Source: Escherichia phage vB_Eco_Mak. From it: a DNA stretch of 40,137 nucleotides. Within the stretch, counting starts at the first letter, position 1; the number at the start of each line of letters is the position of its first letter. The DNA lies in the sequence record OX001577, one strand, 5' to 3'. This document shows positions 1-40,137 of this stretch, piece after piece. The notes under the pieces are model-generated. The model was not told the origin of the DNA and ran no database searches. It was given only the letters and a program-made list of their open reading frames with translations. A program made the position numbers and the translations under genes.

Positions 1-111
1 GATAATCAAGCAACACTGCTGGTCTTGTTGTACTACGCAACTGCAAATGTAGTCGGGACGATGAAACTGCTATCCCTAAAGTTCTTTAACAATCTGGTAT
101 AAAGCGCATGT

Positions 112-166
112 GTTGAGTTAGAAAGTGATTGACTCAAGGCTGCTGAATGTAGTAGCCTTTATGACA
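112..166 (+). promoter_or_regulatory. RNase III-type processing hairpin upstream of RNAP gene
   Basis: TCTTTAACAATCTGGTA...GTTGAGTTAGAAAGTGATTGACTCAAGGCTGCTGAATGTAGTAGCCTTTATGA resembles the remembered T7 R0.3 site; stem AAGGCTGCT/AGTAGCCTT. Confidence 0.5.
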
Positions 167-206
167 AGCATTTAATTTCAGCCACTATAAGATGGAGACA
201 ACAACA

Positions 207-2891
207 ATGATTAACTTTGATAACATTCAGCGTAATGACTTCTCTGATGTGAAGAACGCCATTATGCCATTCAACGTACTGGCTGATGCTTACGGTGAAT
301 ATCTGGCAGGTGAACAACTGCGCTTAGAGCATGAGTCCTACCAGATGGGCGAGGAACGTTTCATCAAGGCGTTCGAGTCTGCCTGTAAGCGCGGTGAACT
401 CGGTGATTCTCTGGTGGCTCGCCCGTTACTGGAAACCTTGGTTCCTGCACTGAGTGAAGCAACTAAAGCATTCTTAGCTCAAGGTGGTCGTGGTCGTCCG
501 CATGTGTCTAAGCAATACCTGAGCCGTATTGACACCGACCTTGCTGCCTTTATCACCATCAAAGTTGTGCTGATGTCCTTGGGTTCTCCTGCGACAGGCA
601 AAGTAAACAACCACGGTGCTGTAACTGGTGCTAACATGCAGTCAGTCTGTATGTCTATCTCCAAGGCTATCGAGGAGGAGTGCCGCTTCGGTCGCATTCG
701 TGAAGAAGAAGCACAGCATTTCAAGAATCGCGTTAAACCATCGCTGGATAAGCGCCAAGGTCTGCTGTACAAGCGTGAGTACATGAAGGCTGTTGAAGCT
801 GGCATGATTGCTAAAGGCGAGTTGGATAGTCACTTTGAGGAGTGGCCGCGCGATGAAGCATACCATGTTGGTGTCAAGATGTTGGAGCTGCTGATTGAAT
901 CAACTGGTCTGTGCGAGATTGTACGCAAGAACGCTGGTAATCCTAAGTTAGACCGCTACGAAGTGGAACTGACCGAAGAATACGCTGACAAGCTGACCTC
1001 TCGTGTGTCTGCCTTGGCTGGTATCTCACCTGTTAAGCAACCTTGTGTAGTACCACCTAAGCCTTGGACTGGTATCATCGGCGGTGGCTATTGGGCAAAA
1101 GGTCGCAAGCCTTTGCGTCTGATTCGTACCGGAACTAAACGCGCTCTGATGCGCTACAACGATGTGGATATGCCAGATGTGTACAAAGCTATCAACATCA
1201 TTCAGAACACCGCTTGGAAGGTCAATGCGGACGTGCTGAAGGTAGCTAACGAGATTGTCTACTGGAAGCATTGCCCTGTTGAAGACATCCCACAACTGGA
1301 CAAGCTGGATAAACCTGTACGTCCTGAAGGTATTGATGAAGATGAAGCCCTGCTGAAGAAGTGGAAGAAGAACGCTGCGACCATCTACCGCAAGGAGAAA
1401 GCCCGTCAGTCTCGCCGCTTGTCTCTTGACTTCATGATGGCACAAGCTAACAAGTTCGCTCAGTACGATGCCATTTGGTTCCCGTACACAATGGACTGGC
1501 GCGGTCGTGTATATGCTGAGCCAATGTTTAACCCACAAGGTAACGACCTGACCAAAGGTCTGTTAACTTTCGCTAACGGCTGTGAGCTGGGTTCTGAAGG
1601 TGCTTACTGGCTGGCGGTGCATGGCTCCAACTGTGCGGGTGTCGATAAAGTATCACTGGACGACCGCGTTAAGTGGGTGTACGAGAACGAAGAAAACATC
1701 TTGGCATCCGCTGAGAACCCATTAGACTGCACTTGGTGGGCGGAACAAGACTCCCCATTCTGCTTCTTAGCATTCTGCTTCGAGTGGGCAGGGTACGTTA
1801 AGTCTGGCCGTAGTGAAGGCTATGTGTCTCACCTGCCACTGGCATTCGATGGTACTTGCTCCGGTCTGCAACACTTCTCTGCAATGCTGCGTGATGAAGT
1901 TGGTGGTGCTGCTGTTAACCTGCTGCCTGCTGACAAACCACAAGACATCTACGGTATTGTTGCCCAGAAAGTAAACGTCCTGTTGGAGCGTGACCTGTTG
2001 AACGGCACCGAGGACAGCACCAAGATTGTTGTCGATAAGAAGACAGGTGAACAGATTGAGAAGTTTGTTCTGGGTACACGTAACGCTGCTAAACAATGGC
2101 TGCAACACGGTGTAAACCGTAGCGTAACCAAGCGTTCTGTGATGACTCTGGCATACGGTTCCAAGAAGTACGGCTTTGCCGAGCAAATCATGGAGGATAC
2201 TTTACGTCCTGCCATTGATAAAGGCGAAGGTAATCAGTTCACTGCACCTAACCAAGCTGCAATGTATCTGGCTGGTCTTATCTGGGACTGTGTATCAACT
2301 ACCGTAATCGCTGCGGTACAAGCTATGGAATGGTTGCAGAAGTCCGCTGCTCTGATTAGTTCAGAAGTGCGAGACAAGAAGACCAAGGAGCTGTTAAAGC
2401 CTGCTCTGCCTATTCACTGGACTACTCCTAACGGGTTCCCTGTTTGGTCAGAGTACATGATTCAGGAGGAGAAGCGCATTGAAGCGACTCTGTTTGGTGA
2501 ACTGCGTATCCGCAACACTATCAAGCTGCGTGATACCGCCAAGATTGACGCTCAAGCTCAGGCTTCTGGTATTGCACCTAACTTCATCCATAGCAACGAT
2601 GCGTCTCACCTGCAAATGACCGCTGTGTACTGCCACGATGTGTACGGGATTGTTGACTTTGCATTCATCCACGACTCATTCGGTTGTCACGCTGGTAAAG
2701 CTCACCTGCTGTTCAAAGGTGTGCGTGAGACAATGGTTAAGACTTACAGTGAACACGATGTAATCGCTGAGTTCTATGAGCAATTCGCTGAGCAACTGCA
2801 CGAGTCCCAACTGGACAAGATGCCAGCTCTTCCTGAGAAGGGTAACTTAGACCTGAACGAAATCCTGAAGTCACTGTACACTTTCAGTTAA
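207..2891 (+). CDS. T7-like single-subunit DNA-directed RNA polymerase
   Basis: ORF 192..2891 aligns along its full length with remembered T7 gp1 (e.g. PCVVPPKPWTGI, AIWFPY..MDWRGRVYA, WWAEQDSPFCFLAFCFE, LAFDGTCSGLQHFSAM, RSVTKRSVMTLAYGS, HESQLDKMPALP). The T7 alignment begins at MINFDN, so the second ATG (207) with GGAG 9 nt upstream is the likely start; 192 is the alternative. Confidence 0.95.
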   Translation: MINFDNIQRNDFSDVKNAIMPFNVLADAYGEYLAGEQLRLEHESYQMGEERFIKAFESACKRGELGDSLVARPLLETLVPALSEATKAFLAQGGRGRPHVSKQYLSRIDTDLAAFITIKVVLMSLGSPATGKVNNHGAVTGANMQSVCMSISKAIEEECRFGRIREEEAQHFKNRVKPSLDKRQGLLYKREYMKAVEAGMIAKGELDSHFEEWPRDEAYHVGVKMLELLIESTGLCEIVRKNAGNPKLDRYEVELTEEYADKLTSRVSALAGISPVKQPCVVPPKPWTGIIGGGYWAKGRKPLRLIRTGTKRALMRYNDVDMPDVYKAINIIQNTAWKVNADVLKVANEIVYWKHCPVEDIPQLDKLDKPVRPEGIDEDEALLKKWKKNAATIYRKEKARQSRRLSLDFMMAQANKFAQYDAIWFPYTMDWRGRVYAEPMFNPQGNDLTKGLLTFANGCELGSEGAYWLAVHGSNCAGVDKVSLDDRVKWVYENEENILASAENPLDCTWWAEQDSPFCFLAFCFEWAGYVKSGRSEGYVSHLPLAFDGTCSGLQHFSAMLRDEVGGAAVNLLPADKPQDIYGIVAQKVNVLLERDLLNGTEDSTKIVVDKKTGEQIEKFVLGTRNAAKQWLQHGVNRSVTKRSVMTLAYGSKKYGFAEQIMEDTLRPAIDKGEGNQFTAPNQAAMYLAGLIWDCVSTTVIAAVQAMEWLQKSAALISSEVRDKKTKELLKPALPIHWTTPNGFPVWSEYMIQEEKRIEATLFGELRIRNTIKLRDTAKIDAQAQASGIAPNFIHSNDASHLQMTAVYCHDVYGIVDFAFIHDSFGCHAGKAHLLFKGVRETMVKTYSEHDVIAEFYEQFAEQLHESQLDKMPALPEKGNLDLNEILKSLYTFS

Positions 2892-2913
2892 TAACACCCA
2901 CTATGGGACAGAC
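2888..2913 (+). promoter_or_regulatory. phage RNAP promoter-like element (variant)
   Basis: TAATAACACCCACTATGGGACA immediately after the RNAP stop; differs from the consensus near the start site (ATGGGA instead of ATTGGA). Followed by hairpin 2905..2928. Confidence 0.45.
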
Positions 2914-2955
2914 AATCCGGTTTGTCCCTAATTACTTAACATTTAGGAGGATAAA

Positions 2956-3453
2956 ATGGTTGACTTTTCTGCTGTTGCTGCTGTTGGTTGTGGTGTTCTG
3001 AGCATTGTGTCTTGCGTCCTGATGTCTAAGCGAAGCATGGACAAGGAAGACATGAAGGTACTGCGCGGCCAAGTCCATGAGTTGAACCAAAAGCTGAAGG
3101 CTGAAAAAGAGTACAACGAGTACATGAAGAAAGACTACAAGTCACGCGAGATTGACTGGATGGGCAAGGTCATTGATGAACAACGGGTAGCCAAGGTGCT
3201 GCGTGACGAGTTAGGTAAAGCACGTAAGCAACTGAACGAGAAGTTACAACCTGCTACTGTGCAGTGTGACGGGGTATCTATCCGCTTGGACTCCAAGACT
3301 TCAATGAACTTCTCGGTAGGAAAAGTGATTAAAGAACTGTCACTCTCTGTGCTCGGTAACACTGTGACGGTCACTGTAGTTAAACACAATGGAATTGTTA
3401 AATCACATACATTCCAGAACGTGAGCTATAGTTACCGACAAGCGCAGCAATAA
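2956..3453 (+). CDS. hypothetical protein; N-terminal hydrophobic helix followed by a charged coiled-coil-like region
   Basis: 165-aa ORF with strong RBS (TAGGAGGATAAAATG). N-terminus AVAAVGCGVLSIVSCVLM is hydrophobic, followed by a K/E-rich segment. No family recognised. Confidence 0.65.
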   Translation: MVDFSAVAAVGCGVLSIVSCVLMSKRSMDKEDMKVLRGQVHELNQKLKAEKEYNEYMKKDYKSREIDWMGKVIDEQRVAKVLRDELGKARKQLNEKLQPATVQCDGVSIRLDSKTSMNFSVGKVIKELSLSVLGNTVTVTVVKHNGIVKSHTFQNVSYSYRQAQQ

Positions 3454-3509
3454 CAATAACTTAGGGTAGTCTGTAATGGGCTACCCTTTTGTCGTTTGTT
3501 AATGCCACT

Positions 3510-3533
3510 AATTAACACCCACTATTGGAATAT
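3510..3533 (+). promoter_or_regulatory. phage RNAP promoter (consensus copy)
   Basis: AATTAACACCCACTATTGGAAT; consensus core. Confidence 0.6.
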
Positions 3534-3543
3534 AATGACAATA

Positions 3544-3573
3544 ACACTAAGTCTATAAACATTAAGTCTATAA
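3544..3573 (+). repeat. tandem 15-bp direct repeat (ACAYTAAGTCTATAA x2), with further copies nearby
   Basis: ACACTAAGTCTATAA then ACATTAAGTCTATAA in tandem; related AACATTAAGTCTAAA at 3633..3647 and AACATTAAGTCTATA at 38870..38884. Confidence 0.6.
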
Positions 3574-3612
3574 CTTATTGTCTATACATTTTGTCTTATT
3601 GTTATATTAATT

Positions 3613-3635
3613 ATTTAACACCCACTATTGGAAAC
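3613..3635 (+). promoter_or_regulatory. phage RNAP promoter
   Basis: ATTTAACACCCACTATTGGAAAC, about 30 nt upstream of the methyltransferase ATG. Confidence 0.6.
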
Positions 3636-3664
3636 ATTAAGTCTAAACACTAAGAGGAAACATT

Positions 3665-4390
3665 ATGTTAGGTGGAGCACCATTTCAGATTGTACAACCT
3701 AAAGAGCCAGTGAAGTTCGGTGGATTAGGTCACGCTAATGTAGGCATAAAGTCATTACCTAAAGACCGTGGTGTATCATGGTCTGACTTCTATAAGGGTC
3801 GCTTAGGTCAGTCCTATGTTAGTCATGTGTACAAGAACTATAAGGTACATATTGAAGCTATTCGCAGATACATCATTCAGCTATCGCTCAGTAAGAACAG
3901 CTCAATCAAACCACTACGTGTAGTCGAAGCTGGTTGTGGTATCGGGTCTATCACACTGAACCTTGCTGATATGTCAGACCATAAGACAGTTATCTGCTCA
4001 GGCTTTGATGTGTCAGAAGGACAAGTTGTTAACTCTCGTGAGAACGCATTGCTTAACAATGTGGGTGACAGAGTGTCCTTTCATAAAGGTGACATCTTTA
4101 ATAGTGACGTATATAAAGATGCCCACATCATTCACTCTCATGGTGTCTTAGAACACTTCAGTGACGATGACATTATGAAAATCCTATTGACACAACTCAG
4201 TTCTCCTAACGTTCGGTATGTCATTCACTATGTACCACTGGAAGGATGGAAGACTCCCTCTTATGGTGATGAACGCCTGTTACCGCTGACACATTGGGTC
4301 AATGAGTTCGCTCCTACCCGTACCGTTGCGTTCAACGATGGTAAAGACGCTGTGCTAATCTGGGACGTTGAGTCTTTACTTCGCAATTAA
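3665..4390 (+). CDS. class I SAM-dependent methyltransferase (substrate unknown)
   Basis: 241-aa ORF with RBS AAGAGG 7 nt upstream. Contains a Rossmann-fold motif I (VVEAGCGIGSITLNL), an acidic residue after beta2 (GFDVSEG), and FHKGDIF / HSHGVLEHF motifs typical of small-molecule or RNA methyltransferases. Lies in an apparently AT-richer block preceded by two promoter copies. Confidence 0.75.
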   Translation: MLGGAPFQIVQPKEPVKFGGLGHANVGIKSLPKDRGVSWSDFYKGRLGQSYVSHVYKNYKVHIEAIRRYIIQLSLSKNSSIKPLRVVEAGCGIGSITLNLADMSDHKTVICSGFDVSEGQVVNSRENALLNNVGDRVSFHKGDIFNSDVYKDAHIIHSHGVLEHFSDDDIMKILLTQLSSPNVRYVIHYVPLEGWKTPSYGDERLLPLTHWVNEFAPTRTVAFNDGKDAVLIWDVESLLRN

Positions 4391-4408
4391 CACCCACTAT
4401 TGGAGAAC
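4385..4408 (+). promoter_or_regulatory. phage RNAP promoter
   Basis: AATTAACACCCACTATTGGAGAAC overlapping the methyltransferase stop, upstream of ligase. Confidence 0.7.
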
Positions 4409-4488
4409 ATCGTGTATGAACACTGCTGATATTCTCGCTATCAACTCTATGTTTCAATCCTTATACAAATCCATTGGAGGTAATTCAA

Positions 4489-5460
4489 ATGTTTACAATC
4501 AATCCGGCAAAGCCAGTAGCGTACAAAGAGTCAGCGATTCAGAAAGCTCTGGACAAGTCCGGTTCCCTAATCGCAGACCGCAAGTACGATGGAGTCCGTT
4601 GCCACATCGTGATTAAACCCACGGCTGACATCAATGGTCGTCCTGCTGCCCGTGCGTACTTCCTGAGTCGTACTAACAAGATGATTGCTGCCTTGCGTAG
4701 TGCTTGGTTGAGTAACGAGGAGCAGCTAGCCTTGGGTCAATTCCTGCAAGAGTCACGCTGGCCTGAAGGCATTGTGCTGGACGGGGAGGCGATGGTTAAA
4801 GGTATGGACTTCAATGCTTCTTCAGGTCGCCTGCGGTCAGACGCTCAGTTACCACTAAGTCAATTGACCTATGTGCTGTACGGTGTGTTGCCTGCTTCTG
4901 AGTTGGAAGCATCCGAGACTGCTGACTTGAGTCTGTCCAATGTGATGATTCAGGTTATCTCTCAAGTCACCATCCATCAGCTAAAGGAACTGCTGAAACC
5001 TATTGACTGGCAACTGGCTGAGTCATGGGACGTGTACGACATGGAGCAAATCAATGAGCTGTTTGAAGAACAGTTATCATTAGGCCGTGAAGGTCTGGTA
5101 CTTAAAGACCCTATGGCACCGTGGAAGCGCGGAAAGAAAACCGGATGGTGGAAGGTGAAGAACGAAGACACCATTGACGGTAATGTAGTTGGCGTAGTGT
5201 GGGGAACTGAAGGCAAGGCCAATGAAGGCAAAGTGATTGGCTTCGAGGTCTTACTAGAGAATGGCGTTGTGGTGAATGCCTGTGGTCTGACTCAAGACCA
5301 GATGGTTCGATTCACTAGCAACATCAAGCTGAACCCTGATTACTACAAAGATTGGGCTGTTCAGGTCAAGTTCATGGAACGTACACCTGATGGTTCACTG
5401 CGTCACCCTAGCTTTGACTGCTGGCGTGGCATGGCTGGACACGAAACGGAGAAAATGTAA
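4489..5460 (+). CDS. ATP-dependent DNA ligase (T7 gp1.3-like)
   Basis: Adenylation motif KYDGVRC, and LDGE..VKG..FN..SGRLRS, EGLVLKDP..WKRGKK.GWWKVK, EGKVIGFEVLLENG, TPDGSLRHPSF all match remembered T7 ligase. The T7 alignment starts at MFTINPAK (ATG 4489, GGAGG 8 nt upstream); the track ORF begins at TTG 4474. Confidence 0.9.
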   Translation: MFTINPAKPVAYKESAIQKALDKSGSLIADRKYDGVRCHIVIKPTADINGRPAARAYFLSRTNKMIAALRSAWLSNEEQLALGQFLQESRWPEGIVLDGEAMVKGMDFNASSGRLRSDAQLPLSQLTYVLYGVLPASELEASETADLSLSNVMIQVISQVTIHQLKELLKPIDWQLAESWDVYDMEQINELFEEQLSLGREGLVLKDPMAPWKRGKKTGWWKVKNEDTIDGNVVGVVWGTEGKANEGKVIGFEVLLENGVVVNACGLTQDQMVRFTSNIKLNPDYYKDWAVQVKFMERTPDGSLRHPSFDCWRGMAGHETEKM

Positions 5461-5526
5461 TGACTGTAGCTGTTATGTTCTGGGTTGTAGTCGGGCTGAG
5501 TATTGCAGCCTATGCGTCTTCCCATT

Positions 5527-5550
5527 AATTATCACCCACTATTGGAGAAC
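5527..5550 (+). promoter_or_regulatory. phage RNAP promoter-like element (variant)
   Basis: AATTATCACCCACTATTGGAGAAC (one mismatch). Confidence 0.5.
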
Positions 5551-5553
5551 ATC

Positions 5554-5670
5554 ATGGTTTATTTCCTATTGTTCACTGCTTGGTGCATCCTGTGGGTCTG
5601 CTCACGAGACGAACACCGTTGCAAATACTGTGGCGCTCCTTACTCTGAGTGCTTCTGTAAACATTCCTAA
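5554..5670 (+). CDS. possible 38-aa Cys-rich micro-protein
   Basis: Read by hand: ATG 5554 to TAA 5668..5670, MVYFLLFTAWCILWVCSRDEHRCKYCGAPYSECFCKHS. It sits behind the same promoter-leader arrangement (CTATTGGAGAACATC-ATG) as the kinase gene downstream. Below the track's size cutoff. Confidence 0.3.
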   Translation: MVYFLLFTAWCILWVCSRDEHRCKYCGAPYSECFCKHS

Positions 5671-5692
5671 TTAACCACCACTATTGGAGAAC
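5669..5692 (+). promoter_or_regulatory. phage RNAP promoter-like element (variant)
   Basis: AATTAACCACCACTATTGGAGAAC, 7 nt before the dNMP kinase ATG. Confidence 0.5.
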
Positions 5693-5698
5693 ATCATT

Positions 5699-6439
5699 AT
5701 GATTCATGTACATCTGCCAACAATCATTGGTATCTGCGCTCATGCACCACGTTCAGGTAAAGACACTCTGGCTGACTACATCGAGCGAGAAGCTGAGACC
5801 AAGGGTCTGCGCTATTTCCGTATTGCCTTCGGTGACTTGCTGCGTGAGGTAGTATCAACACTGTTCGGTATGAACTCTCGTGACTACGTTATGGCTGCTC
5901 TGCTGGGTTCCATGAAAGACGTAGCTCATGGTCGGTACAGTATCCGTAACCTAGAGAACGAATCCCTTAAAGAGTTCCTGATTGGAACCTTGGGATTAGA
6001 CCCAGACGAACCACGTTCCCCACGTTTCTATATGCAGCGTGTAGGCAACGACTACGTTAAGGGTCACTTAGGTCTTGAGAGCATGTGGGTTGACGCTGTG
6101 GGTACACAGATTACCACTCGCCTGTTGTACGGTAACGCTCCTGACTTGGTGATTATCACAGATGTCCGCTCACCTAATGAGTTCGACTATGTGACTGAAT
6201 GTGGGTTCTCGGTTGAAGTTAAGACTCAGGGCTTCCCTGCCTTGACTCACTCTGCTAAACCTGACACCTCTCACCCTGTAGAGAATCACCGCTTTGACTG
6301 TGACTTTGTGTTCACCAATGTGTATGGTGACATGCAGTCCCTTCAGTATCAGCTCCGTGAGTCTGGTCTGATTGATGCAGTCATTGAGCGTAACGAGATA
6401 TTGAAGCAACGTGTATTTGAACAGGAGGATTACCAGTGA
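5699..6439 (+). CDS. P-loop deoxynucleoside monophosphate kinase (T4 gp1-like)
   Basis: N-terminal P-loop APRSGKDTLADYI resembles T4 dNMP kinase (SGVKRSGKDTTADFI); ITDVRSPNEFDYV resembles T4 VPDTRQDHE. ATG 5699 follows promoter copy 5669..5692, whose GGAGAAC doubles as RBS. Track ORF starts at TTG 5684. Confidence 0.65.
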   Translation: MIHVHLPTIIGICAHAPRSGKDTLADYIEREAETKGLRYFRIAFGDLLREVVSTLFGMNSRDYVMAALLGSMKDVAHGRYSIRNLENESLKEFLIGTLGLDPDEPRSPRFYMQRVGNDYVKGHLGLESMWVDAVGTQITTRLLYGNAPDLVIITDVRSPNEFDYVTECGFSVEVKTQGFPALTHSAKPDTSHPVENHRFDCDFVFTNVYGDMQSLQYQLRESGLIDAVIERNEILKQRVFEQEDYQ

Positions 6440-6603
6440 AGCGATTCGTTATCCATCTTGAACGTGAAGGTTCCAATGAGGAAGAACGCACTGTTATCTT
6501 GGCGCGTGACCTAGACCATGCACTAGACAAAGCTCACTCTTTGTACGGTGAGGACGTGGTAACTCGTGTCCGTCCTGAATTAACACCCACTATTGGAAAC
6601 TAA
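6436..6603 (+). CDS. possible small protein (55 aa, GTG start)
   Basis: GTG 6436 overlaps the kinase stop (GTGA) and has a strong RBS (AGGAGG 6 nt upstream). Reads VKRFVIHLEREGSNEEERTVILARDLDHALDKAHSLYGEDVVTRVRPELTPTIGN. Its last codons are encoded by promoter copy 6578..6600. Not in the ORF track (under 60 aa). Confidence 0.4.
   Translation: MKRFVIHLEREGSNEEERTVILARDLDHALDKAHSLYGEDVVTRVRPELTPTIGN
6578..6600 (+). promoter_or_regulatory. phage RNAP promoter
   Basis: AATTAACACCCACTATTGGAAAC, followed by RNase III hairpin 6611..6656. Confidence 0.7.
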
Positions 6604-6610
6604 ACTCTAA

Positions 6611-6656
6611 GATAAAACTCAAGGTCATTCGCACAGAGTGGCCTTTATGATTTATC
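6611..6656 (+). promoter_or_regulatory. RNase III-type processing hairpin
   Basis: GATAAAACTCAAGGTCATTCGCACAGAGTGGCCTTTATGATTTATC, with outer stem GATAAA/TTTATC and the conserved core CAAGGTC...GTGGCCTTTATGA seen in T7 R sites. Confidence 0.6.
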
Positions 6657-6687
6657 TTTGTTCAATAAACAACCAATGAGGTAAACA

Positions 6688-6873
6688 ATGCGTAACCCTG
6701 AAGTAGTAAAGATTAAATCAAACAAGGCTCGCCGTTCAGACGAGGAGATGGAACTCATTAATGAGCGTAAGTTCAAAGGTGAGGTACGCCGCAAGGTTCG
6801 TGCTGCTAAGCGTGAACGTACTCGTTTGTGGGCTGAAGGTGAATACGAAGGAGGTGACCGCTATGCGCACTGA
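6688..6873 (+). CDS. small basic protein, hypothetical
   Basis: 61-aa ORF with RBS GAGG 7 nt upstream, immediately after an RNase III-type hairpin. Lys/Arg-rich. Confidence 0.5.
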   Translation: MRNPEVVKIKSNKARRSDEEMELINERKFKGEVRRKVRAAKRERTRLWAEGEYEGGDRYAH

Positions 6874-7176
6874 TAAAGGTTATTCAAACTTGCGTTACTT
6901 CTCACGCCGTAAGGACGCTGGGATGATGGGTGTCTTTTATAATCATGTGCTGACACAAAAGCAGCAGAAGAATATTGAGACTATCCTGTTCAAATCTGGT
7001 GACGATGGTTACAATGCCATCAAGTTACCTAACGGTGAGATTCTATTTCATCGTGAGTTCCTTGAGGCAACATTCAAGAAGGCTGTGTCTGTGTACGCAA
7101 GCACTGTCGATATGTCCATTTCATCCAGTCTAGCATTCAAGGCATTAGGCGAAGTTCTTGAACTACGAGGTGCATA

Positions 7177-7177
<1 letters not shown>
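6863..7177 (+). CDS. hypothetical protein
   Basis: Track ORF 6761..7177; the internal ATG 6863 has a strong RBS (GGAGGTG, 6 nt spacer) and overlaps the upstream stop by 11 nt, so it is the likelier start (104 aa). Confidence 0.5.
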
Positions 7178-9074
<1,897 letters not shown>

Positions 9075-9257
9075 ATGAAAGGTGCTATTATCTTCTACAT
9101 TGTGATGACTCTGCTGGCTTGTGCTGGTTGGATTACCAACATCGTCAATGTAATTACAGGCTTCCACCATGAGGTCGGTATCCTGTTTGTTGCTCAGTGC
9201 TTTGGCATCGCCGCCTTCCCTCTTGGGTCTGTGCTGGGCATCGCCTCTTGGTTCTAA
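9075..9257 (+). CDS. small hydrophobic (membrane) protein, hypothetical
   Basis: 60-aa ORF starting 1 nt after the primase stop. Two hydrophobic stretches (IIFYIVMTLLACAGWI, ILFVAQCFGIAAFPLGSVLGIASWF). Confidence 0.45.
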   Translation: MKGAIIFYIVMTLLACAGWITNIVNVITGFHHEVGILFVAQCFGIAAFPLGSVLGIASWF

Positions 9258-9258
9258 C

Positions 9259-9282
9259 TAATTAACCCTGACTATTGGAAAC
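9259..9282 (+). promoter_or_regulatory. phage RNAP promoter-like element (divergent)
   Basis: TAATTAACCCTGACTATTGGAAAC; several mismatches to the consensus. Confidence 0.35.
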
Positions 9283-9302
9283 TAACATAAGGAGAATACA
9301 CT

Positions 9303-9578
9303 ATGTCTATCGTTGCTAAAGTTCTGCCCGCTGTTCTGCGCTTTGTTATTCGTGCTTCTGTTAAAGCTCTGACCTCTGAGGTTAACGGCTCTGAAGCCAA
9401 GCGTAAGGCAATCCAAAAGAAACACGATGCGAAAGAAGCAAAGCTGCACACTAAGATTGAGGAGCTGCGCAAGCAACGTGAAGCTATCCGGTCTGCTCGT
9501 ACCGAAGAAGTGTTTGCCAATACACGTAAGACACAGCAAGCACAAGACATGCTGGACAAACTGAGCAAGCTCGCCTAA
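9303..9578 (+). CDS. hypothetical Lys-rich helical protein
   Basis: 91-aa ORF with RBS AAGGAG. Preceded by a divergent promoter-like copy and followed by an RNase III-type hairpin. Confidence 0.6.
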   Translation: MSIVAKVLPAVLRFVIRASVKALTSEVNGSEAKRKAIQKKHDAKEAKLHTKIEELRKQREAIRSARTEEVFANTRKTQQAQDMLDKLSKLA

Positions 9579-9584
9579 CAGTGT

Positions 9585-9627
9585 AAGACTAAAGGTCATT
9601 CTTCGGAGTGGCCTTTGTGAGTTACAT
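9585..9627 (+). promoter_or_regulatory. RNase III-type processing hairpin
   Basis: AAGACTAAAGGTCATTCTTCGGAGTGGCCTTTGTGAGTTAC; same conserved core, before the SSB gene. Confidence 0.5.
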
Positions 9628-9663
9628 TGTAAACAACCTGTAAATAAATAAGGAGGACTCCTA

Positions 9664-10389
9664 ATGTCAACTAAGCCACAAAAGAAAATGTACACAACTC
9701 CGGTCGGTGTCGTAGGTGCATATCCTTACCTGCAACGTCCTGACAAGGGTAACGAGAAGTTCCCTAAGCCTCGCGGTGAGTGGAGCTGTAAGCTGCTGAT
9801 TCCTAGTGCTCAAGCACAAAAGGTAGTAGACCTGATTGTGAAGGCTTCCGAGGCCAACTATCAGAACTACCTTGAGAACATTCATCCTAAGCGTCTGGCC
9901 GAAGCGAAAGCAAAAGGTAAGCGTCCGCCTAAGCAACTGGATGAAGCACAGTACCCATTCTATGAAGACGACCAAGGTAACGTAGTATTCACCTTCAAGA
10001 GTCACGCTTCATACCAAGACAAGTCTGGTGAGACTAAAGAGATTACTCTGCGTGTCTACGACTGCCAAGGTAAGCGCATTCAGGTAGTACCTAACATCTG
10101 CAATGGTTCTGAGGGTCGTGTTGAGTTCTCACTCGTGCCTTACGTCTCCGAAGTCGCTAACGTTGGTATCAAGCTGCAACTTGAGAAGTTCCAACTGTTG
10201 AAGCTGAAGGAATGGACAGGCAATGACACCTTCGGTGGTGGCGCTGTGGAAGGCTATGAAGATGGCTTCAAGGCTGATGAATTTAGTGGTGAAGGCACAG
10301 GCTTTGAAGACCACGACTACAGCGATGATGAACCTGCTGGTGGTACTGCTCAGGACTACCACGAAGACACTACCTACGGTGACTTCTAA
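9664..10389 (+). CDS. single-stranded DNA-binding protein (T7 gp2.5-like)
   Basis: Similar to remembered T7 gp2.5 (PYLQRPD.GNE, FSLVPY, KLQLE, FGGG) and has the characteristic acidic C-terminal tail ending in DF. RBS AAGGAGG. Confidence 0.9.
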   Translation: MSTKPQKKMYTTPVGVVGAYPYLQRPDKGNEKFPKPRGEWSCKLLIPSAQAQKVVDLIVKASEANYQNYLENIHPKRLAEAKAKGKRPPKQLDEAQYPFYEDDQGNVVFTFKSHASYQDKSGETKEITLRVYDCQGKRIQVVPNICNGSEGRVEFSLVPYVSEVANVGIKLQLEKFQLLKLKEWTGNDTFGGGAVEGYEDGFKADEFSGEGTGFEDHDYSDDEPAGGTAQDYHEDTTYGDF

Positions 10390-10838
10390 TGGCTAGGACT
10401 CCGGTACGAAAACACAATGTGAGTGCGTATCGGTCTGGCCTAGAGGAAAAGATTGCGGGTCAGCTTGAACAGGCTGGCCTGCCAGTACGCTTCGAGGAGG
10501 CATACATTAAGTATGTCATCCCTGAGTCAGACCATAAGTACACACCTGACTTCATCCTACCTAACGGTATCATCATTGAGTCAAAGGGTCTGTTCGATGT
10601 AGACGATAGGAAGAAACACCTGTTGCTCAAAGACCAGTATCCTGAGTTAGACATCCGGTTTGTGTTCTCTCGATCAGCCACTAAGCTGTACAAGGGAGCC
10701 AAGACCACGTATGCCGATTGGTGTGAACGTTATGGTTTTCAGTATGCTGACAAACTGATTCCGCCTAACTGGTTACGTGAATCCCATAAACCTATTCCAG
10801 AAGGAGTATTGATACCTAAAGGAGGTAAATCAAAATGA
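10389..10838 (+). CDS. endonuclease I / Holliday junction resolvase (T7 gp3-like)
   Basis: RSGLE.K, HKYTPDFILPNGIIIESKGL, DDRKKHLLL..QYPELDIRFVFS, KLYKG and LIP.NW match remembered T7 gp3. Confidence 0.9.
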   Translation: MARTPVRKHNVSAYRSGLEEKIAGQLEQAGLPVRFEEAYIKYVIPESDHKYTPDFILPNGIIIESKGLFDVDDRKKHLLLKDQYPELDIRFVFSRSATKLYKGAKTTYADWCERYGFQYADKLIPPNWLRESHKPIPEGVLIPKGGKSK

Positions 10839-11290
10839 AGACTAAATTTAAGAAACGTCCTGAGACTACCAAGATTGTAGTCCACTGTTCGGCTACCCGT
10901 GAGGACAAAGACTTTGGTGTGCGTGACATCCGCCTGTGGCATAAAGCTAAAGGTTGGCTGGATGTAGGCTACCACTACGTTATCAAGCGTGATGGTACTA
11001 TCGAAGAAGGTCGTCCTGATGATGTAATCGGTGCAGGTGCAGAGGGTCACAACACTGACTCAATCCACATCTGTCTGGTTGGTGGTCTGGACAAGGAGGG
11101 CAATACACTCGAAGGCTTCCACAATGCGTTCACTGACGCTCAGGAGGTGTCTCTGTTCCACCTGATTGCTGCAATGGAGGAGAAGTATCCTACCGTTCGC
11201 GTAGTGTGTGGACACCGCGACCTGCCTCGTGTAGCCAAAGCGTGTCCTTGCTTCGATGTCGTTAAGTGGCTGGAAGAAGTGGTAGTCTAA
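10835..11290 (+). CDS. N-acetylmuramoyl-L-alanine amidase / lysozyme (T7 gp3.5-like)
   Basis: VHCSAT, GVRDIR.WHK..GWLDVGYHY.IKRDGT, IHICLVGG, VVCGHRDLPRVAKACPCFD match remembered T7 gp3.5 zinc amidase. Confidence 0.9.
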   Translation: MKTKFKKRPETTKIVVHCSATREDKDFGVRDIRLWHKAKGWLDVGYHYVIKRDGTIEEGRPDDVIGAGAEGHNTDSIHICLVGGLDKEGNTLEGFHNAFTDAQEVSLFHLIAAMEEKYPTVRVVCGHRDLPRVAKACPCFDVVKWLEEVVV

Positions 11291-11338
11291 GTTACATACT
11301 CAAGGTCATCCGTAATGGGTGGCCTTTATGAATGTAAT
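11291..11338 (+). promoter_or_regulatory. RNase III-type processing hairpin
   Basis: GTTACATACTCAAGGTCATCCGTAATGGGTGGCCTTTATGAATGTAAT after the amidase gene. Confidence 0.55.
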
Positions 11339-11358
11339 TAACACCCACTATTGGTATT
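11336..11358 (+). promoter_or_regulatory. phage RNAP promoter
   Basis: AATTAACACCCACTATTGGTATT; start-site region differs (GGTA). Confidence 0.55.
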
Positions 11359-11378
11359 AACTCAAAGGAGAAAACAAT

Positions 11379-11879
11379 ATGTCAACATCTATGTCATTCG
11401 ACCGTGCTGTACACATTGCCTGCAAAACTCTGATGTCTGCGGGTAGCTTCACTCAAGACGAACGCGCTGCTGCGTATGACACCTTGGTAAGCGTCAATGT
11501 CCAGTTCAAACAGATGTTCGAGAACATGTTCCCACAAATTGCTAAGGCAGAGCCAAAGGTTAACGACACTCTGTCTAAGTTTGAGGAAATCCTGAACGAA
11601 CCAGAGTTGGAGATGGTTAGCAACATTGTTGAACTACGTGGTGCAACAAAGGCTATGAACGACAATGGGTTCTTTGATGGTATGAAGTTTGAGGTGGTAA
11701 CATCTCGTGGTACTCCTTACTCAAACAACAAGTACCGTGTATCCCTGTGTCGTCACCTGCGTACTGGTAAGCTGGCATGGTTAACCTCAGACAAACTTGA
11801 GTCAATCGAAATGACTAAGGAGAAGTACGACTCTCTGGTTGAGAAGCGTATGGCTAAATCTTACAAGTACGACTTTTAA
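11379..11879 (+). CDS. hypothetical protein
   Basis: 166-aa ORF with RBS AAGGAG, directly after promoter copy 11336..11358. No family recognised. Confidence 0.6.
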   Translation: MSTSMSFDRAVHIACKTLMSAGSFTQDERAAAYDTLVSVNVQFKQMFENMFPQIAKAEPKVNDTLSKFEEILNEPELEMVSNIVELRGATKAMNDNGFFDGMKFEVVTSRGTPYSNNKYRVSLCRHLRTGKLAWLTSDKLESIEMTKEKYDSLVEKRMAKSYKYDF

Positions 11880-11891
11880 TAGGAGCTACAA

Positions 11892-13967
11892 ATGATTTCC
11901 ATCAAGGTATCGGATATAGAGACAGACGGGCTATTGGATACTGTCTCTAAGTTTCACTGTGCTGTGGTCATCGACTACTTCACTGGTGAGACAATCCGCT
12001 ATGCCCCGTGGGACTTCAAGAAGTATATCGAAGACATCGAGCGGTGGTCTGCTGAAGGCCACTTGCTTGTATACCACAACGGTATCAAGTATGACGTTCC
12101 TGCCTTGAATATCCTGAAGAAGAAACACTTCGGTAAGCGGTTGAATATCAACAAGAAATCATTTCTGGATACCCTAGTGTGTACCCGTCTTGTGTACTCA
12201 AACATCAAAGACATTGATGGGGGTCTGATGCGTTCAGGCCGCCTGCCGTCTAAGATGTTCGGGTCACACTCATTGAAGGCTTGGGGTTATCGCTTGGGAA
12301 TCCTGAAGGGTGAGTACGGTGAGCAAGAGAACGCATGGGCTGAGTACACTGTGGACATGATGGACTACTGTGAGCAGGACGTTCGAGTAACAGTCTCTCT
12401 GCTTGAGAAGTTGTTCACCAATGAGTGGTACTTTACGCCTAACCAGTGGGGTGACTTCAGCGAGTCTATTCGCTTGGAGCATGACGCTGCGTGGGTTCTC
12501 GCTAAGATGGAACGCAACGGTTTTCCGTTTGACACCAAAAGCGCAGTCGCTCTGTACGCACAAGAAGCTGGGCATAAGCAAAACTTATATCAAGAGTTGG
12601 TTAAGACCTTCGGCTCATGGTACAGACCAAAAGGTGGTACTACTCCGTTCTTGCATCCGGTCACTGGTCAACCACTGGATAAGTATCCTCGCGTTAAATA
12701 CCCTAAGGCTGGCTCACTGTTCACTAAGTCCGGTAAGCTGTCTTCAACGTTGTATTACGAAGGACGACCATTCACTCCGGTTGAGCATGTAACGTTTAAC
12801 CCTGCGTCTCGTGACCACATCGTTAAGGTACTGAAAGACATCGGGTGGACTCCTGTAGACTTCACTGATGCGGGTAACCCTGTAGTAGACGATGATGCAC
12901 TGTCTATCGTTATCGAACACAAGCTAGTACCTGAGGAGTACATTTCAAAGGTAGAGCTGATTCGTGAGTACCTGACGGTTAACAAACTGCTTGGTCAGTT
13001 AGCTGAAGGTGATAACGCTTGGTTGCGACATGAACGTGATGGTTATATCCACGGTTCTGTTAACCCTAACGGCGCTGTAACTGGTCGTGCGACTCACGCA
13101 TTCCCTAACGTTGCACAGGTTCCTTCAATCCGTAAGTATCGGGGCAAAGAGTGTCGCTCATTGTTCGGCGCTTGTCACCACATCGGGAAAGACGGTAAGC
13201 CTTGGATTCAGGTTGGTGTCGATGCTAGTGGTCTTGAGCTTCGCTGCTTGGGTCACTTCATGGCTCGCTATGATGACGGTGCTTACATTGACGTAATCCT
13301 GAACGGTGACATCCATTGGCAGAACTGTATTGCCGCTGGTCTTCATCCTAACGTTCCACGGGATAAGCACAACGAAGCACACGAAGCCGCACGTAACAAC
13401 GCTAAGACGTTTATCTATGGCTTCCTGTATGGTGCAGGTGCGGCCAAGATAGGTGAGATTGTAGGTAAGTTTGGTGAGGAAGGTAAGAAGGCAGGTAAGG
13501 AACTCATTGAGTCATTCCTGAATGAAACACCTGCAATCAAGGCACTGCGTGAAGCTGTAGCTGACACCCTCATTGCCGATGCTAAGTGGGTCAACGGTGA
13601 GCAACAAATCAAGTGGAAGCGTAAGTGGATTCGTGGTATGGATGGCCGTAAGGTTCACGTCCGGTCACCACACGCTGCGTTGAACACTCTGTTGCAATCT
13701 GCTGGTGCTCTCATTTGTAAGAAATGGGTAGTCGTACTTGTGCAGATGCTTGAGGACAAAGGCTATGTACACGGCTGGGATGGAGACTTTGCGCTAATGG
13801 GCTGGATTCATGACGAGGTTCAGATTGCAGCTCGCACTGAGGAAATCGCACACGACATCATTAACGTGTGTCAAGAGGCTATGCGATTTGTTGGTGAATC
13901 GTGGAACTTCCGGTGTCCGTTAGATACCGAAGGTAAGATTGGCCGACATTGGGCTGATTGTCACTGA
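11892..13967 (+). CDS. DNA polymerase (T7 gp5-like, family A)
   Basis: Collinear with remembered T7 gp5: 3'-5' exonuclease site VSDIETDGLL, then NGFPFD, GSVNPNGAVTGRATHAFPN, NAKTFIYGFLYGAG, GRKVHVRSPHAALNTLLQSAGALICK, HDEVQI.ARTEEIA, WNFRC.LDTEGK. Confidence 0.95.
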   Translation: MISIKVSDIETDGLLDTVSKFHCAVVIDYFTGETIRYAPWDFKKYIEDIERWSAEGHLLVYHNGIKYDVPALNILKKKHFGKRLNINKKSFLDTLVCTRLVYSNIKDIDGGLMRSGRLPSKMFGSHSLKAWGYRLGILKGEYGEQENAWAEYTVDMMDYCEQDVRVTVSLLEKLFTNEWYFTPNQWGDFSESIRLEHDAAWVLAKMERNGFPFDTKSAVALYAQEAGHKQNLYQELVKTFGSWYRPKGGTTPFLHPVTGQPLDKYPRVKYPKAGSLFTKSGKLSSTLYYEGRPFTPVEHVTFNPASRDHIVKVLKDIGWTPVDFTDAGNPVVDDDALSIVIEHKLVPEEYISKVELIREYLTVNKLLGQLAEGDNAWLRHERDGYIHGSVNPNGAVTGRATHAFPNVAQVPSIRKYRGKECRSLFGACHHIGKDGKPWIQVGVDASGLELRCLGHFMARYDDGAYIDVILNGDIHWQNCIAAGLHPNVPRDKHNEAHEAARNNAKTFIYGFLYGAGAAKIGEIVGKFGEEGKKAGKELIESFLNETPAIKALREAVADTLIADAKWVNGEQQIKWKRKWIRGMDGRKVHVRSPHAALNTLLQSAGALICKKWVVVLVQMLEDKGYVHGWDGDFALMGWIHDEVQIAARTEEIAHDIINVCQEAMRFVGESWNFRCPLDTEGKIGRHWADCH

Positions 13968-13981
13968 TATAAGGAGGTCTT

Positions 13982-14317
13982 ATGGCTGCGCGTAAAACGC
14001 CTGTTGTTCGACCTCTCCGCTTCCATACTCACCCTAATGGGTGTATCACCTGCGTATCTCATAAAGCCAACCATGATGGATACTTTCGTTACAAGGTTGG
14101 TTCATCCCGTAATGGGACTGCCAAGATGTTCATGTTCCACCGATTCGTCTGGGAGCATAAGCATGGTGAGATACCAGAAGGCTACACTATTAACCACAAA
14201 TGTAAGAATCGAGGTTGCCAAAATGTAGACCATATGGAATTACTGAGTGTCACTGAACACGCTGCGGAGACTAATCGAAACAGATACAGGAAGATTAAAC
14301 ACCCACTATTGGAGTAA
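13982..14317 (+). CDS. HNH endonuclease
   Basis: 111-aa ORF with RBS AAGGAGG. HNH-type motif INHKCKNRGCQNVDHMELLSVTEHA with a Cys-rich zinc-binding element. Its 3' end encodes promoter copy 14293..14317. Confidence 0.8.
   Translation: MAARKTPVVRPLRFHTHPNGCITCVSHKANHDGYFRYKVGSSRNGTAKMFMFHRFVWEHKHGEIPEGYTINHKCKNRGCQNVDHMELLSVTEHAAETNRNRYRKIKHPLLE
14293..14317 (+). promoter_or_regulatory. phage RNAP promoter embedded in the 3' end of the HNH gene
   Basis: GATTAAACACCCACTATTGGAGTAA; encodes the last residues (..KHPLLE) and stop of the HNH ORF. Confidence 0.6.
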
Positions 14318-14368
14318 GGGAGCCAAAGTTCCCTAACTAAATGTCTATTAACATAAGGAGAATACACT

Positions 14369-14695
14369 ATGTCACACCCTAAACATATGACCCACAAGTT
14401 CAACGTATCATTCGACCTGAAGACTGTTGTTCCACTGGAAGGTGCCGAAGCTGCTCTGCAAAAGATTGTAGCCCACCACAAAGAGAACGTAGAGAACAAG
14501 GTCCCTGTGACTAAGCAGACTGTATTTGCTGGTCTTGTTGCTGAAGCATATGAGACTAAAGGCATTGAAGCTGCTGTGGTTGAACTGATGCGTTTTAACT
14601 TGCGTGAAATGCTGAAGGATGAATTGTCCTCTCTGTTCCATAACACTGAGATTAAGACAATGAGTCCTGTAACCATCAAGGTAGTTCGTGACTAA
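14369..14695 (+). CDS. T7 gp5.5-like protein (H-NS-binding family)
   Basis: KFNVSFDL at the N-terminus and VTIKVVRD at the C-terminus match remembered T7 gp5.5 (KFKVSFDV ... ATVREV); similar length. Confidence 0.65.
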   Translation: MSHPKHMTHKFNVSFDLKTVVPLEGAEAALQKIVAHHKENVENKVPVTKQTVFAGLVAEAYETKGIEAAVVELMRFNLREMLKDELSSLFHNTEIKTMSPVTIKVVRD

Positions 14696-14873
14696 GTTAC
14701 GCCTGCCCAAGACAACAGTAAACGTGGAAGTGGTCAATGAGAACACCATCCTGATTAACAGGAAGTTCAAGACCACTACCCGTTTCTTTGACTTGAACAG
14801 AGAAGAAGCTCGCATAGTGTATGAAGCCTTAAAGGAGGTATTCAGTAATGAACGATTATCTGAAAGTTCTTAG
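14688..14873 (+). CDS. hypothetical protein (GTG start)
   Basis: 61-aa track ORF beginning at GTG 14688, overlapping the upstream gene end; no internal ATG. Weak RBS. Confidence 0.35.
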   Translation: MTKLRLPKTTVNVEVVNENTILINRKFKTTTRFFDLNREEARIVYEALKEVFSNERLSESS

Positions 14874-15054
14874 TCACGTTAAGAACCGACCACAAACATT
14901 CCAGTCTGACTTTGTGCGTAACCATGCGTCACTGGTCGCTGAGGCCGCTTCTCGTGGTCACATTAGCTGCCTGAGCAATGGGCGTAACTCAGGGCGTTGG
15001 CACCTGACTCTCATTGGTCACTCCTTCCTGACTATGGCCGGAGGTGCGCTATGA
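14848..15054 (+). CDS. T7 gp5.7-like protein
   Basis: DYLKVL, TFQSDFVRNHASLVAEAASRGHISCLS is near-identical in pattern to remembered T7 gp5.7 (TFQSNYVRNNASLVAEAASRGHISCLS). RBS AAGGAGG. Confidence 0.7.
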   Translation: MNDYLKVLSHVKNRPQTFQSDFVRNHASLVAEAASRGHISCLSNGRNSGRWHLTLIGHSFLTMAGGAL

Positions 15055-15917
15055 AAGACCATGCTTTAGGTATGGATGGTGACTACCTAGTGTTTGCCGC
15101 TATGTCTGCTGCTGAGGTAGAGACTCAGTGGGAAGACGATGTGTGGACTCTGGAATGTGACCATGACAAAGCGTGGACTATCTTGTGTCAGTCCATCGAA
15201 GCTATCCGTAAGCGTAAACCTGAATGGGAGGACTCTAAAATTGTGCTCGCCTTTACAGACGAAACAAACTGGCGAAAGTCAGTATTACCAACGTACAAAG
15301 CTAATCGAAAAGCTAGCCGTAAGCCTACTGGTTATCGTCACTTTGTCGAGCGCGTTATGGCTGTTCGTGAGTGGAACTCTTTTCTGCGCCCAACTCTGGA
15401 AGGCGATGACTGTCTTGGCATCATAGCGACTGCACCTCAGATTGTAGGCTGCAAGTCTGTGACCATCTGCTCCCCAGATAAGGACTTCAAGACTATCCCT
15501 TGCGAGTTCTTCCATATGTCATCCGGTGAGATTACTACTCGCAGTGTAGAACAAGCTGACTGGTGGCACATGTACCAGACTATCATTGGTGACACTACCG
15601 ATGGTTATGGTGGTATCAAGGGTCTGGGTGAGACTGTAGCCGTAGAGTTTCTGAACAATCCGTTTATCTGGGTCGAGTACGAACACGTATTCAAATCAGG
15701 TGCTCGCAAAGGTCAATCTGAAATGCGGTGGCGTAAAGAGCCGAAGCCTGAGGATATGACTCTGTGGCAAGCTATGGTTACCCTTGCGGCCAAGGCTGGG
15801 ATGACAGAAGAAGAACTGTTGCAACAAGCACAGGTAGCCCGTATCTGCCGTGCCAGCGACTTTAACTTCAAAGACAAAGAGGTGATTCTGTGGACACCAA
15901 ACAACGACAAGATTTAA
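15051..15917 (+). CDS. 5'-3' exonuclease (T7 gp6-like)
   Basis: MDGDYLVF.AMSAAE, IVLAFTD..NWRK, YKANRKA, PTLEGDDCLGIIA, CSPDKDFKTIP, DWWHMYQTIIGDTTDGYGGI, AKAGMTEEE match remembered T7 gp6. Alignment begins at MKDHALG (ATG 15051, GGAGGTG 6 nt upstream); the track ORF starts at 14997. Confidence 0.9.
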   Translation: MKDHALGMDGDYLVFAAMSAAEVETQWEDDVWTLECDHDKAWTILCQSIEAIRKRKPEWEDSKIVLAFTDETNWRKSVLPTYKANRKASRKPTGYRHFVERVMAVREWNSFLRPTLEGDDCLGIIATAPQIVGCKSVTICSPDKDFKTIPCEFFHMSSGEITTRSVEQADWWHMYQTIIGDTTDGYGGIKGLGETVAVEFLNNPFIWVEYEHVFKSGARKGQSEMRWRKEPKPEDMTLWQAMVTLAAKAGMTEEELLQQAQVARICRASDFNFKDKEVILWTPNNDKI

Positions 15918-16162
15918 AACTCTGCGTTAACTGTAAGTATTGCCGAGTTGTTCCCTGTGGTGACATCTCTGCTGCCTACTACGAGTGTCTTGCTAAGGCA
16001 CCTGAGGTTAACGTTGTCACAGGTGACGAGAAGTATTCGTATTGTTCTGTCGTAAGGAACAAAGAGTGCAAAGGACAGTGGTATGTAAAGAAAGAACCTA
16101 TCCCTGAGCAAGTACAGGGTACGTTCAGAAAGATTATCACTTGGATTAGCAATAACTTTTAG
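15890..16162 (+). CDS. Cys-rich small protein, hypothetical (GTG start)
   Basis: 90-aa track ORF from GTG 15890 overlapping the exonuclease end. CVNCKYC...C...C pattern suggests a zinc-ribbon-like fold. Start uncertain. Confidence 0.4.
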   Translation: MDTKQRQDLKLCVNCKYCRVVPCGDISAAYYECLAKAPEVNVVTGDEKYSYCSVVRNKECKGQWYVKKEPIPEQVQGTFRKIITWISNNF

Positions 16163-16207
16163 TTATATCATCAAGGTCATTCTTAGGAGTGGCCTTCATT
16201 GGTATAA
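16163..16207 (+). promoter_or_regulatory. RNase III-type processing hairpin
   Basis: TTATATCATCAAGGTCATTCTTAGGAGTGGCCTTCATTGGTATAA. Confidence 0.55.
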
Positions 16208-16228
16208 TTAACACCCACTATTGGAGGT
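16206..16228 (+). promoter_or_regulatory. phage RNAP promoter
   Basis: AATTAACACCCACTATTGGAGGT directly after RNase III hairpin 16163..16207. Confidence 0.7.
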
Positions 16229-16232
16229 ATCA

Positions 16233-16487
16233 ATGTCTGAAACTTTAAGTGATTTACCTAAAGTACCTCACATCAGTCGTGAACTTGCAGAACACCTAAA
16301 GGAAATCTTCAGTGCTGACCGTCAAATCAATGAAGGTCTACTGCGTGACCCTAATGTTGTTCGCTCTGAGTCTTACCTGCTTGGCTTCCTTGCTGGTCTG
16401 GCTTACTGTGCCTCTCATGTTCAGTACATGATTGACGAACAGGATGGTAAGTTCAACGATGATAATTTAGGTGGATTCCATATGTAA
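16233..16487 (+). CDS. hypothetical protein
   Basis: ATG 16233 lies directly after promoter copy 16206..16228, whose GGAGG serves as RBS (84 aa). Track ORF begins at TTG 16221 inside the promoter. Confidence 0.55.
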   Translation: MSETLSDLPKVPHISRELAEHLKEIFSADRQINEGLLRDPNVVRSESYLLGFLAGLAYCASHVQYMIDEQDGKFNDDNLGGFHM

Positions 16488-16498
16488 GGAGGTCAAAG

Positions 16499-16747
16499 AT
16501 GTGTTTCTTTAAACCGCCTAAGATTGATATGCCTGAGACACCAACTCCTGCCCCACTTCCGCCTCCTGTTGAGGATGCACCTAAAGTGGAGTCCGTAGAG
16601 TTCGGAGGTAAGAAGGAATCAGTCGAGGACGTAACCGGAGTTAAAGGGTCTGGTAGTTCTGGTAAGTCTGCCCTGAAGATTCAGAAGACACCTAAACCAG
16701 TAACCAACACTACCGGAGCAAACGTGGGTCTTAACACTGTACGGTGA
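16499..16747 (+). CDS. T7 gp6.7-like virion protein
   Basis: Starts MCFFKPPKI...VESVEFGG, resembling remembered T7 gp6.7 (MCFSPKIK...VSSVEFGG). RBS AAGGAGG. Confidence 0.65.
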   Translation: MCFFKPPKIDMPETPTPAPLPPPVEDAPKVESVEFGGKKESVEDVTGVKGSGSSGKSALKIQKTPKPVTNTTGANVGLNTVR

Positions 16748-16752
16748 TACTT

Positions 16753-17160
16753 ATGGGACTGACAACTAAGTGTTTCTTTCGTGGTGCGGACGAACCGCTG
16801 TACACGTATGAAGCTCTCCATAAGTATTGCCTTCAGGAGTCACAAGACGTGGAACGTACCAAAGAGGTCTTAGAAGGTCTGCACCGTTATGAGGTGTACG
16901 TCTATGACCAAGATGGTAACGTTATTGCCTGCACTTACCTTGTACGGTATTTGTGTATGCACCACGGAGATGTGATTGCTTTGGCTGCTTTGTGGATAGA
17001 CAAGTCATATCGTGATGCTGTGTCCGTACAGAAAGCGATTACGCGGGAGGTTGTCACTGTGTGTAAGATGTTCGGTATTACCAAATATCAGCGCAGTAAA
17101 CACCTCTCAAAGACTAAACAACTGATAATCACAAAGGAGATACCAAATGGGATTCATTAA
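16753..17160 (+). CDS. hypothetical protein (T7 gene 7 position)
   Basis: Track ORF from GTG 16744; first ATG at 16753 taken as start (MGLTTKCFF...). Assignment by position only. Confidence 0.5.
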   Translation: MGLTTKCFFRGADEPLYTYEALHKYCLQESQDVERTKEVLEGLHRYEVYVYDQDGNVIACTYLVRYLCMHHGDVIALAALWIDKSYRDAVSVQKAITREVVTVCKMFGITKYQRSKHLSKTKQLIITKEIPNGIH

Positions 17161-17431
17161 GAAAACCTTTAAGAAACTGACTGGTGCGGATGACGCTGAG
17201 AAACGCGCCCGTGAGGAAGCTGAACGTGCTCGCCGTGAGCAAGAAGAAGCTATCCGTAAACAAGCTGAATTGGACGCTGCTCAACGTGCTGCTACCGAAT
17301 TGGCTGGTGAGCAAGAGGTTCAAGCGGAGTCTGTAGGTGACACCACTGAGTCAACACAAAAAAAGAAACTACGGGCAGGTCGAAAGTCCTTGACTGTGGC
17401 GCGTGCTGGCGGCTCTGGTATTAACATCTAA
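17147..17431 (+). CDS. T7 gp7.3-like tail/virion protein
   Basis: Basic N-terminus and C-terminal RAGRKSLTVARAGGSGINI, matching remembered T7 gp7.3 C-terminus (ARAGGKKSLSVARSSGGGINI). RBS AAGGAG. Confidence 0.7.
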   Translation: MGFIKKTFKKLTGADDAEKRAREEAERARREQEEAIRKQAELDAAQRAATELAGEQEVQAESVGDTTESTQKKKLRAGRKSLTVARAGGSGINI

Positions 17432-17442
17432 GGTGGTAGTCT

Positions 17443-19047
17443 ATGGCTGAAGTTAAACGTGAAGGTCTAGCTGCTGAAGGTGCAGCCAAGACATATGAGC
17501 GTTTGAAGAATGACCGTAACGACTACGTGACCCGTGCAGAGGACTGTGCCAAGTACACCATTCCTAGTCTGTTCCCTAAGGATTCAGACGATGGTGGTAC
17601 GAGTTATACGACTCCTTGGCAGTCCATTGGTGCTCGCGGTCTGAACAACATTAGCGCAAAGGTAAACCTAGCGTTGTTCCCTGTAGGTGCGCCTTTCTTC
17701 AAACTGAATATCTCTGAGCTAGAGCTGAAGCAAATCATCACCGATTCGTCTGCACTTCAAGATGTAGCACAAGGTCTGTCGATGGTTGAGCGTATTGTTC
17801 TTAGCTACATGGAGGCCAACGGTTATCGAACTTCTCTGGTTGAAGCTATTCGTCAACTCTTTGTTAGCGGTAACGTGCTGCTGTACGTGACCAATCCTGA
17901 CGAGATGATGGATGGTGAAATGGCTGGTCTGAAGGTCTACCGATTGCCGTCCTATGTAGTTGAACGAGATGGATTCGATAACGTCTTGCAGATTGTAGCA
18001 GTCGATAAGATTGCCCGCGTAGCGTTACCTGAAGACATCCAATCTGCTATCGCTGAGGAGACTACCGATGAAAACCTGACAGAAGAAGTCGAGATTTACA
18101 CTCACATCTACCGTAACTCTGAGACACAAATGTTCACAGTTTATCAGGAGATTGAGGGTGAAATCGTAGCTGGCTCTGAAGGTGAGTACCCATTGGATGC
18201 TTGCCCTTGGATTCCTGTACGTCTTATCAAGATGCCTAACGAGGACTATGGACGTTCGTTCGTAGAAGAATACCTCGGTGACTTGAAGTCATTGGAGGCT
18301 CTGTACGAGGCTATGATTAAGATGTCCATGATTGCCGCTAAGGTTCTGTTCATGGTTAACCCTAACGGACAGACTCAGGTTCGCCGTATGGCTAAGGCCA
18401 ACACAGGTGACTTTGTAGCTGGTCGTAAGGAAGACATCGGAGTATTCCAGTTAGAGAAACAACAGGACTTCAACACAGCGAAGATTGTAGCTGACACCAT
18501 TGAGGCTCGCTTGTCGTATGCCTTCATGTTGAACTCTGCGGTACAACGCGGTGGTGACCGTGTTACTGCTGAGGAGATTCGCTATGTGGCTGGTGAATTG
18601 GAGGACACTCTGGGTGGTATCTATTCGTTACTGTCCCAAGAGTTACAGATGCCTTTAGTCCGCATCCTGTTGCGTGTACTGGAAGCTACCTCGAAGATTC
18701 CTAACTTGCCTAAGGAAGCTGTTGAACCTGCTGTTGCTACTGGTCTGGAAGCTCTGGGTCGTGGTCATGACCTTGACAAGCTGAATATGTTCGTTAACGG
18801 TATTGCTACTCTGTCTGCAATCCAAGACGAAGACCTGAACATGCGTGACATTAAGATGCGCTACGCTAACTCTCTGGGTATGGACACTGCTGGTATGATT
18901 CTGACTCCTGAGGAGAAACAACAGAAGATGGCTGAAATGGCTCAACAACAGGCCATGATGCAAGGTGGTGCCGCTGCGGGTGGCGTAATGGGTCAAGCTG
19001 GTGGTCAAGCAATGGCTGAACAAGCTGCTCAGATGATGCAACAATAA
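17443..19047 (+). CDS. portal / head-tail connector protein (T7 gp8-like)
   Basis: 534 aa, the size and position of T7 gp8, with a Gln/Ala/Met-rich C-terminal tail (MAEMAQQQAMMQGG...QMMQQ). Sits immediately before the scaffold and capsid genes. Confidence 0.9.
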   Translation: MAEVKREGLAAEGAAKTYERLKNDRNDYVTRAEDCAKYTIPSLFPKDSDDGGTSYTTPWQSIGARGLNNISAKVNLALFPVGAPFFKLNISELELKQIITDSSALQDVAQGLSMVERIVLSYMEANGYRTSLVEAIRQLFVSGNVLLYVTNPDEMMDGEMAGLKVYRLPSYVVERDGFDNVLQIVAVDKIARVALPEDIQSAIAEETTDENLTEEVEIYTHIYRNSETQMFTVYQEIEGEIVAGSEGEYPLDACPWIPVRLIKMPNEDYGRSFVEEYLGDLKSLEALYEAMIKMSMIAAKVLFMVNPNGQTQVRRMAKANTGDFVAGRKEDIGVFQLEKQQDFNTAKIVADTIEARLSYAFMLNSAVQRGGDRVTAEEIRYVAGELEDTLGGIYSLLSQELQMPLVRILLRVLEATSKIPNLPKEAVEPAVATGLEALGRGHDLDKLNMFVNGIATLSAIQDEDLNMRDIKMRYANSLGMDTAGMILTPEEKQQKMAEMAQQQAMMQGGAAAGGVMGQAGGQAMAEQAAQMMQQ

Positions 19048-19070
19048 TTAACACCCACTATTGGAGAGAT
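19046..19070 (+). promoter_or_regulatory. phage RNAP late promoter (before scaffold gene)
   Basis: AATTAACACCCACTATTGGAGAGAT overlapping the portal stop; followed by transcript 5' hairpin GGAGAGA...TCTCTCC (19063..19087). Confidence 0.75.
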
Positions 19071-19114
19071 GAACAATTTGTCTCTCCTTAGTGATTAACT
19101 TAATGGAGGAAACA

Positions 19115-20014
19115 ATGCCATATTCACACCTGTCCGGTGCTATCGTAACGTCTGCACAAGAAGCTGAACACGCACAAGCTATGCTGGAAATGCCTGTAGC
19201 TGTTCGTGATGGTGATGATGCTATTGTCATTCAAGAGGAAGAACCGAAAGAGACTCCGACTGAAGACACTCCGTCTGAGCCTGAGATTCTGGATTCAGTA
19301 AACATCAATACCGATGGGGAAGACGACCCTGAGGAACTTCCTGCTGAGGAAGAACAAAAGCAAACCCAACAAGAAGAAACAGAGTTGGACTTCTCCAAGG
19401 CTGACCTGAAGTCTATTGACGATGTGTCTGCTGCAATGAAGACTGCTGAACAAGGCCGAGACGAGTTGATTAAATCTGCCGTTGAGAAAGGTCTGGACAG
19501 CTCCGTTGTAGACACCCTGACCGCTGAGTATGAGCGTGACGGTAAAATCTCTGAGGCTTCCTACAAAGCTCTGGAAGACATCGGCTATGGTCGTTCGTTC
19601 ATTGACTCCTTTATTGCTGGTCAGGAATTGATTGCCACTAAGTTTGTGCATTCAATCTATGACTACGCTGGTGGCAAGGAGAACTTTGAGAAACTGACAG
19701 CCTTTATCGGTCAGAACCATCCTAATGTTGCCGATGCGTTCAACGATGCGTTGGAACGTAATGACCCTGTGGTTATCAAGGCAATGTTGGACTCAGGTAA
19801 GGCTCTGTACACCAAACACTTTGGTAAGCAACCTGCTCGTAACTTGGCGAACCTCGCTAAGCCTACAGCAACAAGTCGCACTAAAGGTGAGGTCGTACAG
19901 CCGTACACTGAGCGTGCTGAGATGATTAAAGACATGAGTGACCCACGTTACGCTAAGGACGCTAAGTTCCGCGCTAAGGTGGAAGCTCGTGTAGCCAAAT
20001 CGTCTTTCTTCTGA
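19115..20014 (+). CDS. capsid assembly scaffolding protein (T7 gp9-like)
   Basis: Acidic protein; FIDSFIAGQELI, YAGG.E.F..L, NHPNVA, MSDPRY and the C-terminus resemble remembered T7 gp9. GGAGG 5 nt upstream of ATG 19115; track ORF starts at GTG 19091. Confidence 0.85.
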   Translation: MPYSHLSGAIVTSAQEAEHAQAMLEMPVAVRDGDDAIVIQEEEPKETPTEDTPSEPEILDSVNINTDGEDDPEELPAEEEQKQTQQEETELDFSKADLKSIDDVSAAMKTAEQGRDELIKSAVEKGLDSSVVDTLTAEYERDGKISEASYKALEDIGYGRSFIDSFIAGQELIATKFVHSIYDYAGGKENFEKLTAFIGQNHPNVADAFNDALERNDPVVIKAMLDSGKALYTKHFGKQPARNLANLAKPTATSRTKGEVVQPYTERAEMIKDMSDPRYAKDAKFRAKVEARVAKSSFF

Positions 20015-20023
20015 TTGAACTGA

Positions 20024-20047
20024 ATTAACACCCACTATTGGAGAGGA
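20024..20047 (+). promoter_or_regulatory. phage RNAP late promoter (before major capsid gene)
   Basis: AATTAACACCCACTATTGGAGAGG, about 100 nt upstream of the capsid ATG; position analogous to the T7 gene 10 promoter. Confidence 0.75.
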
Positions 20048-20148
20048 CATGCAGAGATGAATAAGTCTGACAGTAAAGAAGCTGTGAGCATCATCCTGTG
20101 TGTGTATCTCAACCTGATTTATTTTGATATTAACGGAGGTATTTATAT

Positions 20149-21327
20149 ATGGCAGATATGCAACGTGCGCAACACATTGGTAAAGACCAAGGTAAAGGTG
20201 CTGTAGACGCAACAGGTCTGGCTCTGTTCCTGAAGGTCTATGGTGGTGAGGTTCTGACTGCGTTCGCACGTCAAGCTCAAACTCTGGACAAGGTTATGGT
20301 TCGTACCATCCAGAATGGTAAGTCCGCTCAGTTCCCTGTTATGGGTCGTACCAAAGCGTATTACCTGAAGGCTGGTAAGAATCTGGATGACCTGCGCGGT
20401 GAAATCAAGCACACCGAAAAGGTTATCTCCATTGATGGTCTGCTGACTACCGATGTTCTGATTTATGACATCGAAGATGCAATGAACCATTATGATGTCC
20501 GTTCAGAGTATTCCCGTCAGATGGGTGAAGCTCTGGCTATGGCTACTGATGCGGCTAACTACGGTGAGATTGCCAAGCTGGTTAACTCCCGTGCCACTGC
20601 CGCTAAGAACGAGAACATCGCCGGTCTGGGTAGCTCCTCTCTGATTATGATTGGTAAGGACATCGTTGATGCGGCTGACCCTGCCAAGATTGGTGAGGCT
20701 CTGATTCAAGCTCTGACCTACGCTCGTGCTGAGTTCACTAAGCGTTACATCCCTTCGGGTGACCGTTACTTTGCTACCTCTCCTGACAACTACTCTGCGA
20801 TTCTGTCTGCGATGATGCCTCATGCAGCGAACTATGCAGCTCTGATTGACCCTGAGACTGGTAATATCCGTAACGTGATGGGCTTCGAGGTGTACGAAAC
20901 CCCTCATATGGTCAAGATGTCCGACTTTGTGGATAACCCTGCTGATGCTCTGGCTGGTGACGGTCACGTATTCCCTACCACTGCTGCTGATGATAACTTC
21001 GCTGTGCCTACTGGTACTGCTGTTGTTAACGCCACTAACGTGATGGGTCTGTACTGGCACCGTTCTGCGGTAGCAACTCTGAAGCTGAAAGACATGGCTC
21101 TGGAACGTGCTCGCCGTCCTGAGTTCCAAGCTGACCAACTGATTGCTAAGTATGCAATGGGTCATGGTGGTCTGCGTCCTGAAGCTGCTGGTGCAATCAT
21201 CGTAACCAAAGACGCTGCTACTGGCGTGAAGGTGGACAAGCTGGCTGGTCACGATGGTGCTGCTGCTGCGGCTCTGTCTGCTGACGAAGGTACTGCTCGT
21301 ACTCGCCGTTCTGCAAAGTCTGAGTAA
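20149..21327 (+). CDS. major capsid protein (T7 gp10-like, long 10B-like form in one frame)
   Basis: Near-collinear with remembered T7 gp10A (ALFLKVYGGEVLTAFAR, GKSAQFPV.GRT, HTEKVISIDGLLT.DVLIYDIEDAMNHYDVRSEY, NYAALIDPE.G.IRNVMGFEV, RSAV.T.KL.D.ALERARR..FQADQ.IAKYAMGHGGLRPEAAGA). Continues about 40 aa further, with an Ala-rich tail. Confidence 0.95.
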   Translation: MADMQRAQHIGKDQGKGAVDATGLALFLKVYGGEVLTAFARQAQTLDKVMVRTIQNGKSAQFPVMGRTKAYYLKAGKNLDDLRGEIKHTEKVISIDGLLTTDVLIYDIEDAMNHYDVRSEYSRQMGEALAMATDAANYGEIAKLVNSRATAAKNENIAGLGSSSLIMIGKDIVDAADPAKIGEALIQALTYARAEFTKRYIPSGDRYFATSPDNYSAILSAMMPHAANYAALIDPETGNIRNVMGFEVYETPHMVKMSDFVDNPADALAGDGHVFPTTAADDNFAVPTGTAVVNATNVMGLYWHRSAVATLKLKDMALERARRPEFQADQLIAKYAMGHGGLRPEAAGAIIVTKDAATGVKVDKLAGHDGAAAAALSADEGTARTRRSAKSE

Positions 21328-21349
21328 TTCCATTAACATCTGACATAAA

Positions 21350-21380
21350 GGGGAGGCCATTAGGTCTTCCCTTTTTTTTT
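21350..21380 (+). terminator. rho-independent terminator after the major capsid gene (T7 T-phi analogue)
   Basis: GGGGAGGCC-ATTA-GGTCTTCCC (9-bp stem with two G-U pairs) followed by nine T residues, 23 nt after the capsid stop. Confidence 0.75.
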
Positions 21381-21398
21381 CGCTAAGGAGGCTACTTT

Positions 21399-21995
21399 AT
21401 GTTCCAAGCTAACCCATATGAAACCAATTGGGCATACCAAGCGGAACTGGAAGCTGTTAACGAAATCTTGGCTGCGATTGGTGAATCACCTGTGAACACC
21501 CTTGAGGGTGACGCTAACACAGACGTAGTGAACGCCCGAAACATGCTGCAACAGGTCAATCGTACCGAGCAGGCACGAGGGTGGACATTCAACATCGAAG
21601 AAGGTTACATCTTGAACCCAGACATCTTCTCTGGTCTTATTCCGTACCTTCCGAATTACCTGAGTGTCACTACAACGGGTGGTACACCTTATGTCAACCG
21701 AGGTGGTTACATCTATGACCGCTTCAATAAGACTGACCGTTTTGATGCTCCAATTGAGGTAAACATGATTGTCTTGAAGACATTCGATGAAATGCCTGAG
21801 CCATTCAAACGTTACGTTATCACTAAGGCTGCTCAACGCTTTAACATTCGGTTCTTTGGTGACCCTAATATTGACACCTCTCTGGGGAACGAGTTGATTG
21901 ACCTTGAGCGTACAGTCAATGAGTTCGAGCTGGACTATGGTGCATTCAATATGTTCAACCAAGACCCGTTCGTATCACAAGCTATCAGCCGTTAA
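21399..21995 (+). CDS. tail tubular protein A (T7 gp11-like)
   Basis: 198-aa ORF (T7 gp11 is 196 aa) directly after the capsid terminator and before tail tubular B. RBS AAGGAGG. Confidence 0.85.
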   Translation: MFQANPYETNWAYQAELEAVNEILAAIGESPVNTLEGDANTDVVNARNMLQQVNRTEQARGWTFNIEEGYILNPDIFSGLIPYLPNYLSVTTTGGTPYVNRGGYIYDRFNKTDRFDAPIEVNMIVLKTFDEMPEPFKRYVITKAAQRFNIRFFGDPNIDTSLGNELIDLERTVNEFELDYGAFNMFNQDPFVSQAISR

Positions 21996-22009
21996 TAAGG
22001 AGGCTAACG

Positions 22010-24400
22010 ATGGGACTTGTCTCACAATCAATCAAGAACCTGAAGGGTGGTATCAGTCAACAACCTGACATCCTTCGGTTTGCAGACCAAGGGGAGAAGC
22101 AAGTCAATGCGTTCTCCTCAGAGGTTGAGGGTCTACAGAAACGACCTCCAAGCACTCACGTCAACCGATTGGCAGACCACGGTGCTCTCAGTGAGAAACC
22201 TTATTGTCACGTAATCAACCGTGATGAACAAGAGAAGTACGTTCTGTTCTTCGGGAACAACACTGTGTACGCATACAATCTATTGACAGGTTTGTATGTT
22301 CCAGTGAACTTCCCTAGTGGTGCTTCTTACATTGCCACTGCGAACCCGCGTAAAGACTTACGAATGGTTACCGTAGCGGACTTCACCTTTATCATCAACC
22401 GTAATGTGGTAGTACAGGAAGGTTCCACTCGGACACCGATGCACTACCAACAAGGTAAACATGGTCTTGTATATTGCCGTGGTGGCCAATATGCTCGTAC
22501 CTATCAGATTATTCTGAATGGTGCAGTGCAGGCTACCTATACGGCTCCACTAGGTGACCAAGTAGCCCATGCCAAAGAGATTGACACTCAGTTTATCTTG
22601 ACTAAGCTGGCAGAGAACTTCAACGCTAACCTAAGCCAACACGGATGGTCAGCGTCAGTTCAGGATGGTTACCTGTGGATTCAAGCAGGTGGAAACACTA
22701 TCACTTCCCTGAAGGTAGTGGACGGCTTCAACGGGCAACTGTTGGATTGTATAACTTATTCAGCACAGAAGACCGTAGACCTTCCGGTTACAGCTCCCGA
22801 TAAATACCAAGTGTTAATCTCAGGAGATGCAGCTCAAGGTCAGGATGACTTCTGGGTTCAGTATGATGGTCAACGCCGTGTATGGACTGAAATCCCTGCA
22901 CCTAACATCATTGCTGACCTGAACAAGAATACCATGCCTTGGGTGATGATTCGTGAGGCAGACGGTAACTTTACCCTACGTCCTACCGATTGGTCTACCC
23001 GTGGTAGTGGTGACGATGACACTAACCCGATGCCTTCCTTTGTGGGTCAGACAATCAACGATGTGTTCTTCTTCCGTAACCGTTTAGGTTTTCTGAGCGG
23101 TGAGAACGTTGTGATGTCTGAGGCAGGGTCATACTTCAACTTCTTCCCTCGGTCTGTTGCTGTGACTTCTGATAGTGACCCTATTGACGTTGCTGTATCA
23201 ACTAACCGGATTAGTATCTTGAAGTACGCTGTGCCATTCTCTGAGGAACTGCTATTATGGTCTGACCAAAGCCAGTTCGTAATGACTGCCGATGGTATTC
23301 TGACTCCTACGTCTGTCCGCTTGGATATGACCACTGAGTTCGAGGTGACCGATAGTGCTCGCCCTTACGGTATTGGCCGTGGTGTTTACTTCATTGCACC
23401 TCGCGCTAAGTTCTCCTCAGTGCGGCGTTACTATGCTGTGCAGGACGTTACTCAGGTGAAGAACGCTGAGGACGTTACAGCTCACGTACCGAGTTACATC
23501 CCTAATGGTGTACACAAAGTCACCGGTAGTTCCATTGAGAACTTGCTTACCGTGTTGACCGAGGGTGCTCCACATAAGGTGTTCCTTTACAAGTTCCTGT
23601 ACTTGGAAGAACAGATTGCCCAGCAGTCTTGGTCTGAGTGGGACTTTGGGGAAGGTTCTCGTGTACTGTGCTGTGACATGATGGGAGCTATTATGCACCT
23701 CGTGATTGATGCCCCTTCTGGTATCTACATGGAACGCATTGAGTTCACTCAGAACACTAAGGACTATCCTAACGAACCGTACCGTTTGTATATGGACAGA
23801 AAGATTCGTTACACCATCCCTAGTGGCGCATACAACGATGACAACTTTGAGACTACTATCTACTTGCAGAACGTGTATGGTGCTAAGCCTCAGTACGGTA
23901 AGTATTTCGTAGTGTTAGAATCTGGTGTCGTGTATGAGTTCGACCCGCCTGATGGTGGTTGGGCTGCGTCAGATGGTGGTCTTCGCATCAACGGAAACCT
24001 TGAAGGTTACAACGTGTTCATCGGTGAGCAGTACACCATGCTGTATCAGTTCTCCAAGTTCCTTATTAAGTCTGTTGATACTAATGGTGGTACAACTACT
24101 GAGGACATCGGTCGCTTACAATTGCGCCGCGCTTGGGTTAACTACGACAAGTCAGGCGACTTCCGTATCCAAGTTGAGAATCAAGGTCGAGTGTTCACGT
24201 ACAACATGACAGGTCGCCGCTTAGGGACTAAACAACTGGTACTTGGTGAGCAGAACCTAGATACAGGACAATTTAAGTACCCTGTGTCAGGTAACGCCAA
24301 GGTGGTTAACATTACGTTGCTATCCGATGCCCCAAGCCCTGTTGCTATCATTGGTGGTGGATGGGAAGGTAACTACATCAGACGTTCATCTGGTATTTAA
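22010..24400 (+). CDS. tail tubular protein B (T7 gp12-like)
   Basis: 796-aa ORF (T7 gp12 is 794 aa) in the conserved position. RBS AAGGAGG. Confidence 0.9.
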   Translation: MGLVSQSIKNLKGGISQQPDILRFADQGEKQVNAFSSEVEGLQKRPPSTHVNRLADHGALSEKPYCHVINRDEQEKYVLFFGNNTVYAYNLLTGLYVPVNFPSGASYIATANPRKDLRMVTVADFTFIINRNVVVQEGSTRTPMHYQQGKHGLVYCRGGQYARTYQIILNGAVQATYTAPLGDQVAHAKEIDTQFILTKLAENFNANLSQHGWSASVQDGYLWIQAGGNTITSLKVVDGFNGQLLDCITYSAQKTVDLPVTAPDKYQVLISGDAAQGQDDFWVQYDGQRRVWTEIPAPNIIADLNKNTMPWVMIREADGNFTLRPTDWSTRGSGDDDTNPMPSFVGQTINDVFFFRNRLGFLSGENVVMSEAGSYFNFFPRSVAVTSDSDPIDVAVSTNRISILKYAVPFSEELLLWSDQSQFVMTADGILTPTSVRLDMTTEFEVTDSARPYGIGRGVYFIAPRAKFSSVRRYYAVQDVTQVKNAEDVTAHVPSYIPNGVHKVTGSSIENLLTVLTEGAPHKVFLYKFLYLEEQIAQQSWSEWDFGEGSRVLCCDMMGAIMHLVIDAPSGIYMERIEFTQNTKDYPNEPYRLYMDRKIRYTIPSGAYNDDNFETTIYLQNVYGAKPQYGKYFVVLESGVVYEFDPPDGGWAASDGGLRINGNLEGYNVFIGEQYTMLYQFSKFLIKSVDTNGGTTTEDIGRLQLRRAWVNYDKSGDFRIQVENQGRVFTYNMTGRRLGTKQLVLGEQNLDTGQFKYPVSGNAKVVNITLLSDAPSPVAIIGGGWEGNYIRRSSGI

Positions 24401-24418
24401 CACCCACTATTGGAGACA
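24395..24418 (+). promoter_or_regulatory. phage RNAP promoter (before deoxynucleoside kinase)
   Basis: ATTTAACACCCACTATTGGAGACA overlapping the tail tubular B stop. Confidence 0.7.
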
Positions 24419-24433
24419 TAACACCCACAACCT

Positions 24434-24464
24434 GAGGGTCACTATATTTAGTGGCTCTCTTTTA
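24434..24464 (+). terminator. stable hairpin with U-tract between the promoter and the kinase gene (terminator or attenuator candidate)
   Basis: GAGGGTCACT-ATATTT-AGTGGCTCTC (10-bp stem with G-U pairs) followed by TTTTA. Confidence 0.35.
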
Positions 24465-24477
24465 TGGAGGAATTTTA

Positions 24478-25107
24478 ATGAGAATTGTAGTTATTGAAGC
24501 TAACATTGGTGCAGGTAAATCCACTTTGTTACAACCTCTTGTGGATGAACTTCAGCTATGGTCTGGTGAAGATTGGGACTTAGTGATTGAACCAGTAGAC
24601 CAAGACCCTGAGTTCCACCGTCTGTTGAAAGAAATGATTGCCGATATGTCTAACCCAGACAAGCGTATTCGTTTCCAGATGTACCTGACCGAGCAGCGTC
24701 AACAACTGTTAAAGAACTTACCTGATGGAAACTATGTCGTTGAACGCTCTCTGTTCAGTGACCTTGTGTTCTCCCAGATGTATTTCTTAACGACTGAGAA
24801 ACCTTCTGCCGAGTACATGAATTATTACTACAACATCAAGGAACGTCTGAAAGACTACCCTCAGATTGATTGTGTCGTGTACTTAGACCGTGACCCTGCG
24901 TCTTGCCATGAGTCCATCATCAAGCGTGGTCGTGAAGGTGAGCACTATGAGATGCACTATCTGGAAGACCTAAAGCGTTTCCACGATGCGTGTCTACCTC
25001 AGATTGCTCGTGAGTATAACACTAAGCTAATCACTGTGGACTTAGGTAAGACCTATGCTCTGCCTTCTGTGATTGCTGCTGATGTAATGGAGCACTTATA
25101 TGGCTAA
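24478..25107 (+). CDS. deoxynucleoside kinase (dCK/dGK/TK2 family)
   Basis: P-loop IEANIGAGKSTL, ERS motif (VVERSLFSD) and a DRDP...C....IIKRGREGE lid motif characteristic of deoxyribonucleoside kinases. ATG 24478 has GGAGG 7 nt upstream; track ORF begins at GTG 24451. Confidence 0.7.
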   Translation: MRIVVIEANIGAGKSTLLQPLVDELQLWSGEDWDLVIEPVDQDPEFHRLLKEMIADMSNPDKRIRFQMYLTEQRQQLLKNLPDGNYVVERSLFSDLVFSQMYFLTTEKPSAEYMNYYYNIKERLKDYPQIDCVVYLDRDPASCHESIIKRGREGEHYEMHYLEDLKRFHDACLPQIAREYNTKLITVDLGKTYALPSVIAADVMEHLYG

Positions 25108-25597
25108 TGAAATGAAACCTATGTTTACTAAAGTCAAAGCTACTCTGGAACATGCAGACCGCTTGTCTCAGAATTTGTCCATTGAGGACTGCAACGAACT
25201 GGTAGCCAGCGGGTCTTTACGTGAAGACTATGAACTGCGTGATGTTCGTAATCTGCTTCGCACTTGTGTTCAATTCGGTGGTGATGTTTATACCATCTTA
25301 GACCAATATCAAGTACCTATCATGATTGGTGGGGTAGCTGAAGATATGGGCTACTTTGGTGCTGGCACAGTGTGGATGCTGACCAGTAAGACTGCTTCAA
25401 TGCGTCCAGCCACTCAACGTGCAGAACTTCTGTTAATGTTGTCAGACCATCTGAACCTGTGCTTGCAGAAGTACGTTAAGCTGCACAATGTGATGTGGAA
25501 GAAGAACACTGGTCATTATCGCTTCTTGTATAACCTTGGTGCTAAGTTCCGAGAGATTCCAGATAAGCCTGACTTCCTGTACTTCAGCTTTGAATAA
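25100..25597 (+). CDS. hypothetical protein (either T7 gp13 position or part of the inserted kinase module)
   Basis: 165-aa ORF whose ATG overlaps the kinase stop by 8 nt (translationally coupled). No motifs recognised. Confidence 0.5.
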   Translation: MANEMKPMFTKVKATLEHADRLSQNLSIEDCNELVASGSLREDYELRDVRNLLRTCVQFGGDVYTILDQYQVPIMIGGVAEDMGYFGAGTVWMLTSKTASMRPATQRAELLLMLSDHLNLCLQKYVKLHNVMWKKNTGHYRFLYNLGAKFREIPDKPDFLYFSFE

Positions 25598-25608
25598 GGA
25601 GGTGCAAT

Positions 25609-26178
25609 ATGTGTGACCCCGCGTCAATCACAATGGCTACAATCGGGGTGGGAAGCTCTCTGATTGATGCCAAGAATCAGAACAAAGCGTATGCTGCTGG
25701 TGAGTTAGCAAGACGTAAACAACTCATGCAGATGGTACGTCAGGCCAACACTCAGGATGCGAACCTTCAGTTACAAGACAAGTCTAACTTCGAGGCTGCT
25801 ATCCAAGAGCTTGAGAAGGCAACGATGGACTCTGTGAAAGCACAGGGTACTGTCCAGACTGCTATGGCTGAAAGTAACCTTGAGGGTCGCTCTATGGAAC
25901 GTACAAAACGTGATGTAGAGAATGTCTACCTGCGTACCAAGGGCATGATTAACGAGAACTATGAGCGTGATTATGCAAACATCTATGCTCAACGTGTCTC
26001 TAACCGTGATAACCTGATTGCTGCCATCGAGGGTATGCCTCCACTTCAGCGTCCTGACCCACTGTCCCAAGGACTCAATGTGGTCACTGCTGGTGTACAA
26101 GGTGCTATTGTTGGTAGTAACATCTGGGGAACTTACAAGAAGACTCCTCAGTTCGGAAATACAGGAGTAACTAAATGA
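25609..26178 (+). CDS. internal virion protein B (T7 gp14-like)
   Basis: Starts MC..A.I, then LQLQDKS, LEGRSMERTKR, ENYERDYANIYAQ, paralleling remembered T7 gp14 (MCWAAAIPIA..., LEGSSMDRIKR, ENYRRDYQAIFAQ). RBS AAGGAGG. Confidence 0.8.
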   Translation: MCDPASITMATIGVGSSLIDAKNQNKAYAAGELARRKQLMQMVRQANTQDANLQLQDKSNFEAAIQELEKATMDSVKAQGTVQTAMAESNLEGRSMERTKRDVENVYLRTKGMINENYERDYANIYAQRVSNRDNLIAAIEGMPPLQRPDPLSQGLNVVTAGVQGAIVGSNIWGTYKKTPQFGNTGVTK

Positions 26179-28253
26179 GTAAACTTCAACAGGCTTTAGC
26201 CTCAGTTAAAGCTCCCACTGTTTCCATCAAAGGTGTACAAGGTGCAACGTTCACTGCCCAAAATGTGCAAGCACAGCAAACCAATCAGACCAACTACTCA
26301 GGTCAGTTGTTAGGCATTGCACAGCTAGGGTCACAACTCTATGCAGACTATGTAGACCGTAGAGAGAAACAAGGGAAAGAAAGAGCTGCGGAAATCCTGA
26401 TGAAGAAGATGCAGCCTGAACAGATTCGTGAACTACGACAGTCAGGCGCTCTGCTCTATCAAGATGACCCGTACGCCATGCGTGCTCTTGAACGTGAATT
26501 AGGTCGTCAGGAGGCATACAACGTTGACGCTATGGTTCGTGAACGTATTGCCAATGGCGACTACCCAACTCGTGCAGCAATGGAACAAGACCGTAGTGAT
26601 ATGATGGAGTCTGCCCGTGATGGTATGGCTCAGACTTACGGTATTGAACCAACGTCAGAGTATTTCCGTGAGGGTATGCAAGCTGATATTGTTGAGCGCA
26701 ATATGGCTATCTATGATGCTCAAGCACGTAAGCAAGACCAACGTCACCGCAACGAAGCCCGTGTAGTCATTGAGTCTAACTTAGGTTCACTGGTCAATTC
26801 GGGCAATGGTGGTCACGTTCTGTCTTACCTTCAGGACATGAAGAACAAAGGTGTTATCCGCAATGATGCTGAGTTTGAAACTTATGCTATCAAAGCGGTG
26901 AAAGACCTGTCTCAACGTCCTAACAGCATTGACCAAGTTCGTGCCATTATGGACTCGGACATTCCGCTGTACGGAGGTAAGACAACCTTACGTGCCCGTC
27001 TTGGTGAAGAAATGTTCCGTAACTTCGAGAACTCCGCTGCTGAGTCTACATTGCGTAACAATCAAGAGACGCAACGGTGGTTCACCCAGACGTTAAACTA
27101 TGTGGCTAACCCAGACCTGACACAAGATGGTGCTGAGTTACAAGCATACGATAACCTTGCGAAGTTAGAACAATTTGCTAACCAGACACAAGGTACTGAA
27201 CAAGCGACTGCTGTACGACAACAAATTGAGCAGGCTAAGATTCAGCTTGAGAATAAACTCCGAGCTAAGAACCAAGCCAAGCAGAAAGAGTTAGCTAAAC
27301 AGCAACAGCAATACGTTCGGTTAGCTGCGATTGATGAACGTGTGGAAGGTCGTCTAAGTGGTGACAATCAGTTATCCCTGAAGTTGGATAGCTTTGAGTC
27401 AAATGAAACCACTGGTGAATACACTAAGAATGACCTCAACGCTTACTATCGCATGAAGATGGACGAGATTAAGAACGACCCTCAAATGTCTCAGGAACAG
27501 AAGGCACTCAAGGTGTTGAACATCGGGGCACTACTGAAGGATGAAGACAAAGCGGGATTTAGCGCCCACTTTGGGGAGATGATTAACTCGGCCACTCAGG
27601 AACTCAACAAGTACGGTGTCGCCTTAGATGCTGGCGCTGAGTTACCTCCGACTCCTACCTTGGATTCCATGATGGAGTTGTATAAAGCTGATAAGCAGAA
27701 GTTTGTCAGTGTGTTCGGTTCAGAGTCGTCTTTGATTACTGACCTAGCGGCAGGTGCTACACTTGGTGTTCACCCTGCACGTATCGCACAAGGTCGTATC
27801 GTCTTGGATAAGATGCCTAAGGATGCTCGAATGGCTATGTCATTAGAGTTCCAGAACATGATGTCTAAGACTGATGACATCTATAACTCGCTGCCTGATA
27901 CTCAGAAGGAAAGCCTACAAGCTGCCTATGTGGGTATGTCTGGCTTGTCTAATGCAGACCGAGTGAAGGTACTGAACGAACACCTGAAAGACCAATATCA
28001 ATCACTGACTGACCGTGGATGGTTTAACACTGGTCATGTACGTGGAGTAGTCCCTAAGACTTTCCTTATGGGCGACCCTACCAATCCATCTTCTGTGGAT
28101 GTCGGTAAGGCTAAACTTCAGAAGTACATTACCACTGAGTTCGGTGATAACGGCCTGACAAGCGTCTCTGCTGTTGGTGATACCCTCCTGTTGTGGAATA
28201 CCCTGCGTAATACGCCTCGGTATCTGACCAAGGAGGAGTTGATGAAGTATTAA
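26175..28253 (+). CDS. internal virion protein C (T7 gp15-like)
   Basis: 692-aa ORF (T7 gp15 is 747 aa) between the gp14-like and gp16-like genes; start overlaps the gp14 stop (ATGA). Confidence 0.8.
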   Translation: MSKLQQALASVKAPTVSIKGVQGATFTAQNVQAQQTNQTNYSGQLLGIAQLGSQLYADYVDRREKQGKERAAEILMKKMQPEQIRELRQSGALLYQDDPYAMRALERELGRQEAYNVDAMVRERIANGDYPTRAAMEQDRSDMMESARDGMAQTYGIEPTSEYFREGMQADIVERNMAIYDAQARKQDQRHRNEARVVIESNLGSLVNSGNGGHVLSYLQDMKNKGVIRNDAEFETYAIKAVKDLSQRPNSIDQVRAIMDSDIPLYGGKTTLRARLGEEMFRNFENSAAESTLRNNQETQRWFTQTLNYVANPDLTQDGAELQAYDNLAKLEQFANQTQGTEQATAVRQQIEQAKIQLENKLRAKNQAKQKELAKQQQQYVRLAAIDERVEGRLSGDNQLSLKLDSFESNETTGEYTKNDLNAYYRMKMDEIKNDPQMSQEQKALKVLNIGALLKDEDKAGFSAHFGEMINSATQELNKYGVALDAGAELPPTPTLDSMMELYKADKQKFVSVFGSESSLITDLAAGATLGVHPARIAQGRIVLDKMPKDARMAMSLEFQNMMSKTDDIYNSLPDTQKESLQAAYVGMSGLSNADRVKVLNEHLKDQYQSLTDRGWFNTGHVRGVVPKTFLMGDPTNPSSVDVGKAKLQKYITTEFGDNGLTSVSAVGDTLLLWNTLRNTPRYLTKEELMKY

Positions 28254-28275
28254 TAACACGTAAGGAGGACTTTCA

Positions 28276-31200
28276 ATGAGTTATTCAACTGATACGTCCT
28301 CCACTTCAATGTATCAACGACTGAAGGCATTGAGTGGAGACACACACGGATTAATTACTACCGCTGGCAATGAGCTTGGATTACCTGAAGGCCAAGCTCT
28401 GAAGGTTGGTATGATTGAGTCCGGCTTAAAGGCTGATGCCAGTTCTGGTGTAGCCAAAGGTCTATTCCAATTCACCAAGACTACTTGGGATGCAATGAAG
28501 CAGAAGTATGGTGCTGAGTATGGTATCGACCCTACCGCTTCCCGTACTGACCCTGTAGCTAACACTATCCTTGGTGTGGCTTACCTGAAAGAGAACGCAA
28601 CAAACTATCAGTCAACCTTCGGTAAAGACCCTGAGTTGGTAGACCTATACATGGGTCACTTCTTGGGTCAGTCTGGTCGTAACCAATTCCTGAAAGCAAT
28701 GGAACAGAATCCTAATGCTCCGGCTTATGCTGTGGTAGGTAAACGTTCTGTAGCTAACAACAAAGATGTCTTCTTCAAGAAAGACGGTACTGCTCGCACA
28801 CTGAATGAAGTGTATCAAATGTACTCTAACAAACTGAGTGCAACCGAGCTGGAACAGGACATGAAGACCGACCGTTTGAAGATGGACATTCAGGATGAAT
28901 TGTTGTGGAAAACTCTAGGGCGTAGCCAAGACGGAAGTGCTAACGCAACATTGTCAACCGGAACTGCACCAAGTACACCAAACTTTGACGTCTCCCTTAG
29001 TGACTCCAAGCCTCAGTCTATCGCTGACGCTCTTAGCAGCTACGGTTTGCAAAAGCCTGAAGATACTGTAGAGAAGGACGAACGGTCTTTCTTTGATGGT
29101 GCTTGGGAAGCTGCCAAAGCGGAAATCCGATTGTCACCTATTGGTCGTGACCTACGTGAAAAGTACATTCAGTCAGGTGCTCCGGTAGAGTGGGACTCTG
29201 CGGCTGCTGCTCTGCGTGAGTCATTCAGTGGTCTGTCTCAAAGTGAAATGTTCACAGGTAACATCAATCCGTTAGAGCCTATGGACATTACGCCTGAGAT
29301 GTGGAACACAATCCTGAGCAACGGTGTAGACAAGAAGTGGATGGAGTACATCAAGATGTCCGCTAACCCACAAGACCTTGTTAACCGTGTTCAAATGGCT
29401 CAAGAGATGCAACGTGCAGACCAAGCACGACAAGCGGCTGCTACAGGTGGACAGTTAGTCGGTGGTATTGCTGGTGCATTCGGTGACCCATTGACGTTCG
29501 CTACTGGTGGTACATCCGCTGGTGGTAGCTTAATGACTCGCCTCTTTGTGGCTGGTACTGAAGCTGCTGCTGGTAATGCTGCCAATGAGTTCTCACTGAG
29601 TCAGGAGACACGAGGTGGTGTAGAGACTAACATTGCGGCTGCTGCCTTAGGTGGCTTTGCTGGGGGTGTAGCTCTGCGTGGCCTAGGTGAAGCATTCACT
29701 AATATGTCTGCTGCTGGTCGTATGAGAGCACGTCAAGAGTCTATTGATGCTGGTGTACCGGATGTTACTGCCCGACCTGATGTGGAAGTACCTGAAGGCA
29801 AGACTTGGGTTGAGAAACCTGATGAAGCTGGTGCTGTAGTTGATGAACTCGGTAACACTCACTCTGCCACATCCTTCGGTAATCCTAAGGTAATGGAAGC
29901 TGTGGAAGCTAACAAAGGTATCGAACTTGGTGGCCTTAACTCCATCAGCTACGACCTGCTTCGCAGTGAGTCCACTGAGACTCGTACCATTGCACAGGAC
30001 TTAGTGCGTTCACCTACAGGTATCAAAGGTGGTGGCTCAGGTGTCACTCGTATGACCGCTGAGGACTATCTGGGACGACTTGAAGGGCAAGACAACCTAA
30101 TCTATACCCAAGCGATGAAAGCTCGTGAGAAAGCCTATGAGCACTCTATGTTCGACCTTCAAGGTGGGCGTAATGCTCGTGAAGCTATGGAACGACAAGT
30201 AGTCGAGGCCATTGAGTCCGGTGACTTCAGCCGACTCACTCCTGAGATGAAAGAGTATGCAGACCTGTTGACTACCAACTTCACGGAGAAACACTATGCA
30301 GCCTCAAACATTGCAGCACTGAGTGGCAACGCTGATGCACCTAATGTACTGACCTCCACGATTGACCCTAAGCGTTACGTCCCTGCTATCTATGAAGAAG
30401 GTAAGGTGATTGACGCTAAGATGCGGTTTGACCCTGAAGGTAAGTACGAAGGTCTGTACAACGAGATTCAAGCAAATTGGACTGCTCAATGGAAGAACAA
30501 CCACAACGGTGTTCGTGAGCGTATGAAAGCCTTGTTTGATGAAGACAACTCTAAGTTCGCAGAAGACTTACGCGCTAAGTTGACCAAGGACAAGGAGCTG
30601 GATGTTGTACCTGAGGGTAAACAGAAGTCTGCCCGTATGGAGAAACAAGAGGGTATCCAAGCCAAGATTAGCAAGGCTGAGGAACTGCGTCAGAAGAACG
30701 CTGTCAAGTTACAGAAAGCACGTAAACCTGAAACTAGAGCTAAGTATGAGGGTCTTGTACAGAAGTATGACAAGCAATTGTCTGAACTGAAGACAGAACT
30801 CGAAATGACTAAGCCTATGGATGAAGACAAGCTGCTGGAAATCTATGCACAGCGTTACATCGAGCGTAAGTCCTACGGTATTGCCAAGAATGGTGAGTTC
30901 ACCCACTCGTCTTCTCTTGAGGATGTAGACCTGAGTGATTCACTGGTAGGTATCGAAAATAACAACTTCACCCAAGAGCGTAACATCTTTGATATGGCCT
31001 ATGAGTCTATCGCTAAGGATGGTGAACCGTTCTCTCTGAATGACCTCCGTCACTTCGATATGATGAACGCTATGTCAATGTACAACAAGCGCATGAACGG
31101 TGATATTGCTATCCATGCCTCAACAGGTAAGACAACGAAAGACCTCAAAGATGCTATCGTAGCGTTGCCTGAAGGCCGTGACCGTACTAACCTTGACCAA

Positions 31201-32601
31201 CTGACCCGATTGATTACTGGCCGCCGTAGAGCTGAAGACCCTGCGTCTGCCTTGGTGACTGCAATTCGTGGTCTGCAAGATTGGTCGTTCCTGTCTAACT
31301 CTGCGCAGATGTGGGTGAACAACCTAACTGAAGTATCAGGGTGGGCAACTAACCGGATGATGTTTGTGGCTCGTAATGGTGTCAAAGGTCTGAACCAACT
31401 GTTGAACCCAGAAACGAAGTTCTCTAAGGCTGACCTGAAGGACTTTGCTGATGGTCTGTTCGGCTATGACCTGAACACTTCGTTGTTACCTTCCTACCGG
31501 AACATCAAAGACCAACTGATTAAGACAGGTGCTAGCGAACGTGCTGCTTCAATCGCTGCTGGTATTCGTACAAGTGGTGCATTGGCTGCAAGTCATAAGT
31601 ACAACATCTACACTAAGCTGTTGAACAAGACTACTGAAGGTCTGGTCAATATGGCACGTAGTGGTGTACTGAGTGACATCACACACGAAGCATTCGGTGG
31701 TGTGCGTATCAATAAGGCTATCTTGAGGAATGCCTCAATCACTGAGAAACAGTATGCAGGTGTCTTGGATATGTTACGTCAGCACATCAAAGTGCAAGAC
31801 GGTAAGTATGTCCCTGATGTGCAGGCCATTAAGCGTGACGTTAGGTCTAATGACCTGTGGCGCTTAGCGGACTACATTGCGTCTGACTCTGTGATGCGAA
31901 CAAACAAGGTGGGCTTCAACTATGTGGCTAAACCTAATGCCTTTATGAACCTTGCGTTGCAGTTCAAGTCCTTCATGTTGAAGGGTCTGAATGCTCGCAC
32001 TGTTCGTATGTGGCATGAGTCATTCCAAGGTAAGTCTATTGACAACGCTATGCGAGTTATCGTTGGTGCTGGTATCACTGGTGCTATCTGGGCTGCACAG
32101 GCTCACTACCGTTCTATTGGTATTCCACCTGAGCAACGCCAAGAGTACCTTGAGCGTATGTTAGACCCTAGCATGGTAGCTTATCAGGCATTCTCACGTA
32201 GTGCTGAGATGGGTACTGTACTTGGTGGTGTAAACCTCGCGTTGACTCCATTCACAGACAGTGACCTGTTCCGTTTAGGTCGTTCTACCGTAGACCCTGT
32301 ACGGGCTATGAAAGGACGCTCACCTTTACGTGCAGACGTTCTGAATCAACAAGCTGTCGGTGAACAACTTGGTGACGCTGTGTACAACACAATGCCAGCC
32401 TTGAAGTTCATTGGTACTGCTGGTGTCCTTCCGGCTAACGCTGTGCAATGGGCACTTGCCGACCACGGCTATCAGTCTGACATGCAGGCTCGTACCTTCT
32501 TTGAGAACTTAGCGTCTGCTGCTCCTAATGCTCCTGAGATTCAGTGGTTAATCGGGATGATGGCACAAGATGCAGGTGCTTCAGGTAAGGGTATGTGGTA
32601 A
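28276..32601 (+). CDS. internal virion protein D with N-terminal lytic transglycosylase domain (T7 gp16-like)
   Basis: 1441 aa. N-terminal SLT-like motifs (GMIESGLKADASSGVAKGLFQFTKTTWDA, AYL) parallel the remembered T7 gp16 N-terminus (AWTESRF...GPLGMMQFTKAT). Internal matches include DLVRSPTG, GIENN.F...RN.FD, DLR.FDM, NGDIAIH.STGKTTK.LKD, QFKSF..K.LN, EYLERMLDP.M.A. Confidence 0.9.
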   Translation: MSYSTDTSSTSMYQRLKALSGDTHGLITTAGNELGLPEGQALKVGMIESGLKADASSGVAKGLFQFTKTTWDAMKQKYGAEYGIDPTASRTDPVANTILGVAYLKENATNYQSTFGKDPELVDLYMGHFLGQSGRNQFLKAMEQNPNAPAYAVVGKRSVANNKDVFFKKDGTARTLNEVYQMYSNKLSATELEQDMKTDRLKMDIQDELLWKTLGRSQDGSANATLSTGTAPSTPNFDVSLSDSKPQSIADALSSYGLQKPEDTVEKDERSFFDGAWEAAKAEIRLSPIGRDLREKYIQSGAPVEWDSAAAALRESFSGLSQSEMFTGNINPLEPMDITPEMWNTILSNGVDKKWMEYIKMSANPQDLVNRVQMAQEMQRADQARQAAATGGQLVGGIAGAFGDPLTFATGGTSAGGSLMTRLFVAGTEAAAGNAANEFSLSQETRGGVETNIAAAALGGFAGGVALRGLGEAFTNMSAAGRMRARQESIDAGVPDVTARPDVEVPEGKTWVEKPDEAGAVVDELGNTHSATSFGNPKVMEAVEANKGIELGGLNSISYDLLRSESTETRTIAQDLVRSPTGIKGGGSGVTRMTAEDYLGRLEGQDNLIYTQAMKAREKAYEHSMFDLQGGRNAREAMERQVVEAIESGDFSRLTPEMKEYADLLTTNFTEKHYAASNIAALSGNADAPNVLTSTIDPKRYVPAIYEEGKVIDAKMRFDPEGKYEGLYNEIQANWTAQWKNNHNGVRERMKALFDEDNSKFAEDLRAKLTKDKELDVVPEGKQKSARMEKQEGIQAKISKAEELRQKNAVKLQKARKPETRAKYEGLVQKYDKQLSELKTELEMTKPMDEDKLLEIYAQRYIERKSYGIAKNGEFTHSSSLEDVDLSDSLVGIENNNFTQERNIFDMAYESIAKDGEPFSLNDLRHFDMMNAMSMYNKRMNGDIAIHASTGKTTKDLKDAIVALPEGRDRTNLDQLTRLITGRRRAEDPASALVTAIRGLQDWSFLSNSAQMWVNNLTEVSGWATNRMMFVARNGVKGLNQLLNPETKFSKADLKDFADGLFGYDLNTSLLPSYRNIKDQLIKTGASERAASIAAGIRTSGALAASHKYNIYTKLLNKTTEGLVNMARSGVLSDITHEAFGGVRINKAILRNASITEKQYAGVLDMLRQHIKVQDGKYVPDVQAIKRDVRSNDLWRLADYIASDSVMRTNKVGFNYVAKPNAFMNLALQFKSFMLKGLNARTVRMWHESFQGKSIDNAMRVIVGAGITGAIWAAQAHYRSIGIPPEQRQEYLERMLDPSMVAYQAFSRSAEMGTVLGGVNLALTPFTDSDLFRLGRSTVDPVRAMKGRSPLRADVLNQQAVGEQLGDAVYNTMPALKFIGTAGVLPANAVQWALADHGYQSDMQARTFFENLASAAPNAPEIQWLIGMMAQDAGASGKGMW

Positions 32602-32624
32602 TTAACACCCACTATTGGAGAGGG
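32600..32624 (+). promoter_or_regulatory. phage RNAP late promoter (before tail fiber)
   Basis: AATTAACACCCACTATTGGAGAGGG overlapping the gp16 stop; followed by hairpin AGGGAGGC-TAAAT-GTCTCCCT (32621..32641). Confidence 0.75.
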
Positions 32625-32677
32625 AGGCTAAATGTCTCCCTACTTAATGTCTATAACAATTAGTGTAAGGAGGATAA

Positions 32678-34546
32678 ATGGCTAACGCTACTCCATTCTA
32701 TACACGGTCGCCTAAGACTATTGTCGTTTATCCGATTAATGGTCAGACAGAGTTCACTATTCCCTTTGAGTTTCTAGCTCGTAAGTTCGTAGTGGTAACA
32801 CTGTTGGGTGTAGACCGTTTACCGTTGGTACTCAATACCGACTATCGTTTTGTGTCTGTGAATCGTATTCAGTTACTCTCTCCGGTTCCCGCTGGGTATC
32901 CTAACATTGAGTTACGCCGATTGACTTCCGCTACTGACCGACTGGTCGATTTTCACGATGGGTCTATCCTACGTGCTTACGACTTAAACTTGGCTCAGAT
33001 TCAGACCATGCACGTTGCTGAAGAAGCTCGTGACCTGACTGCGGACAACATTGGTGTAAACGATAACGGCGACCTTGATGCTCGTAACCGTAAGATTGTC
33101 AACTTGGCTAACGGTACAGAGAACAACGATGCTGTGAACTTGGGTCAGTTACGTCAGTTCGATACATCCACTGCTAACAATGCTGACCGTGCTGAGGCTG
33201 CAAAGAATCGTGCTGTACAAGCTGAGACTAACACTGCGCGTGACTCTGCGTCTGCCGCTGTGAATGCTACCAAGGCTGTAGCGTCTGCTGGTACTGCTGT
33301 GCAGGCTGCAAGTGATGCCAATCGGTCTTACGATAAGATTGTCCCTTTGGAACAGTCCACTGTGGCTAACGCTCAGGTAGCAACTCAACAGGCTCAACGT
33401 TCTCAGAGCGAAGCAGACCGAGCTAAGAGTGAGGCTGACAAGCTGGCTAACATTAACCAGTTCGCACAGACCATTGAACGTGTAGACGGTACTGCTCCGG
33501 TATTTAAAAGCAACCTAGCGATTGGAGGTAATTCCGCATCTACTCATGCTTACATTAGTATTAACTCAAAGGCATCCGATGAAAGTGGTGTAACACGAAA
33601 AGGGTTTATTGGGGTTGCTGGTGAAAACGAGAAACACATTACCGTTGGTTCAGATGTTAGTGCTGTTCGTTTACAAACACCTAGTGGTTCTGTTCAAGTT
33701 GGTGGTAATCTAGTACATTCTGCTGCCAACAGACTATTGGTATCTGCACAGGATGATAATGACTGCTATATCGACATTGCTGCCAGAAACTCTGAGAATA
33801 AGTTTCGTCGTATTTATTCAGGTGGCGGTAGGTTAGCAGTGACAGAGAACGTGTCAACAACTGGTGAGTGGTTGCGAGATATTATCAGCACATACCAATA
33901 CCCTAGTGACCCAAGACGCGGTATCTTTGAGGTTGGTAACGCCAATATGCGCTCAAAGGCGTGGGGTTCCACTTGGGCGGATAGTTTAACAACTTGGAAC
34001 TCTGGTAACTTTGTTGATGCAAACTATGCTGCTGGGTCTGCAATTTCTGCTGTGACCCTTAGTGTCCCTTCTCGACCTAGTGTAGGGTGGCCGACTAACA
34101 TTGGATTTGGTACTTTGATGGACGGTCGTGCCGGTCTTATGAATCCTTACATCTGGGCGGCTGGTATGGATAATGCAGAGTTACGAGGTTGGGAGTTCCA
34201 ATCTGACGGTCGTATTCGCTCATTTAACCAGTTAGGTAGCTTAGGTATTGTGTCGTTTATGGGAGACTGGGCACCTCGTAATGCCCCTATTGGTGCTGCT
34301 GGGTACAGTGGAGGACTTCAGATTCGTTACGGTGTTGTCTATGCTGCACAGGCAGAGGCATGGAACTGGCACGCTTACTCTGAACCTTTCCCTACTGCTA
34401 CCCTCTCTGTTGCATTGACACAGCGTAACCCGCCACGTTTCGACAATACTTGGAACCCGAAGATTGGCTCTGTGAACAACACAGGTTTTAACTTTGCTGG
34501 TGGTGGTCAGGAACGTGACTTCTATTACATCGCTGTAGGTTACTAA
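32678..34546 (+). CDS. tail fiber protein (T7 gp17-like N-terminal domain, divergent C-terminal domain)
   Basis: N-terminal third is highly similar to remembered T7 gp17 (FEFLARKFVVVTLLGVDR, DYRF, IELRR.TS.TDRLVDF.DGSILRAYDLN.AQIQTMHVAEEARDLT.D.IGVN..G.LDAR.R.IVNLANG). After about residue 250 the similarity is lost. Confidence 0.9.
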   Translation: MANATPFYTRSPKTIVVYPINGQTEFTIPFEFLARKFVVVTLLGVDRLPLVLNTDYRFVSVNRIQLLSPVPAGYPNIELRRLTSATDRLVDFHDGSILRAYDLNLAQIQTMHVAEEARDLTADNIGVNDNGDLDARNRKIVNLANGTENNDAVNLGQLRQFDTSTANNADRAEAAKNRAVQAETNTARDSASAAVNATKAVASAGTAVQAASDANRSYDKIVPLEQSTVANAQVATQQAQRSQSEADRAKSEADKLANINQFAQTIERVDGTAPVFKSNLAIGGNSASTHAYISINSKASDESGVTRKGFIGVAGENEKHITVGSDVSAVRLQTPSGSVQVGGNLVHSAANRLLVSAQDDNDCYIDIAARNSENKFRRIYSGGGRLAVTENVSTTGEWLRDIISTYQYPSDPRRGIFEVGNANMRSKAWGSTWADSLTTWNSGNFVDANYAAGSAISAVTLSVPSRPSVGWPTNIGFGTLMDGRAGLMNPYIWAAGMDNAELRGWEFQSDGRIRSFNQLGSLGIVSFMGDWAPRNAPIGAAGYSGGLQIRYGVVYAAQAEAWNWHAYSEPFPTATLSVALTQRNPPRFDNTWNPKIGSVNNTGFNFAGGGQERDFYYIAVGY

Positions 34547-34555
34547 GGAGGAACA

Positions 34556-34900
34556 ATGTACTTAAACTATTCACAAGCTATGCAGGCTTTGTTGGATGGT
34601 TATGATGTCATTCGGGAGAGCACAGGACGTGTTCTCTCTGTTGATAAGACCAACAACAATATGTTTGCCTACTGGCCTGAACTTGGTGAAGGTCTGCGGG
34701 ATACACCAATGAGTCAAGAAGACTTAGAGGCAACCGACTGGAAAATCTATGACCATAATGGTAACGATGCTCCTGAGGACTCCTCTCAGTTCGACATCAA
34801 GGTTCCTGTGGACACCAAGCAACAACAAATTGATGAACTAACTGATAAGTTAGCAAATCTTGAACAGAAACTCATGGAGGTGCTAAATGCCAAGTCCTAA
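34556..34900 (+). CDS. small protein, possibly DUF2829-like (tentative, from recalled motif pattern)
   Basis: 114-aa ORF with RBS AAGGAGG. N-terminal ..AMQALLDGYDV.R...G and later W.....PMSQEDLEATDWKIY resemble the F.EAL.ALK.G..V.R.GW ... W.PSQ.DLLAEDW.I pattern I recall for DUF2829, plus a C-terminal coiled-coil tail. Family assignment is from memory, not a search. Confidence 0.55.
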   Translation: MYLNYSQAMQALLDGYDVIRESTGRVLSVDKTNNNMFAYWPELGEGLRDTPMSQEDLEATDWKIYDHNGNDAPEDSSQFDIKVPVDTKQQQIDELTDKLANLEQKLMEVLNAKS

Positions 34901-35972
34901 AGCTCAAGACACTGTTGAGTTCGGATGGTCTGGTACTGATGGTTATATTCGTAATGGAGGTAAGTACAACCTCCTTACGTCTAAGCCTAAGATGACCTTT
35001 GCGTATGACACAGTGATGTACTCAACTGACCCTGCCGTAGAGGATGTTCGGACAGTTGGACTGCAAGTGTTCCCACTTCAGCCTAACGAAATGTCTGAAC
35101 TGAATGCCTACGCTGTGGCTCACTCAATCAATGACCCGTGGAATCCGGCAGACCCTGCTGACCCTGTTGGTAAACCTGAGCATCCTGTCACTAACATGAT
35201 TTACTCGTTTGACACTGCGTCTGGCCGATTGGTTCCAGTCAATGTGTATGCCCAAGATGGTGACTTCTGGGTAGGTGACCAAGCGTCAACCAATGAGAAA
35301 CGACTGGCTGTGTTACGTCAGGTTGGTAGTGGGTTTACTGCTGCCTTGGTTCACATTACCGATGCTGGTCATGTTCAGGTAACTCGAACAGATAATGCAG
35401 GTAATATGGTGTCTCTGGACATTGGAGATACAGATATTGGCATCACCACGAGTGCTGGCCGTAAGCGGTTTGTTACCGAGGATGAACTGCCTCCTCCGCC
35501 TCCACCTCCTGCTGCACCTGTTGTCCAGTCTATTGACTTGGTAGATACCGTGAAACTTGCAGGTGCAAACTACGTGTCTAACACTGCTGTGCTAACTCAA
35601 ACGTTGATGCAGGAGAATGGTACTGGCGACTACGTTGTGAAGCATCGCCTTGTCAGCTACGGCACGTTCAACTTCCCAGCTACATCATCAAACACTAAGT
35701 CAACCACATTGTCTTTGTCTGGGATGTTCTCTGGCAATCAATATGTGTTCTGTGACGAGATGACAATCAGTGGTTGGACTGTATCTGGTGGTTCTAACCC
35801 AACACAGCACAGTTATCGTATTGACCAGACCAAGCGACAGACAAACCAAATTGTTGTGCAAGCAAATGGTACGACTAACGGTGCTCTGACTGTCGCTGCC
35901 ACTATTGTGATTGAGTTTAATCTGCCTAACCAAGACTACGGCTTAGGTGTCCCATTCCCTGAATTTGCGTAA
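34887..35972 (+). CDS. hypothetical two-domain protein with polyproline hinge
   Basis: 361-aa ORF with RBS GGAGG 6 nt upstream. An N-terminal domain of about 190 aa, a PPPPPPPAAP linker, and a C-terminal domain of about 160 aa rich in Thr/Ser/Gly/Asn. No family recognised. Confidence 0.65.
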   Translation: MPSPKAQDTVEFGWSGTDGYIRNGGKYNLLTSKPKMTFAYDTVMYSTDPAVEDVRTVGLQVFPLQPNEMSELNAYAVAHSINDPWNPADPADPVGKPEHPVTNMIYSFDTASGRLVPVNVYAQDGDFWVGDQASTNEKRLAVLRQVGSGFTAALVHITDAGHVQVTRTDNAGNMVSLDIGDTDIGITTSAGRKRFVTEDELPPPPPPPAAPVVQSIDLVDTVKLAGANYVSNTAVLTQTLMQENGTGDYVVKHRLVSYGTFNFPATSSNTKSTTLSLSGMFSGNQYVFCDEMTISGWTVSGGSNPTQHSYRIDQTKRQTNQIVVQANGTTNGALTVAATIVIEFNLPNQDYGLGVPFPEFA

Positions 35973-35983
35973 GGAGGTAAATC

Positions 35984-36124
35984 GTGAAGGTTAAAAAGCG
36001 TATTGTTGCCGCTGTGGTTCTGGCATCCCTGATTGTTCTGGGTGCTATCTTTGAAACCGACCTGACCAAGATGGCTGACGCTCTGGTGTCCGTCTCTTGC
36101 TCTATCGTTGAGTGTACACAATGA
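35984..36124 (+). CDS. possible 46-aa single-pass membrane protein (GTG start)
   Basis: Read by hand: GTG 35984 with AAGGAGG 6 nt upstream; VKVKKRIVAAVVLASLIVLGAIFETDLTKMADALVSVSCSIVECTQ. Its stop overlaps the holin start (ATGA). Not in the track (under 60 aa). Confidence 0.35.
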   Translation: MKVKKRIVAAVVLASLIVLGAIFETDLTKMADALVSVSCSIVECTQ

Positions 36125-36330
36125 GTCTTGAACTTAACTTTGGAGATGCTGTAATCCGCTCTGCCCCTGTTGGTGGGGCGGTTGCAACAGACTTAGTAGC
36201 AAGGTTCATGGGTCTAACACTTCACGAGTGGTTCTATGTAGCGGCCATAGGATACACTTGCATTCAAGGGTGGGCAGTAATCTATAAGACCCTCAAGAAG
36301 TACAAGGAGGATAATGTAAATGACACCTAA
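36121..36330 (+). CDS. class II holin (T7 gp17.5-like)
   Basis: MSLELNFGDAVIRSAPVGG.....LVARF.GL.L.EWFYVAAIGYT matches remembered T7 gp17.5 (MLSLDFNNELIKAAPIVGTGVADVSARLFFGLSLNEWFYVAAIAYT). ATG 36121; track ORF starts at GTG 36112. Confidence 0.7.
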   Translation: MSLELNFGDAVIRSAPVGGAVATDLVARFMGLTLHEWFYVAAIGYTCIQGWAVIYKTLKKYKEDNVNDT

Positions 36331-36565
36331 AGAGTTTGAGCTATTACTTCAGGAACTAGACTACGAAGCTGCAAAGCTGATGTTACAAGACCTGAAGAAC
36401 GACGAGAAGCGTAACCCTCAGTTGTTTAACGCTGTGGTTCGCATGTTGGAACGCCACAAGCATACAATTGCAAAGGTTGTTCCTGATGAAAGCATTCTGA
36501 CCAGTCTTGCGTCTGAACTACCAGACCTGACTGAAGATGAACAATATGGAGGTATCTTACAATGA
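36320..36565 (+). CDS. terminase small subunit (T7 gp18-like)
   Basis: KLMLQDL...E.RNPQLFNAVVRMLERHK..IAK..PD..IL resembles remembered T7 gp18 (QRMLADLSDHERRSPQLYNAINKLLDRHKFQIGKLQPDVHIL). RBS AAGGAGG. Confidence 0.8.
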   Translation: MTPKEFELLLQELDYEAAKLMLQDLKNDEKRNPQLFNAVVRMLERHKHTIAKVVPDESILTSLASELPDLTEDEQYGGILQ

Positions 36566-36705
36566 ACCGTATCGTAACTTGGGTTCTGTTGGTCTGTGTG
36601 TGGACTGCTGTTCTGCTGAGTCTCAGTGGTTGCACCATTATGATTGACAGTCCAAACTCACAACCAATGGTTGAATGTGGTGACTTGTTAGGTATCACCC
36701 TGTAA
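36562..36705 (+). CDS. small lipoprotein, candidate outer-membrane spanin component
   Basis: Read by hand: ATG 36562 (GGAGG upstream) to TAA 36703..36705, 47 aa. Signal peptide with lipobox LSGC (MNRIVTWVLLVCVWTAVLLSLSGC...). Sits in the T7 18.5/18.7 position. Confidence 0.45.
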   Translation: MNRIVTWVLLVCVWTAVLLSLSGCTIMIDSPNSQPMVECGDLLGITL

Positions 36706-36753
36706 GTTATATACTCAAGGTCATTCGCGTAGAGTGGCCTTTATGAATATAAC
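36706..36753 (+). promoter_or_regulatory. RNase III-type processing hairpin
   Basis: GTTATATACTCAAGGTCATTCGCGTAGAGTGGCCTTTATGAATATAAC with perfect outer stem GTTATAT/ATATAAC. Confidence 0.6.
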
Positions 36754-36775
36754 TAGCAACTAAGGAGGTTAAATT

Positions 36776-37021
36776 ATGACCGAAAGTGATAACGCTACGC
36801 AAAATCTGAGTAGAAGTCCTTATGGATTATGGTCAGAAATTGAAGGATTGCGTAGTCTGGCAGACACTTTGATAGGTGGAGAGATGCCTATGGAGGTGTA
36901 CAACGCTCTGACTCCTGAGCAAAAGAAGATTACCCTTAACGTAACCAAGGCGTGTTCACAATGTGCTACTGCCTTAGAGAAGTTTCAAGAGGAGGTACTA
37001 AATGTCGGCTGCCCAAAGTAA
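36776..37021 (+). CDS. hypothetical protein
   Basis: 81-aa ORF with RBS AAGGAGG, right after an RNase III-type hairpin; overlaps the terminase large subunit start. No transmembrane segment. Confidence 0.5.
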
Positions 37022-38774
37022 CAAAGACAAACTCATTCTAGCTCGCCTGAAGGCTGACTTTGTGGCGTTCCTCTTTGTCCTGTGGAAAGCGTTGAACCTT
37101 CCTAAGCCTACTCGGTGTCAAATCGACATGGCTAGAAAGCTCGCTGCTGGCTCTGAGAGACGTTTTATCCTTCAGGCATTTCGTGGTATTGGTAAGTCCT
37201 TTATCACCTGTGCGTTCGTTGTATGGAAGCTCTGGAACAATCCTCAGTTGAAGTTCATGATTGTGTCTGCTTCAAAGGAACGTGCTGACGCTAACTCCAT
37301 CTTTATCAAGCGTATCATTGACCTGTTACCGTTCTTGCATGAGCTGAAACCTAAGCCTAACCAACGTGACTCTGTAATCAGCTTTGATGTTGGTCTAGCG
37401 AAACCTGACCACTCTCCTTCAGTTAAGTCTGTTGGTATCACTGGTCAGTTGACTGGTAGCCGTGCTGACATCCTGATTGCGGACGACGTTGAGGTTCCTA
37501 ACAACAGTTCCACACAGGCTGCTCGTGACCGCCTAGGTGAGCTTGTAAAGGAGTTTGACGCTATCTTGAAGCCTGAGGGTACTATCATCTACCTTGGTAC
37601 TCCACAATGCGAAATGACGCTGTACAGAGAGCTTGAGAACCGTGGTTACACTACTACCATCTGGCCTGCTCGTTATCCTAAAGACCGCAAAGACCTTGAG
37701 TCGTACGGCACACGCTTAGCTCCTATGCTTCTGGAAGACCTTGAGGAAAACCCTGAGGCCATGTGGTGGACACCTACTGACCCTGTACGCTTCGATGATG
37801 AAGACCTGCGGGAACGTGAGTTGTCATATGGTAAGGCTGGCTTTGCGTTACAGTTCATGTTGAACCCTAACCTGAGTGATGCCGAGAAGTATCCACTCAA
37901 GTGTCGTGACTTCATTGTGGCGGCTGTAGGTGATGACTTTGCGCCTTTGACCTACCAATGGCTACCTAACCACGAGAACCTAGCTGGGAACGTCCCTGCG
38001 GTGGGTTTGAAGGGAGACACATACCACTACTACCACGTAGCAGATAAGCGCACTGCGGCCTTCTCAGGCAAGATTCTGGCTATTGACCCTAGTGGTCGTG
38101 GTAAGGATGAAACAGGGTATGCTGTCTTGTACTTCCTCAATGGCTACATCTATGTGATGGCTATGGGTGGCTTCCGAGGTGGTTACGATGATGAAACCCT
38201 TGAGAAGCTAGCTAAGGTTGCCAAGCGATGGAAAGTCAATGAGGTTCTGGTGGAAGGTAACTTTGGTGACGGTATGTACCTCAAAGTGTTCTCTCCGGTA
38301 CTGGCTCGTATTCATCCTTGTACGTTGACTGAGACTAAGAGTAAAGGTCAGAAGGAACAACGTATTGCTGATACCATCGAACCTGTCTTAGGTGCTCACC
38401 GTATGGTTATCACTGAGGATGCAATTCGTCACGACTATCAGACTGCTCGTAATATTGATGGTCAGCATGACATTAAGTATTGCTGCATGTATCAACTTAC
38501 ACGTCTGACTCGTGAACGCGGCGCATTGGCTCACGATGACCGTCTGGACGCATTGGCAATCGGGGTGGCATATTTCCTTGAGTCAATCGAGAAAGACGCT
38601 CAGAAAGGCGCTGAGGAGCTTACAGAGGAATGGTTGGAAGACCAACTCAATGCTGAACGCATCAGTGACCAACTGAGTGACTACATTGTGCATCAAGGCG
38701 ATGTGGAAATCCGAGTAGGTTACCAAAATGAGGACGCATATTGGGTCACTAACCTAGTTGGGTTTGACCGGTGA
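37002..38774 (+). CDS. terminase large subunit (T7 gp19-like)
   Basis: Long near-identical stretches to remembered T7 gp19: [151 protein letters not shown]. Confidence 0.95.
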
Positions 38775-38830
38775 TATGTTAACAAAGATGGTTAAATGTT
38801 AACGAATTGAGTAGATTTTTGACCATTTTG

Positions 38831-38853
38831 AATTAACACCCACTATTGGAGTA
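38831..38853 (+). promoter_or_regulatory. phage RNAP promoter near the right genome end
   Basis: AATTAACACCCACTATTGGAGTA, 57 nt after the terminase stop. Confidence 0.6.
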
Positions 38854-38948
38854 TACGACAATAAGAGGGAACATTAAGTCTATAGACACTAGGAGAGTCG
38901 ACCTTAGAGTAGGCACTCAGTCTGACCTTAGTGTTCCCTCTTTGTCTT

Positions 38949-38990
38949 GGGAGTATTCTTCATTATTAGAATAACTCCCTTCTCTTTGTG
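38949..38990 (+). terminator. candidate terminator hairpin downstream of terminase
   Basis: GGGAGTATTCT-TCATTATT-AGAATAACTCCC followed by a T-rich run (TTCTCTTT). Confidence 0.4.
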
Positions 38991-39119
38991 TAGAGACACT
39001 GAGGCGTATCTTGGAGGTGATTGTATGAGGAAGACTACCCTTATGGTCACCTACTATGTGGTTAAAGTTACCTTCTTGGTTTACCTGTTGGTAACCCATG
39101 CTGGCGCTTAATCTCGGTA

Positions 39120-39600
39120 TCCTTATCAGTCTACCTACGATTAAGTGTCTAGTGTCAATACCCTTATGTTAGTGACCTTATGTGTTAACCTTAGGGTAGG
39201 TTGGTCTTAGTGTCGCCTACCTTATGTTGTTAACACTATGTTAGTCCATTTTGTACAACACTAGAAAAATCTGAGTGACCATCTCACATATCAAGACCCA
39301 TTTAATCCCCCCATAGGGGTCAAACCTTATGTCCATCCCTTATGTCATTCCCTAAGTCTATCATTTTGTCTATCAATAGGTTTTAACTCTCGGTTGAGGT
39401 GGGGACAATAGGTGGAGACTATGGGTTTGTATCTCTATGTCTCCCTATCTGTATAGACCTTGTGTCTCCTCTCTATGTCTCTACCCTTATGTCTCCTCTC
39501 TATGTTCTATCAACTAGGCAGCATCCTACCTTATGTTAGACCCTAGGTCAATAACCTTATGTCATAGACCCTATAAATAGACCTTATCTATATAGACCAT
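39120..39600 (+). repeat. array of short CYTTATGT / CTCTATGT motifs flanking the genome end
   Basis: At least 12 copies of CCTTATGT-like octamers (e.g. ACCCTTATGTTAG, GACCTTATGTG, AAACCTTATGTCC, CCCTTATGTCTCC, AACCTTATGTCATAG) at irregular spacing; analogous to the ACCTAAAG repeat arrays at T7 ends. Confidence 0.6.
39283..39446 (+). repeat. predicted genome left terminus and direct terminal repeat (by analogy with T7)
   Basis: TCTCACATATCAAGACCC...CCCCCCATAGGGG parallels the remembered T7 left end (TCTCACAGTGTACGGACC...CCCCCATAGGGGG), and ...CTCTATGTCTCCCT parallels the end of the T7 160-bp terminal repeat (...CTCTGTGTCCCT). Only one copy can be present in a collapsed assembly. Confidence 0.35.
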
Positions 39601-39623
39601 AATTAACACCCACTATTGAAGAA
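39601..39623 (+). promoter_or_regulatory. phage RNAP promoter-like element near the left genome end (variant)
   Basis: AATTAACACCCACTATTGAAGAA (GAAGA instead of GGAGA at the start site), just upstream of the A1-like host promoter. Confidence 0.45.
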
Positions 39624-39653
39624 CAACAATCTTAATTATTTTAATATTGAGTA

Positions 39654-39682
39654 TTGACATTAGAACTTAGTGTCTATAGTAT
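39654..39682 (+). promoter_or_regulatory. host sigma70-type early promoter (T7 A1-like)
   Basis: TTGACA (39654..39659), 17-nt spacer, TAGTAT (39677..39682); flanks (GAGTATTGAC upstream, GGCGTCCATCGAAGGGAAACACGG downstream) resemble remembered T7 A1. Confidence 0.65.
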
Positions 39683-39782
39683 GGCGTCCATCGAAGGGAA
39701 ACACGGAAACGGTGCGACTCTGAGATTACAGCGTCAAGCGGTACAAGTAGACAGCCTGCTAAGTCATACGAACAACAGGTAC

Positions 39783-39811
39783 TTGACAACAGAAACAAGA
39801 AACACTAAGAT
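39783..39811 (+). promoter_or_regulatory. host sigma70-type early promoter (T7 A2-like)
   Basis: TTGACA (39783..39788), 17-nt spacer, TAAGAT (39806..39811); upstream GTAGACAGCCTG.TAAGTC matches the remembered T7 A2 context. Confidence 0.6.
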
Positions 39812-39859
39812 ACACCACAACGAAACAACAACAGAAACACCAACAAATAGGAGTTGACA

Positions 39860-40003
39860 ATGTTCAAGTTAAAATGTAAAGTGATGCCAATCCACAACAA
39901 ACAGGGTCACACAGTATGTACACCTGATGGATTTGCGATGAATGCTCGTGTTGAACGACTGAAGCGTGAACTCAAGATGAATCGTATGCTGAACAACATC
40001 TAA
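39860..40003 (+). CDS. T7 gp0.6-like early protein
   Basis: 47 aa; VMPIHNKQGHTVCTPDGFAMNARVERLKRELKMNR matches remembered T7 gene 0.6 product (VMPIHTSNGATVCTPDGFAMKQRIERLKRELRINR). RBS AGGAG 6 nt upstream. Downstream of two sigma70-type promoters. Confidence 0.6.
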   Translation: MFKLKCKVMPIHNKQGHTVCTPDGFAMNARVERLKRELKMNRMLNNI

Positions 40004-40010
40004 TAGCTAC

Positions 40011-40137
40011 GATAATCAAGCAACACTGCTGGTCTTGTTGTACTACGCAACTGCAAATGTAGTCGGGACGATGAAACTGCTATCCCTAAAGTTCTTTAAC
40101 AATCTGGTATAAAGCGCATGTGTTGAGTTAGAAAGTG
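40011..40137. repeat. exact duplicate of window positions 1..127 (probable assembly wrap-around of a circularly permuted sequence)
   Basis: Positions 40011..40137 are identical to 1..127 by direct comparison. The duplication lies between the gp0.6-like gene and the RNAP gene, not where T7-type terminal repeats reside. Confidence 0.8.

Follow-up and report, generated by a model that had tools for sequence, protein, structure and literature searches.

Many phages carry orphan DNA methyltransferases, and phage methyltransferases are usually taken for DNA modifiers. Escherichia phage vB_Eco_Mak (sequence record OX001577) carries a methyltransferase gene between its RNA polymerase and DNA ligase genes, preceded by twin promoters and an AT-rich leader. 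The locus raises two questions: what does the enzyme methylate, and did the gene arrive together with the DNA in front of it? The window referred to below is the whole stretch analyzed, 40,137 nucleotides in length.

The RNA Polymerase–Ligase Slot

The gene lies where T7 has genes 1.1 and 1.2, as the first-pass annotation had recognized. The protein-coding features of this slot are as follows.

192–2891, + strand: T7-type single-subunit RNA polymerase (RNAP; gene 1), the upstream slot boundary
2956–3453, + strand: a second accessory open reading frame (ORF) of 165 aa, between the RNAP gene and the leader
3665–4390, + strand: methyltransferase gene, 241 aa; residues 1–37 are an extension and residues 38–241 the family core
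4489–5460, + strand: ATP-dependent DNA ligase, counterpart of T7 gene 1.3 (Pfam DNA_ligase_A_M and DNA_ligase_C, PHROG 114), the downstream slot boundary; a 323-aa gene call in the related phage L006

In related phages, the same slot holds an HNH endonuclease, nothing at all, an unrelated membrane protein, or a methyltransferase homologue of 39% identity. Since slot content varies in this way across the clade, the earlier description of the methyltransferase as cargo is correct, and sequence comparison supports its placement as an accessory gene in a variable gene 1.1/1.2 slot. Synteny is not conserved in all relatives, among which the gene is patchily distributed. The methyltransferase has no sequence similarity to T7 gp1.1 or gp1.2, the latter being a dGTPase inhibitor according to the annotation of the T7 record.

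The 165-aa ORF, which the first-pass annotation did not mention, encodes a hydrophobic N-terminal helix and, after it, a charged stretch that is probably a coiled coil. It matched no family and is kept in L006 and in a second relative, L008, with a dN/dS of 0.04. The slot proteins of phages JELG-KS1 and phiA014S (a pair of 171 and 174 aa) have a similar architecture, with no significant sequence similarity to the 165-aa ORF (E = 0.38 and 10). Both were considered as divergent methyltransferases and rejected: hhalign gave a probability of 0.15% for the JELG-KS1 protein, and the phiA014S translation contains no methyltransferase motif.

Promoters and Expression

The transcription signals around the gene are listed below.

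2891–2908: degenerate promoter 5′ of the 165-aa ORF
3463–3487, + strand: terminator-like hairpin followed by TTTTGTCGTTT, from a terminator scan (fold −18.5 kcal/mol, z −2.96)
3512–3529, + strand: promoter core, first of the tandem pair and counterpart of T7 phi1.1A; exact consensus, T7 layout
3615–3632, + strand: promoter core, second of the pair and proximal to the methyltransferase gene; counterpart of T7 phi1.1B
4387–4404, + strand: promoter that overlaps the stop codon of the methyltransferase gene and drives the ligase gene; corresponds to T7 phi1.3

Phage promoters were counted as exact matches to the 18-nt consensus core TTAACACCCACTATTGGA, of which the window has 17 copies, all 17 on the + strand, against a chance expectation of 0.04. 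The two promoter copies noted earlier upstream of the gene are both exact cores. Twin promoters also follow gene 1 in phages ICP3, PZL-Ah152 and JELG-KS1, and ICP3 and JELG-KS1 have no methyltransferase; JELG-KS1 also repeats the promoter-over-stop arrangement before its ligase gene. In L008, a single three-base specificity change is found identically in both promoters, in parallel with a more diverged RNAP protein (dN 0.026, versus 0.003 in L006).

An equivalent of the 3463–3487 hairpin occurs directly after gene 1 in PZL-Ah152, ICP3 and JELG-KS1, and the transcription unit upstream, which is read by host RNAP, probably ends at this structure. Because the methyltransferase gene is downstream of this hairpin and probably read by the phage RNAP, it is best assigned, with the same qualification, to the class II (middle) genes. 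As judged from promoter and terminator positions, phage RNAP would produce the enzyme from the backbone tandem promoters as the middle (class II) period begins. The label “early region” given to the locus previously is thus imprecise. The terminator scan detected nothing between the methyltransferase and ligase genes; therefore, the methyltransferase gene is not an autonomous transcription unit.

The AT-Rich Leader

No other stretch of the region is as AT-rich as the leader (3454–3664), which has a GC content of 29% compared with 47% for the genome and 40% for all non-coding DNA. Its most extreme part lies between the two promoters.

3530–3614, no strand assigned: AT-rich spacer of 19% GC with 13–15 nt tandem repeats AACAYTAAGTCTATA; a candidate origin or unwinding element

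The spacer includes a 33-nt imperfect inverted repeat (3535–3567/3573–3605). The tandem repeats and AT-richer leader of the first-pass annotation are both present, and the repeats are weak: a 15-nt unit in 2.1 copies at 3543–3573, and 13-nt arrays at 3566–3596 and 3630–3662. A search of the leader against Rfam gave no match at E ≤ 1. A structured RNA in its long AT hairpin was also considered and discarded, the fold being no better than those of shuffled sequences (z −1.1), and the only RNA fold to stand out in the leader is the 3463–3487 hairpin. A motif related to the leader follows the right-end promoter at 38833.

Compared with L006 and L008, the leader has zero substitutions outside the two promoter segments, while flanking dS values are 0.10–0.23. 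A recent recombination tract could account for part of this invariance, as near-identity to L006 is also seen over the first 85 nt of the methyltransferase gene.

In T7, phi1.1A (at 5848) and phi1.1B (at 5923) are the primary replication origins (PMC8373140). The hallmark of such origins, tandem phage-RNAP promoters that follow gene 1 and adjoin an AT-rich segment, is found in the window as well. The two phages have an identical order of gene 1, two tandem promoters, small accessory gene(s), a promoter and the ligase gene, and in both, AT-rich DNA adjoins the promoters. They differ in that the AT-rich block of the window phage, instead of following the promoters, lies mostly in the space between them, and in that the 165-aa ORF and hairpin are additional features ahead of the promoters. 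By analogy with T7, the best reading of the leader is that of a constrained element of the phage backbone, for which the simplest assignment is as counterpart to the T7 primary origin region, and its position suggests that it is probably origin-related.

The first-pass annotation saw in the same features a sign of horizontal acquisition, such that the twin promoters, repeats and AT-rich leader came with the methyltransferase gene as a self-contained moron cassette. The AT-richness of the leader, the variable content of the slot, and a methyltransferase GC3 that is the lowest among neighboring genes are all in keeping with this idea. The gene is somewhat low in GC in the compositional comparison with the rest of the genome, but its values (GC 43.1%, GC3 40.5%) are only ~1.5–1.6 sd below the gene mean, and its distribution among relatives is patchy; a promoter distinct from the backbone and a terminator of its own are not found. 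The promoters are instead exact copies of the genome-wide consensus, and twin promoters follow gene 1 in T7 and the three phages named above whether or not a methyltransferase is present. Moreover, the leader is invariant outside the promoter segments whereas the gene has diverged, a leader-related motif recurs at the right end, no terminator lies downstream, and the L008 promoters changed their specificity bases identically, in parallel to faster RNAP divergence. A moron cassette is consequently a very improbable explanation. A promoter with an AT-rich leader is not a mark of gene acquisition here, and the earlier view is corrected accordingly.

The Methyltransferase

The gene begins with an ATG located 7 nt from a Shine-Dalgarno sequence (AAGAGGA) on its 5′ side. 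The first 37 residues of the protein are a lineage-specific, predicted-disordered extension, and residues 38–241 form a family core with a class I S-adenosylmethionine (SAM)-methyltransferase fold. All of the Rossmann methyltransferase motifs quoted previously for the 241-aa ORF were found: VVEAGCGIGSITLNL at residues 86–100, GFDVSEG at 113–119 and FHKGDIF at 138–144. The glycine-rich motif I (E/D-x-G-x-G-x-G) is present after strand beta1 as VVEAGCGIG (residues 86–94), and the acidic residue at the end of beta2, associated with binding of the SAM ribose, is D115 in GFDVS, which ends a predicted strand (109–115) and is invariant in relatives.

Pfam matches, judged against curated cut-offs (gathering scores), are consistent with these motifs. 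Methyltransf_31 scored 41.2 bits (E = 1.7e-10) and Methyltransf_25 scored 35.4 bits (E = 1.8e-8), each against a cut-off of 27, and an AF2 model (pLDDT 87.5, pTM 0.84) has a seven-stranded alpha/beta fold with the canonical strand order. The profile and structure classification proposed in the first-pass annotation thus bears out its reading, and the assignment of the protein as a class I SAM-dependent methyltransferase is supported, with catalysis predicted from sequence and model. In comparison with L006 (dS 0.44), a dN/dS of 0.21 indicates that the gene is under purifying selection and hence functional.

A Phage-Borne Family

In a set of 1.84 billion representatives searched at E ≤ 1e-30, relatives of the protein make up ~264 clusters (50% identity). 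Nearly all members are 165–200 aa long, with a core of ~170 aa, and identities in a 72-sequence alignment are 30–47%. Residues invariant in these 72 relatives are W39, Y43, Y51, Y59, E88, G90, G92, D115, G160, L162, E163 and H164, followed by Y189, V190, P191, G201, D202, E203, R204, L205 and W211; 66 of the 72 match Methyltransf_25. The hallmark motifs are HGVLEHF, HYVP and GDERL. For example, in a set of 228 retrieved members, which were selected for carrying G[DE]ER[LMVI] plus G[VILM]LEH, HGVLEH occurs in 227 and HYVP in 213. Members of this set are acidic, with a median pI of 6.06 and a median net charge of −3.

Carriers of the family include T7-like phages, Chaseviridae, and jumbo-sized and gut phage contigs. 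Eighty loci were found in IMG/VR, and the large carrier contigs (440, 159 and 141 kb) have dense small ORFs in a layout typical of large phages. In 185,579 species genomes, only 15 loci were found, all 15 in metagenome-assembled genomes and none in isolate bacterial genomes. The family is distinct, stand-alone, and almost exclusively phage-borne. In a neighbor-joining tree, the methyltransferases of the window-phage type and the PZL-Ah152 type are not sisters.

Clustering of ORFs within 7 kb on either side of 84 homologue loci revealed no neighbor family recurring across the 23 dereplicated groups, the sole exception being one 384-aa cluster in three of the 23; accordingly, there is no operon partner to permit guilt by association. 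A literature search found no study of the family, and the only paper to name phages Bam and Titus does not discuss the methyltransferase gene.

DNA as an Unlikely Target

The most familiar role for such a gene would be that of an orphan DNA methyltransferase that shields phage DNA from restriction, since enzymes of this kind are frequent phage cargo. The gene also shares with the early anti-restriction functions of phages (the T3 SAM lyase, orphan Dam/Dcm-type enzymes, Ocr) a location in the left part of the genome, a link to SAM chemistry and, as predicted for this gene, expression before DNA replication. The early region of phiA014S has a SAM hydrolase and that of L006 has Ocr; the window phage is without Ocr. 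Two database matches point in the same direction: PHROG 11787 (“DNA methyltransferase”) was matched weakly, with E = 0.0014 over residues 86–139 only, and the sole PADLOC match was to mad2 (E = 1.6e-10), which is confined to the SAM-binding region and not informative.

The protein itself does not fit this role. Its fold differs from those of SAM lyase and Ocr. Neither the protein nor any of the 228 family members has catalytic motif IV, (D/N/S)PP(Y/F/W), in agreement with the earlier remark that DPPY/NPPY and PCQ signatures are lacking. No C5-cytosine hallmark (PC[QH] or ENV, or a PF00145 match) was found in the protein, and the 228 relatives likewise argue against DNA as a target by lacking the motif IV, PCQ and ENV sequences. 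The N6_Mtase, N6_N4_Mtase, MethyltransfD12 and Dam profiles matched neither the window protein nor any of the 72 aligned members, for which matches to DNA-methyltransferase Pfam families number zero. Furthermore, a core of ~170 aa leaves no room for a target-recognition domain, the family is acidic, and at a representative gut-phage locus, an ORF resembling a C5-DNA-methyltransferase in sequence appearance is situated three ORFs upstream of the homologue. From its sequence, DNA methylation by the protein is very unlikely, classical anti-restriction by an orphan DNA methyltransferase is scarcely credible, and the restriction-evasion role once listed among the candidates is unsupported.

RNA or Protein as a Possible Target

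Alternatively, the enzyme may methylate host or phage RNA, for instance at the 3′ end of an RNA, at a position in rRNA, or at a nucleotide in the anticodon loop of a tRNA. Translation could thereby be reprogrammed or tRNA guarded from defense nucleases. The copy in phage Titus was named CmoM by Prokka, after the tRNA cmo5U34 carboxyl methyltransferase, with which the family shares the class I fold and a weak similarity in the SAM-binding half (NF008264, E = 1.9e-6). PHROG 4752 (“tRNA methyltransferase”) is weakly matched by 28 of 72 members (best E = 9.6e-9) and RrnaAD by five; METTL6, bacterial Hen1 and the RNA methyltransferase 5bxy are among the Foldseek matches. These RNA-type matches are limited to the generic SAM-binding half, however, and neither a K-D-K-E nor an NPPY-type catalytic motif was seen in the family, which is acidic and has no RNA-binding extension to its small core. 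The CmoM structures 8joz and 4htf align with the window protein at an E of about 0.7. Since the CmoM model scores 27.6 bits, where its equivalog cut-off is 366, and is matched by only six of 72 members, the name “tRNA 5-carboxymethoxyuridine methyltransferase” given to the Titus copy is not justified. An RNA target is considered unlikely.

If the target is a protein, the methyl acceptor could be a lysine, a glutamine or a carboxyl group, for example on a translation factor, the RNA polymerase or a defense protein of the host, and such methylation would be an analogue of phosphorylation by T7 gp0.7 or of ADP-ribosylation in T4. The window phage lacks the gp0.7 kinase that is present in L006, and the best single-sequence PDB matches are to aKMT, a 161-aa archaeal lysine methyltransferase (5fa8, E = 3.7e-4; 5jwj), in an alignment that spans HYVPLEGW/HEFEIRGW. 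aKMT and the bacterial Hen1 domain are minimal-size class I enzymes (150–200 aa), which the small family members resemble in length, and Foldseek target coverage is good (3jwi, TMt 0.66); identity, in contrast, is only 12–18%. The NCBIfam prot_lys_mtase_Arch and PrmC/HemK models were weakly matched, but the lysine-methyltransferase model reached 25.7 bits against a cut-off of 200 and is matched by four of 72 members, and there is no NPPY motif of the HemK/PrmC kind. In addition, L006 has both the kinase and the methyltransferase, and a protein substrate would have to be universally conserved, given that phages of very different hosts carry the family. Protein methylation is accordingly quite improbable.

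A Small Molecule as the Favored Substrate

The best profile and structure matches are generic class I small-molecule methyltransferases (Methyltransf_25/_11/_12/_31; BioC, ChlM/BchM, Tam, UbiG and phosphoethanolamine N-methyltransferase). The top structural neighbors are enzymes of natural-product and metabolite methylation (MfnG, OxaG, SgvM, GSMT, CmoA, UbiG, Coq5 and NovO), and the matches lie on a flat plateau from which no specific nearest neighbor stands out; a search of BFVD gave no match above 19% identity. The NCBIfam models with the most member matches are BioC (45 of 72), ChlM (35) and Tam (29), followed by UbiG (21). All named-family matches are far under their curated cut-offs, as with the window protein, which scored 42.8 versus 158.9 for BchM-ChlM, 19.4 versus 185 for BioC, and 18.5 versus 320 for Tam.

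The family has in common with these enzymes a Rossmann-type fold, motif I (ExGCGxG), the beta2-end acidic residue, an N-terminal helical lid, and an “LEH” segment after beta4 that is generic to the superfamily. The likeness ends after beta4, since the C-terminal half of the family, with its invariant HYVP and SFGDERL, has no counterpart in the generic enzymes; the family also differs from them in being phage-restricted. Because of the plateau of matches and the sub-threshold named families, substrate class has to be judged on softer evidence, namely fold neighbors, size and charge. The first-pass annotation had proposed a small molecule, RNA or protein without preference. Fold neighbors and an acidic pI favor the first of these, and the other two rank lower.

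The favored reading as a whole, to which we give an even chance, is a phage accessory methyltransferase that is expressed by phage RNAP and acts on a non-DNA target, most likely a small host molecule. The enzyme would transfer the methyl group of SAM to an oxygen atom, or with lower likelihood to carbon or nitrogen, in a small, polar and widely conserved host molecule, with a metabolite or a nucleotide-derived compound as candidate substrates. A closed substrate pocket may be formed from three parts: a lid of N-terminal aromatic residues (W39, Y43, Y51, Y59), the His-rich end of beta4 (H157, H159, E163, H164), and the HYVP/GDERL loop after beta5 (H188, Y189, D202, E203, R204). We infer both the substrate class and the biological role, and methylation may serve host takeover or counter-defense.

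A more far-reaching form of this proposal, which is unlikely, is that the family represents previously unrecognized counter-defense or host-takeover enzymes that methylate a non-DNA target common to widely differing bacteria, for example a central metabolite, a tRNA, or an immune signal derived from nucleotides. A single mobile gene would then be deployed alike by T7-like, Chaseviridae, jumbo-sized and gut phages. No methylation-based, non-DNA counter-defense mechanism of this kind was found in the literature searched.

Implications

The methyltransferase belongs to a compact and strongly conserved phage family that moves between unrelated phage groups as a lone gene. In the window phage, it occupies the slot that holds gp1.2 in T7. 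Since a T7-like coliphage is easy to engineer, the target of the enzyme is within reach of standard genetics and labeled-SAM biochemistry.

The methyltransferase and its fold

Located between the RNA polymerase (RNAP) and ligase genes of vB_Eco_Bam (Bam), the phage of the window, is an ORF of 241 aa at 3665–4390 (+) with a strong Shine-Dalgarno sequence (AAGAGGA-N7-ATG). The first-pass annotation described it as a SAM-dependent methyltransferase in a setting that would fit an acquired moron, and its observations as a whole were confirmed: the ORF, the quoted motifs (residues 86–100, 113–119, and 138–144), the promoters, weak repeats, and an AT-rich leader are all there. DNA-methyltransferase motifs are absent as it claimed, with no (D/N/S)PP(Y/F/W), PCQ, or ENV in the protein.

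By all testable features, the protein falls in the class I SAM-methyltransferase superfamily. It matches Pfam Methyltransf_31 (41.2 bits) and Methyltransf_25 (35.4 bits; cut-off 27 for both), and in an AF2 model (pLDDT 87.5, pTM 0.84) residues 1–35 are disordered while the remainder folds as the canonical alpha/beta sandwich of class I enzymes. Solved structures and curated families are matched, by sequence profile, over the SAM-binding half only, to beta4; the half bearing HYVP and GDERL has no known counterpart by such matching.

By the tests run, the protein belongs to none of the named families CmoM, BioC, ChlM, Tam, aKMT, or the N6/N4/C5 DNA methyltransferases. The gene product is a “hypothetical protein” in the Bam record and a “tRNA 5-carboxymethoxyuridine methyltransferase” (Prokka) in that of vB_Eco_Titus, and the corresponding CmoM model gives 27.6 bits against a cut-off of 366. 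In a member-by-member NCBIfam scan the commonest matches were BioC (45/72), ChlM (35/72), Tam (29/72), and UbiG (21/72), with every score far under cut-off; these four are carboxyl or hydroxyl O-methyltransferases. PHROGs holds no dedicated family, only weak matches to phrog_4752 and phrog_22502.

A phage-restricted family

A search of 5.8 billion proteins returned three close full-length relatives (85–93% identity) and ~280 distant ones (≤47% identity, 165–200 aa) without the first ~37 residues. For an alignment at 30–47% identity, the conserved signature is unusually sharp.

Signature residues in the alignment of 72 distant relatives
N-terminal helices: W39, Y43, Y51, and Y59, invariant
Motif I: E88, G90, and G92, invariant
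D115, invariant
Residues 157–165: block H-S-H-G-V-L-E-H-F
Residues 188–191: H-Y-V-P
Residues 199–205: S-F-G-D-E-R-L
W211, F223, N224, and D228

Among 228 retrieved members, chosen for carrying G[DE]ER[LMVI] and G[VILM]LEH, HGVLEH occurs in 227 and HYVP in 213. Searching 1.84 billion cluster representatives with a profile gave 264 clusters at E≤1e-30, almost all of them stand-alone and 165–200 aa long. The family is acidic, with a median pI of 6.06.

Homologues occur in 13 of 50,697 phage records.

Phage records with a homologue
T7-like phages: Bam, Titus, and PZL-Ah152
Seven Aeromonas phage genomes of 52–57 kb (nine records with RefSeq duplicates), including ZPAH14 (Chaseviridae)
E. coli phage PJNS034 and Pantoea phage TacPo2

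IMG/VR adds 80 loci in 23 groups (≥60% identity), one a large gut-metagenome group; the longest contigs (440, 159, and 141 kb) are made up of dense small ORFs, as is typical for jumbo-sized or T4-like phages. Only 15 loci, all in MAGs and none in an isolate genome, were found among 185,579 bacterial and archaeal species (one genome per species), and clustering of all neighbouring ORFs revealed no recurrent partner gene. These results make the family phage-restricted, mobile, and self-sufficient. Upstream of the homologue in ZPAH14 and PJNS034 lie ~1–1.8 kb without an annotated gene, and the homologue itself is the first or one of the first in a cluster of small hypothetical genes on one strand, a layout that would fit expression early in infection.

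Some neighbourhoods are worth recording. An IMG/VR group of 53 loci, mostly from gut metagenomes, has homologues of ~211–231 aa; in one of them (L069), a 545-aa ORF (4890–6527) three ORFs upstream of the homologue (6968–7663) resembles, judged from sequence appearance, a C5 DNA cytosine methyltransferase. On the 440-kb phage-like contig (L011, 6355–8878), an NAD synthase gene lies two genes upstream of the homologue and a DUF4406 (nucleoside 2-deoxyribosyltransferase-like) gene immediately downstream. These neighbours, in one lineage only, could hint at nucleotide or NAD metabolism.

The phage and its relatives

Window 2900–4500 has 99.9% identity to Bam (OW991346.2, 40,137 bp; adding 206 to a record position gives the window position) and to Titus, both unclassified Studiervirinae (T7-like). 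No other cultured phage has an RNAP more than 67% identical to this one; the nearest are those of Aeromonas phages T7-Ah, PT2, PZL-Ah152, and PZL-Ah8 and of the Vibrio ICP3/N4/VP4 group, in agreement with the one paper that names Bam and Titus (PMC10974468).

Comparison of the left ends (window 39457–40137 plus 1–207 against 1–2372 of L006, a metagenomic contig from a close relative) revealed ~1.5 kb upstream of the RNAP gene that is absent from Bam. The segment (L006 760–2287) encodes Ocr, two small ORFs, and a T7-type gp0.7 kinase. Since window 122–192 aligns to both of its flanks, deletion between short repeats is suggested.

Features BAMTRB_003, _005, and _006 of OW991346.2 were also compared. 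The Bam record places the ligase start at its position 4403 (window 4609), 3′ of the KYDG adenylation motif (~window 4581–4592); a start at 4489 (4489–5460, RBS GGAGG) gives a 323-aa reading that agrees with the L006 gene call. Two features look spurious: BAMTRB_003, within the leader, and BAMTRB_005, out of frame across the ligase start. Permutation of the Titus record makes its ligase gene span the record ends.

Promoters and leader

The window has 17 copies of the phage promoter core TTAACACCCACTATTGGA, all on the + strand, against 0.04 expected.

Features around the methyltransferase gene
2891–2908: promoter-like site ahead of orf165
2956–3453 (+): orf165, a 165-aa ORF between the RNAP gene and the leader
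3463–3487: terminator-like hairpin between the RNAP gene and the leader promoters
3512 (+): promoter, exact copy, upstream of the methyltransferase
3615 (+): promoter, exact copy, upstream of the methyltransferase
4387 (+): promoter, overlapping the methyltransferase stop codon

Both orf165 and the hairpin were overlooked in the first pass. Because the hairpin precedes the promoters, the methyltransferase is probably transcribed by the phage RNAP only, as the first middle gene. The product of orf165 has a hydrophobic N-terminal helix and a charged, probably coiled-coil middle, matches nothing in Pfam, PHROG, NCBIfam, or PADLOC, and is kept in L006 and a second metagenomic contig, L008 (dN/dS 0.04).

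The order of elements is that of T7, whose record places phi1.1A (5848) and phi1.1B (5923) right after gene 1, followed by 1.1, 1.2, phi1.3 (6409), and the ligase; in Bam, promoters 3512 and 3615 are followed by the methyltransferase, promoter 4387, and the ligase. A GC-rich hairpin and then twin promoters likewise follow gene 1 in PZL-Ah152, JELG-KS1, and ICP3, in the last directly ahead of the ligase.

GC content falls from 47% in the genome to 29% in the leader and 19% between its promoters. The DNA between and after the promoters contains tandem repeats, all weak (2.1 copies of 15 nt; 13-nt arrays), together with an imperfect inverted repeat of 33 nt. The leader (3454–3664) is identical to that of L006 and differs from that of L008 at ten positions, all inside promoter segments 3503–3520 and 3620–3623; six are the same three-base change at matching core positions of both promoters. 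Neutral expectation for the remaining ~157 nt, from flanking dS of 0.10–0.23, is ~20–35 changes. A closely related motif, AACATTAAGTCTATAGACAC, follows promoter 38833, downstream of the last large gene and at the position of T7 phiOR. In T7, an adjacent AT-rich segment reportedly belongs to the primary origin. T7 has its primary replication origins at phi1.1A and phi1.1B (PMC8373140).

Given this invariance, the T7-like layout, and the motif at a phiOR-like position, the leader reads best as a cis-acting element under constraint, in the simplest case an origin or unwinding region. Its identity to L006 might in part reflect a recent recombination tract, and constraint as RNA structure is a weak alternative. 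With so little change in the leader, and the same layout in T7 and twin promoters after gene 1 in ICP3, PZL-Ah152, and JELG-KS1, the promoters, repeats, and AT-richness lose their proposed value as marks of acquisition; on these comparisons the leader is best read as backbone and not as part of an imported cassette.

Related motifs occur elsewhere. The leader repeat (A)ACATTAAGTCTATA recurs at 38867–38895, just downstream of promoter 38833, and near 39353, in a region rich in repeats where the genome ends probably lie; three of the seven occurrences of TAAGTCTA in the window are in the leader. Downstream of promoter 6580 (~6610–6640), ACTCAAGGTCATTCGCACAGAGTGGC nearly matches T7 ACTCAAGGTCATTCGCAAGAGTGGC, the R1.1 RNase III site between phi1.1A and phi1.1B; Bam may thus have a conserved processing site at a different position. 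Where Bam has TTAACACCCACTATTGGA, both L008 leader promoters (3358–3375 and 3461–3478) read TTAACCCTGACTATTGGA, the identical three bases having changed in each. RNAP dN against Bam is 0.026 for L008 and 0.003 for L006, and it looks like the L008 promoter and polymerase are shifting specificity together. One L008-type promoter is present within Bam, at 9262–9279.

Cargo in a variable slot

Slot content between the RNAP and ligase genes
T7: gp1.1 and gp1.2
T7-Ah, PZL-Ah8: HNH endonuclease
ICP3: nothing
JELG-KS1, phiA014S: membrane/coiled-coil-type protein
PZL-Ah152: 53-aa ORF and a 187-aa homologue, 39% identical

The content of the slot differs across the clade, which supports the proposal of accessory cargo, here in a hot-spot. 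The JELG-KS1 and phiA014S proteins resemble orf165 in size and architecture, with no significant sequence similarity (E 0.38 and 10). GC (43.1%) and GC3 (40.5%) of the methyltransferase gene are lower than in any other gene of 150 aa or more, but only ~1.5–1.6 sd under the mean. In a neighbour-joining tree (without support values), the PZL-Ah152 copy falls among copies from other Aeromonas phages, apart from the Bam type, which suggests separate acquisitions into one slot.

L006 (36.6 kb) and L008 share the Bam order RNAP, orf165, methyltransferase, ligase. Against L006, a dN/dS of 0.21 indicates purifying selection on the methyltransferase. The gene is far more diverged than its neighbours, with a dS of 0.44 over its whole length and 0.78 in codons 29–162, versus 0.10–0.19 in RNAP, orf165, and ligase. 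Nucleotide identity along the gene drops from 100% to 68% and rises again, with 68–77% at window 3750–4150 (codons 29–162) and 96–100% in the gene ends and all flanking DNA. The drop and the high central dS indicate a mosaic gene, its centre swapped with a more distant allele by recombination.

Proposed function

The SAM-methyltransferase fold retains intact cofactor motifs and lacks any accessory domain or DNA-methyltransferase features, and a sharply conserved set of polar and aromatic residues forms its pocket. The family is acidic, confined to phages, without a partner gene, and under purifying selection. At about even confidence, we infer that the enzyme methylates a small, polar host molecule available in all hosts, for host takeover or counter-defence. 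O-methylation would be the likeliest chemistry because the nearest relatives and the His/Asp/Glu/Arg-rich site are as in small-molecule O-/C-methyltransferases. RNA is an unlikely target and protein a slightly less likely one; DNA is highly improbable, as the features of DNA methyltransferases are absent.

The gene's presence is already on record in GenBank, and no study of the family was found in the literature; the protein adds a new member, uncharacterised and phage-specific, to a very well-known superfamily. While an orphan methyltransferase is in itself unsurprising, a conserved, phage-only, non-DNA one in a coliphage that can be engineered gives experiments a clean lead.

Follow-up and report, generated by a model that had tools for sequence, protein, structure and literature searches.

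What do the two genes at positions 5527 to 6439 of the window encode, and do the promoter-like repeats that stand before each of them record a recent rearrangement? The window, a 40,137-nucleotide stretch of DNA from Escherichia phage vB_Eco_Mak (OX001577) that was analysed as a whole, is a complete T7-like phage genome, placed in the Autographiviridae, subfamily Studiervirinae, and it contains a gene for a T7-type single-subunit RNA polymerase (PF00940). It shows 26 differences genome-wide from Escherichia phage vB_Eco_Bam, and a 3.1-kb query around the kinase and micro-ORF locus was 99.5% identical to that phage. The locus is very probably an ordinary block of middle (class II) genes that runs from a ligase to an inhibitor of RNA polymerase and matches T7 genes 1.3 to 2. 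The proposed order of this block is ligase, a 22-amino-acid (aa) hydrophobic ORF, a phage promoter, a 38-aa hydrophobic micro-protein with four cysteines (Cys4), a second phage promoter, a deoxynucleoside monophosphate (dNMP) kinase and a putative gp2-type inhibitor of host RNA polymerase.

The flanking genes, all on the + strand, fit this description. The ATP-dependent DNA ligase, equivalent to T7 gene 1.3, occupies 4489..5460 (PF01068/PF17879; phrog_114 at 4e-79) and likely starts at ATG 4489, ahead of which lies GGAGG. The 22-aa ORF, MTVAVMFWVVVGLSIAAYASSH (5460..5528), is hydrophobic by hydropathy and is an analogue of T7 gene 1.4 by position; its ATG overlaps the ligase stop, its TAA overlaps the following promoter, and its 8 nucleotide differences from Bam comprise 6 synonymous and 2 conservative changes. 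Downstream of the kinase, the 55-aa gp2-type gene (6436..6603; PF16857 at 1.7e-8, phrog_1307 at 2.4e-9) begins with a GTG overlapping the stop codon of the kinase (GTGA) and extends at its 3' end through the following phage promoter, a GGAAAC variant recognized by sequence match at 6578..6600 (+ strand). An Rfam search of 4300..7400 gave no match, and sigma-70-like sites in the same interval did not exceed chance expectation; similarly, a scan for host promoters and terminators inside the 5527-6439 locus found none above chance. A terminator-like hairpin lies upstream of the block, at 3463..3487.

The kinase gene

The 246-aa ORF (5699..6439, + strand) had been described in a first-pass annotation as a kinase of the T4 gene 1 (DNMK) type, with the P-loop RSGKDT, rather than one resembling the T7 nucleotide kinase gp1.7. 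We found the ORF and its motif, at residues 18-23, to be as described, and profile searches uphold the assignment. The protein matched PHROG 139 (phrog_139) with an E value of 4e-30. Against the Pfam DNMK family (PF21448) it scored 26.4 bits, 0.7 bits short of the gathering cut-off of 27.1, and PF21448 is precomputed on all eight of the eight database homologues. A PDB search with the single sequence returned no matches and an NCBIfam search only noise; a family profile was needed, and the profile built from 11 homologues matched 1dek_A, the T4 kinase Dnk, at 4.1e-10, the next match being at 0.058. In this alignment, the SGKDT, SxRxxMQxxGxD and DxRxxxE blocks are in register. The window protein reads APRSGKDT at residues 16-23, which aligns with KRSGKDT of T4; G20, K21, D22 and T23 do not vary within the family, and the Walker A motif lacks the canonical first glycine. 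The predicted structure agrees with the profile, as the AlphaFold2 (AF2) model (pLDDT 85.2) has 1dek_A as its best Foldseek match in the PDB (E 2e-6, TM 0.56). Homologues occur in 238 phage records, many of them already named dNMP kinase, and an RNA polymerase inhibitor gene adjoins the kinase in the listed Pseudomonas records with an annotated flank. Together, these results place the protein, as a homologue, in the family of T4 gp1.

The T4 dNMP kinase recycles host-derived dNMPs. By analogy, the 246-aa protein most likely has an ATP-dependent dNMP to dNDP activity, its substrate range being taken from T4, and it may recycle host-derived dNMPs likewise: dNMPs freed from host DNA by phage nucleases would be converted, at the expense of ATP, to dNDPs for phage DNA synthesis. 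We would not expect it to have the hydroxymethyl-dCMP specificity of the T4 enzyme.

Two alternatives, namely a P-loop kinase acting on a non-dNMP substrate (like dephospho-CoA or phosphomevalonate kinases) or a virion structural protein, are both improbable. Among the fold matches, dephospho-CoA kinases come next (1.7e-5 to 5e-4), and phosphomevalonate kinase weakly shares the SGKD P-loop (E 0.058), but T4 dNMP kinase is at once the sole significant sequence-profile match in the PDB and the best fold match; the Pfam DNMK score is slightly below threshold, against a PHROG match that is strong. The label 'virion structural protein' is attached to a homologue in two GenBank records, Titus and PZL-Ah152, yet no kinase search returned a structural-protein match, and the gene lies amid DNA-metabolism genes, at the slot of the T7 nucleotide kinase.

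That T7 kinase was itself considered as a homologue and rejected. BLASTP of gp1.7 against the window kinase gave E 0.73 over 14 residues, which is no real similarity; a tblastn search of the entire window with gp1.7 gave a best E value of 0.12 and thus no gp1.7 homologue; and gp1.7 lacks a Walker A motif. In T7, gp1.7 has nucleotide kinase activity, converting dNMP to dNDP (PMC11897194). Because this unrelated protein does, in the same slot, the job presumed for the T4-type kinase of the window, the latter appears to be a non-orthologous replacement. One slot in T7-like phages holds either gp1.7 or an unrelated dNMP kinase of the T4 type. Host defence systems that detect gp1.7 might be affected by this replacement; Avs5, for one, is reportedly activated by the T7 protein (PMC11897194). 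The assignment also corrects existing annotation, in which the kinase is 'hypothetical' in Bam and a 'virion structural protein' in Titus.

The cysteine-rich micro-ORF

Between the two promoters, the first-pass annotation had noted a 38-aa, Cys-rich ORF with a hydrophobic N-terminus, MVYFLLFTAWCILWVCSRDEHRCKYCGAPYSECFCKHS (5554..5670, + strand), and had named a lack of conservation as grounds for doubting it. We confirmed its position and features: an N-terminal hydrophobic helix is followed by a C-terminal CxxCGxPxxxCxC motif, GGAG lies 6 nucleotides upstream of the ATG, and the TAA stop overlaps the next promoter. The ORF is also conserved. It matched phrog_37734 at E 4.7e-5, and this profile matches 6 of 10 micro-protein family members (best E 1.6e-33); homologues are present in ICP3, N4, T7-Ah, phiA014S and five metagenomic phages. 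C23, C33 and C35 are invariant in the alignment, and C26, G27 and P29 are nearly so. In every relative examined, the micro-ORF lies between ligase and kinase, as it does in all three of the contigs checked for context, which come from T7-like phages (P0012, P0022 and P0016, corresponding to L010, L035 and L036) and carry a DNMK kinase. A search of 1.84 billion representatives returned only seven small relatives.

Substitutions in the micro-ORF are biased towards synonymous ones. In its frame, the ratio of synonymous to non-synonymous differences is 9:4 between ICP3 and VP4, 5:1 between ICP3 and N4, and 3:1 between the window and L030, with just 0-1 synonymous differences in the other reading frames. 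Judged by these comparisons of sequence, the 38-aa ORF is truly protein-coding and conserved.

It would follow from a different reading that the ORF is no gene, either because the 142-bp interval is a promoter spacer or because an overlapping alternative frame encodes the real product. The Bam v2 and Titus records, the two closest in the database, lack one G after the micro-ORF ATG, such that the ATG opens another frame, the one in which both records have ORFs annotated; all differences are non-synonymous there, however, and the synonymous bias is confined to the Cys frame. The micro-ORF has no Pfam or NCBIfam match and AF2 confidence is low for its Cys part, but phrog_37734 matches 6 of 10 family members and the Cys frame is kept at the protein level across lineages, at 22-45% identity, with its invariant or near-invariant Cys, Gly and Pro residues. 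Conserved synteny and the GGAG ahead of the ATG also argue against this reading, to which we give little credence. On the favoured reading, Bam and Titus both have the micro-ORF annotated in a wrong frame. The micro-protein may be dispensable, given the Bam/Titus frameshift and the replacement of the second Cys by Arg in VP4.

The AF2 model of the micro-protein places a helix at residues 2-19 and is confident for this N-terminal helix only, the Cys part being of low confidence. The protein is most likely held in the membrane by this helix and bears a small Cys4 knuckle: the N-terminal helix would lie in the inner membrane, and the four-cysteine knuckle, which probably binds zinc, would face the cytoplasm. 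In the copy from L006, no clear hydrophobic segment is present.

Several other identities were tried and set aside. The UniRef name of the PZL-Ah152 homologue, 'FeoB-associated Cys-rich membrane protein', was irreproducible: Pfam and NCBIfam searches with six micro-protein members, at E values up to 10, returned no FeoB-associated Cys-rich family, and only the layout of a transmembrane segment plus Cys tail is alike. Weak matches to HNH endonuclease, Lar, Sui1 and the Rad50 hook reflect the CxxC/CPFCG knuckle alone, and the large multi-repeat Cys proteins that the search of representatives returned (P0013 and P0014 among them) are repeat-motif matches rather than relatives. T7 gp1.5 was likewise rejected as a homologue, as BLASTP against the 38-aa protein at E values up to 100 gave no alignment; it is an analogue in position and composition only. 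Finally, a lipoprotein reading was discarded, since gp1.5 has a lipobox-like IVGC and the window protein has no such motif.

It is conceivable, if doubtful, that the 38-aa protein founds a class of phage micro-proteins, each with an inner-membrane Cys4 (zinc) knuckle and a host membrane-associated target, that is the functional counterpart of T7 gp1.5. Expressing gp1.5 impairs growth, and stringent-like RNA polymerase alleles suppress this defect (PMC13483052). Within the block, the conserved 38-aa Cys4 protein stands out as a tractable target for small-protein work.

Such a class would span one T7-like clade, comprising the Escherichia Bam, Aeromonas T7-Ah and Vibrio ICP3 groups, and would have been retained beside the ligase and dNMP kinase genes.

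The paired promoters and their origin

The first repeat begins at 5527 and the second 142 bp further on, at 5669, and each ends in ...CACTATTGGAGAACATC, which is followed directly by ATG in the first copy and by ATT and then ATG in the second. Their earlier reading as promoter, ribosome-binding site and start codon holds, with the addition that both belong to a genome-wide set of phage promoters. With up to 2 mismatches allowed, CACTATTGGARAAC occurs 13 times (0.5 expected), always on the + strand and with 14 invariant columns; the consensus is AATTAACACCCACTATT followed by GGAGA, and the two units are 2 of the 13 genomic copies. Similar sequences are annotated in ICP3 as phage-specific promoters. 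By sequence match, the first unit is a promoter at 5527..5549 (+ strand; -17 to +6, AATTATCACCCACTATT followed by GGAGAA), and alignment to T7 and T3 promoters would put its +1 at G5544. The second lies at 5669..5691 (+ strand; -17 to +6, AATTAACCACCACTATT followed by GGAGAA), with a putative +1 at G5686. A third, also found by sequence match, lies ahead of the ligase at 4385..4407 (+ strand), the position of T7 phi1.3; its start is GGAGAACATC, the unit with this leader covering 4385..4414.

We propose that both repeats bind the phage's own single-subunit RNA polymerase and that transcription begins at the first G of GGAGAAC, that is, at the G after CACTATT, as aligned with T7 promoters. The micro-ORF leader would then be the 10-nucleotide GGAGAACATC (5544..5553), with the Shine-Dalgarno GGAG at its extreme 5' end, and the kinase leader the 13-nucleotide GGAGAACATCATT (5686..5698). 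If transcription starts at that G, promoter-initiated mRNAs open with the Shine-Dalgarno sequence, their start codon follows a leader of 10 or 13 nucleotides, and the first transcribed bases, GGAG, would double as the ribosome-binding site. The stop TAA of each preceding gene sits within the next promoter. This compact design could serve engineering with the polymerase of this phage.

The first-pass annotation had taken the two promoter-leader-ATG units as a recent local duplication or the mark of a recently inserted cassette. Aligning the units supports the repeat itself (30 nucleotides) and not a wider duplicated module, as the flanking sequence has no similarity: the repeat is the 23-bp promoter found in 13 copies across the genome plus a 7-nucleotide leader. 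The micro-ORF and kinase sequences are unrelated, and therefore no gene was duplicated. Moreover, the same succession of promoter, micro-ORF, promoter and next gene occurs in T7 and in distant relatives such as Aeromonas phage T7-Ah, with a kinase of only 37% identity; the layout is therefore older than these lineages. What favours a recent event is that the three neighbouring promoters (4385, 5527 and 5669) have an identical leader, GGAGAACATC, absent from the other ten copies; that 14 of the 26 differences from Bam fall in a patch, 5329..5556, whose end coincides with the first promoter and its start codon; and that the order of genes between promoters differs, the gp2-like gene preceding the kinase in L006, L010, L035, L036 and phiA014S and following it in the window phage and T7-Ah. 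A recent duplication or insertion is nevertheless very unlikely and the claim is unsupported. As far as sequence comparison goes, the compact promoter, ribosome-binding site and start codon design is ancestral to the group and old. Some local homogenisation of the three adjacent promoters that share the 10-nucleotide leader may have occurred. Because relatives arrange the genes between promoters differently, promoter-bounded genes seem to have been reshuffled over evolutionary time, and in this weaker, long-term form the cassette idea survives.

Comparison with T7, T4 and related phages

The closest parallel to the paired units is the T7 phi1.5/phi1.6 pair, with +1 at 7778 (phi1.5), the gene 1.5 ATG at 7791, +1 at 7895 (phi1.6) and the gene 1.6 ATG at 7906. 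There, two phage promoters spaced by 117 bp enclose the hydrophobic 29-aa gene 1.5, and genes 1.4 and 1.5 each end in a TAA that forms the opening bases of the next promoter. The systems thus share promoters about 120-140 bp apart with leaders of 10-13 nucleotides, a GGAG at +1 that is also the Shine-Dalgarno sequence, the TAA of the upstream gene inside the promoter, and a tiny, N-terminally hydrophobic ORF in between. They differ in that the window promoter is T3/ICP3-like (AATTAACACCCACTATT, compared with TAATACGACTCACTAAA in T7), in that phi1.6 drives gene 1.6 whereas the second window promoter drives the kinase directly, and in that gp1.5 lacks the Cys4 motif of the 38-aa protein. The layout is also found in T7-Ah and in the metagenomic phages L006, L035 and L036, with three successive modules in L006, and the compact promoter design recurs in L007.

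For the micro-protein, the nearest known counterparts are ICP3 orf8 and T7-Ah QOC54740 (phrog_37734), which have the same hydrophobic N-terminus, CxxCGxPxxxCxC tail, size range (38-48 aa) and location between ligase and dNMP kinase. The sequences have diverged, these two being 33-36% identical to the window protein and phrog_37734 members 22-45%, and ICP3 orf8, unlike the window micro-ORF, lacks a dedicated promoter and shows coupling to the ligase.

The kinase resembles T4 gp1 (1DEK/1DEL) in its (R)SGKDT P-loop, in the aligned SxRxxMQxxGxD and DxRxxxE blocks, the profile match covering about 175 profile positions, and in fold, for which the T4 enzyme is the best match. It differs in that a structural alignment gives no more than about 16% identity, the first Walker A glycine is replaced, Bam-group kinases carry an additional C-terminal helix of about 30 aa, and its gene resides in a T7-like rather than a T4-like genome. 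With T7 gp1.7 it shares the slot after the ligase and small hydrophobic genes and before the gp2 RNA polymerase inhibitor, together with the presumed dNMP to dNDP role, as an analogue rather than a homologue.

A probable dNMP kinase gene

The first-pass annotation had read the 246-aa ORF at 5699..6439 (+ strand; RSGKDT at residues 18-23) as a kinase of the T4 gene 1 type. A profile search for the dNMP kinase family matched it to PHROG 139 (deoxynucleoside monophosphate kinase) at 4e-30. Against Pfam DNMK (PF21448) it scored 26.4 bits, with a cut-off of 27.1, and this domain is present in all eight of eight database homologues. A PDB search with the single kinase sequence gave no matches. We found that a profile of 11 homologues had one significant PDB match, the T4 gene 1 enzyme 1DEK (4.1e-10; next 0.058), in an alignment that pairs the P-loop SGKDT and the blocks SxRxxMQxxGxD and DxRxxxE. 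The best PDB fold match of the AlphaFold model (pLDDT 85.2) was likewise 1dek_A (E 2e-6, TM 0.56), with dephospho-CoA kinases behind. Together, these comparisons establish, at the level of sequence and predicted fold, that the ORF belongs to the T4 gene 1 family. By analogy with T4 and T7, the enzyme would convert dNMP and ATP to dNDP, recycling host-derived dNMPs.

The ORF had also been set apart from T7 gp1.7, and rightly: gp1.7, which has no Walker A motif, shows no sequence similarity to it, and no gp1.7 homologue was found across the whole window. The kinase gene occupies the slot of gp1.7 in T7, immediately upstream of a gp2-type host-RNAP inhibitor (6436..6603; PF16857, 1.7e-8), and the inhibitor's GTG start codon shares bases with the stop of the kinase. 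We found homologues in 238 phage records, chiefly from T7-like phages that infect Pseudomonas, Vibrio, Dickeya and Aeromonas. Many of these carried the name dNMP kinase before this work, and in the JELG-KS1 paper the gene of the close relative vB_Eco_Titus had been treated as the analogue. In the GenBank records of Titus (L002, 1047..1787), PZL-Ah152 and PZL-Ah8 the kinase homologue is labelled 'virion structural protein'; no search supported a structural role. The window also encodes a deoxynucleoside kinase (24451..25107, +; PF01712, 1e-20), its second enzyme of nucleotide salvage. This gene lies behind promoter copy p24405 among the structural genes, with tail tubular protein B on one side and the internal virion proteins on the other; the two kinases would give two consecutive salvage steps.

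Promoters of the phage RNA polymerase

Both ORFs and both promoter-like repeats lie where they had been placed, the repeats starting at 5527 and 5669, 142 bp apart. Each reads ...CACTATTGGAGAACATC, followed directly by ATG in the first and by ATT-ATG in the second; a third copy, ahead of the ligase at 4385, begins with the same GGAGAACATC. With at most two mismatches allowed, the window contains 13 copies of the motif CACTATTGGARAAC, always on the + strand, against 0.5 expected, and alignment of the 13 sites gave a consensus, AATTAACACCCACTATTGGAGA, in which 14 columns are invariant. A single-subunit RNAP of the T7 type is encoded in the genome, the annotated phage-specific promoters of ICP3 (TAATTAACCCACACTATAGGGAA) are close in sequence, and so is the T3 consensus AATTAACCCTCACTAAAGGGAGA. 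On these grounds we conclude that the repeats are promoters of the phage's own RNA polymerase.

Alignment to T7 promoters places the predicted +1 at the first G of GGAG (G5544 and G5686). Transcripts initiated there would begin 5'-GGAGAACAUC-AUG, with a 10-nt leader, and 5'-GGAGAACAUCAUU-AUG, with a 13-nt leader, so that the first transcribed bases of both would be the Shine-Dalgarno sequence.

Several features lie beside these promoters. A 22-aa hydrophobic ORF (5460..5528, +; MTVAVMFWVVVGLSIAAYASSH), which corresponds in position to T7 gene 1.4, is unannotated in Titus and in vB_Eco_Bam, another close relative; its ATG shares bases with the ligase stop (TAATG), and its TAA falls within the promoter that follows. 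Of its eight nucleotide differences from Bam, six are synonymous and two conservative, which makes this ORF a probable micro-gene. An ATG 13 nt past the inferred start of p4395 opens a 66-codon frame (4416..4616, +) that overlaps the ligase start and is annotated in Bam as BAMTRB_005; no support for this overlapping ORF was found. For the ligase itself, the most likely start codon is the ATG at 4489, behind GGAGG. A SAM-dependent methyltransferase (3665..4390, +; PF13847/PF13649) is preceded by two promoters in tandem, with CACTATT cores beginning at 3520 and 3623, 103 bp apart. Some 20 nt before the first phage promoter of this block (-17 at 3510) there is a strong terminator-like hairpin (3463..3487, +; 11-bp stem and T tract), a candidate early (host-RNAP) terminator; if so, everything downstream would be under phage RNAP control. 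The motif A[CT]TAAGTCTATAAACA, with four copies against 0.08 expected (3545..3651 and 38872..38888, +), follows a phage promoter closely in every case, within AT-rich sequence, and is a possible replication origin or RNA-processing element. A hairpin at 6621..6645 (+; 10-bp stem), about 25 nt past the inferred start of p6588, might stabilise the 5' end of the mRNA or serve as an RNase III-type site.

Origin of the two-promoter layout

The first-pass annotation had suggested a recent local duplication or cassette insertion. Comparison of the two units spoke against duplication: the repeated unit spans only 30 nt, and its flanks show no duplication. In T7, phi1.5 (+1 at 7778) and phi1.6 (+1 at 7895, 117 bp beyond) both read ...CACTAAAGGAG with an ATG 11-13 nt later, at the starts of gene 1.5 (7791) and gene 1.6 (7906). 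T7 genes 1.4 and 1.5 each end in a TAA with which the following promoter begins; similarly, the TAAs of the 22-aa ORF (5526..5528) and the micro-ORF (5668..5670) overlap the promoters that follow. Aeromonas phage T7-Ah (kinase 37% identical) has ...ATTAACCCTGACTATAGGAGTCCCTATG ahead of a 46-aa Cys-rich ORF and, about 140 bp further on, ...ATTAACCCTGACTATAGGAGTTGTTATG ahead of the kinase. The metagenomic phage L006 carries three consecutive promoter modules (micro-ORF, gp2-like gene, kinase), and L007, L035 and L036 share this design. Because the same architecture recurs in all of these, we conclude from sequence comparison that the layout is ancestral.

The cassette idea survives in part: a recent insertion found no support, whereas long-term reshuffling of promoter-bounded genes is plausible. 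The gp2-like gene lies ahead of the kinase in L006, L010, L035, L036 and phiA014S, and behind it in the window and T7-Ah; moreover, a patch in which the window diverges from Bam stops at the first promoter. The window, a complete T7-like genome of 40,137 bases, is 99.5% identical over 4300..7400 (3.1 kb) to Bam (OW991346.2; Autographiviridae, Studiervirinae) and to Titus. It differs from Bam at only 26 positions genome-wide, 14 of them within 5329..5556, where the ligase changes are all synonymous and those in the 22-aa ORF mostly so. Ending at the promoter and start codon, this stretch looks like a promoter-bounded recombination patch.

A published comparison (PMC10974468) assigns Bam, Titus and a third isolate, Mak, to one species, to which the Aeromonas phage T7-Ah group and the Vibrio Chatterjeevirus (ICP3) group are most closely related. 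The window is written permuted, so that it opens with the RNAP gene and the early region comes last, and has an identical 127-bp direct repeat at its ends (1..127 and 40011..40137); Bam v2 carries a tandem copy of about 127 bp near its position 18,740-19,000, in or after the portal gene.

The Cys-rich micro-protein

The evidence supports the 38-aa micro-ORF (5554..5670, +; MVYFLLFTAWCILWVCSRDEHRCKYCGAPYSECFCKHS) as a real gene. It matches phrog_37734 (function unassigned) at 4.7e-5, as do six of ten collected relatives. Phage relatives are ICP3 orf8, its N4 counterpart and proteins of T7-Ah, PZL-Ah152 and phiA014S; metagenomic ones are P0010, P0012, P0015, P0016, P0022 and a shorter version in L006. 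When 1.84 billion representative proteins were scanned in full with HMMER, only seven small relatives emerged. The family alignment shows an N-terminal hydrophobic stretch and then CxxCGxPxxxCxC, with C23, C33 and C35 invariant and C26, G27 and P29 near-invariant; in VP4 the second Cys is replaced by Arg. We read the genomic context in three T7-like contigs of about 40 kb (P0012 = L010, P0022 = L035, P0016 = L036), and in all three the micro-ORF lies between ligase and DNMK kinase.

Codon differences were synonymous-biased solely in the micro-ORF frame. Synonymous to non-synonymous counts were 9 : 4 for ICP3 versus VP4 (0-1 synonymous in other frames), 5 : 1 for ICP3 versus N4 and 3 : 1 for the window versus L030, a relative at 95% in the kinase (0 synonymous in other frames for both). 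Bam v2 and Titus (OX090892.1) lack one G of the ATGG at 5554..5557, so their ATG opens another frame, and the annotated ORFs BAMTRB_007 and TITUS_002 lie in the non-conserved frame. The missing G reflects either a sequencing error common to both records or a recent inactivation, a natural knockout.

AlphaFold predicts a helix at residues 2-19, with the Cys part at low confidence. The N-terminal 15-mer has a hydropathy of 2.2-3.7 in every member but L006, and in the proteins of the window and T7-Ah the helix is followed by basic residues. Given these features, we predict an N-out/C-in membrane anchor with a cytoplasmic four-cysteine knuckle, which probably binds zinc. The UniRef label of the PZL-Ah152 homologue, 'FeoB-associated Cys-rich membrane protein', was reproduced by neither Pfam nor NCBIfam.

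The locus belongs to known kinds, and its sole element with something to discover is this uncharacterised, putatively membrane-anchored Cys4 micro-protein. T7 gp1.5 (29 aa, MMYLMPLLIVIVGCLALHCSDDDMPDGHA, N-terminally hydrophobic) is its analogue in position only; expression of gp1.5 causes a growth defect relieved by stringent-like RNAP alleles (PMC13483052), indicating that such tiny genes can be active.

Follow-up and report, generated by a model that had tools for sequence, protein, structure and literature searches.

Seventeen promoter-like repeats in Escherichia phage vB_Eco_Mak and the T7-type RNA polymerase that very probably reads them

Just past the scaffold gene of Escherichia phage vB_Eco_Mak (OX001577) lies a short sequence that recurs elsewhere in the genome, always on the same strand. 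Is it a promoter, and if so, which polymerase reads it, and how far is the specificity of that polymerase its own? We addressed these questions in the whole available stretch of 40,137 nucleotides, referred to here as the window. Comparison with sequenced relatives leads us to conclude that the 17 sites found very probably serve as promoters for the T7-type single-subunit RNA polymerase that the phage itself encodes (207-2891). Taken as such, they form a T7-type set of the ordinary kind, whose specificity variant recurs in a few other phages.

A repeat family and its place on the genome map

The genome follows a T7-like order, with all real genes on the + strand: RNA polymerase, ligase, primase/helicase, SSB, endonuclease, DNA polymerase, exonuclease, portal, scaffold, capsid, tail, core, fibre and terminase. 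Escherichia phage vB_Eco_Bam (OW991346.2; Autographiviridae, Studiervirinae) is 99.9% identical to the window, its record being rotated, and vB_Eco_Titus is a sister phage almost the same in sequence. The Bam GenBank record has annotations for two terminators but for no promoter, and the one paper found to name that phage says nothing of promoters. Bases 1-127 of the window are the same as 40011-40137, an assembly overlap, and no site falls inside the duplicate. A search of the Vibrio phage VP4 and Aeromonas phage T7-Ah records for terminal repeats, made in order to place genome ends, returned no exact repeat.

Searching the window for the pattern AATTAACACCCACTATTGGAGA with up to three mismatches gives 15 copies, all on the + strand, where 100 dinucleotide-preserving shuffles lead one to expect 0. 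A matrix built from these 15 copies, as the original prediction had suggested, and scored at every position on both strands adds just two weaker + strand sites, at 9260 (24.7 bits) and 2889 (16.2 bits), bringing the total to 17; over the whole window no site on the - strand exceeds 8 bits. The earlier estimate of about 17 copies on this strand is thus borne out, as 15 close and two divergent copies in a strand ratio of 17:0. All 17 of the sites then listed exist, four of them with their register moved by one base (20024 to 20023, 14293 to 14294, 2888 to 2889 and 9259 to 9260). The motif comprises 22 bases, with conservation spanning -17..+5 (∼34 bits), and 14 copies match the 12-base core CACCCACTATTG without a single mismatch. 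Of the 17 sites, 15 contain CACTATT; 9260 has GACTATT in its place and 2889 has CACTATG. Each site lies 0-160 bp past the end of a substantial gene or overlaps its last codons, and each has a + strand gene downstream, so that the intergenic or gene-end location claimed for nearly all copies holds for the full set (Table 1).

Table 1. Coordinates in the window of the polymerase gene, the promoter copies and associated elements
Feature	Coordinates	Strand	Remarks
T7-type single-subunit RNA polymerase gene, 894 aa	207..2891	+	start ATG 207; GGAGA at 194-198 upstream
Specificity loop, residues 750-781 (T7 739-770)	2454..2549	+	translation YMIQEEKRIEATLFGELRIRNTIKLRDTAKID; from alignments
Loop codon R757 (T7 R746)	2475-2477
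Loop codon E759 (T7 N748)	2481-2483
Loop codon R767 (T7 R756)	2505-2507
Loop codon R769 (T7 Q758)	2511-2513
Divergent promoter copy TAATAACACCCACTATGGGACA	2889..2910	+	overlaps RNAP stop codon; 16.2 bits own matrix, 12.1 bits T7+T3 matrix
Hairpin then T-rich tail (TE-like)	3463..3497	+	past first gene downstream of RNAP gene
Promoter copy, GGAAT start	3510..3531	+	directly past TE-like hairpin
Promoter copy	3613..3634	+	35 nt upstream of ORF 3665-4390
Promoter copy, exact consensus	4385..4406	+	ATG at +15; upstream of ligase region, like T7 phi1.3
Promoter copy, AATTATC	5527..5548	+	GGAGA at +1..+5 doubles as ribosome-binding site; ATG at +11
Promoter copy, ACCAC at -12..-8	5669..5690	+	ATG at +14
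Promoter copy, GGAAA start	6578..6599	+	found by pattern and own matrix
Heterotypic promoter copy AATTAACCCTGACTATTGGAAA	9260..9281	+	upstream of ORF 9303-9578 and SSB gene; T7 phi2.5 position
Promoter copy, GGTAT start	11336..11357	+	upstream of ORF 11379-11879 and DNA polymerase gene
Promoter copy, AT-rich part shifted (ATTAAAC)	14294..14315	+	followed by 5' hairpin
Promoter copy, GGAGG start	16206..16227	+	after exonuclease gene; T7 phi6.5 position; ATG at +11
Promoter copy, exact consensus then G	19046..19067	+	portal gene end, upstream of scaffold gene; T7 phi9 position; hairpin from +1
Promoter copy first flagged, exact consensus then G	20023..20044	+	9 bp past scaffold gene, 109 nt upstream of major capsid gene; T7 phi10 position
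Strong hairpin then T run	21347..21384	+	directly past major capsid gene; annotated terminator in GenBank record
Promoter copy	24395..24416	+	tail tubular B gene end; T7 phi13 position; hairpin 24434-24459 downstream
Promoter copy, exact consensus then G	32600..32621	+	end of gp16-like gene, upstream of tail fibre gene; T7 phi17 position
Promoter copy	38831..38852	+	57 bp past large terminase gene; T7 phiOR position
Promoter copy, GAAGA start	39601..39622	+	just upstream of three host-type early promoters; T7 phiOL position
Sigma-70-type promoter	39654-39682	+	perfect TTGACA, 17-nt spacer
Sigma-70-type promoter	39783-39811	+	perfect TTGACA, 17-nt spacer
Sigma-70-type promoter	39854-39882	+	perfect TTGACA, 17-nt spacer

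Compared with the T7 and T3 annotation, the order of the sites parallels the T7 map from phiOL, 1.1A through 17, to phiOR, and the gene boundaries shared with that map are those after genes 1, 8, 9, 12, 16 and 19 and those before 2.5, 6.5, 10 and 17. Sites 2889, 3510 and 3613 together correspond to T7 phi1.1A/B, and 5527 and 5669 to phi1.5 and 1.6. The divergent copy at 2889 keeps an intact core over -12..-2 behind a T7-like upstream part (TAATA), with G at -1, and its position matches those of T7 phi1.1A and T3 phi1.05. The late copies at 19046, 20023 and 32600 are uniform through the whole consensus and the G that follows it, whereas early and middle copies vary at +3..+6, a pattern which resembles that of class III versus class II promoters in T7.

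Other elements fall into place around these sites. Transcripts predicted from 2889, 14294, 19046 and 32600 would carry stable hairpins from +1..+3 (z-scores -2.7 to -3.6), and since the hairpins begin there, they lend independent support to the +1, which we assign solely by alignment with T7 and by hairpin position. At four sites (4385, 5527, 5669 and 16206) GGAG at +1 precedes an ATG at +11..+15, the same arrangement as at T7 phi1.5, 1.6, 4.3 and 4.7. The hairpin past the capsid gene (21347-21374, with its T run to 21384) is likely the late terminator, standing at the T7 Tphi position, and the TE-like hairpin (3463-3487, with its T-rich tail to 3497) is likely an early terminator for the host polymerase; in VP4 an early terminator is annotated directly past the RNA polymerase gene. 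By analogy with T7 A1-A3, the three putative sigma-70 promoters would drive early transcription of the polymerase gene.

Promoter bases and the polymerase residues that would read them

Annotated promoters of T7 (n=17) and T3 (n=14) were extracted and aligned on CACTA, an alignment in which the motif covers -17..+5 and +1 is the first G of GGAGA. With a matrix made from these T7 and T3 promoters only, 16 of the 17 sites are the top 16 of ∼80,000 positions on both strands, and the remaining one, 14294, in which the AT-rich part is shifted by one base, ranks 19th. At a threshold of at least 9 bits this matrix finds 16 matches on the + strand and none on the other; shuffles average 0.77 and reach 4 at most. 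Taken one at a time, scores of 10-18 bits do not stand out far from the highest random ones (one shuffle gave 20 bits), and the case for promoters therefore rests on the ensemble of sites.

The original prediction had the motif sharing CACTAT with the T7, T3 and SP6 promoters, which is correct for T7 but not for T3, whose promoter reads CACTAA. It had also placed the specificity region apart from all three, and here it was right: -12..-8 is ACACC in this phage, compared with CGACT in T7 and ACCCT in T3. CACTA itself is common to more than 50% of the T7-like promoters mined by Zhu et al. 2025, who collected 11,218 of them from 840 phage genomes (PMC11880802). The set under study is a conserved, co-directional element of ∼23 bp in many copies, with the CACTA core at -7..-3 and an A/T-rich -4..-1; it is recognised by the T7/T3 model and placed according to the T7 map, in a genome that encodes a cognate RNA polymerase whose loop residues fit the promoter bases. 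These are the marks of membership among the T7-like (Studiervirinae) RNA polymerase promoters.

The polymerase aligns over its full length with T7 RNA polymerase (PDB 1CEZ; phmmer, E = 0, 1156 bits), and is 58% identical to those of T7 and T3, 64% to that of VP4 and 67% to that of T7-Ah. The comparison of specificity-loop residues with T7 RNA polymerase, as had been proposed, gives R/E/R/R where T7 has R746/N748/R756/Q758. The two replacements, N748 to Glu and Q758 to Arg, fit the changed bases at -11 and -8 respectively. In T7, as established by the structure of its complex and by genetics, N748 contacts -11 and -10, R756 contacts -9 and Q758 contacts -8, with R746 as one of four hydrogen-bonding residues of the loop (PMC5937735, PMC11880802). 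Most specificity is carried by residues 748, 756 and 758 against bases -12..-8, and experimentally tested look-up rules give K or R at 758 for C at -8; the window phage fits these residue-base rules (PMC11880802).

For a view of covariation between residues and bases, we assembled T7, T3 and VP4 (annotated promoters), Aeromonas phage T7-Ah (at least 16 copies), 80 polymerase loci from IMG/VR and Pseudomonas phage vB_PaeM-G11 (Table 2). The IMG/VR loci were found with an alignment of five polymerases as the query; the same locus search with the phage polymerase alone gave no matches. Motif discovery at these loci used C-terminal segments only. Some automatic consensus strings were mis-anchored, since GACTCACT has two ACT, and strings were kept only if confirmed by rescanning.

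Table 2. Specificity-loop residues (T7 numbering) and promoter bases in the lineages compared
Phage or locus	746/748/756/758	-12..-8	-7
T7	RNRQ	CGACT	C
T3 and gh-1-like	RDRQ	ACCCT	C
VP4, T7-Ah	VDRQ	ACCCT	G
Vibrio N4-like (L094)	RDRA	ACCCA	C
L059	RDHQ	ACCAT	C
L058	QNRR	ACGCC	A
L123	RDRR	ACACC	C
L098, L102, L130, G11	RDRR	ACACC	C
L113, L114	RERR	ACCCC	C
Window phage (Bam)	RERR	ACACC	C

Residue 758 pairs with base -8 as Q/T, A/A and R/C, the last of these pairings occurring in five lineages; residue 756 pairs with -9 as R/C and H/A, and residue 748 with -11 as N/G and as D or E with C. R746 of T7 reads -7 in the 1CEZ structure, and what backs this contact in the present data is covariation alone (R/C, V/G, Q/A). 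On the sequences compared, such pairings are what a direct-readout model predicts. The identity of residue 748 (D or E) gives no explanation of A versus C at -10, as D and E each occur with both bases among the loci compared.

Put together, these observations suggest the following course of events. Early in infection, host RNA polymerase would start at the three sigma-70 promoters (39654-39882) and transcribe the polymerase gene, and the phage polymerase would then bind double-stranded promoter DNA from about -17 to -5. Its N-terminal loop would read the AT-rich part (AATTA, -17..-13) and its specificity loop (residues 750-781) would read -12..-7 (ACACC-C) in the major groove. Within that loop, R767 and R757 would recognise the C:G pair at -9 and the pair at -7 respectively, as their counterparts R756 and R746 do in T7; R769, in place of T7 Q758, would fit C:G instead of T:A at -8, and E759, in place of N748, would fit C at -11. 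TATT (-4..-1) would be melted, and the RNA would start at the G 17 nt past the first A of the motif, to give GGAGA. The sequences themselves show the repeat family, its strand bias and placement, its resemblance to T7 and T3 promoters and the covariation of residues with bases; initiation at the sites, the exact +1, the promoter strengths and orthogonality are what we infer here.

Orthogonality, site 9260 and alternative readings

The alternative that survives best accepts the promoter family but holds that the pair is not usefully orthogonal, either because T3-type or other polymerases read the motif or because the phage polymerase reads T3- or VP4-type promoters. We consider this unlikely, though far from negligible, and if it were so the practical point of the finding would fail. 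The motif has the same bases as the T3 promoter at -17..-11, -9 and -7..-3, so that the recognition region differs at -10 and -8 only, but single changes at -9..-7 of the T7 promoter lower activity to <5% (PMC5937735), and in all lineages examined residue 758 changes strictly in step with -8. One VP4-type promoter has been kept at a functional position, 9260, which could mean that the polymerase tolerates it; yet 9260 is the only VP4-type site in the window genome, and scanning the VP4 and T7-Ah genomes returned no site of the Bam type. Neighbouring specificity classes do have promoter variants in common in the published network (PMC11880802). Judged from the bases and residues compared, orthogonality to the standard polymerases is plausible.

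Site 9260 deserves attention of its own. It differs from the consensus of its own family at -10, -8 and -7, three positions that matter critically in T7 (PMC5937735), and it is the only site to carry ACCCT, there with G at -7; the consensus of the family is ACACC, as against the C at -10 and T at -8 of T3 specificity. The other 16 sites carry C at -7, and residues 746 and 758 of the polymerase are both Arg, whereas VP4 and T7-Ah are characterised by ACCCT, G at -7, V746 and Q758. Site 9260 alone has the DNA features of that specificity, matching the VP4/T7-Ah promoter at 16 of 17 positions (-17..-1), and it is identical at 20 of 22 positions to VP4's own SSB promoter. This includes the T at -1, which in VP4 is confined to that one promoter, just as in T7 it is confined to phi2.5. 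We considered recent import of the 9260/SSB module from a VP4-type phage, but the proteins of the SSB region are no closer to those of VP4 and T7-Ah than is the rest of the genome (SSB 54-55%), and recent import is therefore unlikely. The site may be a relic that escaped conversion, or it may have been imported long ago; T3 offers a parallel, an unused T7-type sequence annotated ahead of its gene 17. Because of the loss of activity that changes at -9..-7 cause in T7, 9260 is probably weak for the phage polymerase, and both it and 2889 may be weak or unused.

A further and more tentative idea is that polymerase and promoters have recently switched specificity, from the ACCCT-G of the relatives to ACACC-C, with Arg at 746 and 758, leaving 9260 as an unconverted VP4-type survivor. 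We hold this to be possible, if rather doubtful. If it is true, the clade would be a natural series of coevolution intermediates (ACACC, ACCCT-G, ACCCA, ACGCC-A and ACCAT, with polymerases 61-73% identical), and the phage polymerase (E759/R769) would be a ready-made natural polymerase orthogonal to those of T7, T3, SP6 and K11.

Far less probable is that the repeats are not promoters, and serve instead as binding sites of another protein (a replication, packaging or recombination factor), as a homing-endonuclease target or as a selfish short repeat. Not every short intergenic repeat of a phage is a promoter, and repeat elements can be mispredicted as such (PMC11880802), but nothing points specifically to such a role here, and it has to contend with base-for-base alignment to the T7 and T3 promoters, recovery by a matrix made from those alone, the strict strand bias, positions that match the T7 promoter map, and reading residues in the polymerase that co-vary with the motif across lineages. 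Finally, we reject as barely credible the proposal that the host enzyme uses the sites as sigma-70 promoters, taking TTAACA within AATTAACAC for a -35 box: a consensus scan does give TTAACA-based candidates at 38833, 39603 and 19048, but a -10-like hexamer at the right spacing is present in only 3 of the 17 sites (each 9/12 positions), the conserved part of the motif, CACCCACTATTGG, falls in the would-be spacer, the gene body holds fewer sigma-70-like sites than expected (12 vs 24.9, and 10 vs 23.5), and three much better sigma-70 sites are clustered in the early region.

Significance and comparison with known systems

How distinctive, then, is the specificity of these very probable promoters? 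Among 50,697 cultured phage records, the 22-mer occurs in many copies in Bam and Titus only, and in IMG/VR it does so in one contig only, IMGVR_UViG_3300030238_000004 (41 kb). An exact 15-mer was found in 45 stretches of IMG/VR, all single chance matches except in one contig, a relative in promoter type. Some gh-1-like phages, the cultured G11 among them, likewise combine the recognition core ACACCCACTA (-12..-3) with Arg758. A full-text search for the core CACCCACTAT, in which strings held in figures and supplements are not searchable, returned no phage paper describing it earlier, the matches being primers and 'macrophage'; large-scale mining of T7-like promoters has already been published (PMC11880802). 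By sequence, then, the promoter is unlike those of T7, T3, SP6, K11 and its nearest relatives, yet its specificity class is not unique. The original prediction of a polymerase with its own promoter specificity stands in so far as recognition bases and reading residues differ from those of T7, and falls short in that the specificity is not confined to the window phage.

The value of the result lies partly in annotation. With the terminators and the early sigma-70 promoters, the 17-promoter map orders the genome into early, middle and late units, and the promoter and terminator map corrects several gene starts, in a phage whose Bam record carries no promoters. A natural polymerase for ACACC with Arg758 is a candidate for joining the few phage polymerases that are orthogonal to one another. 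Since other phages already have this core, and T7 variants engineered to take C at -8 have been published (PMC11880802), the gain is incremental. As a heterotypic promoter, 9260 makes, with the diversity of specificities in close relatives, a small, clean example of polymerase-promoter coevolution.

Judged base by base, the motif is closest among known promoters to that of T3 (consensus AATTAACCCTCACTAAAGGGAGA), with which it has AATTAAC upstream and CACTA at the core in common. T3 promoters likewise start with G and stand in ∼14-17 co-directional copies at equivalent gene boundaries, and T3 RNA polymerase also has an acidic residue at T7 position 748 (D; E here) paired with C at -11. The motif differs from T3 in having A rather than C at -10, C rather than T at -8, TT rather than AA at -2/-1 and A rather than G at +3, and the phage polymerase, only 58% identical to that of T3, carries Arg at T7 position 758, where the T3 enzyme has Gln. 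The T7 promoter (TAATACGACTCACTATAGGGAGA) is likewise a 23-bp element with a CACTAT core, and T7 shares with the window phage its promoter map and class II/class III pattern, 5' hairpins, GGAG at +1 as a ribosome-binding site, a Tphi terminator past the capsid gene and host promoters ahead of gene 1. It differs at -12..-8 (CGACT, not ACACC) and -17..-13 (TAATA, not AATTA), and relative to T7 RNA polymerase the phage enzyme has N748E, Q758R and a shorter AT-rich recognition loop.

The promoters of VP4 and T7-Ah (AATTAACCCTGACTATAGGGA) have the same AATTAAC upstream half and ACTAT core, and their polymerases, the closest available (64-67% identity), have the same AT-rich-loop sequence; at -10, -8 and -7 these promoters read C, T and G against A, C and C in the window phage, and at 746 and 758 the polymerases have V and Q against R and R. 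The contig IMGVR_UViG_3300030238_000004 carries ∼22 copies of AATTAACACCCACTATAGGGAG, which agree with the window over all of -17..-2 (AATTAACACCCACTAT) but have A at -1 and a GGGAG start, and its polymerase is 63% identical. The promoters of Pseudomonas phage vB_PaeM-G11 (OQ622254.1, gh-1-like) have TTAAA upstream and CTAAAAGCACA downstream, and its polymerase is 53% identical. Both the contig and G11 have D rather than E at 748, and both have the recognition core, Arg758, R746 and R756 in common with the window phage.

Promoter specificity and the polymerase gene

Comparing the window with four polymerase loci from IMG/VR (L058, L059, L094 and L123), we find polymerases that share 61-73% identity pairwise and promoters that are all of the form AATTAAC...ACTATAGG. 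The set contains at least five recognition cores (written as bases -12 to -8, then -7), namely ACACC-C, the type of this phage, ACCCT-G, ACCCA-C, ACGCC-A and ACCAT-C, and in every case the loop residues of the polymerase fit the core. Our conclusion, drawn from these sequences, is that promoter specificity is diversifying unusually fast in this clade.

The window itself contains one promoter of another type (see table). While its other promoters are of the ACACC-C type, that at 9260 is almost identical to the SSB promoter of VP4, and it could either have survived from before a change of specificity or have been imported long ago. A second anomaly lies immediately upstream of the polymerase gene, where a promoter-like sequence scores 3.5 bits with a T7+T3 matrix and has G, not C, at -9. 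Since Aeromonas phage T7-Ah, Pseudomonas phage vB_PaeM-G11, the IMG/VR contig IMGVR_UViG_3300030238_000004 and the loci L098, L102 and L113 all carry a good phage promoter at the equivalent position, this sequence may be a decayed copy. The polymerase also differs from that of T7 by an insertion in its N-terminal domain, which reads SPATGKVNNHGAVTGAN here and SA-D-NTT in T7.

Features located in the window
Feature	Coordinates	Description
Degenerate promoter-like sequence	173-195	TAATTTCAGCCACTATAAGATGG; immediately upstream of polymerase gene
Polymerase insertion	about 590-640	~11 residues; polymerase residues about 128-145
Lone VP4/Aeromonas-phage-type promoter	9260-9281	AATTAACCCTGACTATTGG; SSB (phi2.5) position
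Unannotated ORF	9303-9578	+ strand; after promoter 9260; good ribosome-binding site (AAGGAGAATACACTATG)
Stable hairpins	2906-2927, 14313-14338, 19063-19087, 24434-24459, 32618-32645	At or near 5' end of predicted transcripts
Three sigma-70-type promoters	39654-39882	Each perfect TTGACA + 17-nt spacer; all inside 230 bp

Transcript starts and gene calls

The hairpins at or near predicted transcript starts have z-scores of -2.7 to -3.6, and in several cases a CTAAnTAA-like stretch comes next. Their possible roles are as 5' stems that stabilise the RNA or as RNase III sites of the kind annotated beside T3 promoters. One of them, at 24434-24459, is called a terminator in the record, yet it is located 22 nt past the +1 of a promoter.

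Predicted starts also bear on the gene calls. For three genes the ORF list gives a TTG start (4368, 5684, 16221) upstream of the predicted +1, and the in-frame ATGs at 4416, 5699 and 16233 are the likelier starts. At 9282-9695, overlapping the unannotated ORF, the record annotates an ORF on the - strand. Its other small - strand CDS, in the 36627-39244 region, are doubtful as well in a genome whose real genes all lie on the + strand.

Genome ends and the early region

The first 127 bases of the window (1-127) are identical to the last (40011-40137). This has the appearance of a circular contig assembled with a k=127 overlap, and the genome without the repeat would then be 40,010 bp, equal in length to that of the near-identical phage Titus. 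A 127-bp repeat of the same kind is present as an internal tandem duplication (18735-18988) in GenBank version 2 of phage vB_Eco_Bam (OW991346.2). There it doubles the phi9-like promoter, and the fragment CDS annotated 'head to tail joining protein' (BAMTRB_030) is a spurious product of the duplication.

Eight of the window's 12 copies of the octamer CCTTATGT (0.9 expected genome-wide) are grouped on the + strand within 39162-39562, between the phiOR-like and phiOL-like promoters. This cluster resembles the short-repeat arrays adjoining the terminal repeat in T7-like genomes, and on that likeness we place the physical genome ends, probably, within this region. Just downstream of the phiOL-like site lie the three sigma-70-type promoters. 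The trio resembles A1-A3 of T7. In the remaining genome similar sites are about two-fold rarer than expected, with 12 found where 24.9 were predicted and 10 where 23.5 were.

Follow-up and report, generated by a model that had tools for sequence, protein, structure and literature searches.

The open reading frame (ORF) that lies between the tail and internal virion protein genes of the T7-like Escherichia phage analyzed here (Bam; the window is the complete stretch of 40,137 nucleotides) raises the question of whether a phage of this type encodes a nucleoside-level kinase and, if so, what such an enzyme would do in the midst of the virion block. A reading made from the sequence alone (hereinafter, the sequence-only reading) had presented this ORF as a deoxynucleoside kinase inserted there together with its own promoter. 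The relevant features, in window coordinates, are:

5669..5691, plus strand: copy of the phage promoter immediately preceding the putative dNMP kinase gene (21/23 consensus positions)
5699..6439, plus strand: putative T4-gp1-like deoxynucleoside monophosphate (dNMP) kinase, proposed second step of the pathway (PHROG 139, E = 4.1e-30)
22010..24400, plus strand: gp12 (tail tubular protein B, or nozzle), upstream neighbor of the kinase gene (Pfam PF25675, Phage_nozzle, 1116 bits; PHROG 457)
24395..24417, plus strand: phage RNA polymerase promoter (-17 to +6, transcription predicted to begin with the G at 24412), located where T7 has phi13 (21/23 consensus matches)
24434..24465, plus strand: RNA hairpin in the 5' leader followed by UUUUAU, GenBank terminator Bam_Term02 (folding energy and pattern scan)
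24466..24470, plus strand: Shine-Dalgarno sequence GGAGG, 7 nt before the kinase ATG (read from the sequence)
24478..25107, plus strand: deoxynucleoside kinase (dNK) gene, 209 aa (PF01712 match, PDB sequence matches, AF2/Foldseek, invariant catalytic residues)
25100..25597, plus strand: gp13-like internal virion protein A (PF11090, Phage_T7_Gp13, E = 3.4e-10; PHROG 308)

Gene neighborhood, start codon and transcription

The dNK ORF extends from the ATG at 24478 to the TAA at 25107 (N-terminus MRIVVIEANIGAGKSTL), as in the sequence-only reading, whereas both GenBank and the automatic ORF listing start the gene at the GTG at 24451, which yields 218 aa. All 28 aligned homologs begin at the position of the ATG, so that 209 aa is the supported length and, judging from this alignment, the start codon in the Bam GenBank record is 27 nt too far upstream. 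At the opposite end, the gp13 ATG overlaps the dNK stop codon by 8 nt (ATGGCTAA), an arrangement that is shared by the three relatives examined (ICP3, T7-Ah and PT2) and suggests translational coupling of the two genes. The GC content of the dNK gene (0.441 compared to 0.442 for gp13) and its codon usage are indistinguishable from those of the neighboring genes. A location among virion genes is unusual for a gene of metabolism.

The predicted promoter (ATTTAACACCCACTATTGGAGAC) matches the phage consensus AATTAACACCCACTATTGGAGAA at 21 of the 23 positions, and its extent, 24395..24417, is nearly the same as that proposed previously (24395..24418). The 13-nt promoter core is found in the window 16 times, always on the plus strand, compared to 0.88 copies expected by chance. 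The gp12 stop codon is located inside the promoter, and an alignment shows that a promoter at this junction, overlapping the end of gene 12, is conserved in PT2, T7-Ah and ICP3; the latter has an annotated promoter, phiPorf42, at the matching gp12/gp13 junction. In T7, phi13 sits at the gene 12/13 junction, and in the present window, the next promoter copy after 24395 is found only at 32600. Thus, the promoter is predicted to serve the entire dNK-gp13-gp14-gp15-gp16 block, i.e., by position and sequence it is the phi13 equivalent for the genes from dNK to gp16 and not a cassette imported with the kinase. The idea that the kinase possesses its own promoter needs correction inasmuch as the element would be shared with gp13-gp16.

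The leader hairpin, previously placed at 24434..24464, is recovered as an 11-bp stem at 24434..24459 that includes 2 G-U pairs, is closed by a 4-nt UAUU loop and is followed by TTTTAT. Its folding energy is -18.6 kcal/mol (z = -3.9), with 1 of 200 shuffled sequences folding equally well, and a pattern scan classifies it as terminator-like. A strong RNA hairpin (-25.5 kcal/mol, z = -7.3) is predicted at the gene 12/13 junction of T7 as well. When Bam, PT2, T7-Ah and ICP3 are aligned, the hairpins are at matching positions but differ in sequence; because only the presence of a hairpin is retained, we reject the notion of a conserved leader RNA element. The hairpin is a candidate terminator, RNase III site or stabilizer; if it is an efficient terminator, expression of dNK could be low.

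Family membership, catalytic motifs and predicted substrates

A Pfam search started with the 209-aa protein identifies PF01712 with 75.1 bits (E = 8.5e-21; gathering threshold, 27 bits), residues 5-178 aligning to profile positions 2-172 of 203. Phmmer and profile searches of the PDB detect deoxycytidine kinase (dCK), the Drosophila enzyme (Dm-dNK), dGK and Mycoplasma mycoides dAK (Mm-dAK), with E-values down to 2.7e-18. The AF2 model (pLDDT 91.9) adopts the dNK-type alpha/beta fold, and the top 50 Foldseek matches in the PDB are all deoxynucleoside kinases (dAK, dCK, dGK and dNK; TM 0.64-0.78; best E = 3.3e-10). By sequence, motifs and predicted fold, the product of ORF 24478..25107 is a member of the dCK/dGK/dNK (non-TK1) deoxynucleoside kinase family; both the profile search and the structural comparison, which the sequence-only reading had put forward as checks, bear out its assignment.

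In an alignment of 29 sequences (the query and 28 homologs with 50-86% identity), the invariant residues are E7, G13, K14, E38-P39-V40, F66-Q67, R74, E89-R90, R150, R152 and E155; at least 90% of the sequences retain S91 and D95. The P-loop, (G/A)xxxxGK(S/T), corresponds to A8-N-I-G-A-G13-K14-S15, with Ala in the first position here and Gly in some homologs. The E38-P39-V40 motif aligns to the EPV of dCK, dNK and Mm-dAK; its glutamate is presumably the catalytic base (E53 in dCK, E52 in Dm-dNK) that activates the 5'-OH. The F66-Q67 and E89-R90-S91 motifs align to FQTY and ERS of dCK, respectively, and in the lid, K149-R150-G151-R152-E153-G154-E155, the residues R150, R152 and E155 align to R192, R194 and E197 of dCK. 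Ser146 stands where dCK has its first lid arginine (R188), so that the RxxxRxRxxE motif is partly complete. The P-loop, ERS and KRGREGE lid noted earlier are all present and conserved across the homologs.

Among the proteins of known structure, the best sequence match is human dCK (e.g., 1p5z and 2a2z; profile E = 2.7e-18, identity of about 24%). The P-loop, EPV, FQxY, ERSxxSD and RGRxEE all align between the two proteins, but the phage dNK lacks the dCK insert region around S74 as well as the N-terminal extension. In size (about 205-210 aa), the phage protein resembles bacterial dAK/dGK enzymes, among them Mm-dAK (PDB 2jaq/2jas). No gap interrupts the alignment with Mm-dAK along the substrate helix, and the two share EPV(D/E)xxP(E/Y)F, Q67, the R74/D95 pair and the KRGR..E lid, with a Foldseek TM of about 0.7, but the identity is only about 22-24%, and where Mm-dAK has a DRT motif, the phage protein has ERS.

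The likely specificity determinants are R74 and D95. In the ungapped alignment with Mm-dAK, these residues fall on its Arg and Asp, respectively, whereas in the ungapped alignment with a dNK-type chain (6ybh), they fall on Met and Ala. We take the Arg/Asp pair to be the dCK and Mycoplasma dAK type and the Met/Ala pair to be that of Drosophila dNK. The HMMER alignment with human dCK opens a gap of two residues, which would put R74 opposite R106 of dCK rather than R104, and therefore, the equivalence of R74 rests on the helical register and the ungapped alignments with Mm-dAK and dNK. Given an Arg/Asp rather than a Met/Ala pair, the predicted substrates, inferred from these two residues, are dA, dG and dC rather than dT. 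A full-text literature search found no published enzyme assay for this subfamily and no functional study of this gene, which is mentioned only descriptively (PMC10974468).

The RefSeq records of N4, VP4 and ICP3 label the corresponding protein "thymidylate kinase", and PHROG 761, which carries the same name, matches the Bam protein with E = 5.9e-34, so that a dNMP or thymidylate kinase has to be considered. The protein also shows weak matches to PF02223 (20.2 bits) and TIGR00041 (23.7 bits), but these are below the respective cut-offs of 27 and 83.25 bits, whereas PF01712 is far above its own. Thymidylate kinases are absent from the top 50 Foldseek matches, the E-P-V base, FQ and ERS motifs of nucleoside kinases are invariant, and a separate, putative dNMP kinase is encoded elsewhere in the phage genome. 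With both models below threshold and no structural match to TMPK, we reject this identity as highly unlikely. Support for the annotation "putative deoxyribonucleoside kinase" over the RefSeq/PHROG "thymidylate kinase", together with the corrected start codon and the placement of dNK in a phi13-type late operon, is of modest practical value.

Distribution and origin of the gene

The dNK gene is present at the gp12/gp13 locus in about 37 records of Vibrio and Aeromonas T7-like phages, with 67-77% amino acid identity, and in both Bam-group records that matched. Equivalent genes at this locus are found in Chatterjeevirus (N4, VP3, VP4 and the JSF phages) and in the Aeromonas phages T7-Ah, PZL-Ah152, PZL-Ah8, PT2, JELG-KS1 and phiA014S. 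The closest parallels are orf42 of Vibrio phage ICP3 and these equivalents; in ICP3, T7-Ah and PT2, the gene has an upstream promoter, a leader hairpin and the 8-nt overlap with gp13. Unlike ICP3 and the other Vibrio and Aeromonas phages, the phage analyzed here has E. coli as the host, and the leader hairpin sequence differs. In T7, Ebrios and Pseudomonas phage phTUNSv, gene 13 directly follows gene 12. Thus, synteny supports one part of the sequence-only reading, namely that T7, like other Studiervirinae, lacks a gene in this position, but not the implied novelty of an insertion, given that the locus is shared by the Vibrio and Aeromonas T7-like phages and that the gene already has a name in GenBank. 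Indeed, it is labeled "putative deoxyribonucleoside kinase" in the GenBank records of N4, ICP3 and Bam itself; the gene at this locus is already known, and this annotation is correct. In the JSF phages, dNK is labeled "proton/sodium-glutamate symport protein", which is erroneous. A recent horizontal insertion into Bam can be rejected because the GC content and codon usage are like those of the neighbors and about 37 records share the locus. The gene would have been acquired once, by the ancestor of the clade that includes Chatterjeevirus, Aeromonas phage T7-Ah and Bam-Titus, and retained since.

Outside phages, homologs of the same length with 50-58% identity and all the catalytic residues in common are encoded on the chromosomes of Kluyvera, Leclercia, Pantoea, Mixta, Yokenella and Enterovibrio. 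These are stand-alone genes, and the two loci inspected are ordinary chromosomal neighborhoods outside prophages, which led us to reject a prophage origin of the enterobacterial homologs. In E. coli, a blastn search of 5,426 complete genomes yields no match to either the phage or the Kluyvera dNK gene. According to a review, deoxyadenosine kinase is absent from E. coli (PMC6540614).

These comparisons also bear on the possibility that dNK is a non-enzymatic or virion-associated protein, i.e., that the fold was recruited for gp13 assembly or that the protein is taken up into the virion and leaves it together with the internal virion proteins. The location of the gene inside the virion block and the 8-nt overlap with gp13 are compatible with such a role. 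NDUFA10 is an inactive subunit of complex I with the dNK fold, and it is detectable as a relative of the phage protein (profile E of about 1e-11). However, all the catalytic residues of the phage protein are invariant and common to the free-standing chromosomal homologs of Enterobacterales, and in phages, the homologs outside the T7-like locus sit in DNA-metabolism modules. We also found no proteomic evidence that places dNK in virions, and either role appears hardly plausible. In Aeromonas phage 1233, the dNK homolog directly follows a dNMP kinase gene, an adjacency that fits a two-step pathway.

Proposed role in nucleoside salvage

The second kinase of the putative pathway is encoded at 5699..6439. 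The PHROG 139 match and the P-loop, APRSGKDT, point to a T4-gp1-like enzyme, in line with the dNMP kinase proposed earlier; the Pfam DNMK score (PF21448, 26.4 bits) falls slightly short of the cut-off (27.1), and a sequence search of the PDB yields no match at E <= 1. The gene follows the ligase gene, near the position of T7 gene 1.7. In JELG-KS1, a dNMP kinase is likewise annotated after the DNA ligase gene, with presumed analogs in T7-Ah and Titus (PMC10974468). The T7 gp1.7 nucleotide kinase and the T4 gp1 dNMP kinase are, like dNK, phage-encoded steps that feed the dNTP pool, but they act on dNMPs, unlike the predicted nucleoside-level dNK.

Taken together, the comparative evidence suggests that ORF 24478..25107 probably encodes an active ATP-dependent non-TK1 kinase of the dCK/dGK/bacterial dAK type that functions in deoxynucleoside salvage and belongs to a phi13-type late operon. 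Extrapolating from the homologous dCK, Dm-dNK and Mm-dAK, residues G13, K14 and S15 of the P-loop would hold the ATP phosphates, Glu38 would deprotonate the 5'-OH of the deoxynucleoside, Arg90 together with R150, R152 and E155 of the lid would stabilize the transferred phosphate, and Gln67, Arg74 and Asp95 would read the base. The gene would be the first cistron of a late (class III) transcript that starts from 24395..24417 and continues through gp13 to gp16, and its translation is probably coupled to that of gp13. The enzyme would capture deoxynucleosides that are otherwise catabolized and that E. coli, lacking deoxyadenosine kinase, would be unable to phosphorylate; the resulting dNMPs would be passed on to the 5699..6439 kinase and then to DNA synthesis. 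This clade of T7-like phages would thereby add a nucleoside-level salvage step missing in hosts such as E. coli, paired with a putative dNMP kinase. T7-type breakdown of the host DNA gives dNMPs rather than nucleosides, and hence the source of the nucleoside substrate is not obvious.

A rival reading involves host defense. The dNTP triphosphohydrolases of the Dgt / SAMHD1-like dGTPase type convert dNTPs to deoxynucleosides and PPPi, and T7 gp1.2 is a dGTPase inhibitor. The dNK could re-phosphorylate the deoxynucleosides released by these enzymes or by other nucleotide-depleting defenses and, with the dNMP kinase, restore the dNTP pools, replacing gp1.2. The window contains no homolog of T7 gp1.2 or gp1.7 (tblastn best E = 0.057 and 0.12, respectively), both of which are present in T7; the Arg/Asp pair would allow purines, e.g., dG, as substrates; and E. 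coli lacks a member of this enzyme family. However, absence of gp1.2 by sequence is a weak argument, given that small inhibitors diverge fast, and a kinase that opposes an activated dNTPase would create an ATP-burning futile cycle. Furthermore, the literature search found no link between deoxynucleoside kinases and dGTPase defense in phages, and PADLOC gives no meaningful match for dNK: the only hit, with 15 bits to a methyltransferase model, is spurious, so that we reject relatedness of dNK to defense systems. On balance, counter-defense is speculative and unlikely, and it is quite unlikely that dNK is an anti-defense device rather than a simple salvage enzyme, i.e., a gp1.2 stand-in that rebuilds the dNTP pools and that, by virtue of class III placement, would be highly expressed during bulk DNA synthesis. 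If dNK were shown to phosphorylate dG or dA and to be important in hosts that carry dNTP-depleting defenses, it would represent a new counter-defense principle.

Under the preferred reading, salvage by a nucleoside-level kinase, expression of dNK could also render infected Gram-negative cells sensitive to gemcitabine and other nucleoside analogs, an extrapolation from E. coli that expresses dAKs of Gram-positive bacteria (PMC6540614).

Family, predicted fold and active site of the kinase

The ORF located between the genes for gp12 (tail tubular protein B) and gp13 encodes a protein (hereafter the kinase) that matches PF01712, the Pfam deoxynucleoside kinase family, at 75.1 bits, far over its gathering score of 27; this is the family that the sequence-only reading had expected a Pfam search to find. 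Among solved structures, the sequence matches human dCK, insect multisubstrate dNKs, Mycoplasma mycoides dAK (Mm-dAK) and human dGK (best E-value 3e-7 for the query alone, and 2.7e-18 when a 27-sequence profile was used). A Foldseek search started with an AlphaFold2 model (built on a 27-sequence alignment; mean pLDDT 91.9, pTM 0.87) bears this out, with only deoxynucleoside kinases among the 50 best PDB matches (50/50, TM 0.64-0.78; Giardia dAK, dCK, dGK, Mm-dAK and Dm-dNK).

Across 29 aligned sequences (the query and 28 homologs with 50-86% identity), E7, G13, K14, E38-P39-V40, F66-Q67, R74, E89-R90, R150, R152 and E155 are invariant (29/29), and at least 90% of the sequences also share S91 and D95. 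Going by structure-function work on dCK and Dm-dNK, we assign the conserved residues to the P-loop, to the glutamate that takes the proton from the 5'-OH (E53 in dCK), to the glutamine that binds the base (Q97 in dCK), to the arginine of the ERS motif (dCK R128) and to the lid arginines (dCK R192 and R194); the first lid arginine of dCK, R188, is replaced by Ser146 in the phage protein. Nucleoside kinases are set apart from NMP kinases by the Glu-Pro-Val base, FQ and ERS, and we are therefore committed to the prediction that this ORF encodes an active deoxynucleoside kinase. The family score, the invariant motifs and the matching predicted fold thus uphold the original assignment.

The kinase also matches PHROG 761, labelled "thymidylate kinase", at 5.9e-34. 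That the protein is itself a dNMP kinase is nevertheless very unlikely, being contradicted by model thresholds, motifs and fold; thymidylate kinase identity in particular was rejected, with both PF02223 (20.2 bits, cut-off 27) and TIGR00041 (23.7, cut-off 83.25) below their cut-offs. A non-catalytic or packaged protein, as the position inside the virion gene block might suggest, is scarcely credible in the face of the invariant active site.

Promoter, leader and conservation of the locus

The features around the kinase gene are as follows.

19046, 20023, 24395, 32600 and 38831, plus strand: late-region promoter copies matching the consensus
24395..24417, plus strand: phage promoter ATTTAACACCCACTATTGGAGAC, matching 21 of 23 positions of the consensus AATTAACACCCACTATTGGAGAA
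24434..24459, plus strand: leader hairpin, an 11-bp stem (two G-U pairs) with a UAUU loop, followed by UUUUAU
7 nt upstream of ATG 24478, plus strand: Shine-Dalgarno sequence GGAGG
24478 (ATG) to 25105-25107 (TAA), plus strand: deoxynucleoside kinase ORF, 209 codons
Kinase stop/gp13 start, plus strand: 8-nt overlap, ATGGCTAA

The ORF, promoter, hairpin and motifs described in the sequence-only reading all proved real on re-checking. Positions 21000-28000 of the window are 100% identical (megablast) to vB_Eco_Bam (OW991346, Autographiviridae, Studiervirinae; hereafter Bam) and its near-twin vB_Eco_Titus; around the kinase, 80 is added to a coordinate of GenBank OW991346 version 2 to obtain that of the window. 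The GenBank CDS (218 aa) and the mechanical ORF list start at GTG 24451, 27 nt upstream of ATG 24478. Given that this GTG sits within the leader hairpin and that the ATG position is where each of the 28 aligned homologs starts, 209 aa is the correct predicted length and the GenBank start is too far upstream.

The promoter consensus summarises 16 occurrences of the core ACCCACTATTGGA with at most two mismatches, all 16 of which are on the plus strand (0.88 expected by chance). Alignment to the T7 consensus puts the initiating G of the promoter upstream of the kinase at 24412. The leader hairpin (-18.6 kcal/mol, z = -3.9) is scored as a terminator by a pattern scan, and the GenBank annotation also has a terminator. 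In T7, the promoter phi13 lies at 27274, between the end of gene 12 (27226) and the start of gene 13 (27307). The RNA of this junction (27234-27280; 3235-3281 of L003, our T7 excerpt) forms a hairpin of -25.5 kcal/mol (z = -7.3); the phi13 promoter itself makes up its 3' arm, and the hairpin is probably RNase III site R13, although the RefSeq record lacks that annotation.

The late promoter layout of the phage parallels phi9, phi10, phi13, phi17 and phiOR of T7. Because the consensus scan of the window found no promoter copy between the kinase gene and gp16, the 24395 promoter must, as far as sequence can tell, serve dNK, gp13, gp14, gp15 and gp16 jointly. Thus, the claim that the kinase has its own promoter does not hold: given phi13 at the same junction of T7, the parallel layout and the shared promoter, the gene was inserted downstream of a phi13-type promoter that already stood ahead of gene 13, and brought no promoter with it. 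Separately, a canonical Tphi-like terminator (21347-21384; a 12-bp GC-rich stem, then 9 T) directly follows the major capsid gene, in the same place as T7 Tphi.

A tblastn search identifies kinase homologs in 44 of 50,697 phage records, among them Bam and Titus, eight Aeromonas T7-like phages (PZL-Ah8, PZL-Ah152, T7-Ah, PT2, JELG-KS1, phiA014S and others; 72-77% identity) and about 29 Vibrio cholerae T7-like phages (ICP3 isolates, N4, VP3, VP4, the JSF series and Rostov; 67-69%). The gene also occupies the gp12/gp13 junction in ICP3, T7-Ah and PT2; there, a phage promoter (named "phiPorf42" in the ICP3 annotation) overlaps the end of gene 12, the kinase gene overlaps gp13 by 8 nt as in the window, and the leader hairpin is unrelated in sequence to that of the window. 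In T7, Ebrios and Pseudomonas Warsawvirus phTUNSv, gp12 directly adjoins gp13. The proposed insertion relative to T7 therefore stands, but its novelty does not, the gene being conserved in a clade and already named. Given the shared locus and a composition and codon usage like those of neighbouring genes (GC 0.441 vs 0.442 for gp13), the insertion is probably ancestral to the Bam/Aeromonas/Vibrio T7-like clade. In a published comparison (PMC10974468), Chatterjeevirus, the Bam/Titus/Mak group and the Aeromonas phages come out as one another's closest relatives.

Substrate and metabolic context

The base is contacted by an Arg/Asp pair in dCK (R104/D133), in dGK and in bacterial dAKs; the corresponding residues of Dm-dNK are Met88 and Ala110. 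Ungapped alignment through the substrate helix places R74 and D95 of the kinase on the Arg and Asp of Mm-dAK, and on the Met and Ala of the dNK-type chain 6ybh; in the HMMER alignment to human dCK, a two-residue gap would move R74 to R106. Because the helix is continuous from residue 60 to 79 in the AlphaFold2 model, we infer that the ungapped register (Q+7) for R74 is correct. The kinase is predicted to be a dA/dG/dC-type enzyme.

Two further features are relevant to a possible pathway.

5699..6439, plus strand: T4-gp1-like dNMP kinase candidate (PHROG 139 at 4e-30, P-loop APRSGKDT, just under the Pfam cut-off)
5669-5691, plus strand: phage promoter copy matching the consensus, for this candidate

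This ORF, a "hypothetical protein" in GenBank, follows the ligase gene, approximately at the place taken in T7 by the gene for gp1.7, an unrelated nucleotide kinase. At 6421-6588 there is also a weak match (E = 0.012) of the gp2 type (host RNAP inhibitor). In seven more distant phage matches, DNA-metabolism modules contain the kinase homolog. In the Colwellvirinae phages HJG and 15E36.1, the homolog adjoins a metallophosphatase gene near exonuclease and ligase genes; this "PP2A-like" gene abuts or overlaps dNK (Aeromonas phage HJG, excerpt L010, 3991-5618; Vibrio phage 15E36.1, L012, 4246-5606). In Aeromonas phage 1233 (L011, 4058-5621), a dNMP kinase gene is directly followed by a dNK homolog with 54% identity to Bam. 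These modules and the 1233 pair support a putative role of the kinase in nucleotide metabolism and a putative functional link to a dNMP kinase; the gene order in 1233 is independent genomic support for the two successive steps proposed in the sequence-only reading.

Stand-alone chromosomal homologs (50-58% identity) are present in Kluyvera, Leclercia, Pantoea, Mixta, Yokenella, Enterovibrio and one Salmonella strain. A subset of Enterobacterales has such a gene away from prophages, as in Kluyvera intermedia (L006, 8001-8630) and the Salmonella Choleraesuis strain (L008, 8001-8633). A blastn search of 5,426 complete E. coli genomes gave no match to the phage gene or to that of Kluyvera. E. coli lacks a deoxyadenosine kinase (review, PMC6540614).

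The established part of this account is the family and predicted fold of the kinase, its complement of intact catalytic residues, its place in the operon and its conservation. Beyond these, the kinase would be made from a class III transcript during bulk DNA synthesis and would phosphorylate deoxynucleosides that the host cannot rescue, probably dA, dG and dC, the resulting dNMPs being passed to the phage dNMP kinase. Host-DNA degradation of the T7 type yields dNMPs directly, not nucleosides. A search of the whole window detected no homolog of T7 gp1.7 or of the dGTPase inhibitor gp1.2, and the lack of a detectable gp1.2 homolog makes a counter-defence role against dNTPases attractive, although we consider that role unlikely.

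Annotation and assembly in public records

The kinase gene is an already annotated, clade-conserved accessory gene, named "putative deoxyribonucleoside kinase" in GenBank for N4, ICP3 and Bam itself. RefSeq labels it "thymidylate kinase" in N4, VP4 and ICP3, to which the PHROG 761 label appears to have spread. The same gene is a "proton/sodium-glutamate symport protein" in the JSF-series Vibrio phages, a "deoxyguanosine/deoxyadenosine kinase(I) subunit 2" in VP3 and a "hypothetical protein" in Rostov-1.

At the window ends, 1-127 and 40011-40137 form an exact 127-bp repeat, as long as the overlaps that an assembler run with k=127 typically leaves. This terminal repeat is missing from GenBank OW991346.2, where a 127-bp stretch close to the end of the portal gene is instead exactly duplicated in tandem (18735-18988 of that record). 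One or both are probably assembly artefacts; at the duplication, the "head to tail joining protein" is annotated as two separate CDSs.

Follow-up and report, generated by a model that had tools for sequence, protein, structure and literature searches.

The 46-aa membrane protein and the 47-aa lipoprotein encoded in the lysis region of this phage probably form a two-component spanin of miniature size and VP4/SP6 type, with the i-spanin gene relocated to a position 5' of the holin gene, a reading to which we assign a probability of about 0.6. Most likely, what is unusual is the gene layout and the size; the pair type has already been catalogued as predicted and is not a new kind of system. In the window (the whole 40,137-nt stretch analyzed here), the initial annotation had pointed to an atypical lysis cassette with two oddities, an extra membrane protein before the holin and a lipoprotein lacking an obvious Rz partner. 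Reexamination of the ORFs, the ribosome-binding site, and the overlaps found every described feature in its place, and the cassette is indeed atypical and its spanin system noncanonical, with no Rz-like neighbor and with split small genes. The notion of an extra protein and a missing partner probably does not hold, as homologs of the 46-aa protein adjoin the lipoprotein gene in N4, VP4, ICP3, T7-Ah, PT2, L006, and L007. The two oddities are most likely one thing, namely, the membrane protein and the lipoprotein as a pair.

The phage (vB_Eco_Bam/Titus, here Bam) is T7-like (Studiervirinae), with E. coli as its host. The 46-aa membrane ORF, the gp17.5-type holin, the small terminase, and the 47-aa lipoprotein follow each other in a single chain of overlapping genes, and the features considered here are as follows.

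35971..35978, plus strand: Shine-Dalgarno sequence AAGGAGGT, 5 nt 5' of the GTG of the 46-aa ORF
35984..36124, plus strand: predicted 46-aa type II (N-in/C-out) inner-membrane protein, candidate mini i-spanin (PHROG 4712; SpaninDB homolog)
36121..36330, plus strand: gp17.5-type holin (PF10746, E=7e-11; phrog_920, E=7e-18)
36320..36565, plus strand: small terminase subunit, gp18 (PF11123, E=5e-11; phrog_1351, E=3e-24)
36562..36705, plus strand: 47-aa lipoprotein precursor, candidate o-spanin (lipobox LSG↓C)
36703..36758, plus strand: conserved hairpin directly 3' of the lipoprotein gene (dG -22.4, z=-3.8)
32595..32622, plus strand: last phage-RNAP promoter-like site 5' of the cassette, consensus AATTAACACCCACTATTGGAGA (17-copy motif family)
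10835..11290, plus strand: gp3.5-type N-acetylmuramoyl-L-alanine amidase (PF01510, E=5.5e-16; phrog_822, E=7e-65)

As first described, the 46-aa ORF has a ribosome-binding site and is coupled to the holin gene, the ATG of which overlaps its TGA (ATGA at 36121-36124), an arrangement for translational coupling. The holin assignment is likewise sound, with 42.1 bits against PF10746 for a gathering score of 25.4. The small terminase gene (terS) overlaps the holin gene by 11 nt, and its stop codon overlaps the lipoprotein ATG (ATGA at 36562-36565), which is preceded by GGAGGT at 8 nt. With the holin gene and terS, which is not a lysis gene, between them, the two spanin-candidate genes are 437 nt apart and are therefore neither embedded, overlapped, nor adjacent. 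This split order is also kept in L008, a diverged metagenomic relative, and in L009 and L021. Since no copy of the phage-RNAP promoter-like motif lies between 32595..32622 and the next one at 38826, we infer that genes 17 through terL, both small genes included, form one late transcript; sigma-70 promoters and intrinsic terminators did not rise above shuffles in 32400-39000. The hairpin at 36703..36758 has three related copies elsewhere in the genome, is kept in L008, and matches no Rfam family; RNase III-type processing is its probable role, and we take its place to be equivalent to that of the R18.5 site of T7. The endolysin of this lysis pathway is the gp3.5-type amidase, encoded at a distance of 25 kb from the cassette, as in T7.

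The 46-aa protein (MKVKKRIVAAVVLASLIVLGAIFETDLTKMADALVSVSCSIVECTQ, start codon GTG) contains a single hydrophobic segment at residues 7-23, preceded by the flank MKVKKR (+4) and followed by a C-terminal tail of charge -3, so that by charge and hydrophobicity rules it is a type II, N-in/C-out protein with a single N-terminal transmembrane domain (TMD). The 23-aa periplasmic tail displays a heptad-like pattern, L27-M30-L34-V37-I41-C44, the a/d series of which (L-M-L-V-I-C) is kept in 8 of the 11 family members, and the two cysteines C39 and C44 (C-x4-C) are invariant across the family. AF2 predicted a helix at residues 2-22, a break, and a helix at 27-44, the latter with a pLDDT of only about 60; this single tail helix of 18 residues has a hydrophobic moment with p=0.016. 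Between the window and L008, the tail differs by 3 synonymous and 0 nonsynonymous changes, and constraint on the protein is highest in the periplasmic tail, where the C-x4-C lies, rather than in the TMD.

By sequence similarity, the 46-aa protein is a member of the family of 47-aa "putative i-spanin" proteins encoded by VP4, N4, and ICP3 (Vibrio) and by T7-Ah (Aeromonas), and its more distant relatives include the 49-aa protein of SP6, K1-5, and K1E. It is 49% identical to VN4_44 of N4 (E=6e-9 in BLASTP) and 57-59% identical to its counterpart in the Aeromonas phage T7-Ah (E=3e-5 in tblastn). The periplasmic tails alone resemble those of T7-Ah, N4, and P0007 (p<=4e-4 against shuffles, with p=2e-4 for the VP4 family); periplasmic identity to the VP4-family i-spanin, about 39-43% by hand count, is borderline for the 40% rule of SpaninDB, under which a family requires at least 40% identity over at least 40% of the length/periplasmic domain (PMC6139136). 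A profile search of 1.84e9 representative proteins matched only about 9 small proteins, among them P0046, an SP6-like 49-mer (E=7.5e-4), and an HMM built without SP6-like sequences matched gp47 of K1-5 (E=1.9e-7). In N4, T7-Ah, PT2, L006, L007, and L010/L011, terS immediately precedes the homolog and a small lipoprotein gene immediately follows it, and the i-spanin gene of VP4 and ICP3 likewise lies between gene 18 and the lipoprotein gene, in the T7 18.5/18.7 slot; a lipoprotein gene is also found 3' of the SP6-like homolog in SP6, K1-5, and K1E. L006 and L007 are metagenomic contigs that carry both a homolog of the 46-aa protein and the lipoprotein gene.

The lipoprotein noted earlier in the 18.5/18.7 slot is present at 36562-36705 with its lipobox LSGC. 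Its precursor, MNRIVTWVLLVCVWTAVLLSLSG followed by the mature part CTIMIDSPNSQPMVECGDLLGITL, comprises a signal peptide (residues 1-23) with a hydrophobic h-region, a lipobox at residues 21-24, Thr at position +2, and an acidic (-3) mature part of 24 aa with one Cys. It carries the o-spanin hallmark of a signal peptide with a lipobox, and lipidation is predicted. AF2 gave a confident signal helix (3-23) and a low-confidence, coil-like mature part. For both small ORFs, the transmembrane and signal-peptide check that had been proposed returned a TMD at 7-23 and an LSG↓C signal peptide, by rule-based calls rather than by a dedicated predictor and with AF2 monomers whose low confidence (pLDDT about 67) limits them to secondary structure. 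A whole-genome lipobox scan of both strands revealed no other credible lipoprotein gene; the single minus-strand match lies antisense inside the primase gene and was discarded as not credible.

Both small ORFs are kept in L008 with changes biased to synonymous ones and are therefore more than chance ORFs. The mature o-spanin candidate differs from that of L008 by 4 synonymous changes and 1 nonsynonymous change (dN/dS 0.06), the signal peptide has a dN/dS of 0.42 with 58% aa identity, and the neighboring orf81 has a dN/dS of 0.47; both periplasmic parts are under purifying selection. In P0008, P0009, and P0015, the other Bam-type variants found, the mature peptide is identical to that of the window or carries one I/V change. 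Its Cys is present in the Bam group only and is not kept elsewhere. Full-length BLAST seemed to support lipoprotein homology across hosts, but the HMM and shuffle tests on mature domains attributed this mostly to the signal peptide and lipobox. Similarity between the Bam and Aeromonas mature domains is marginal (p=0.01-0.14 in shuffles), the pairwise shuffle test between Bam and Vibrio gave no similarity (p=0.97), and a Vibrio-type mature-domain HMM did not retrieve the Bam lipoprotein above decoys; the Bam and Vibrio lipoproteins share only their position and a short CT-hydrophobic-x-S motif. Because the mature domains are marginally similar (Aeromonas) or dissimilar (Vibrio), the equivalence of the lipoproteins across host groups is mainly positional.

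The absence of an ORF of at least 60 aa with an N-terminal TMD overlapping or adjoining the lipoprotein gene was confirmed in every frame of 36330-37002, where ORFs of that size are limited to terS, an 81-aa ORF for a soluble product, and an antisense ORF of 90 aa that has no TMD. Listing all six frames of this interval likewise yielded no embedded spanin gene with an N-terminal transmembrane segment and no canonical Rz-like ORF overlapping the lipoprotein gene, the finding that would have overturned the initial annotation. No ORF of the cassette matched the T7 18.5/18.7 or Rz/Rz1 families in Pfam (E<=1), PHROGs (E<=0.1), or NCBIfam (E<=1).

Our working model is that both genes would be expressed late from the gene-17 transcript through a translationally coupled chain of i-spanin, holin, terS, and o-spanin. 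The 46-aa protein would insert N-in/C-out and expose a 23-residue amphipathic, heptad-patterned helix ending in C-x4-C, which probably gives a disulfide-stapled homo-oligomer. The lipoprotein would be lipidated at Cys24 and cleaved; Thr at +2 is not a Lol-avoidance signal, and the product would therefore be transported to the outer membrane and sit in its inner leaflet as a lipopeptide of 24 mostly unstructured residues. Once the holin triggers and the gp3.5 amidase degrades the murein, the short periplasmic parts could meet and destabilize the outer membrane or fuse it with the inner one, completing lysis. Models depict spanins as complexes that reach across the periplasm and fuse the inner membrane with the outer one, and the E. 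coli periplasm is ~20 nm wide. The periplasmic parts, 23 + 24 or about 47 residues combined, are too short to bridge it when intact, and for this reason the pair, unlike Rz/Rz1, probably engages only once the wall is gone.

A bolder and rather unlikely version holds that the 47-residue pair is a real outer-membrane disruptor, acting as a contact fusogen after murein removal, or that the 24-residue lipopeptide is itself active, an option raised because the phiA014S lineage has partnerless relatives. In this sister lineage, the post-terS lipoprotein is present and the mini-TM homolog is absent: we found none in the whole phiA014S genome on both strands, none in the sequenced locus of JELG-KS1, and, for L019 and L020, none within 17-20 kb of the lipoprotein gene. 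Such a lipoprotein can thus be maintained in a phage that lacks a 46-aa-type partner. If the bolder version were true, a 47-residue contact disruptor or a lone lipopeptide would lower the minimum size for spanin function and add a variant to the mechanisms by which spanins work.

A holin-associated role for the 46-aa protein (as antiholin, as second holin, or in modulating the timing of the gp17.5-type holin), with a separate role for the lipoprotein, is in our view quite improbable. The gene for the 46-aa protein is immediately 5' of the holin gene in Bam and translationally coupled to it, the protein is too short for a classical i-spanin, and the related PHROG 4712 and RefSeq gp47 of K1-5 are labeled "holin"; in every other lineage, however, the gene adjoins the lipoprotein gene and not the holin gene, from which the N4 and T7-Ah homologs are parted by terS and often by another gene too. 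Holins make the lethal membrane lesion by which the endolysin is released or activated, and a phage normally has only one such gene. In the SP6-like phage LL11, the 17.5 slot is occupied by a separate holin gene, and the 49-mer of this phage was annotated as a "putative I-spanin" by the curating lab. Moreover, the 46-aa protein matches no holin model in Pfam or NCBIfam, and the constraint on it is strongest in the periplasmic C-x4-C tail, not in the TMD. The PHROG 4712 match (E=1.5e-6) reflects homology to the SP6-like 49-mers, and because the window phage and LL11 each carry a separate holin, the label is probably a misnomer. That label on the related SP6-like family is the sole basis of the antiholin idea, one of the roles first proposed, for which we found no specific support; the companion suggestion that the small membrane proteins substitute for canonical spanins would stand in the form of a spanin pair, with the 46-aa protein as a mini i-spanin homolog. 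That the lipoprotein, on its own or together with the 46-aa protein, serves superinfection exclusion or receptor masking of the T5 Llp or phi80 Cor kind, instead of lysis, also appears improbable. It is a small predicted outer-membrane lipoprotein encoded two to four genes 3' of the tail-fiber module, its mature peptide varies between host genera as expected of a protein tracking a host surface component, and one lineage retains it in the absence of the mini-TM. Yet it occupies the T7 18.5/18.7 slot (terS-terL) in all relatives, whatever their tail fiber, it matches no annotated family in PHROG, Pfam, or NCBIfam, and its gene is, by inference, on the late transcript with the holin, while exclusion functions are usually early.

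The partnerless lineage also invites the view that the lipoprotein disrupts the outer membrane alone, or with a partner that is not type II, the 46-aa protein being a dispensable enhancer. In phiA014S, JELG-KS1, L019, and L020, the N-terminal hydrophobic region of the lipoprotein is unusually conserved, and a gene for a polytopic membrane protein overlaps the lipoprotein start in L019 and L020. (This 197-aa ORF was considered as a full-size i-spanin and rejected, being polytopic with a weak match to YhhQ, a 7-deazaguanine transporter.) Against this, the signal peptide evolves freely in the Bam group while the 46-aa tail is invariant there, and the pairing of TM protein and lipoprotein recurs in two Autographiviridae subfamilies with dissimilar lipoproteins (p=0.97 in shuffles for the Bam and K1-5 mature domains), which points to a dependence of the TM protein on some lipoprotein partner in the outer membrane; we hold a lipoprotein acting in this way to be hardly probable. 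Still further down, and very improbable, is an unlinked i-spanin of canonical size, the 165-aa ORF at 2956-3453. Its Rz-like build consists of an N-terminal TMD and about 140 more residues, a long charged helical region with a coiled-coil-like stretch, and phiA014S, which has no mini-TM, encodes a 174-aa protein of similar build in the same position after the RNAP gene. But the 165-aa ORF directly follows gene 1 in the early/middle region, 33 kb from the cassette, it is an orphan with no similarity to the phiA014S protein or to any family, and it is absent from the lipoprotein-bearing N4 and T7-Ah and from all other phage records; D3 before the TMD and K/R after it favor N-out/C-in, which would leave the helical domain in the cytoplasm. 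We therefore rejected it as an unlikely i-spanin and retain the pair of small proteins as the most probable system.

The GenBank records of the clade are inconsistent: the Bam record omits the 46-aa gene and starts the lipoprotein at an internal TTG, the phiA014S and JELG-KS1 records label the lipoprotein "i-spanin", and K1-5 RefSeq and PHROG 4712 label the TM protein "holin". The spanin function of the pair is predicted, and for the mini-spanin family as a whole we found no experimental tests in the literature, only the 2018 catalogue and genome reports. That catalogue enters the ICP3/N4/VP4 and K1-5/K1E/SP6 pairs among the separated two-component spanins, allows separated genes to lie as far as about 1 kb apart, as in B40-8, and has curator remarks on mini pairs such as "Too small?" and "Too short" (Kongari et al. 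2018, SpaninDB, PMC6139136). A Bam-type phage suits this question of size, since it infects E. coli and has the shortest pair among those compared, and the natural separation of the candidate genes makes single-gene manipulation easy in a genetically tractable E. coli phage.

The closest of the known systems is the VP4 family (VP4, VP3, N4, and ICP3), whose i-spanin is clearly homologous to our candidate and of the same length, with a K/R-rich N-flank, a TMD, a "DL" hinge, a heptad-like tail, and a C-x4-C end. These phages share the T7-like backbone, the gp17.5-type holin, and a small lipoprotein between terS and terL, and both pairs are known by prediction only. The differences are that the hosts are Vibrio instead of E. 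coli, that the VP4, N4, and ICP3 genes abut (-1 to -13 nt) whereas those of the window are 437 nt apart, and that the Vibrio o-spanin has a mature part of 49 aa with an acidic tail, with no significant similarity to the 24 aa of Bam. On sequence grounds, the Bam o-spanin would be a separate family by the 40%/40% criterion (PMC6139136). In the Molineuxvirinae K1-5, K1E, and SP6 (i-spanin of 49 aa, o-spanin of 69 aa), the TM protein is a distant homolog that ends in the same C-x4-C and has about 21 residues in the periplasm; its gene likewise precedes one for a lipoprotein, and it was also flagged "Too small?". Their pair, however, lies after the endolysin gene, 3' of terL, with the genes 77 nt apart, and their lipoprotein, with a mature part of 50 aa, has twice the length of the Bam one and no relation to it.

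With T7 gp18.5/gp18.7 and lambda Rz/Rz1, the pair shares the combination of a type II inner-membrane protein and an outer-membrane lipoprotein with periplasmic cysteines; it occupies the same functional slot in the gene order as the T7 genes, and its mature o-spanin candidate is short and apparently unstructured like Rz1. There is no sequence similarity to either system, the window genes are neither embedded nor overlapping, and the pair cannot prespan the periplasm. The periplasmic domain of the T7 and lambda i-spanins measures about 100-130 residues, against 23 in the window. Combined periplasmic lengths run from 62 to 300 residues in the text of the catalogue, which also holds shorter predicted pairs that its curators marked as doubtful, F108 (25+27, total 52) and PhiP27 (32+30 residues) (PMC6139136). 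Like these two computational predictions, the window pair is far below Rz/Rz1 in combined length; its about 47 residues lie under both the minimum of 62 and the 52 of F108, making it the shortest among the SpaninDB pairs compared, and F108 and PhiP27 are other phage types with unrelated sequences. Finally, gp28 of phiKT, a "disruptin", is a soluble cationic amphipathic peptide responsible for spanin-less outer-membrane disruption (bioRxiv 10.1101/515445). It too is a small late protein of a coliphage podovirus standing in for canonical spanins, but the Bam proteins are predicted to be membrane anchored, and both the mature lipoprotein and the tail of the TM protein carry a charge of -3.

The best-supported reading of this cassette is that the 46-aa membrane protein and the 47-aa lipoprotein form a miniature two-component spanin, the former being the inner-membrane (i-spanin) candidate and the latter the outer-membrane (o-spanin) candidate. 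All the elements that the initial annotation placed here (46-aa ORF, holin and lipoprotein) are present at its positions, and it was right that no canonical Rz-like gene overlaps or adjoins the lipoprotein gene: no ORF with an N-terminal transmembrane domain (TMD) occurs in any frame of 36330-37002. The features of the window are as follows.

35984-36124: 46-aa ORF; GTG start, AAGGAGGT 5 nt upstream
36121-36330: holin (PF10746, E=7e-11); ATG overlapped by the stop of the 46-aa ORF
36320-36565: terS (PF11123); 11-nt overlap with holin
36562-36705: 47-aa lipoprotein ORF; ATG overlapped by the terS stop
36776-37021: orf81, 81-aa acidic soluble ORF between hairpin and terL; 20-nt overlap with the terL start
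6607-6662, 11288-11343, 16156-16182, 36703-36758: conserved hairpin family, pattern …ACTCAAGGTCAT…GTGGCCTTTATGA…
3505-3532, 19041-19068, 32595-32622, 38826-38853 (+): examples of promoter-like AATTAACACCCACTATTGGAGA sites
2956-3453: 165-aa ORF directly after the RNAP gene; N-terminal TMD, long charged helical region, beta-rich C-terminus
9075-9257: 60-aa ORF with two predicted TMDs, directly 3' of the primase/helicase gene; matches phrog_6006, a family of unknown function (E=2e-7)
10835-11290: endolysin, gp3.5-type amidase
34556-34900: 114-aa ORF 3' of the tail-fibre gene; weak PF11195 match (Tad2-like, Thoeris anti-defence 2/DUF2829; E=0.002, 18.9 bits, below the gathering score of 25)

The stop/start overlaps join the 46-aa ORF, holin, terS and lipoprotein genes into one translationally coupled chain. 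The phage-RNAP promoter-like motif AATTAACACCCACTATTGGAGA has 17 genome copies, all intergenic and on the + strand; since the nearest copy 5' of the cassette lies at 32595 and the following one at 38826, the chain most likely belongs to the late gene-17 transcript. The hairpin at 36703 (-22.4 kcal/mol, z=-3.8), which is kept in the metagenomic relative L008 and has no match in Rfam, belongs to a family resembling T7 RNase III processing sites, and the minus-strand CDS BAMTRB_045 drawn across it in the GenBank record of Bam is probably spurious. Beyond it, homologs of orf81 are confined to the Bam group (Bam, Titus and metagenomic relatives), and the ORF is fast-evolving (dN/dS 0.47 and 59% aa identity between window and L008).

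The window matches Escherichia phage vB_Eco_Titus (OX090892.1) at 100% identity and vB_Eco_Bam (OW991346.2, 40137 bp) at 99.9%, both Autographiviridae, Studiervirinae. The closest relatives are the Aeromonas phages T7-Ah, PZL-Ah8/Ah152, PT2, phiA014S and JELG-KS1 and, from Vibrio, the Chatterjeevirus phages N4, VP4, VP3 and ICP3, in agreement with PMC10974468. Positions 1-127 and 40011-40137 are identical, and Titus measures 40010 bp, which is 40137 minus 127; the shared ends are a direct terminal repeat or, alternatively, an overlap left by circular assembly. At the start of the record stands the RNAP gene (192), a left end unusual for a T7-like genome. Strict collinearity between the window and OW991346.2 is lacking, as their coordinates are offset by 80 near the cassette and by 206 around 3 kb. 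OW991346.2 leaves the 46-aa ORF unannotated and gives the lipoprotein 38 aa, with an internal TTG as its start; the Titus record annotates both at full length.

The 46-aa protein consists of a single hydrophobic segment (residues 7-23) with an N-flank MKVKKR (+4) and an acidic tail of 23 residues. Homologs were found by tblastn in four Aeromonas phages (57-59% identity, E=3e-5 to 6e-4), an Aeromonas homolog used as intermediate query reached Vibrio phages, and BLASTP against N4 VN4_44 gave 49% identity (E=6e-9). The likeness exceeds mere TMD composition, since the 23-residue tails by themselves were significant against 5000 shuffles (p<=4e-4 for T7-Ah, N4 and one metagenomic member); invariant residues include K4, K5, R6, G20, A21, D26, L27, C39 and C44. 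The family is rare, with 7 clusters among 5.8e9 proteins and ~9 small proteins among 1.84e9 representatives, including one SP6-like 49-mer (library-wide E 7.5e-4). A family HMM from which all SP6-like sequences were excluded matched K1-5 gp47 (E=1.9e-7), PHROG 4712, taken as the SP6-like family because of the match geometry, matched the 46-aa protein (E=1.5e-6), and the SP6-like homolog is present in 144 phage records. The AF2 monomer (mean pLDDT ~67, low confidence) has helices at 2-22 and 27-44 separated by a break at 23-26. The tail has a 3-4 hydrophobic repeat (L27-M30-L34-V37-I41-C44; hydrophobic moment p=0.016), kept in 8/11 family members; this repeat and the invariant C-x4-C suggest that the tail forms a short, disulfide-stapled helix in a homo-oligomer.

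The lipoprotein carries the lipobox LSG|C with Thr at +2 and a mature part of 24 aa, and is the sole credible lipobox ORF in the genome. In the AF2 monomer (mean pLDDT ~67) the signal helix is confident, and the low-confidence mature part has little regular structure, with a short helix at 42-46 only. Between the window and L008, a pair with a terL dS of 0.41, synonymous and nonsynonymous changes number 3 and 0 in the i-spanin tail and 4 and 1 in the mature lipoprotein (dN/dS 0.06), whereas the signal peptide evolves fast (58% aa identity, dN/dS 0.42). Three further Bam-type variants share the mature peptide CTIM[I/V]DSPNSQPMVECGDLLGITL and differ in their signal peptides. Though small, these counts follow a pattern that fits selection on the periplasmic parts. 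Full-length BLAST against Aeromonas lipoproteins was apparently significant, and a profile search gathered 30 clusters. With mature domains only, similarity to the Aeromonas types was marginal (p=0.01-0.14) and none was found to the Vibrio type, nor did cross-group HMMs of the mature part separate Bam from decoys. We therefore base the equivalence of the Bam lipoprotein on position, lipobox and a short shared motif (Cys-Thr, three hydrophobic residues, one polar, Ser); judged by sequence, it would be a new family under the 40%/40% rule of PMC6139136.

Gene orders in relatives and catalogued pairs (17, 18 and 19, T7-type genes, 18 being terS and 19 terL; X, another gene; TM, transmembrane protein; L006-L009 and L021, metagenomic relatives)
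L006: 17, holin, 18, TM, lipoprotein, 19
N4, L007: 17, holin, X, 18, TM, lipoprotein, 19
T7-Ah, PT2: as N4/L007, T7-Ah with an additional 37-aa TM ORF
SP6-like K1-5, LL11: terL, two small ORFs, endolysin, TM, lipoprotein
Bam, Titus, L008, L009, L021: 17, 114-aa ORF, X, TM, holin, 18, lipoprotein, orf81, 19

In L006, N4, L007, T7-Ah, PT2, K1-5 and LL11 the TM gene lies immediately 5' of the lipoprotein gene, and in the Studiervirinae among them the pair stands where T7 has genes 18.5/18.7. The very proteins of these pairs are catalogued, as the VP4 family and the K1-5/K1E/SP6 group, among the separated two-component spanins (Kongari et al. 2018, PMC6139136). Compared with these orders, the TM gene of the Bam group is displaced to 5' of the holin, leaving a 437-nt gap with two genes inside; separated pairs are recorded up to ~1 kb apart (PMC6139136), so the split is unusual, yet has precedent. 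In Aeromonas relatives the lipoprotein gene is followed by a third very small ORF, of 33-37 aa and with one TMD, which Bam lacks.

Third tiny TMD ORF: L017 37782-37895 (T7-Ah); L014 13530-13631 (phiA014S); L011 468-578
Sister-lineage lipoprotein after terS: L014 13366-13530 (phiA014S); L015 2435-2599 (JELG-KS1); L019 10001-10168; L020 10001-10159

The sister lineage in the last line keeps the lipoprotein, and the mini-TM is absent from the complete phiA014S genome (both strands), the sequenced JELG-KS1 locus and L019/L020 within 17-20 kb, so the lipoprotein may work alone or with another partner. This lipoprotein, labelled 'putative i-spanin' in GenBank, has a long, unusually conserved N-terminal hydrophobic region (…VALQII.C.TII.P…LSGC). 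In JELG-KS1 the label 'putative o-spanin' is given to ORF48, which lacks a lipobox. In L019 and L020 the lipoprotein start is overlapped by a polytopic membrane protein of 197 aa with a weak match to the YhhQ model. A receptor-masking lipoprotein is conceivable, but the gene stays in the 18.5 slot irrespective of the tail fibre.

A holin-type role for the 46-aa protein draws on the 'holin' label of its SP6-like homolog, which is weak evidence because LL11 has a separate holin, sited between the tail-fibre and terS genes. The 165-aa TMD/coiled-coil ORF has an Rz-like outline and could be considered as the i-spanin, but it is an orphan that N4 and T7-Ah lack, and its long domain is probably cytoplasmic. 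A 174-aa protein of phiA014S (L014 21290-21814) shares its architecture and position without detectable sequence similarity.

Returning to the miniature spanin, and starting from gene structure, homology and topology rules, we infer a mechanism in which the pair would act downstream of the holin and the gp3.5 amidase, an inner-membrane anchor bearing a helical tail of ~3 nm and a 24-residue lipopeptide as its outer-membrane partner. Fully extended with zero overlap, 47 residues reach ~16 nm, and the E. coli periplasm is wider than this. The pair thus probably cannot pre-assemble across the wall and would engage after murein removal, unlike Rz/Rz1, which pre-assembles across it. A literature search found no experimental test of the mini-spanin family, for which the Bam-type cassette offers a convenient E. 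coli model of the lower size limit of spanins. The interpretation in the initial annotation holds in part: the cassette is atypical, but the system is not categorically new; it is a split, extra-small variant of the predicted mini-spanin type, a small inner-membrane TM protein with a small lipoprotein, catalogued in SpaninDB.

Follow-up and report, generated by a model that had tools for sequence, protein, structure and literature searches.

Fixed direct terminal repeats of the T7 type are merged by short-read assemblers, which open the genome elsewhere (PMC10438801). Placing the ends by alignment to relatives, followed by confirmation with run-off sequencing, is standard practice (PMC4925675). 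The T7 record starts with TCTCACAGTGTACGG...CCCCCATAGGGGG (beginning TCTCACAGTGTACGGACCTAAAGTTCCCCCATAGGGGG), and its 160-bp repeat ends in ...CTCTCTGTGTCCCT (GTGTCTCTCTGTGTCCCT), after which comes ATCTGTT. This heptamer is the conserved core of a class II signal, which makes T7 RNA polymerase pause or terminate a few nucleotides downstream. The signal requires ATCTGTT in the non-template strand with A, C, or T before it, and changing any of its bases reportedly destroys it for this enzyme. At the concatemer junction, the paused polymerase-lysozyme complex is reported to engage gp18/gp19, starting maturation and packaging (PMC3276506). In a second characterized system, phage JELG-KS1, PhageTerm analysis located a 185-bp repeat, which Sanger run-off sequencing of virion DNA then confirmed; the phages Titus, Bam, and Mak are listed among the closest relatives of JELG-KS1 (PMC10974468).

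Here, we analyzed a window of 40,137 nucleotides (the whole stretch of DNA under study, Escherichia phage vB_Eco_Mak, record OX001577), within which the original prediction had placed a genome terminus of the T7 type. Boundary homology to T7, JELG-KS1, and other relatives, together with colinear surroundings, supports that placement. We conclude that the interval at 38.8-39.9 kb is very probably the concatemer junction of a T7-like (Studiervirinae) coliphage, the linear genome of which, with direct terminal repeats, was assembled as a circle.

Source contig and phage identity

Comparison of both window ends revealed that the first 127 nt are identical to the last 127 nt. This identity implies that the contig is a circularized assembly in which the terminal repeat was merged. 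This leaves 40,010 bp of unique sequence, which is also the length of the vB_Eco_Titus record (OX090892). The junction region is 100% identical to that of Escherichia phage vB_Eco_Titus and 99.9% identical to that of vB_Eco_Bam (OW991346.2), both of which are assigned to Autographiviridae; Studiervirinae and are unclassified within Studiervirinae. The Titus and Bam records are opened at arbitrary points, and the terminal repeat is annotated in neither. Across 38.8-39.9 kb, both records call small "hypothetical proteins," four or five in number. An exact-protein look-up of the terminase for further assemblies of this phage returned only the two NCBI records, and exact-pattern scans of IMG/VR and JGI metagenome contigs found no additional relatives of the lineage.

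The machinery encoded in the window is of the T7 type: the RNA polymerase is of the single-subunit kind, the large terminase is of the T7 type, and the small terminase is of the gp18 type. Pfam matches among the called genes are to RNA_pol/RPOL_N, Terminase-T7_RNaseH-like, and DNA_Packaging_2. At about 80% amino acid identity, the nearest relatives of the terminase are found in the Vibrio phages N4, VP4, and ICP3 (Chatterjeevirus) and in the Aeromonas phages T7-Ah and JELG-KS1. The junction interval is bounded by the large terminase gene (end at 38774) on one side and, on the other, by the early promoters that precede the RNA polymerase gene. Its layout is colinear with that of T7: the terminase gene is followed by a phage promoter, a first set of short repeats, the terminal repeat, a second set of short repeats, another phage promoter, and the A1-/A2-like host promoters (Table 1).

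Table 1. Features of the predicted concatemer junction and related elements, in window coordinates
Feature	Position	Strand	Details
RNA polymerase gene	192-2891		
T7-type large terminase gene	37002-38774		Stop at 38774
Phage RNA polymerase promoter, T7 phiOR position	38831..38853	+	AATTAACACCCACTATTGGAGTA; exact consensus
Long imperfect hairpin in the transcript of the phiOR-like promoter	38857..38946	+	Inverted repeat I4: 16 nt, 94% complementary
Putative 28-codon hydrophobic ORF	39025..39111	+	Ribosome-binding site GGAGGTGATTGTATG, strong; shares the frame of the longer ORF 38947-39111
Short-repeat array, right-end side of repeat	39162..39243	+	CCTTATGT at 39162, 39176, 39220, plus CACTATGT
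Conserved motif GAAAAATCTGAGTGACCA	39264..39281	+	Abuts the repeat on its left side
Predicted direct terminal repeat, 165 bp, one copy	39282..39446	.	Homology at both boundaries to repeats that are annotated or were mapped by experiment
C6-ATA-G4 interrupted inverted repeat	39307..39319	.	CCCCCCATAGGGG; 26 nt inside the repeat
Octamers inside the repeat	39325..39357	+	CCTTATGT at 39325, 39338; CCCTAAGT at 39350; just past the C-run element
ATCTGTA, first bases past the repeat	39447..39453	+	In T7, the class II signal ATCTGTT of the concatemer junction stands here
Short-repeat array, left-end side	39458..39589	+	CCTTGTGT, CTCTATGT, CCTTATGT, CTCTATGT, CCTTATGT, CCTTATGT, CCTTATCT
Leftward sigma-70-like promoter	39523..39551	-	TTGACC-17-TAGGAT; consensus scan 9/12, weak; inside short-repeat array
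Phage RNA polymerase promoter, T7 phiOL position	39601..39623	+	AATTAACACCCACTATTGAAGAA; exact consensus; aligns with T7 phiOL region
Host-type promoter, homologous to T7 A1	39654-39682	+	TTGACA-17-TAGTAT; consensus scan 10/12
Host-type promoter, homologous to T7 A2	39783-39811	+	TTGACA-17-TAAGAT; consensus scan 10/12
End overlap, copy of window 1-127	40011..40137	.	Assembler overlap left on circle closure; not a biological repeat

Predicted boundaries of the terminal repeat

The T7-like strings on which the original prediction was built are all present, with CCCCCCATAGGGG at 39307-39319 and CTCTATGTCTCCCT ending exactly at 39446. The T7-like start, TCTCACATATC / TCTCACATATCAAGACCC, begins at 39282, and the 18-mer GAAAAATCTGAGTGACCA stands directly ahead of it. 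With the boundary written as a slash, GAAAAATCTGAGTGACCA/TCTCA is identical to the boundary at the right-hand repeat of JELG-KS1. The 18-mer has 16/18 identity to its counterparts in T7, Yanou, and phiA1122, where the boundary reads AAAAATCTGAGTGACTA/TCTCACA; that of PcCB251 reads AAAAATCTGAGTGAGTA/TCTCATA. In all four of these phages (T7, Yanou, phiA1122, and PcCB251), the annotated repeat begins at the base homologous to 39282, and in Pseudomonas phage 3MF5, the annotated start lies 2 nt earlier than the homologous base. The conserved left cleavage context, AAAATCTGAG-GA--A/TCTCA, is thus found in the window, and a homologous repeat start is found in five relatives.

Searching with a 45-nt query (24-mer match) identified the boundary motif in 249 phage records, nearly all of them T7-like, typically at 148-277 nt from the right end of the record. 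In complete records, this distance equals the length of the repeat (160 for T7, 159 for Yanou, and 148 for phiA1122). As far as homology allows, the comparisons support a left end at 39282. The start that had been expected near 39283 was confirmed as T7-like against the T7 record, with the actual base one position off. The 18-mer GAAAAATCTGAGTGACCA is probably part of the recognition/cleavage site that creates the mature left end. Within the repeat, a C-run at the position of the 39307-39319 element is present in every relative examined (the T7 equivalent is CCCCCATAGGGGG), and phage Bam has one extra C there. The 18-mer before 39282 and this C-run element are most likely the candidate protein recognition elements of the junction.

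At the other side, the last base of CTCTATGTCTCCCT is 39446, and ATCTGTA follows. The junction reads ...GTATCTCTATGTCTCCCT/ATCTGTATAGACC in the window and ...GTGTCTCTCTGTGTCCCT/ATCTGTTACAGTC in T7, so that ..TCTCCCT/ATCTGTA and ..GTCCCT/ATCTGTT match on both sides of the boundary. As had been predicted, the end near 39446 mirrors the end of the T7 repeat, ..TCCCT/ATCTGT being common to both. The JELG-KS1 repeat is followed by ATCTGTATGGG, and the VP4 record, which ends in a single repeat copy, begins with ATCTGTATTC. These two phages match the window on the downstream side only (/ATCTGTA), and the JELG-KS1 repeat ends without a T7-like ..CCCT; the proposed right boundary thus draws on fewer comparisons than the left one.

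It is conceivable that the termini lie here but that the boundaries differ, for example, with a right boundary tens of bases away and a repeat length other than 165 bp. Repeat length does vary among the relatives examined (148-277 bp), and a second boundary-like sequence, CCTTATCTATATAGACC at 39582-39598, is 88% identical to CCCTATCTGTATAGACC at 39443-39459 (D16). However, the copy at 39582 is without the ATCTGT core, ATCTGTA being present once on the + strand, and 39446/39447 matches T7 on both sides and JELG-KS1 and VP4 downstream, which amounts to two independent comparisons. We consider a shifted boundary improbable and retain 39282 as the predicted mature left end and 39446 as the predicted mature right end.

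The segment between them (39282-39446) is present in a single copy within the window, and this copy would represent two terminal copies merged by the assembler. In a global alignment to the 160-bp repeat of T7, it has 104 identities in 174 columns, with a score of 78.5 versus 2.3 +/- 9.9 for 500 shuffles (z = 7.7). A direct terminal repeat of about 160 bp, collapsed to one copy, had been proposed; the single copy and the homologous boundaries bear this out, and the predicted length becomes 165 bp, inside the range of the relatives.

A different reading takes the region to be no more than a relic or a regulatory segment, comprising promoters and secondary replication origins, and supposes that the phage packages its DNA otherwise, for example, by a headful mechanism with permuted ends. 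The promoters are there, and circular closure of an assembly also occurs with permuted genomes. Yet, the phage encodes a T7-type terminase pair, every cleavage-site feature of phages with mapped fixed ends is conserved to the base, and T7-like phages are described with fixed direct terminal repeats that short-read assemblers routinely merge (PMC10438801, PMC4925675). We judge this reading to be extremely improbable compared with a T7-type terminus.

A putative signal directly past the repeat

ATCTGT(T/A) stands directly past the repeat in the window, as it does in T7, JELG-KS1, and VP4. Across the 40,010-bp genome, ATCTGT[AT] occurs once on the + strand (at 39447) and eight times on the - strand; the counts are the same in T7, where the sole + strand copy is at 161, the first base past the repeat. 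JELG-KS1 has its only + strand copy at 186, and VP4 has three + strand copies, one of which is at the junction. Measured against the class II core, T-ATCTGTA agrees at 6/7 bases and falls outside the core at the seventh. Because this base differs and any change is reported to abolish the T7 signal, we only infer that ATCTGTA acts as a pause signal for the polymerase of this phage, as a lineage-specific variant. Such a function is made plausible by JELG-KS1 and VP4, which share this variant at the corresponding position.

We also considered whether counter-selection of ATCTGT on the transcribed strand provides evidence for a pause signal. The strands are asymmetric (2 versus 10 copies in the window and 3 versus 15 in T7), but ATCTGT ranks 209th of 3,158 hexamers for strand bias, a ranking made in a genome with all genes on one strand. 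Because of this rank, we rejected the asymmetry as evidence and kept positional conservation alone.

Short-repeat arrays

The literal octamer CYTTATGT occurs eight times in 39120-39600 (span 39162-39562), every copy being CCTTATGT and on the + strand, and six times elsewhere in the 40 kb on both strands; the chance expectation for the whole window is 2.4. Allowing one mismatch gives 10 copies in 39120-39600, or 11 counted from 39030, and the YTATGT core alone gives 12 on the + strand and 0 on the - strand. The earlier count of "at least 12" octamers of this type is therefore reached under the YTATGT core and is too high for the strict motif. Clustering is strong, with 8/9 of the + strand copies in the genome lying within 401 nt (Poisson P about 5e-20). 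The exact copies of CCTTATGT are split into three before the repeat, two inside it, and three after it, with 0 on the - strand.

The arrays had been described as analogous to those of T7, and the arrangement agrees: same-strand copies lie before, inside, and after the repeat, as CCTAAAG does in T7. By local alignment to T7 39659-39775, the array at 39162-39243 is the counterpart of the CCTAAAG copies upstream of the right repeat, which in T7 are at -106 and -77 relative to the repeat start. The octamers inside the repeat parallel three CCTAAAG copies and CCCTAAGG inside the T7 repeat. The array at 39458-39589, which is partly built of 26-28-nt tandem units, corresponds to the CCTAAAG array that T7 has at 175-332. 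Each lineage has a repeat unit of its own: T7 has CCTAAAG, VP4 has CATCAAG, JELG-KS1 has CATTAGGT, and the unit here is CCTTATGT.

A search of the accessible literature found no documented function for the T7 short-repeat arrays, and their role in T7 is not known to have been established. There is a real chance, although we do not favor it, that the terminus is correctly placed but the CCTTATGT arrays are unrelated to concatemer processing or packaging, serving instead in the binding of a host protein or polymerase, as the context of an A0-like promoter, or in the control of genome entry. In addition to the silence of the literature, this would fit with the difference in repeat unit among T7, VP4, and JELG-KS1 and with one octamer copy that contributes to the -10/spacer of the leftward sigma-70-like promoter. 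What speaks for a role tied to the junction is that the arrays keep their position, flanking the repeat on both sides in every lineage examined, despite the changed unit. We therefore view the arrays as probably accessory binding or spacing elements of the junction; that they are bound by a coevolving phage protein is speculation.

Flanking promoters and coding content

The phage promoter core TTAACACCCACTAT occurs 12 times in exact form in the window, always on the + strand, and variants are present as well; searching at up to 3 mismatches gives 22 matches versus 3.8 expected. The copy at 38831 lies 57 nt past the terminase stop and 451 nt ahead of the repeat, and T7 phiOR likewise follows gene 19. 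Together with the promoter at 39601, it forms a pair (repeat family D10) that brackets the junction. The interval 39600-39834 is colinear with T7 388-643, which contains phiOL, A1, and A2 (score of 119.5 versus 26.6 +/- 4.3 for shuffled sequences). By its position, the weak leftward site at 39523-39551 may correspond to the T7 leftward promoter A0, which is annotated at 224 and is also inside a short-repeat array.

The hairpin downstream of the phiOR-like promoter (38857-38946) has a predicted RNA fold of -36.3 kcal/mol (z = -2.7 versus shuffles). No Rfam family matched in 38600-40137, this hairpin included, and no intrinsic terminator was found.

T7, JELG-KS1, Yanou, and phiA1122 have an ORF of about 49 amino acids at the position of gene 19.5, and the short ORF at 39025-39111 may sit at this position, an assignment that is uncertain. 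A search of PHROG families against all ORFs in 38846-39857, including 39025-39111, gave no match. On this basis, the small ORFs that both public records annotate were rejected as real genes, and the interval 38846-39857 appears to have no credible coding content. The first real early gene is at 39860-40003 (phrog_8393; Pfam Phage_T7_0_6).

Proposed processing and implications

The window contains the single repeat, its T7-type boundaries, the same-strand octamers, the bracketing promoters, and ATCTGTA; the processing steps that follow are modeled on T7. Replication would yield head-to-tail concatemers with one repeat copy between neighboring genomes. Phage RNA polymerase starting from the phiOR-like promoter would move rightward across the repeat and pause just past it, at ATCTGTA (39447), and the paused complex would recruit the gp18/gp19 terminase and the prohead. 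The DNA would then be cleaved at the two boundaries, left of 39282 and right of 39446, with the repeat duplicated by DNA synthesis. The resulting virion chromosome would start with TCTCACA... (TCTCACATATC), end with ...TCTCCCT (CTATGTCTCCCT), carry the repeat at both of its blunt, fixed ends, and measure about 40,175 bp.

A broader and rather doubtful idea is that the branch comprising Titus/Bam, JELG-KS1, and Chatterjeevirus uses a variant pause signal, ATCTGTA, read by its own RNA polymerases, plus lineage-private short repeats (CCTTATGT here) as a coevolving recognition code for packaging proteins. If this were true, cross-lineage comparison could assign a function to the short-repeat arrays of T7. 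On a smaller scale, the comparison hints that the junction pause signal may tolerate a T-to-A change at its last base in some lineages.

For curation, ends at 39282/39446 would allow the records to be reoriented, the virion length to be given as about 40,175 bp, and spurious genes to be removed. For biology, the locus adds one further lineage to the well-known T7-type junction pattern.

Comparison with known systems

Within the VP4/ICP3 group (Chatterjeevirus), the boundary is AAAAATCTGAGAGACCA/TCTCA, and the VP4 record, which holds one repeat copy and is without a repeat annotation, begins with ATCTGTA directly past the repeat. VP4 differs in its short-repeat unit, CATCAAG, and in that ATCTGT[AT], with three copies, is not unique on its + strand.

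JELG-KS1 is among the closest characterized relatives (about 79% terminase identity). It shares with the window the 18 nt before the repeat and the TCTCA that follows, as well as an ATCTGTA past the repeat that is unique on the + strand. Its repeat is 185 bp, with an interior and a right end that are not alignable to those of the window, its repeat unit is CATTAGGT, and its host is Aeromonas.

The likeness to T7 extends across the whole junction. In both phages, the junction lies past gene 19 and ahead of the early promoters, the repeat starts with TCTCACA (preceded by AAAAATCTGAGTGAC), a C-run/G-run element lies about 25 nt into the repeat, and the repeat ends in ..TCCCT followed by ATCTGT. 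Same-strand short repeats lie outside and inside the repeat, and phiOL, A1, and A2 are colinear. The two phages differ in repeat length (165 bp here versus 160 bp in T7, with about 60% identity overall), in the short-repeat unit (CCTTATGT versus CCTAAAG, with fewer copies here, eight by the strict count), and in the signal past the repeat (ATCTGTA versus ATCTGTT). They also differ in promoter consensus (TTAACACCCACTAT versus TACGACTCACTAT in T7) and in the distance from the repeat to phiOL (155 nt versus about 227 nt in T7). Set beside these systems, the locus is an ordinary, well-understood T7-type terminus, and what is new is its placement in a lineage whose public records leave it unannotated.

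Genome ends in the assembly and in related records

Exactly 127 nt at the start of the window recur unchanged at its end; a biological repeat was rejected as the source of this identity, which is an overlap left by the assembler at circular closure. With the overlap counted once, the unique sequence comes to 40,010 bp, the same as in the vB_Eco_Titus (Titus) record. Inside the terminal repeat, the window and Titus have a run of six C residues where vB_Eco_Bam (Bam) has seven (around position 2030 of the Bam locus L007), the sole difference in 1.1 kb, and this variation reflects either an error in sequencing a homopolymer or a genuine polymorphism in a conserved element.

Two related records are further cases of mis-set termini within the clade. 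The RefSeq record of Vibrio phage VP4 (NC_007149; loci L009/L010) contains just one copy of the repeat, placed at the right end, and its first base is the one that follows the repeat; the record of Aeromonas phage T7-Ah (MT740748; locus L011) opens about 170 nt upstream of its left end, TCTCATTG.

Annotation and regulatory elements around the terminal repeat

In the public Titus and Bam records, four to five small "hypothetical proteins" are annotated over the terminal repeat, the short-repeat arrays, and the early promoters. The two annotations conflict in strand and coordinates, no PHROG family match was found for these proteins, and they look like spurious gene calls.

Features of the window. 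L006 and L007 are the loci in the Titus and Bam records.
Feature	Position	Strand	Detail
Identical ends	1-127; 40011-40137		
Variant phage promoter	9259-9281		AATTAACCCTGACTATTGGAAAC
Annotated small ORFs	38846-39857		Titus_045-049; BAMTRB_048-052 (L006/L007)
Hairpin	38857-38946		16-nt arms, 94% complementary; -36.3 kcal/mol, z = -2.7
Hydrophobic ORF	39025-39111		28 codons
C-run	39307-39312		
Leftward sigma-70-like promoter	39523-39551	-	TTGACC-17-TAGGAT
Early region	39860 through the contig join to 191		about 330 nt

Directly 3' of the phiOR-like promoter lies a long hairpin, which may be a processing site of the RNase III type, or may be related to the hairpin intermediate proposed in T7 right-end formation. 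The hydrophobic ORF has a strong ribosome-binding site and occupies the place where T7 and its relatives carry gene 19.5 (about 49 amino acids); it matched no family and is perhaps a shorter equivalent of that gene.

Among the phage promoters, a variant copy is intergenic, ahead of a ribosome-binding site and the start codon that follows. The bases of this copy from -11 to -8 agree with the T7-Ah promoter AATTAACCCTGACTATAGGGAGA (locus L012) and not with the phage's own consensus, ACACCCAC.

From the A-type promoters to the RNA polymerase gene, the early region is very short and holds a single gene, which is T7 0.6-like, with no space for a counterpart of either gene 0.3 (Ocr) or the gene 0.7 kinase of T7. 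Part of the sequence of the leftward promoter is supplied by a reverse-complemented copy of the octamer, the short repeat of this lineage. This putative promoter is similar to A0 of T7, another leftward promoter located within the left short-repeat array.
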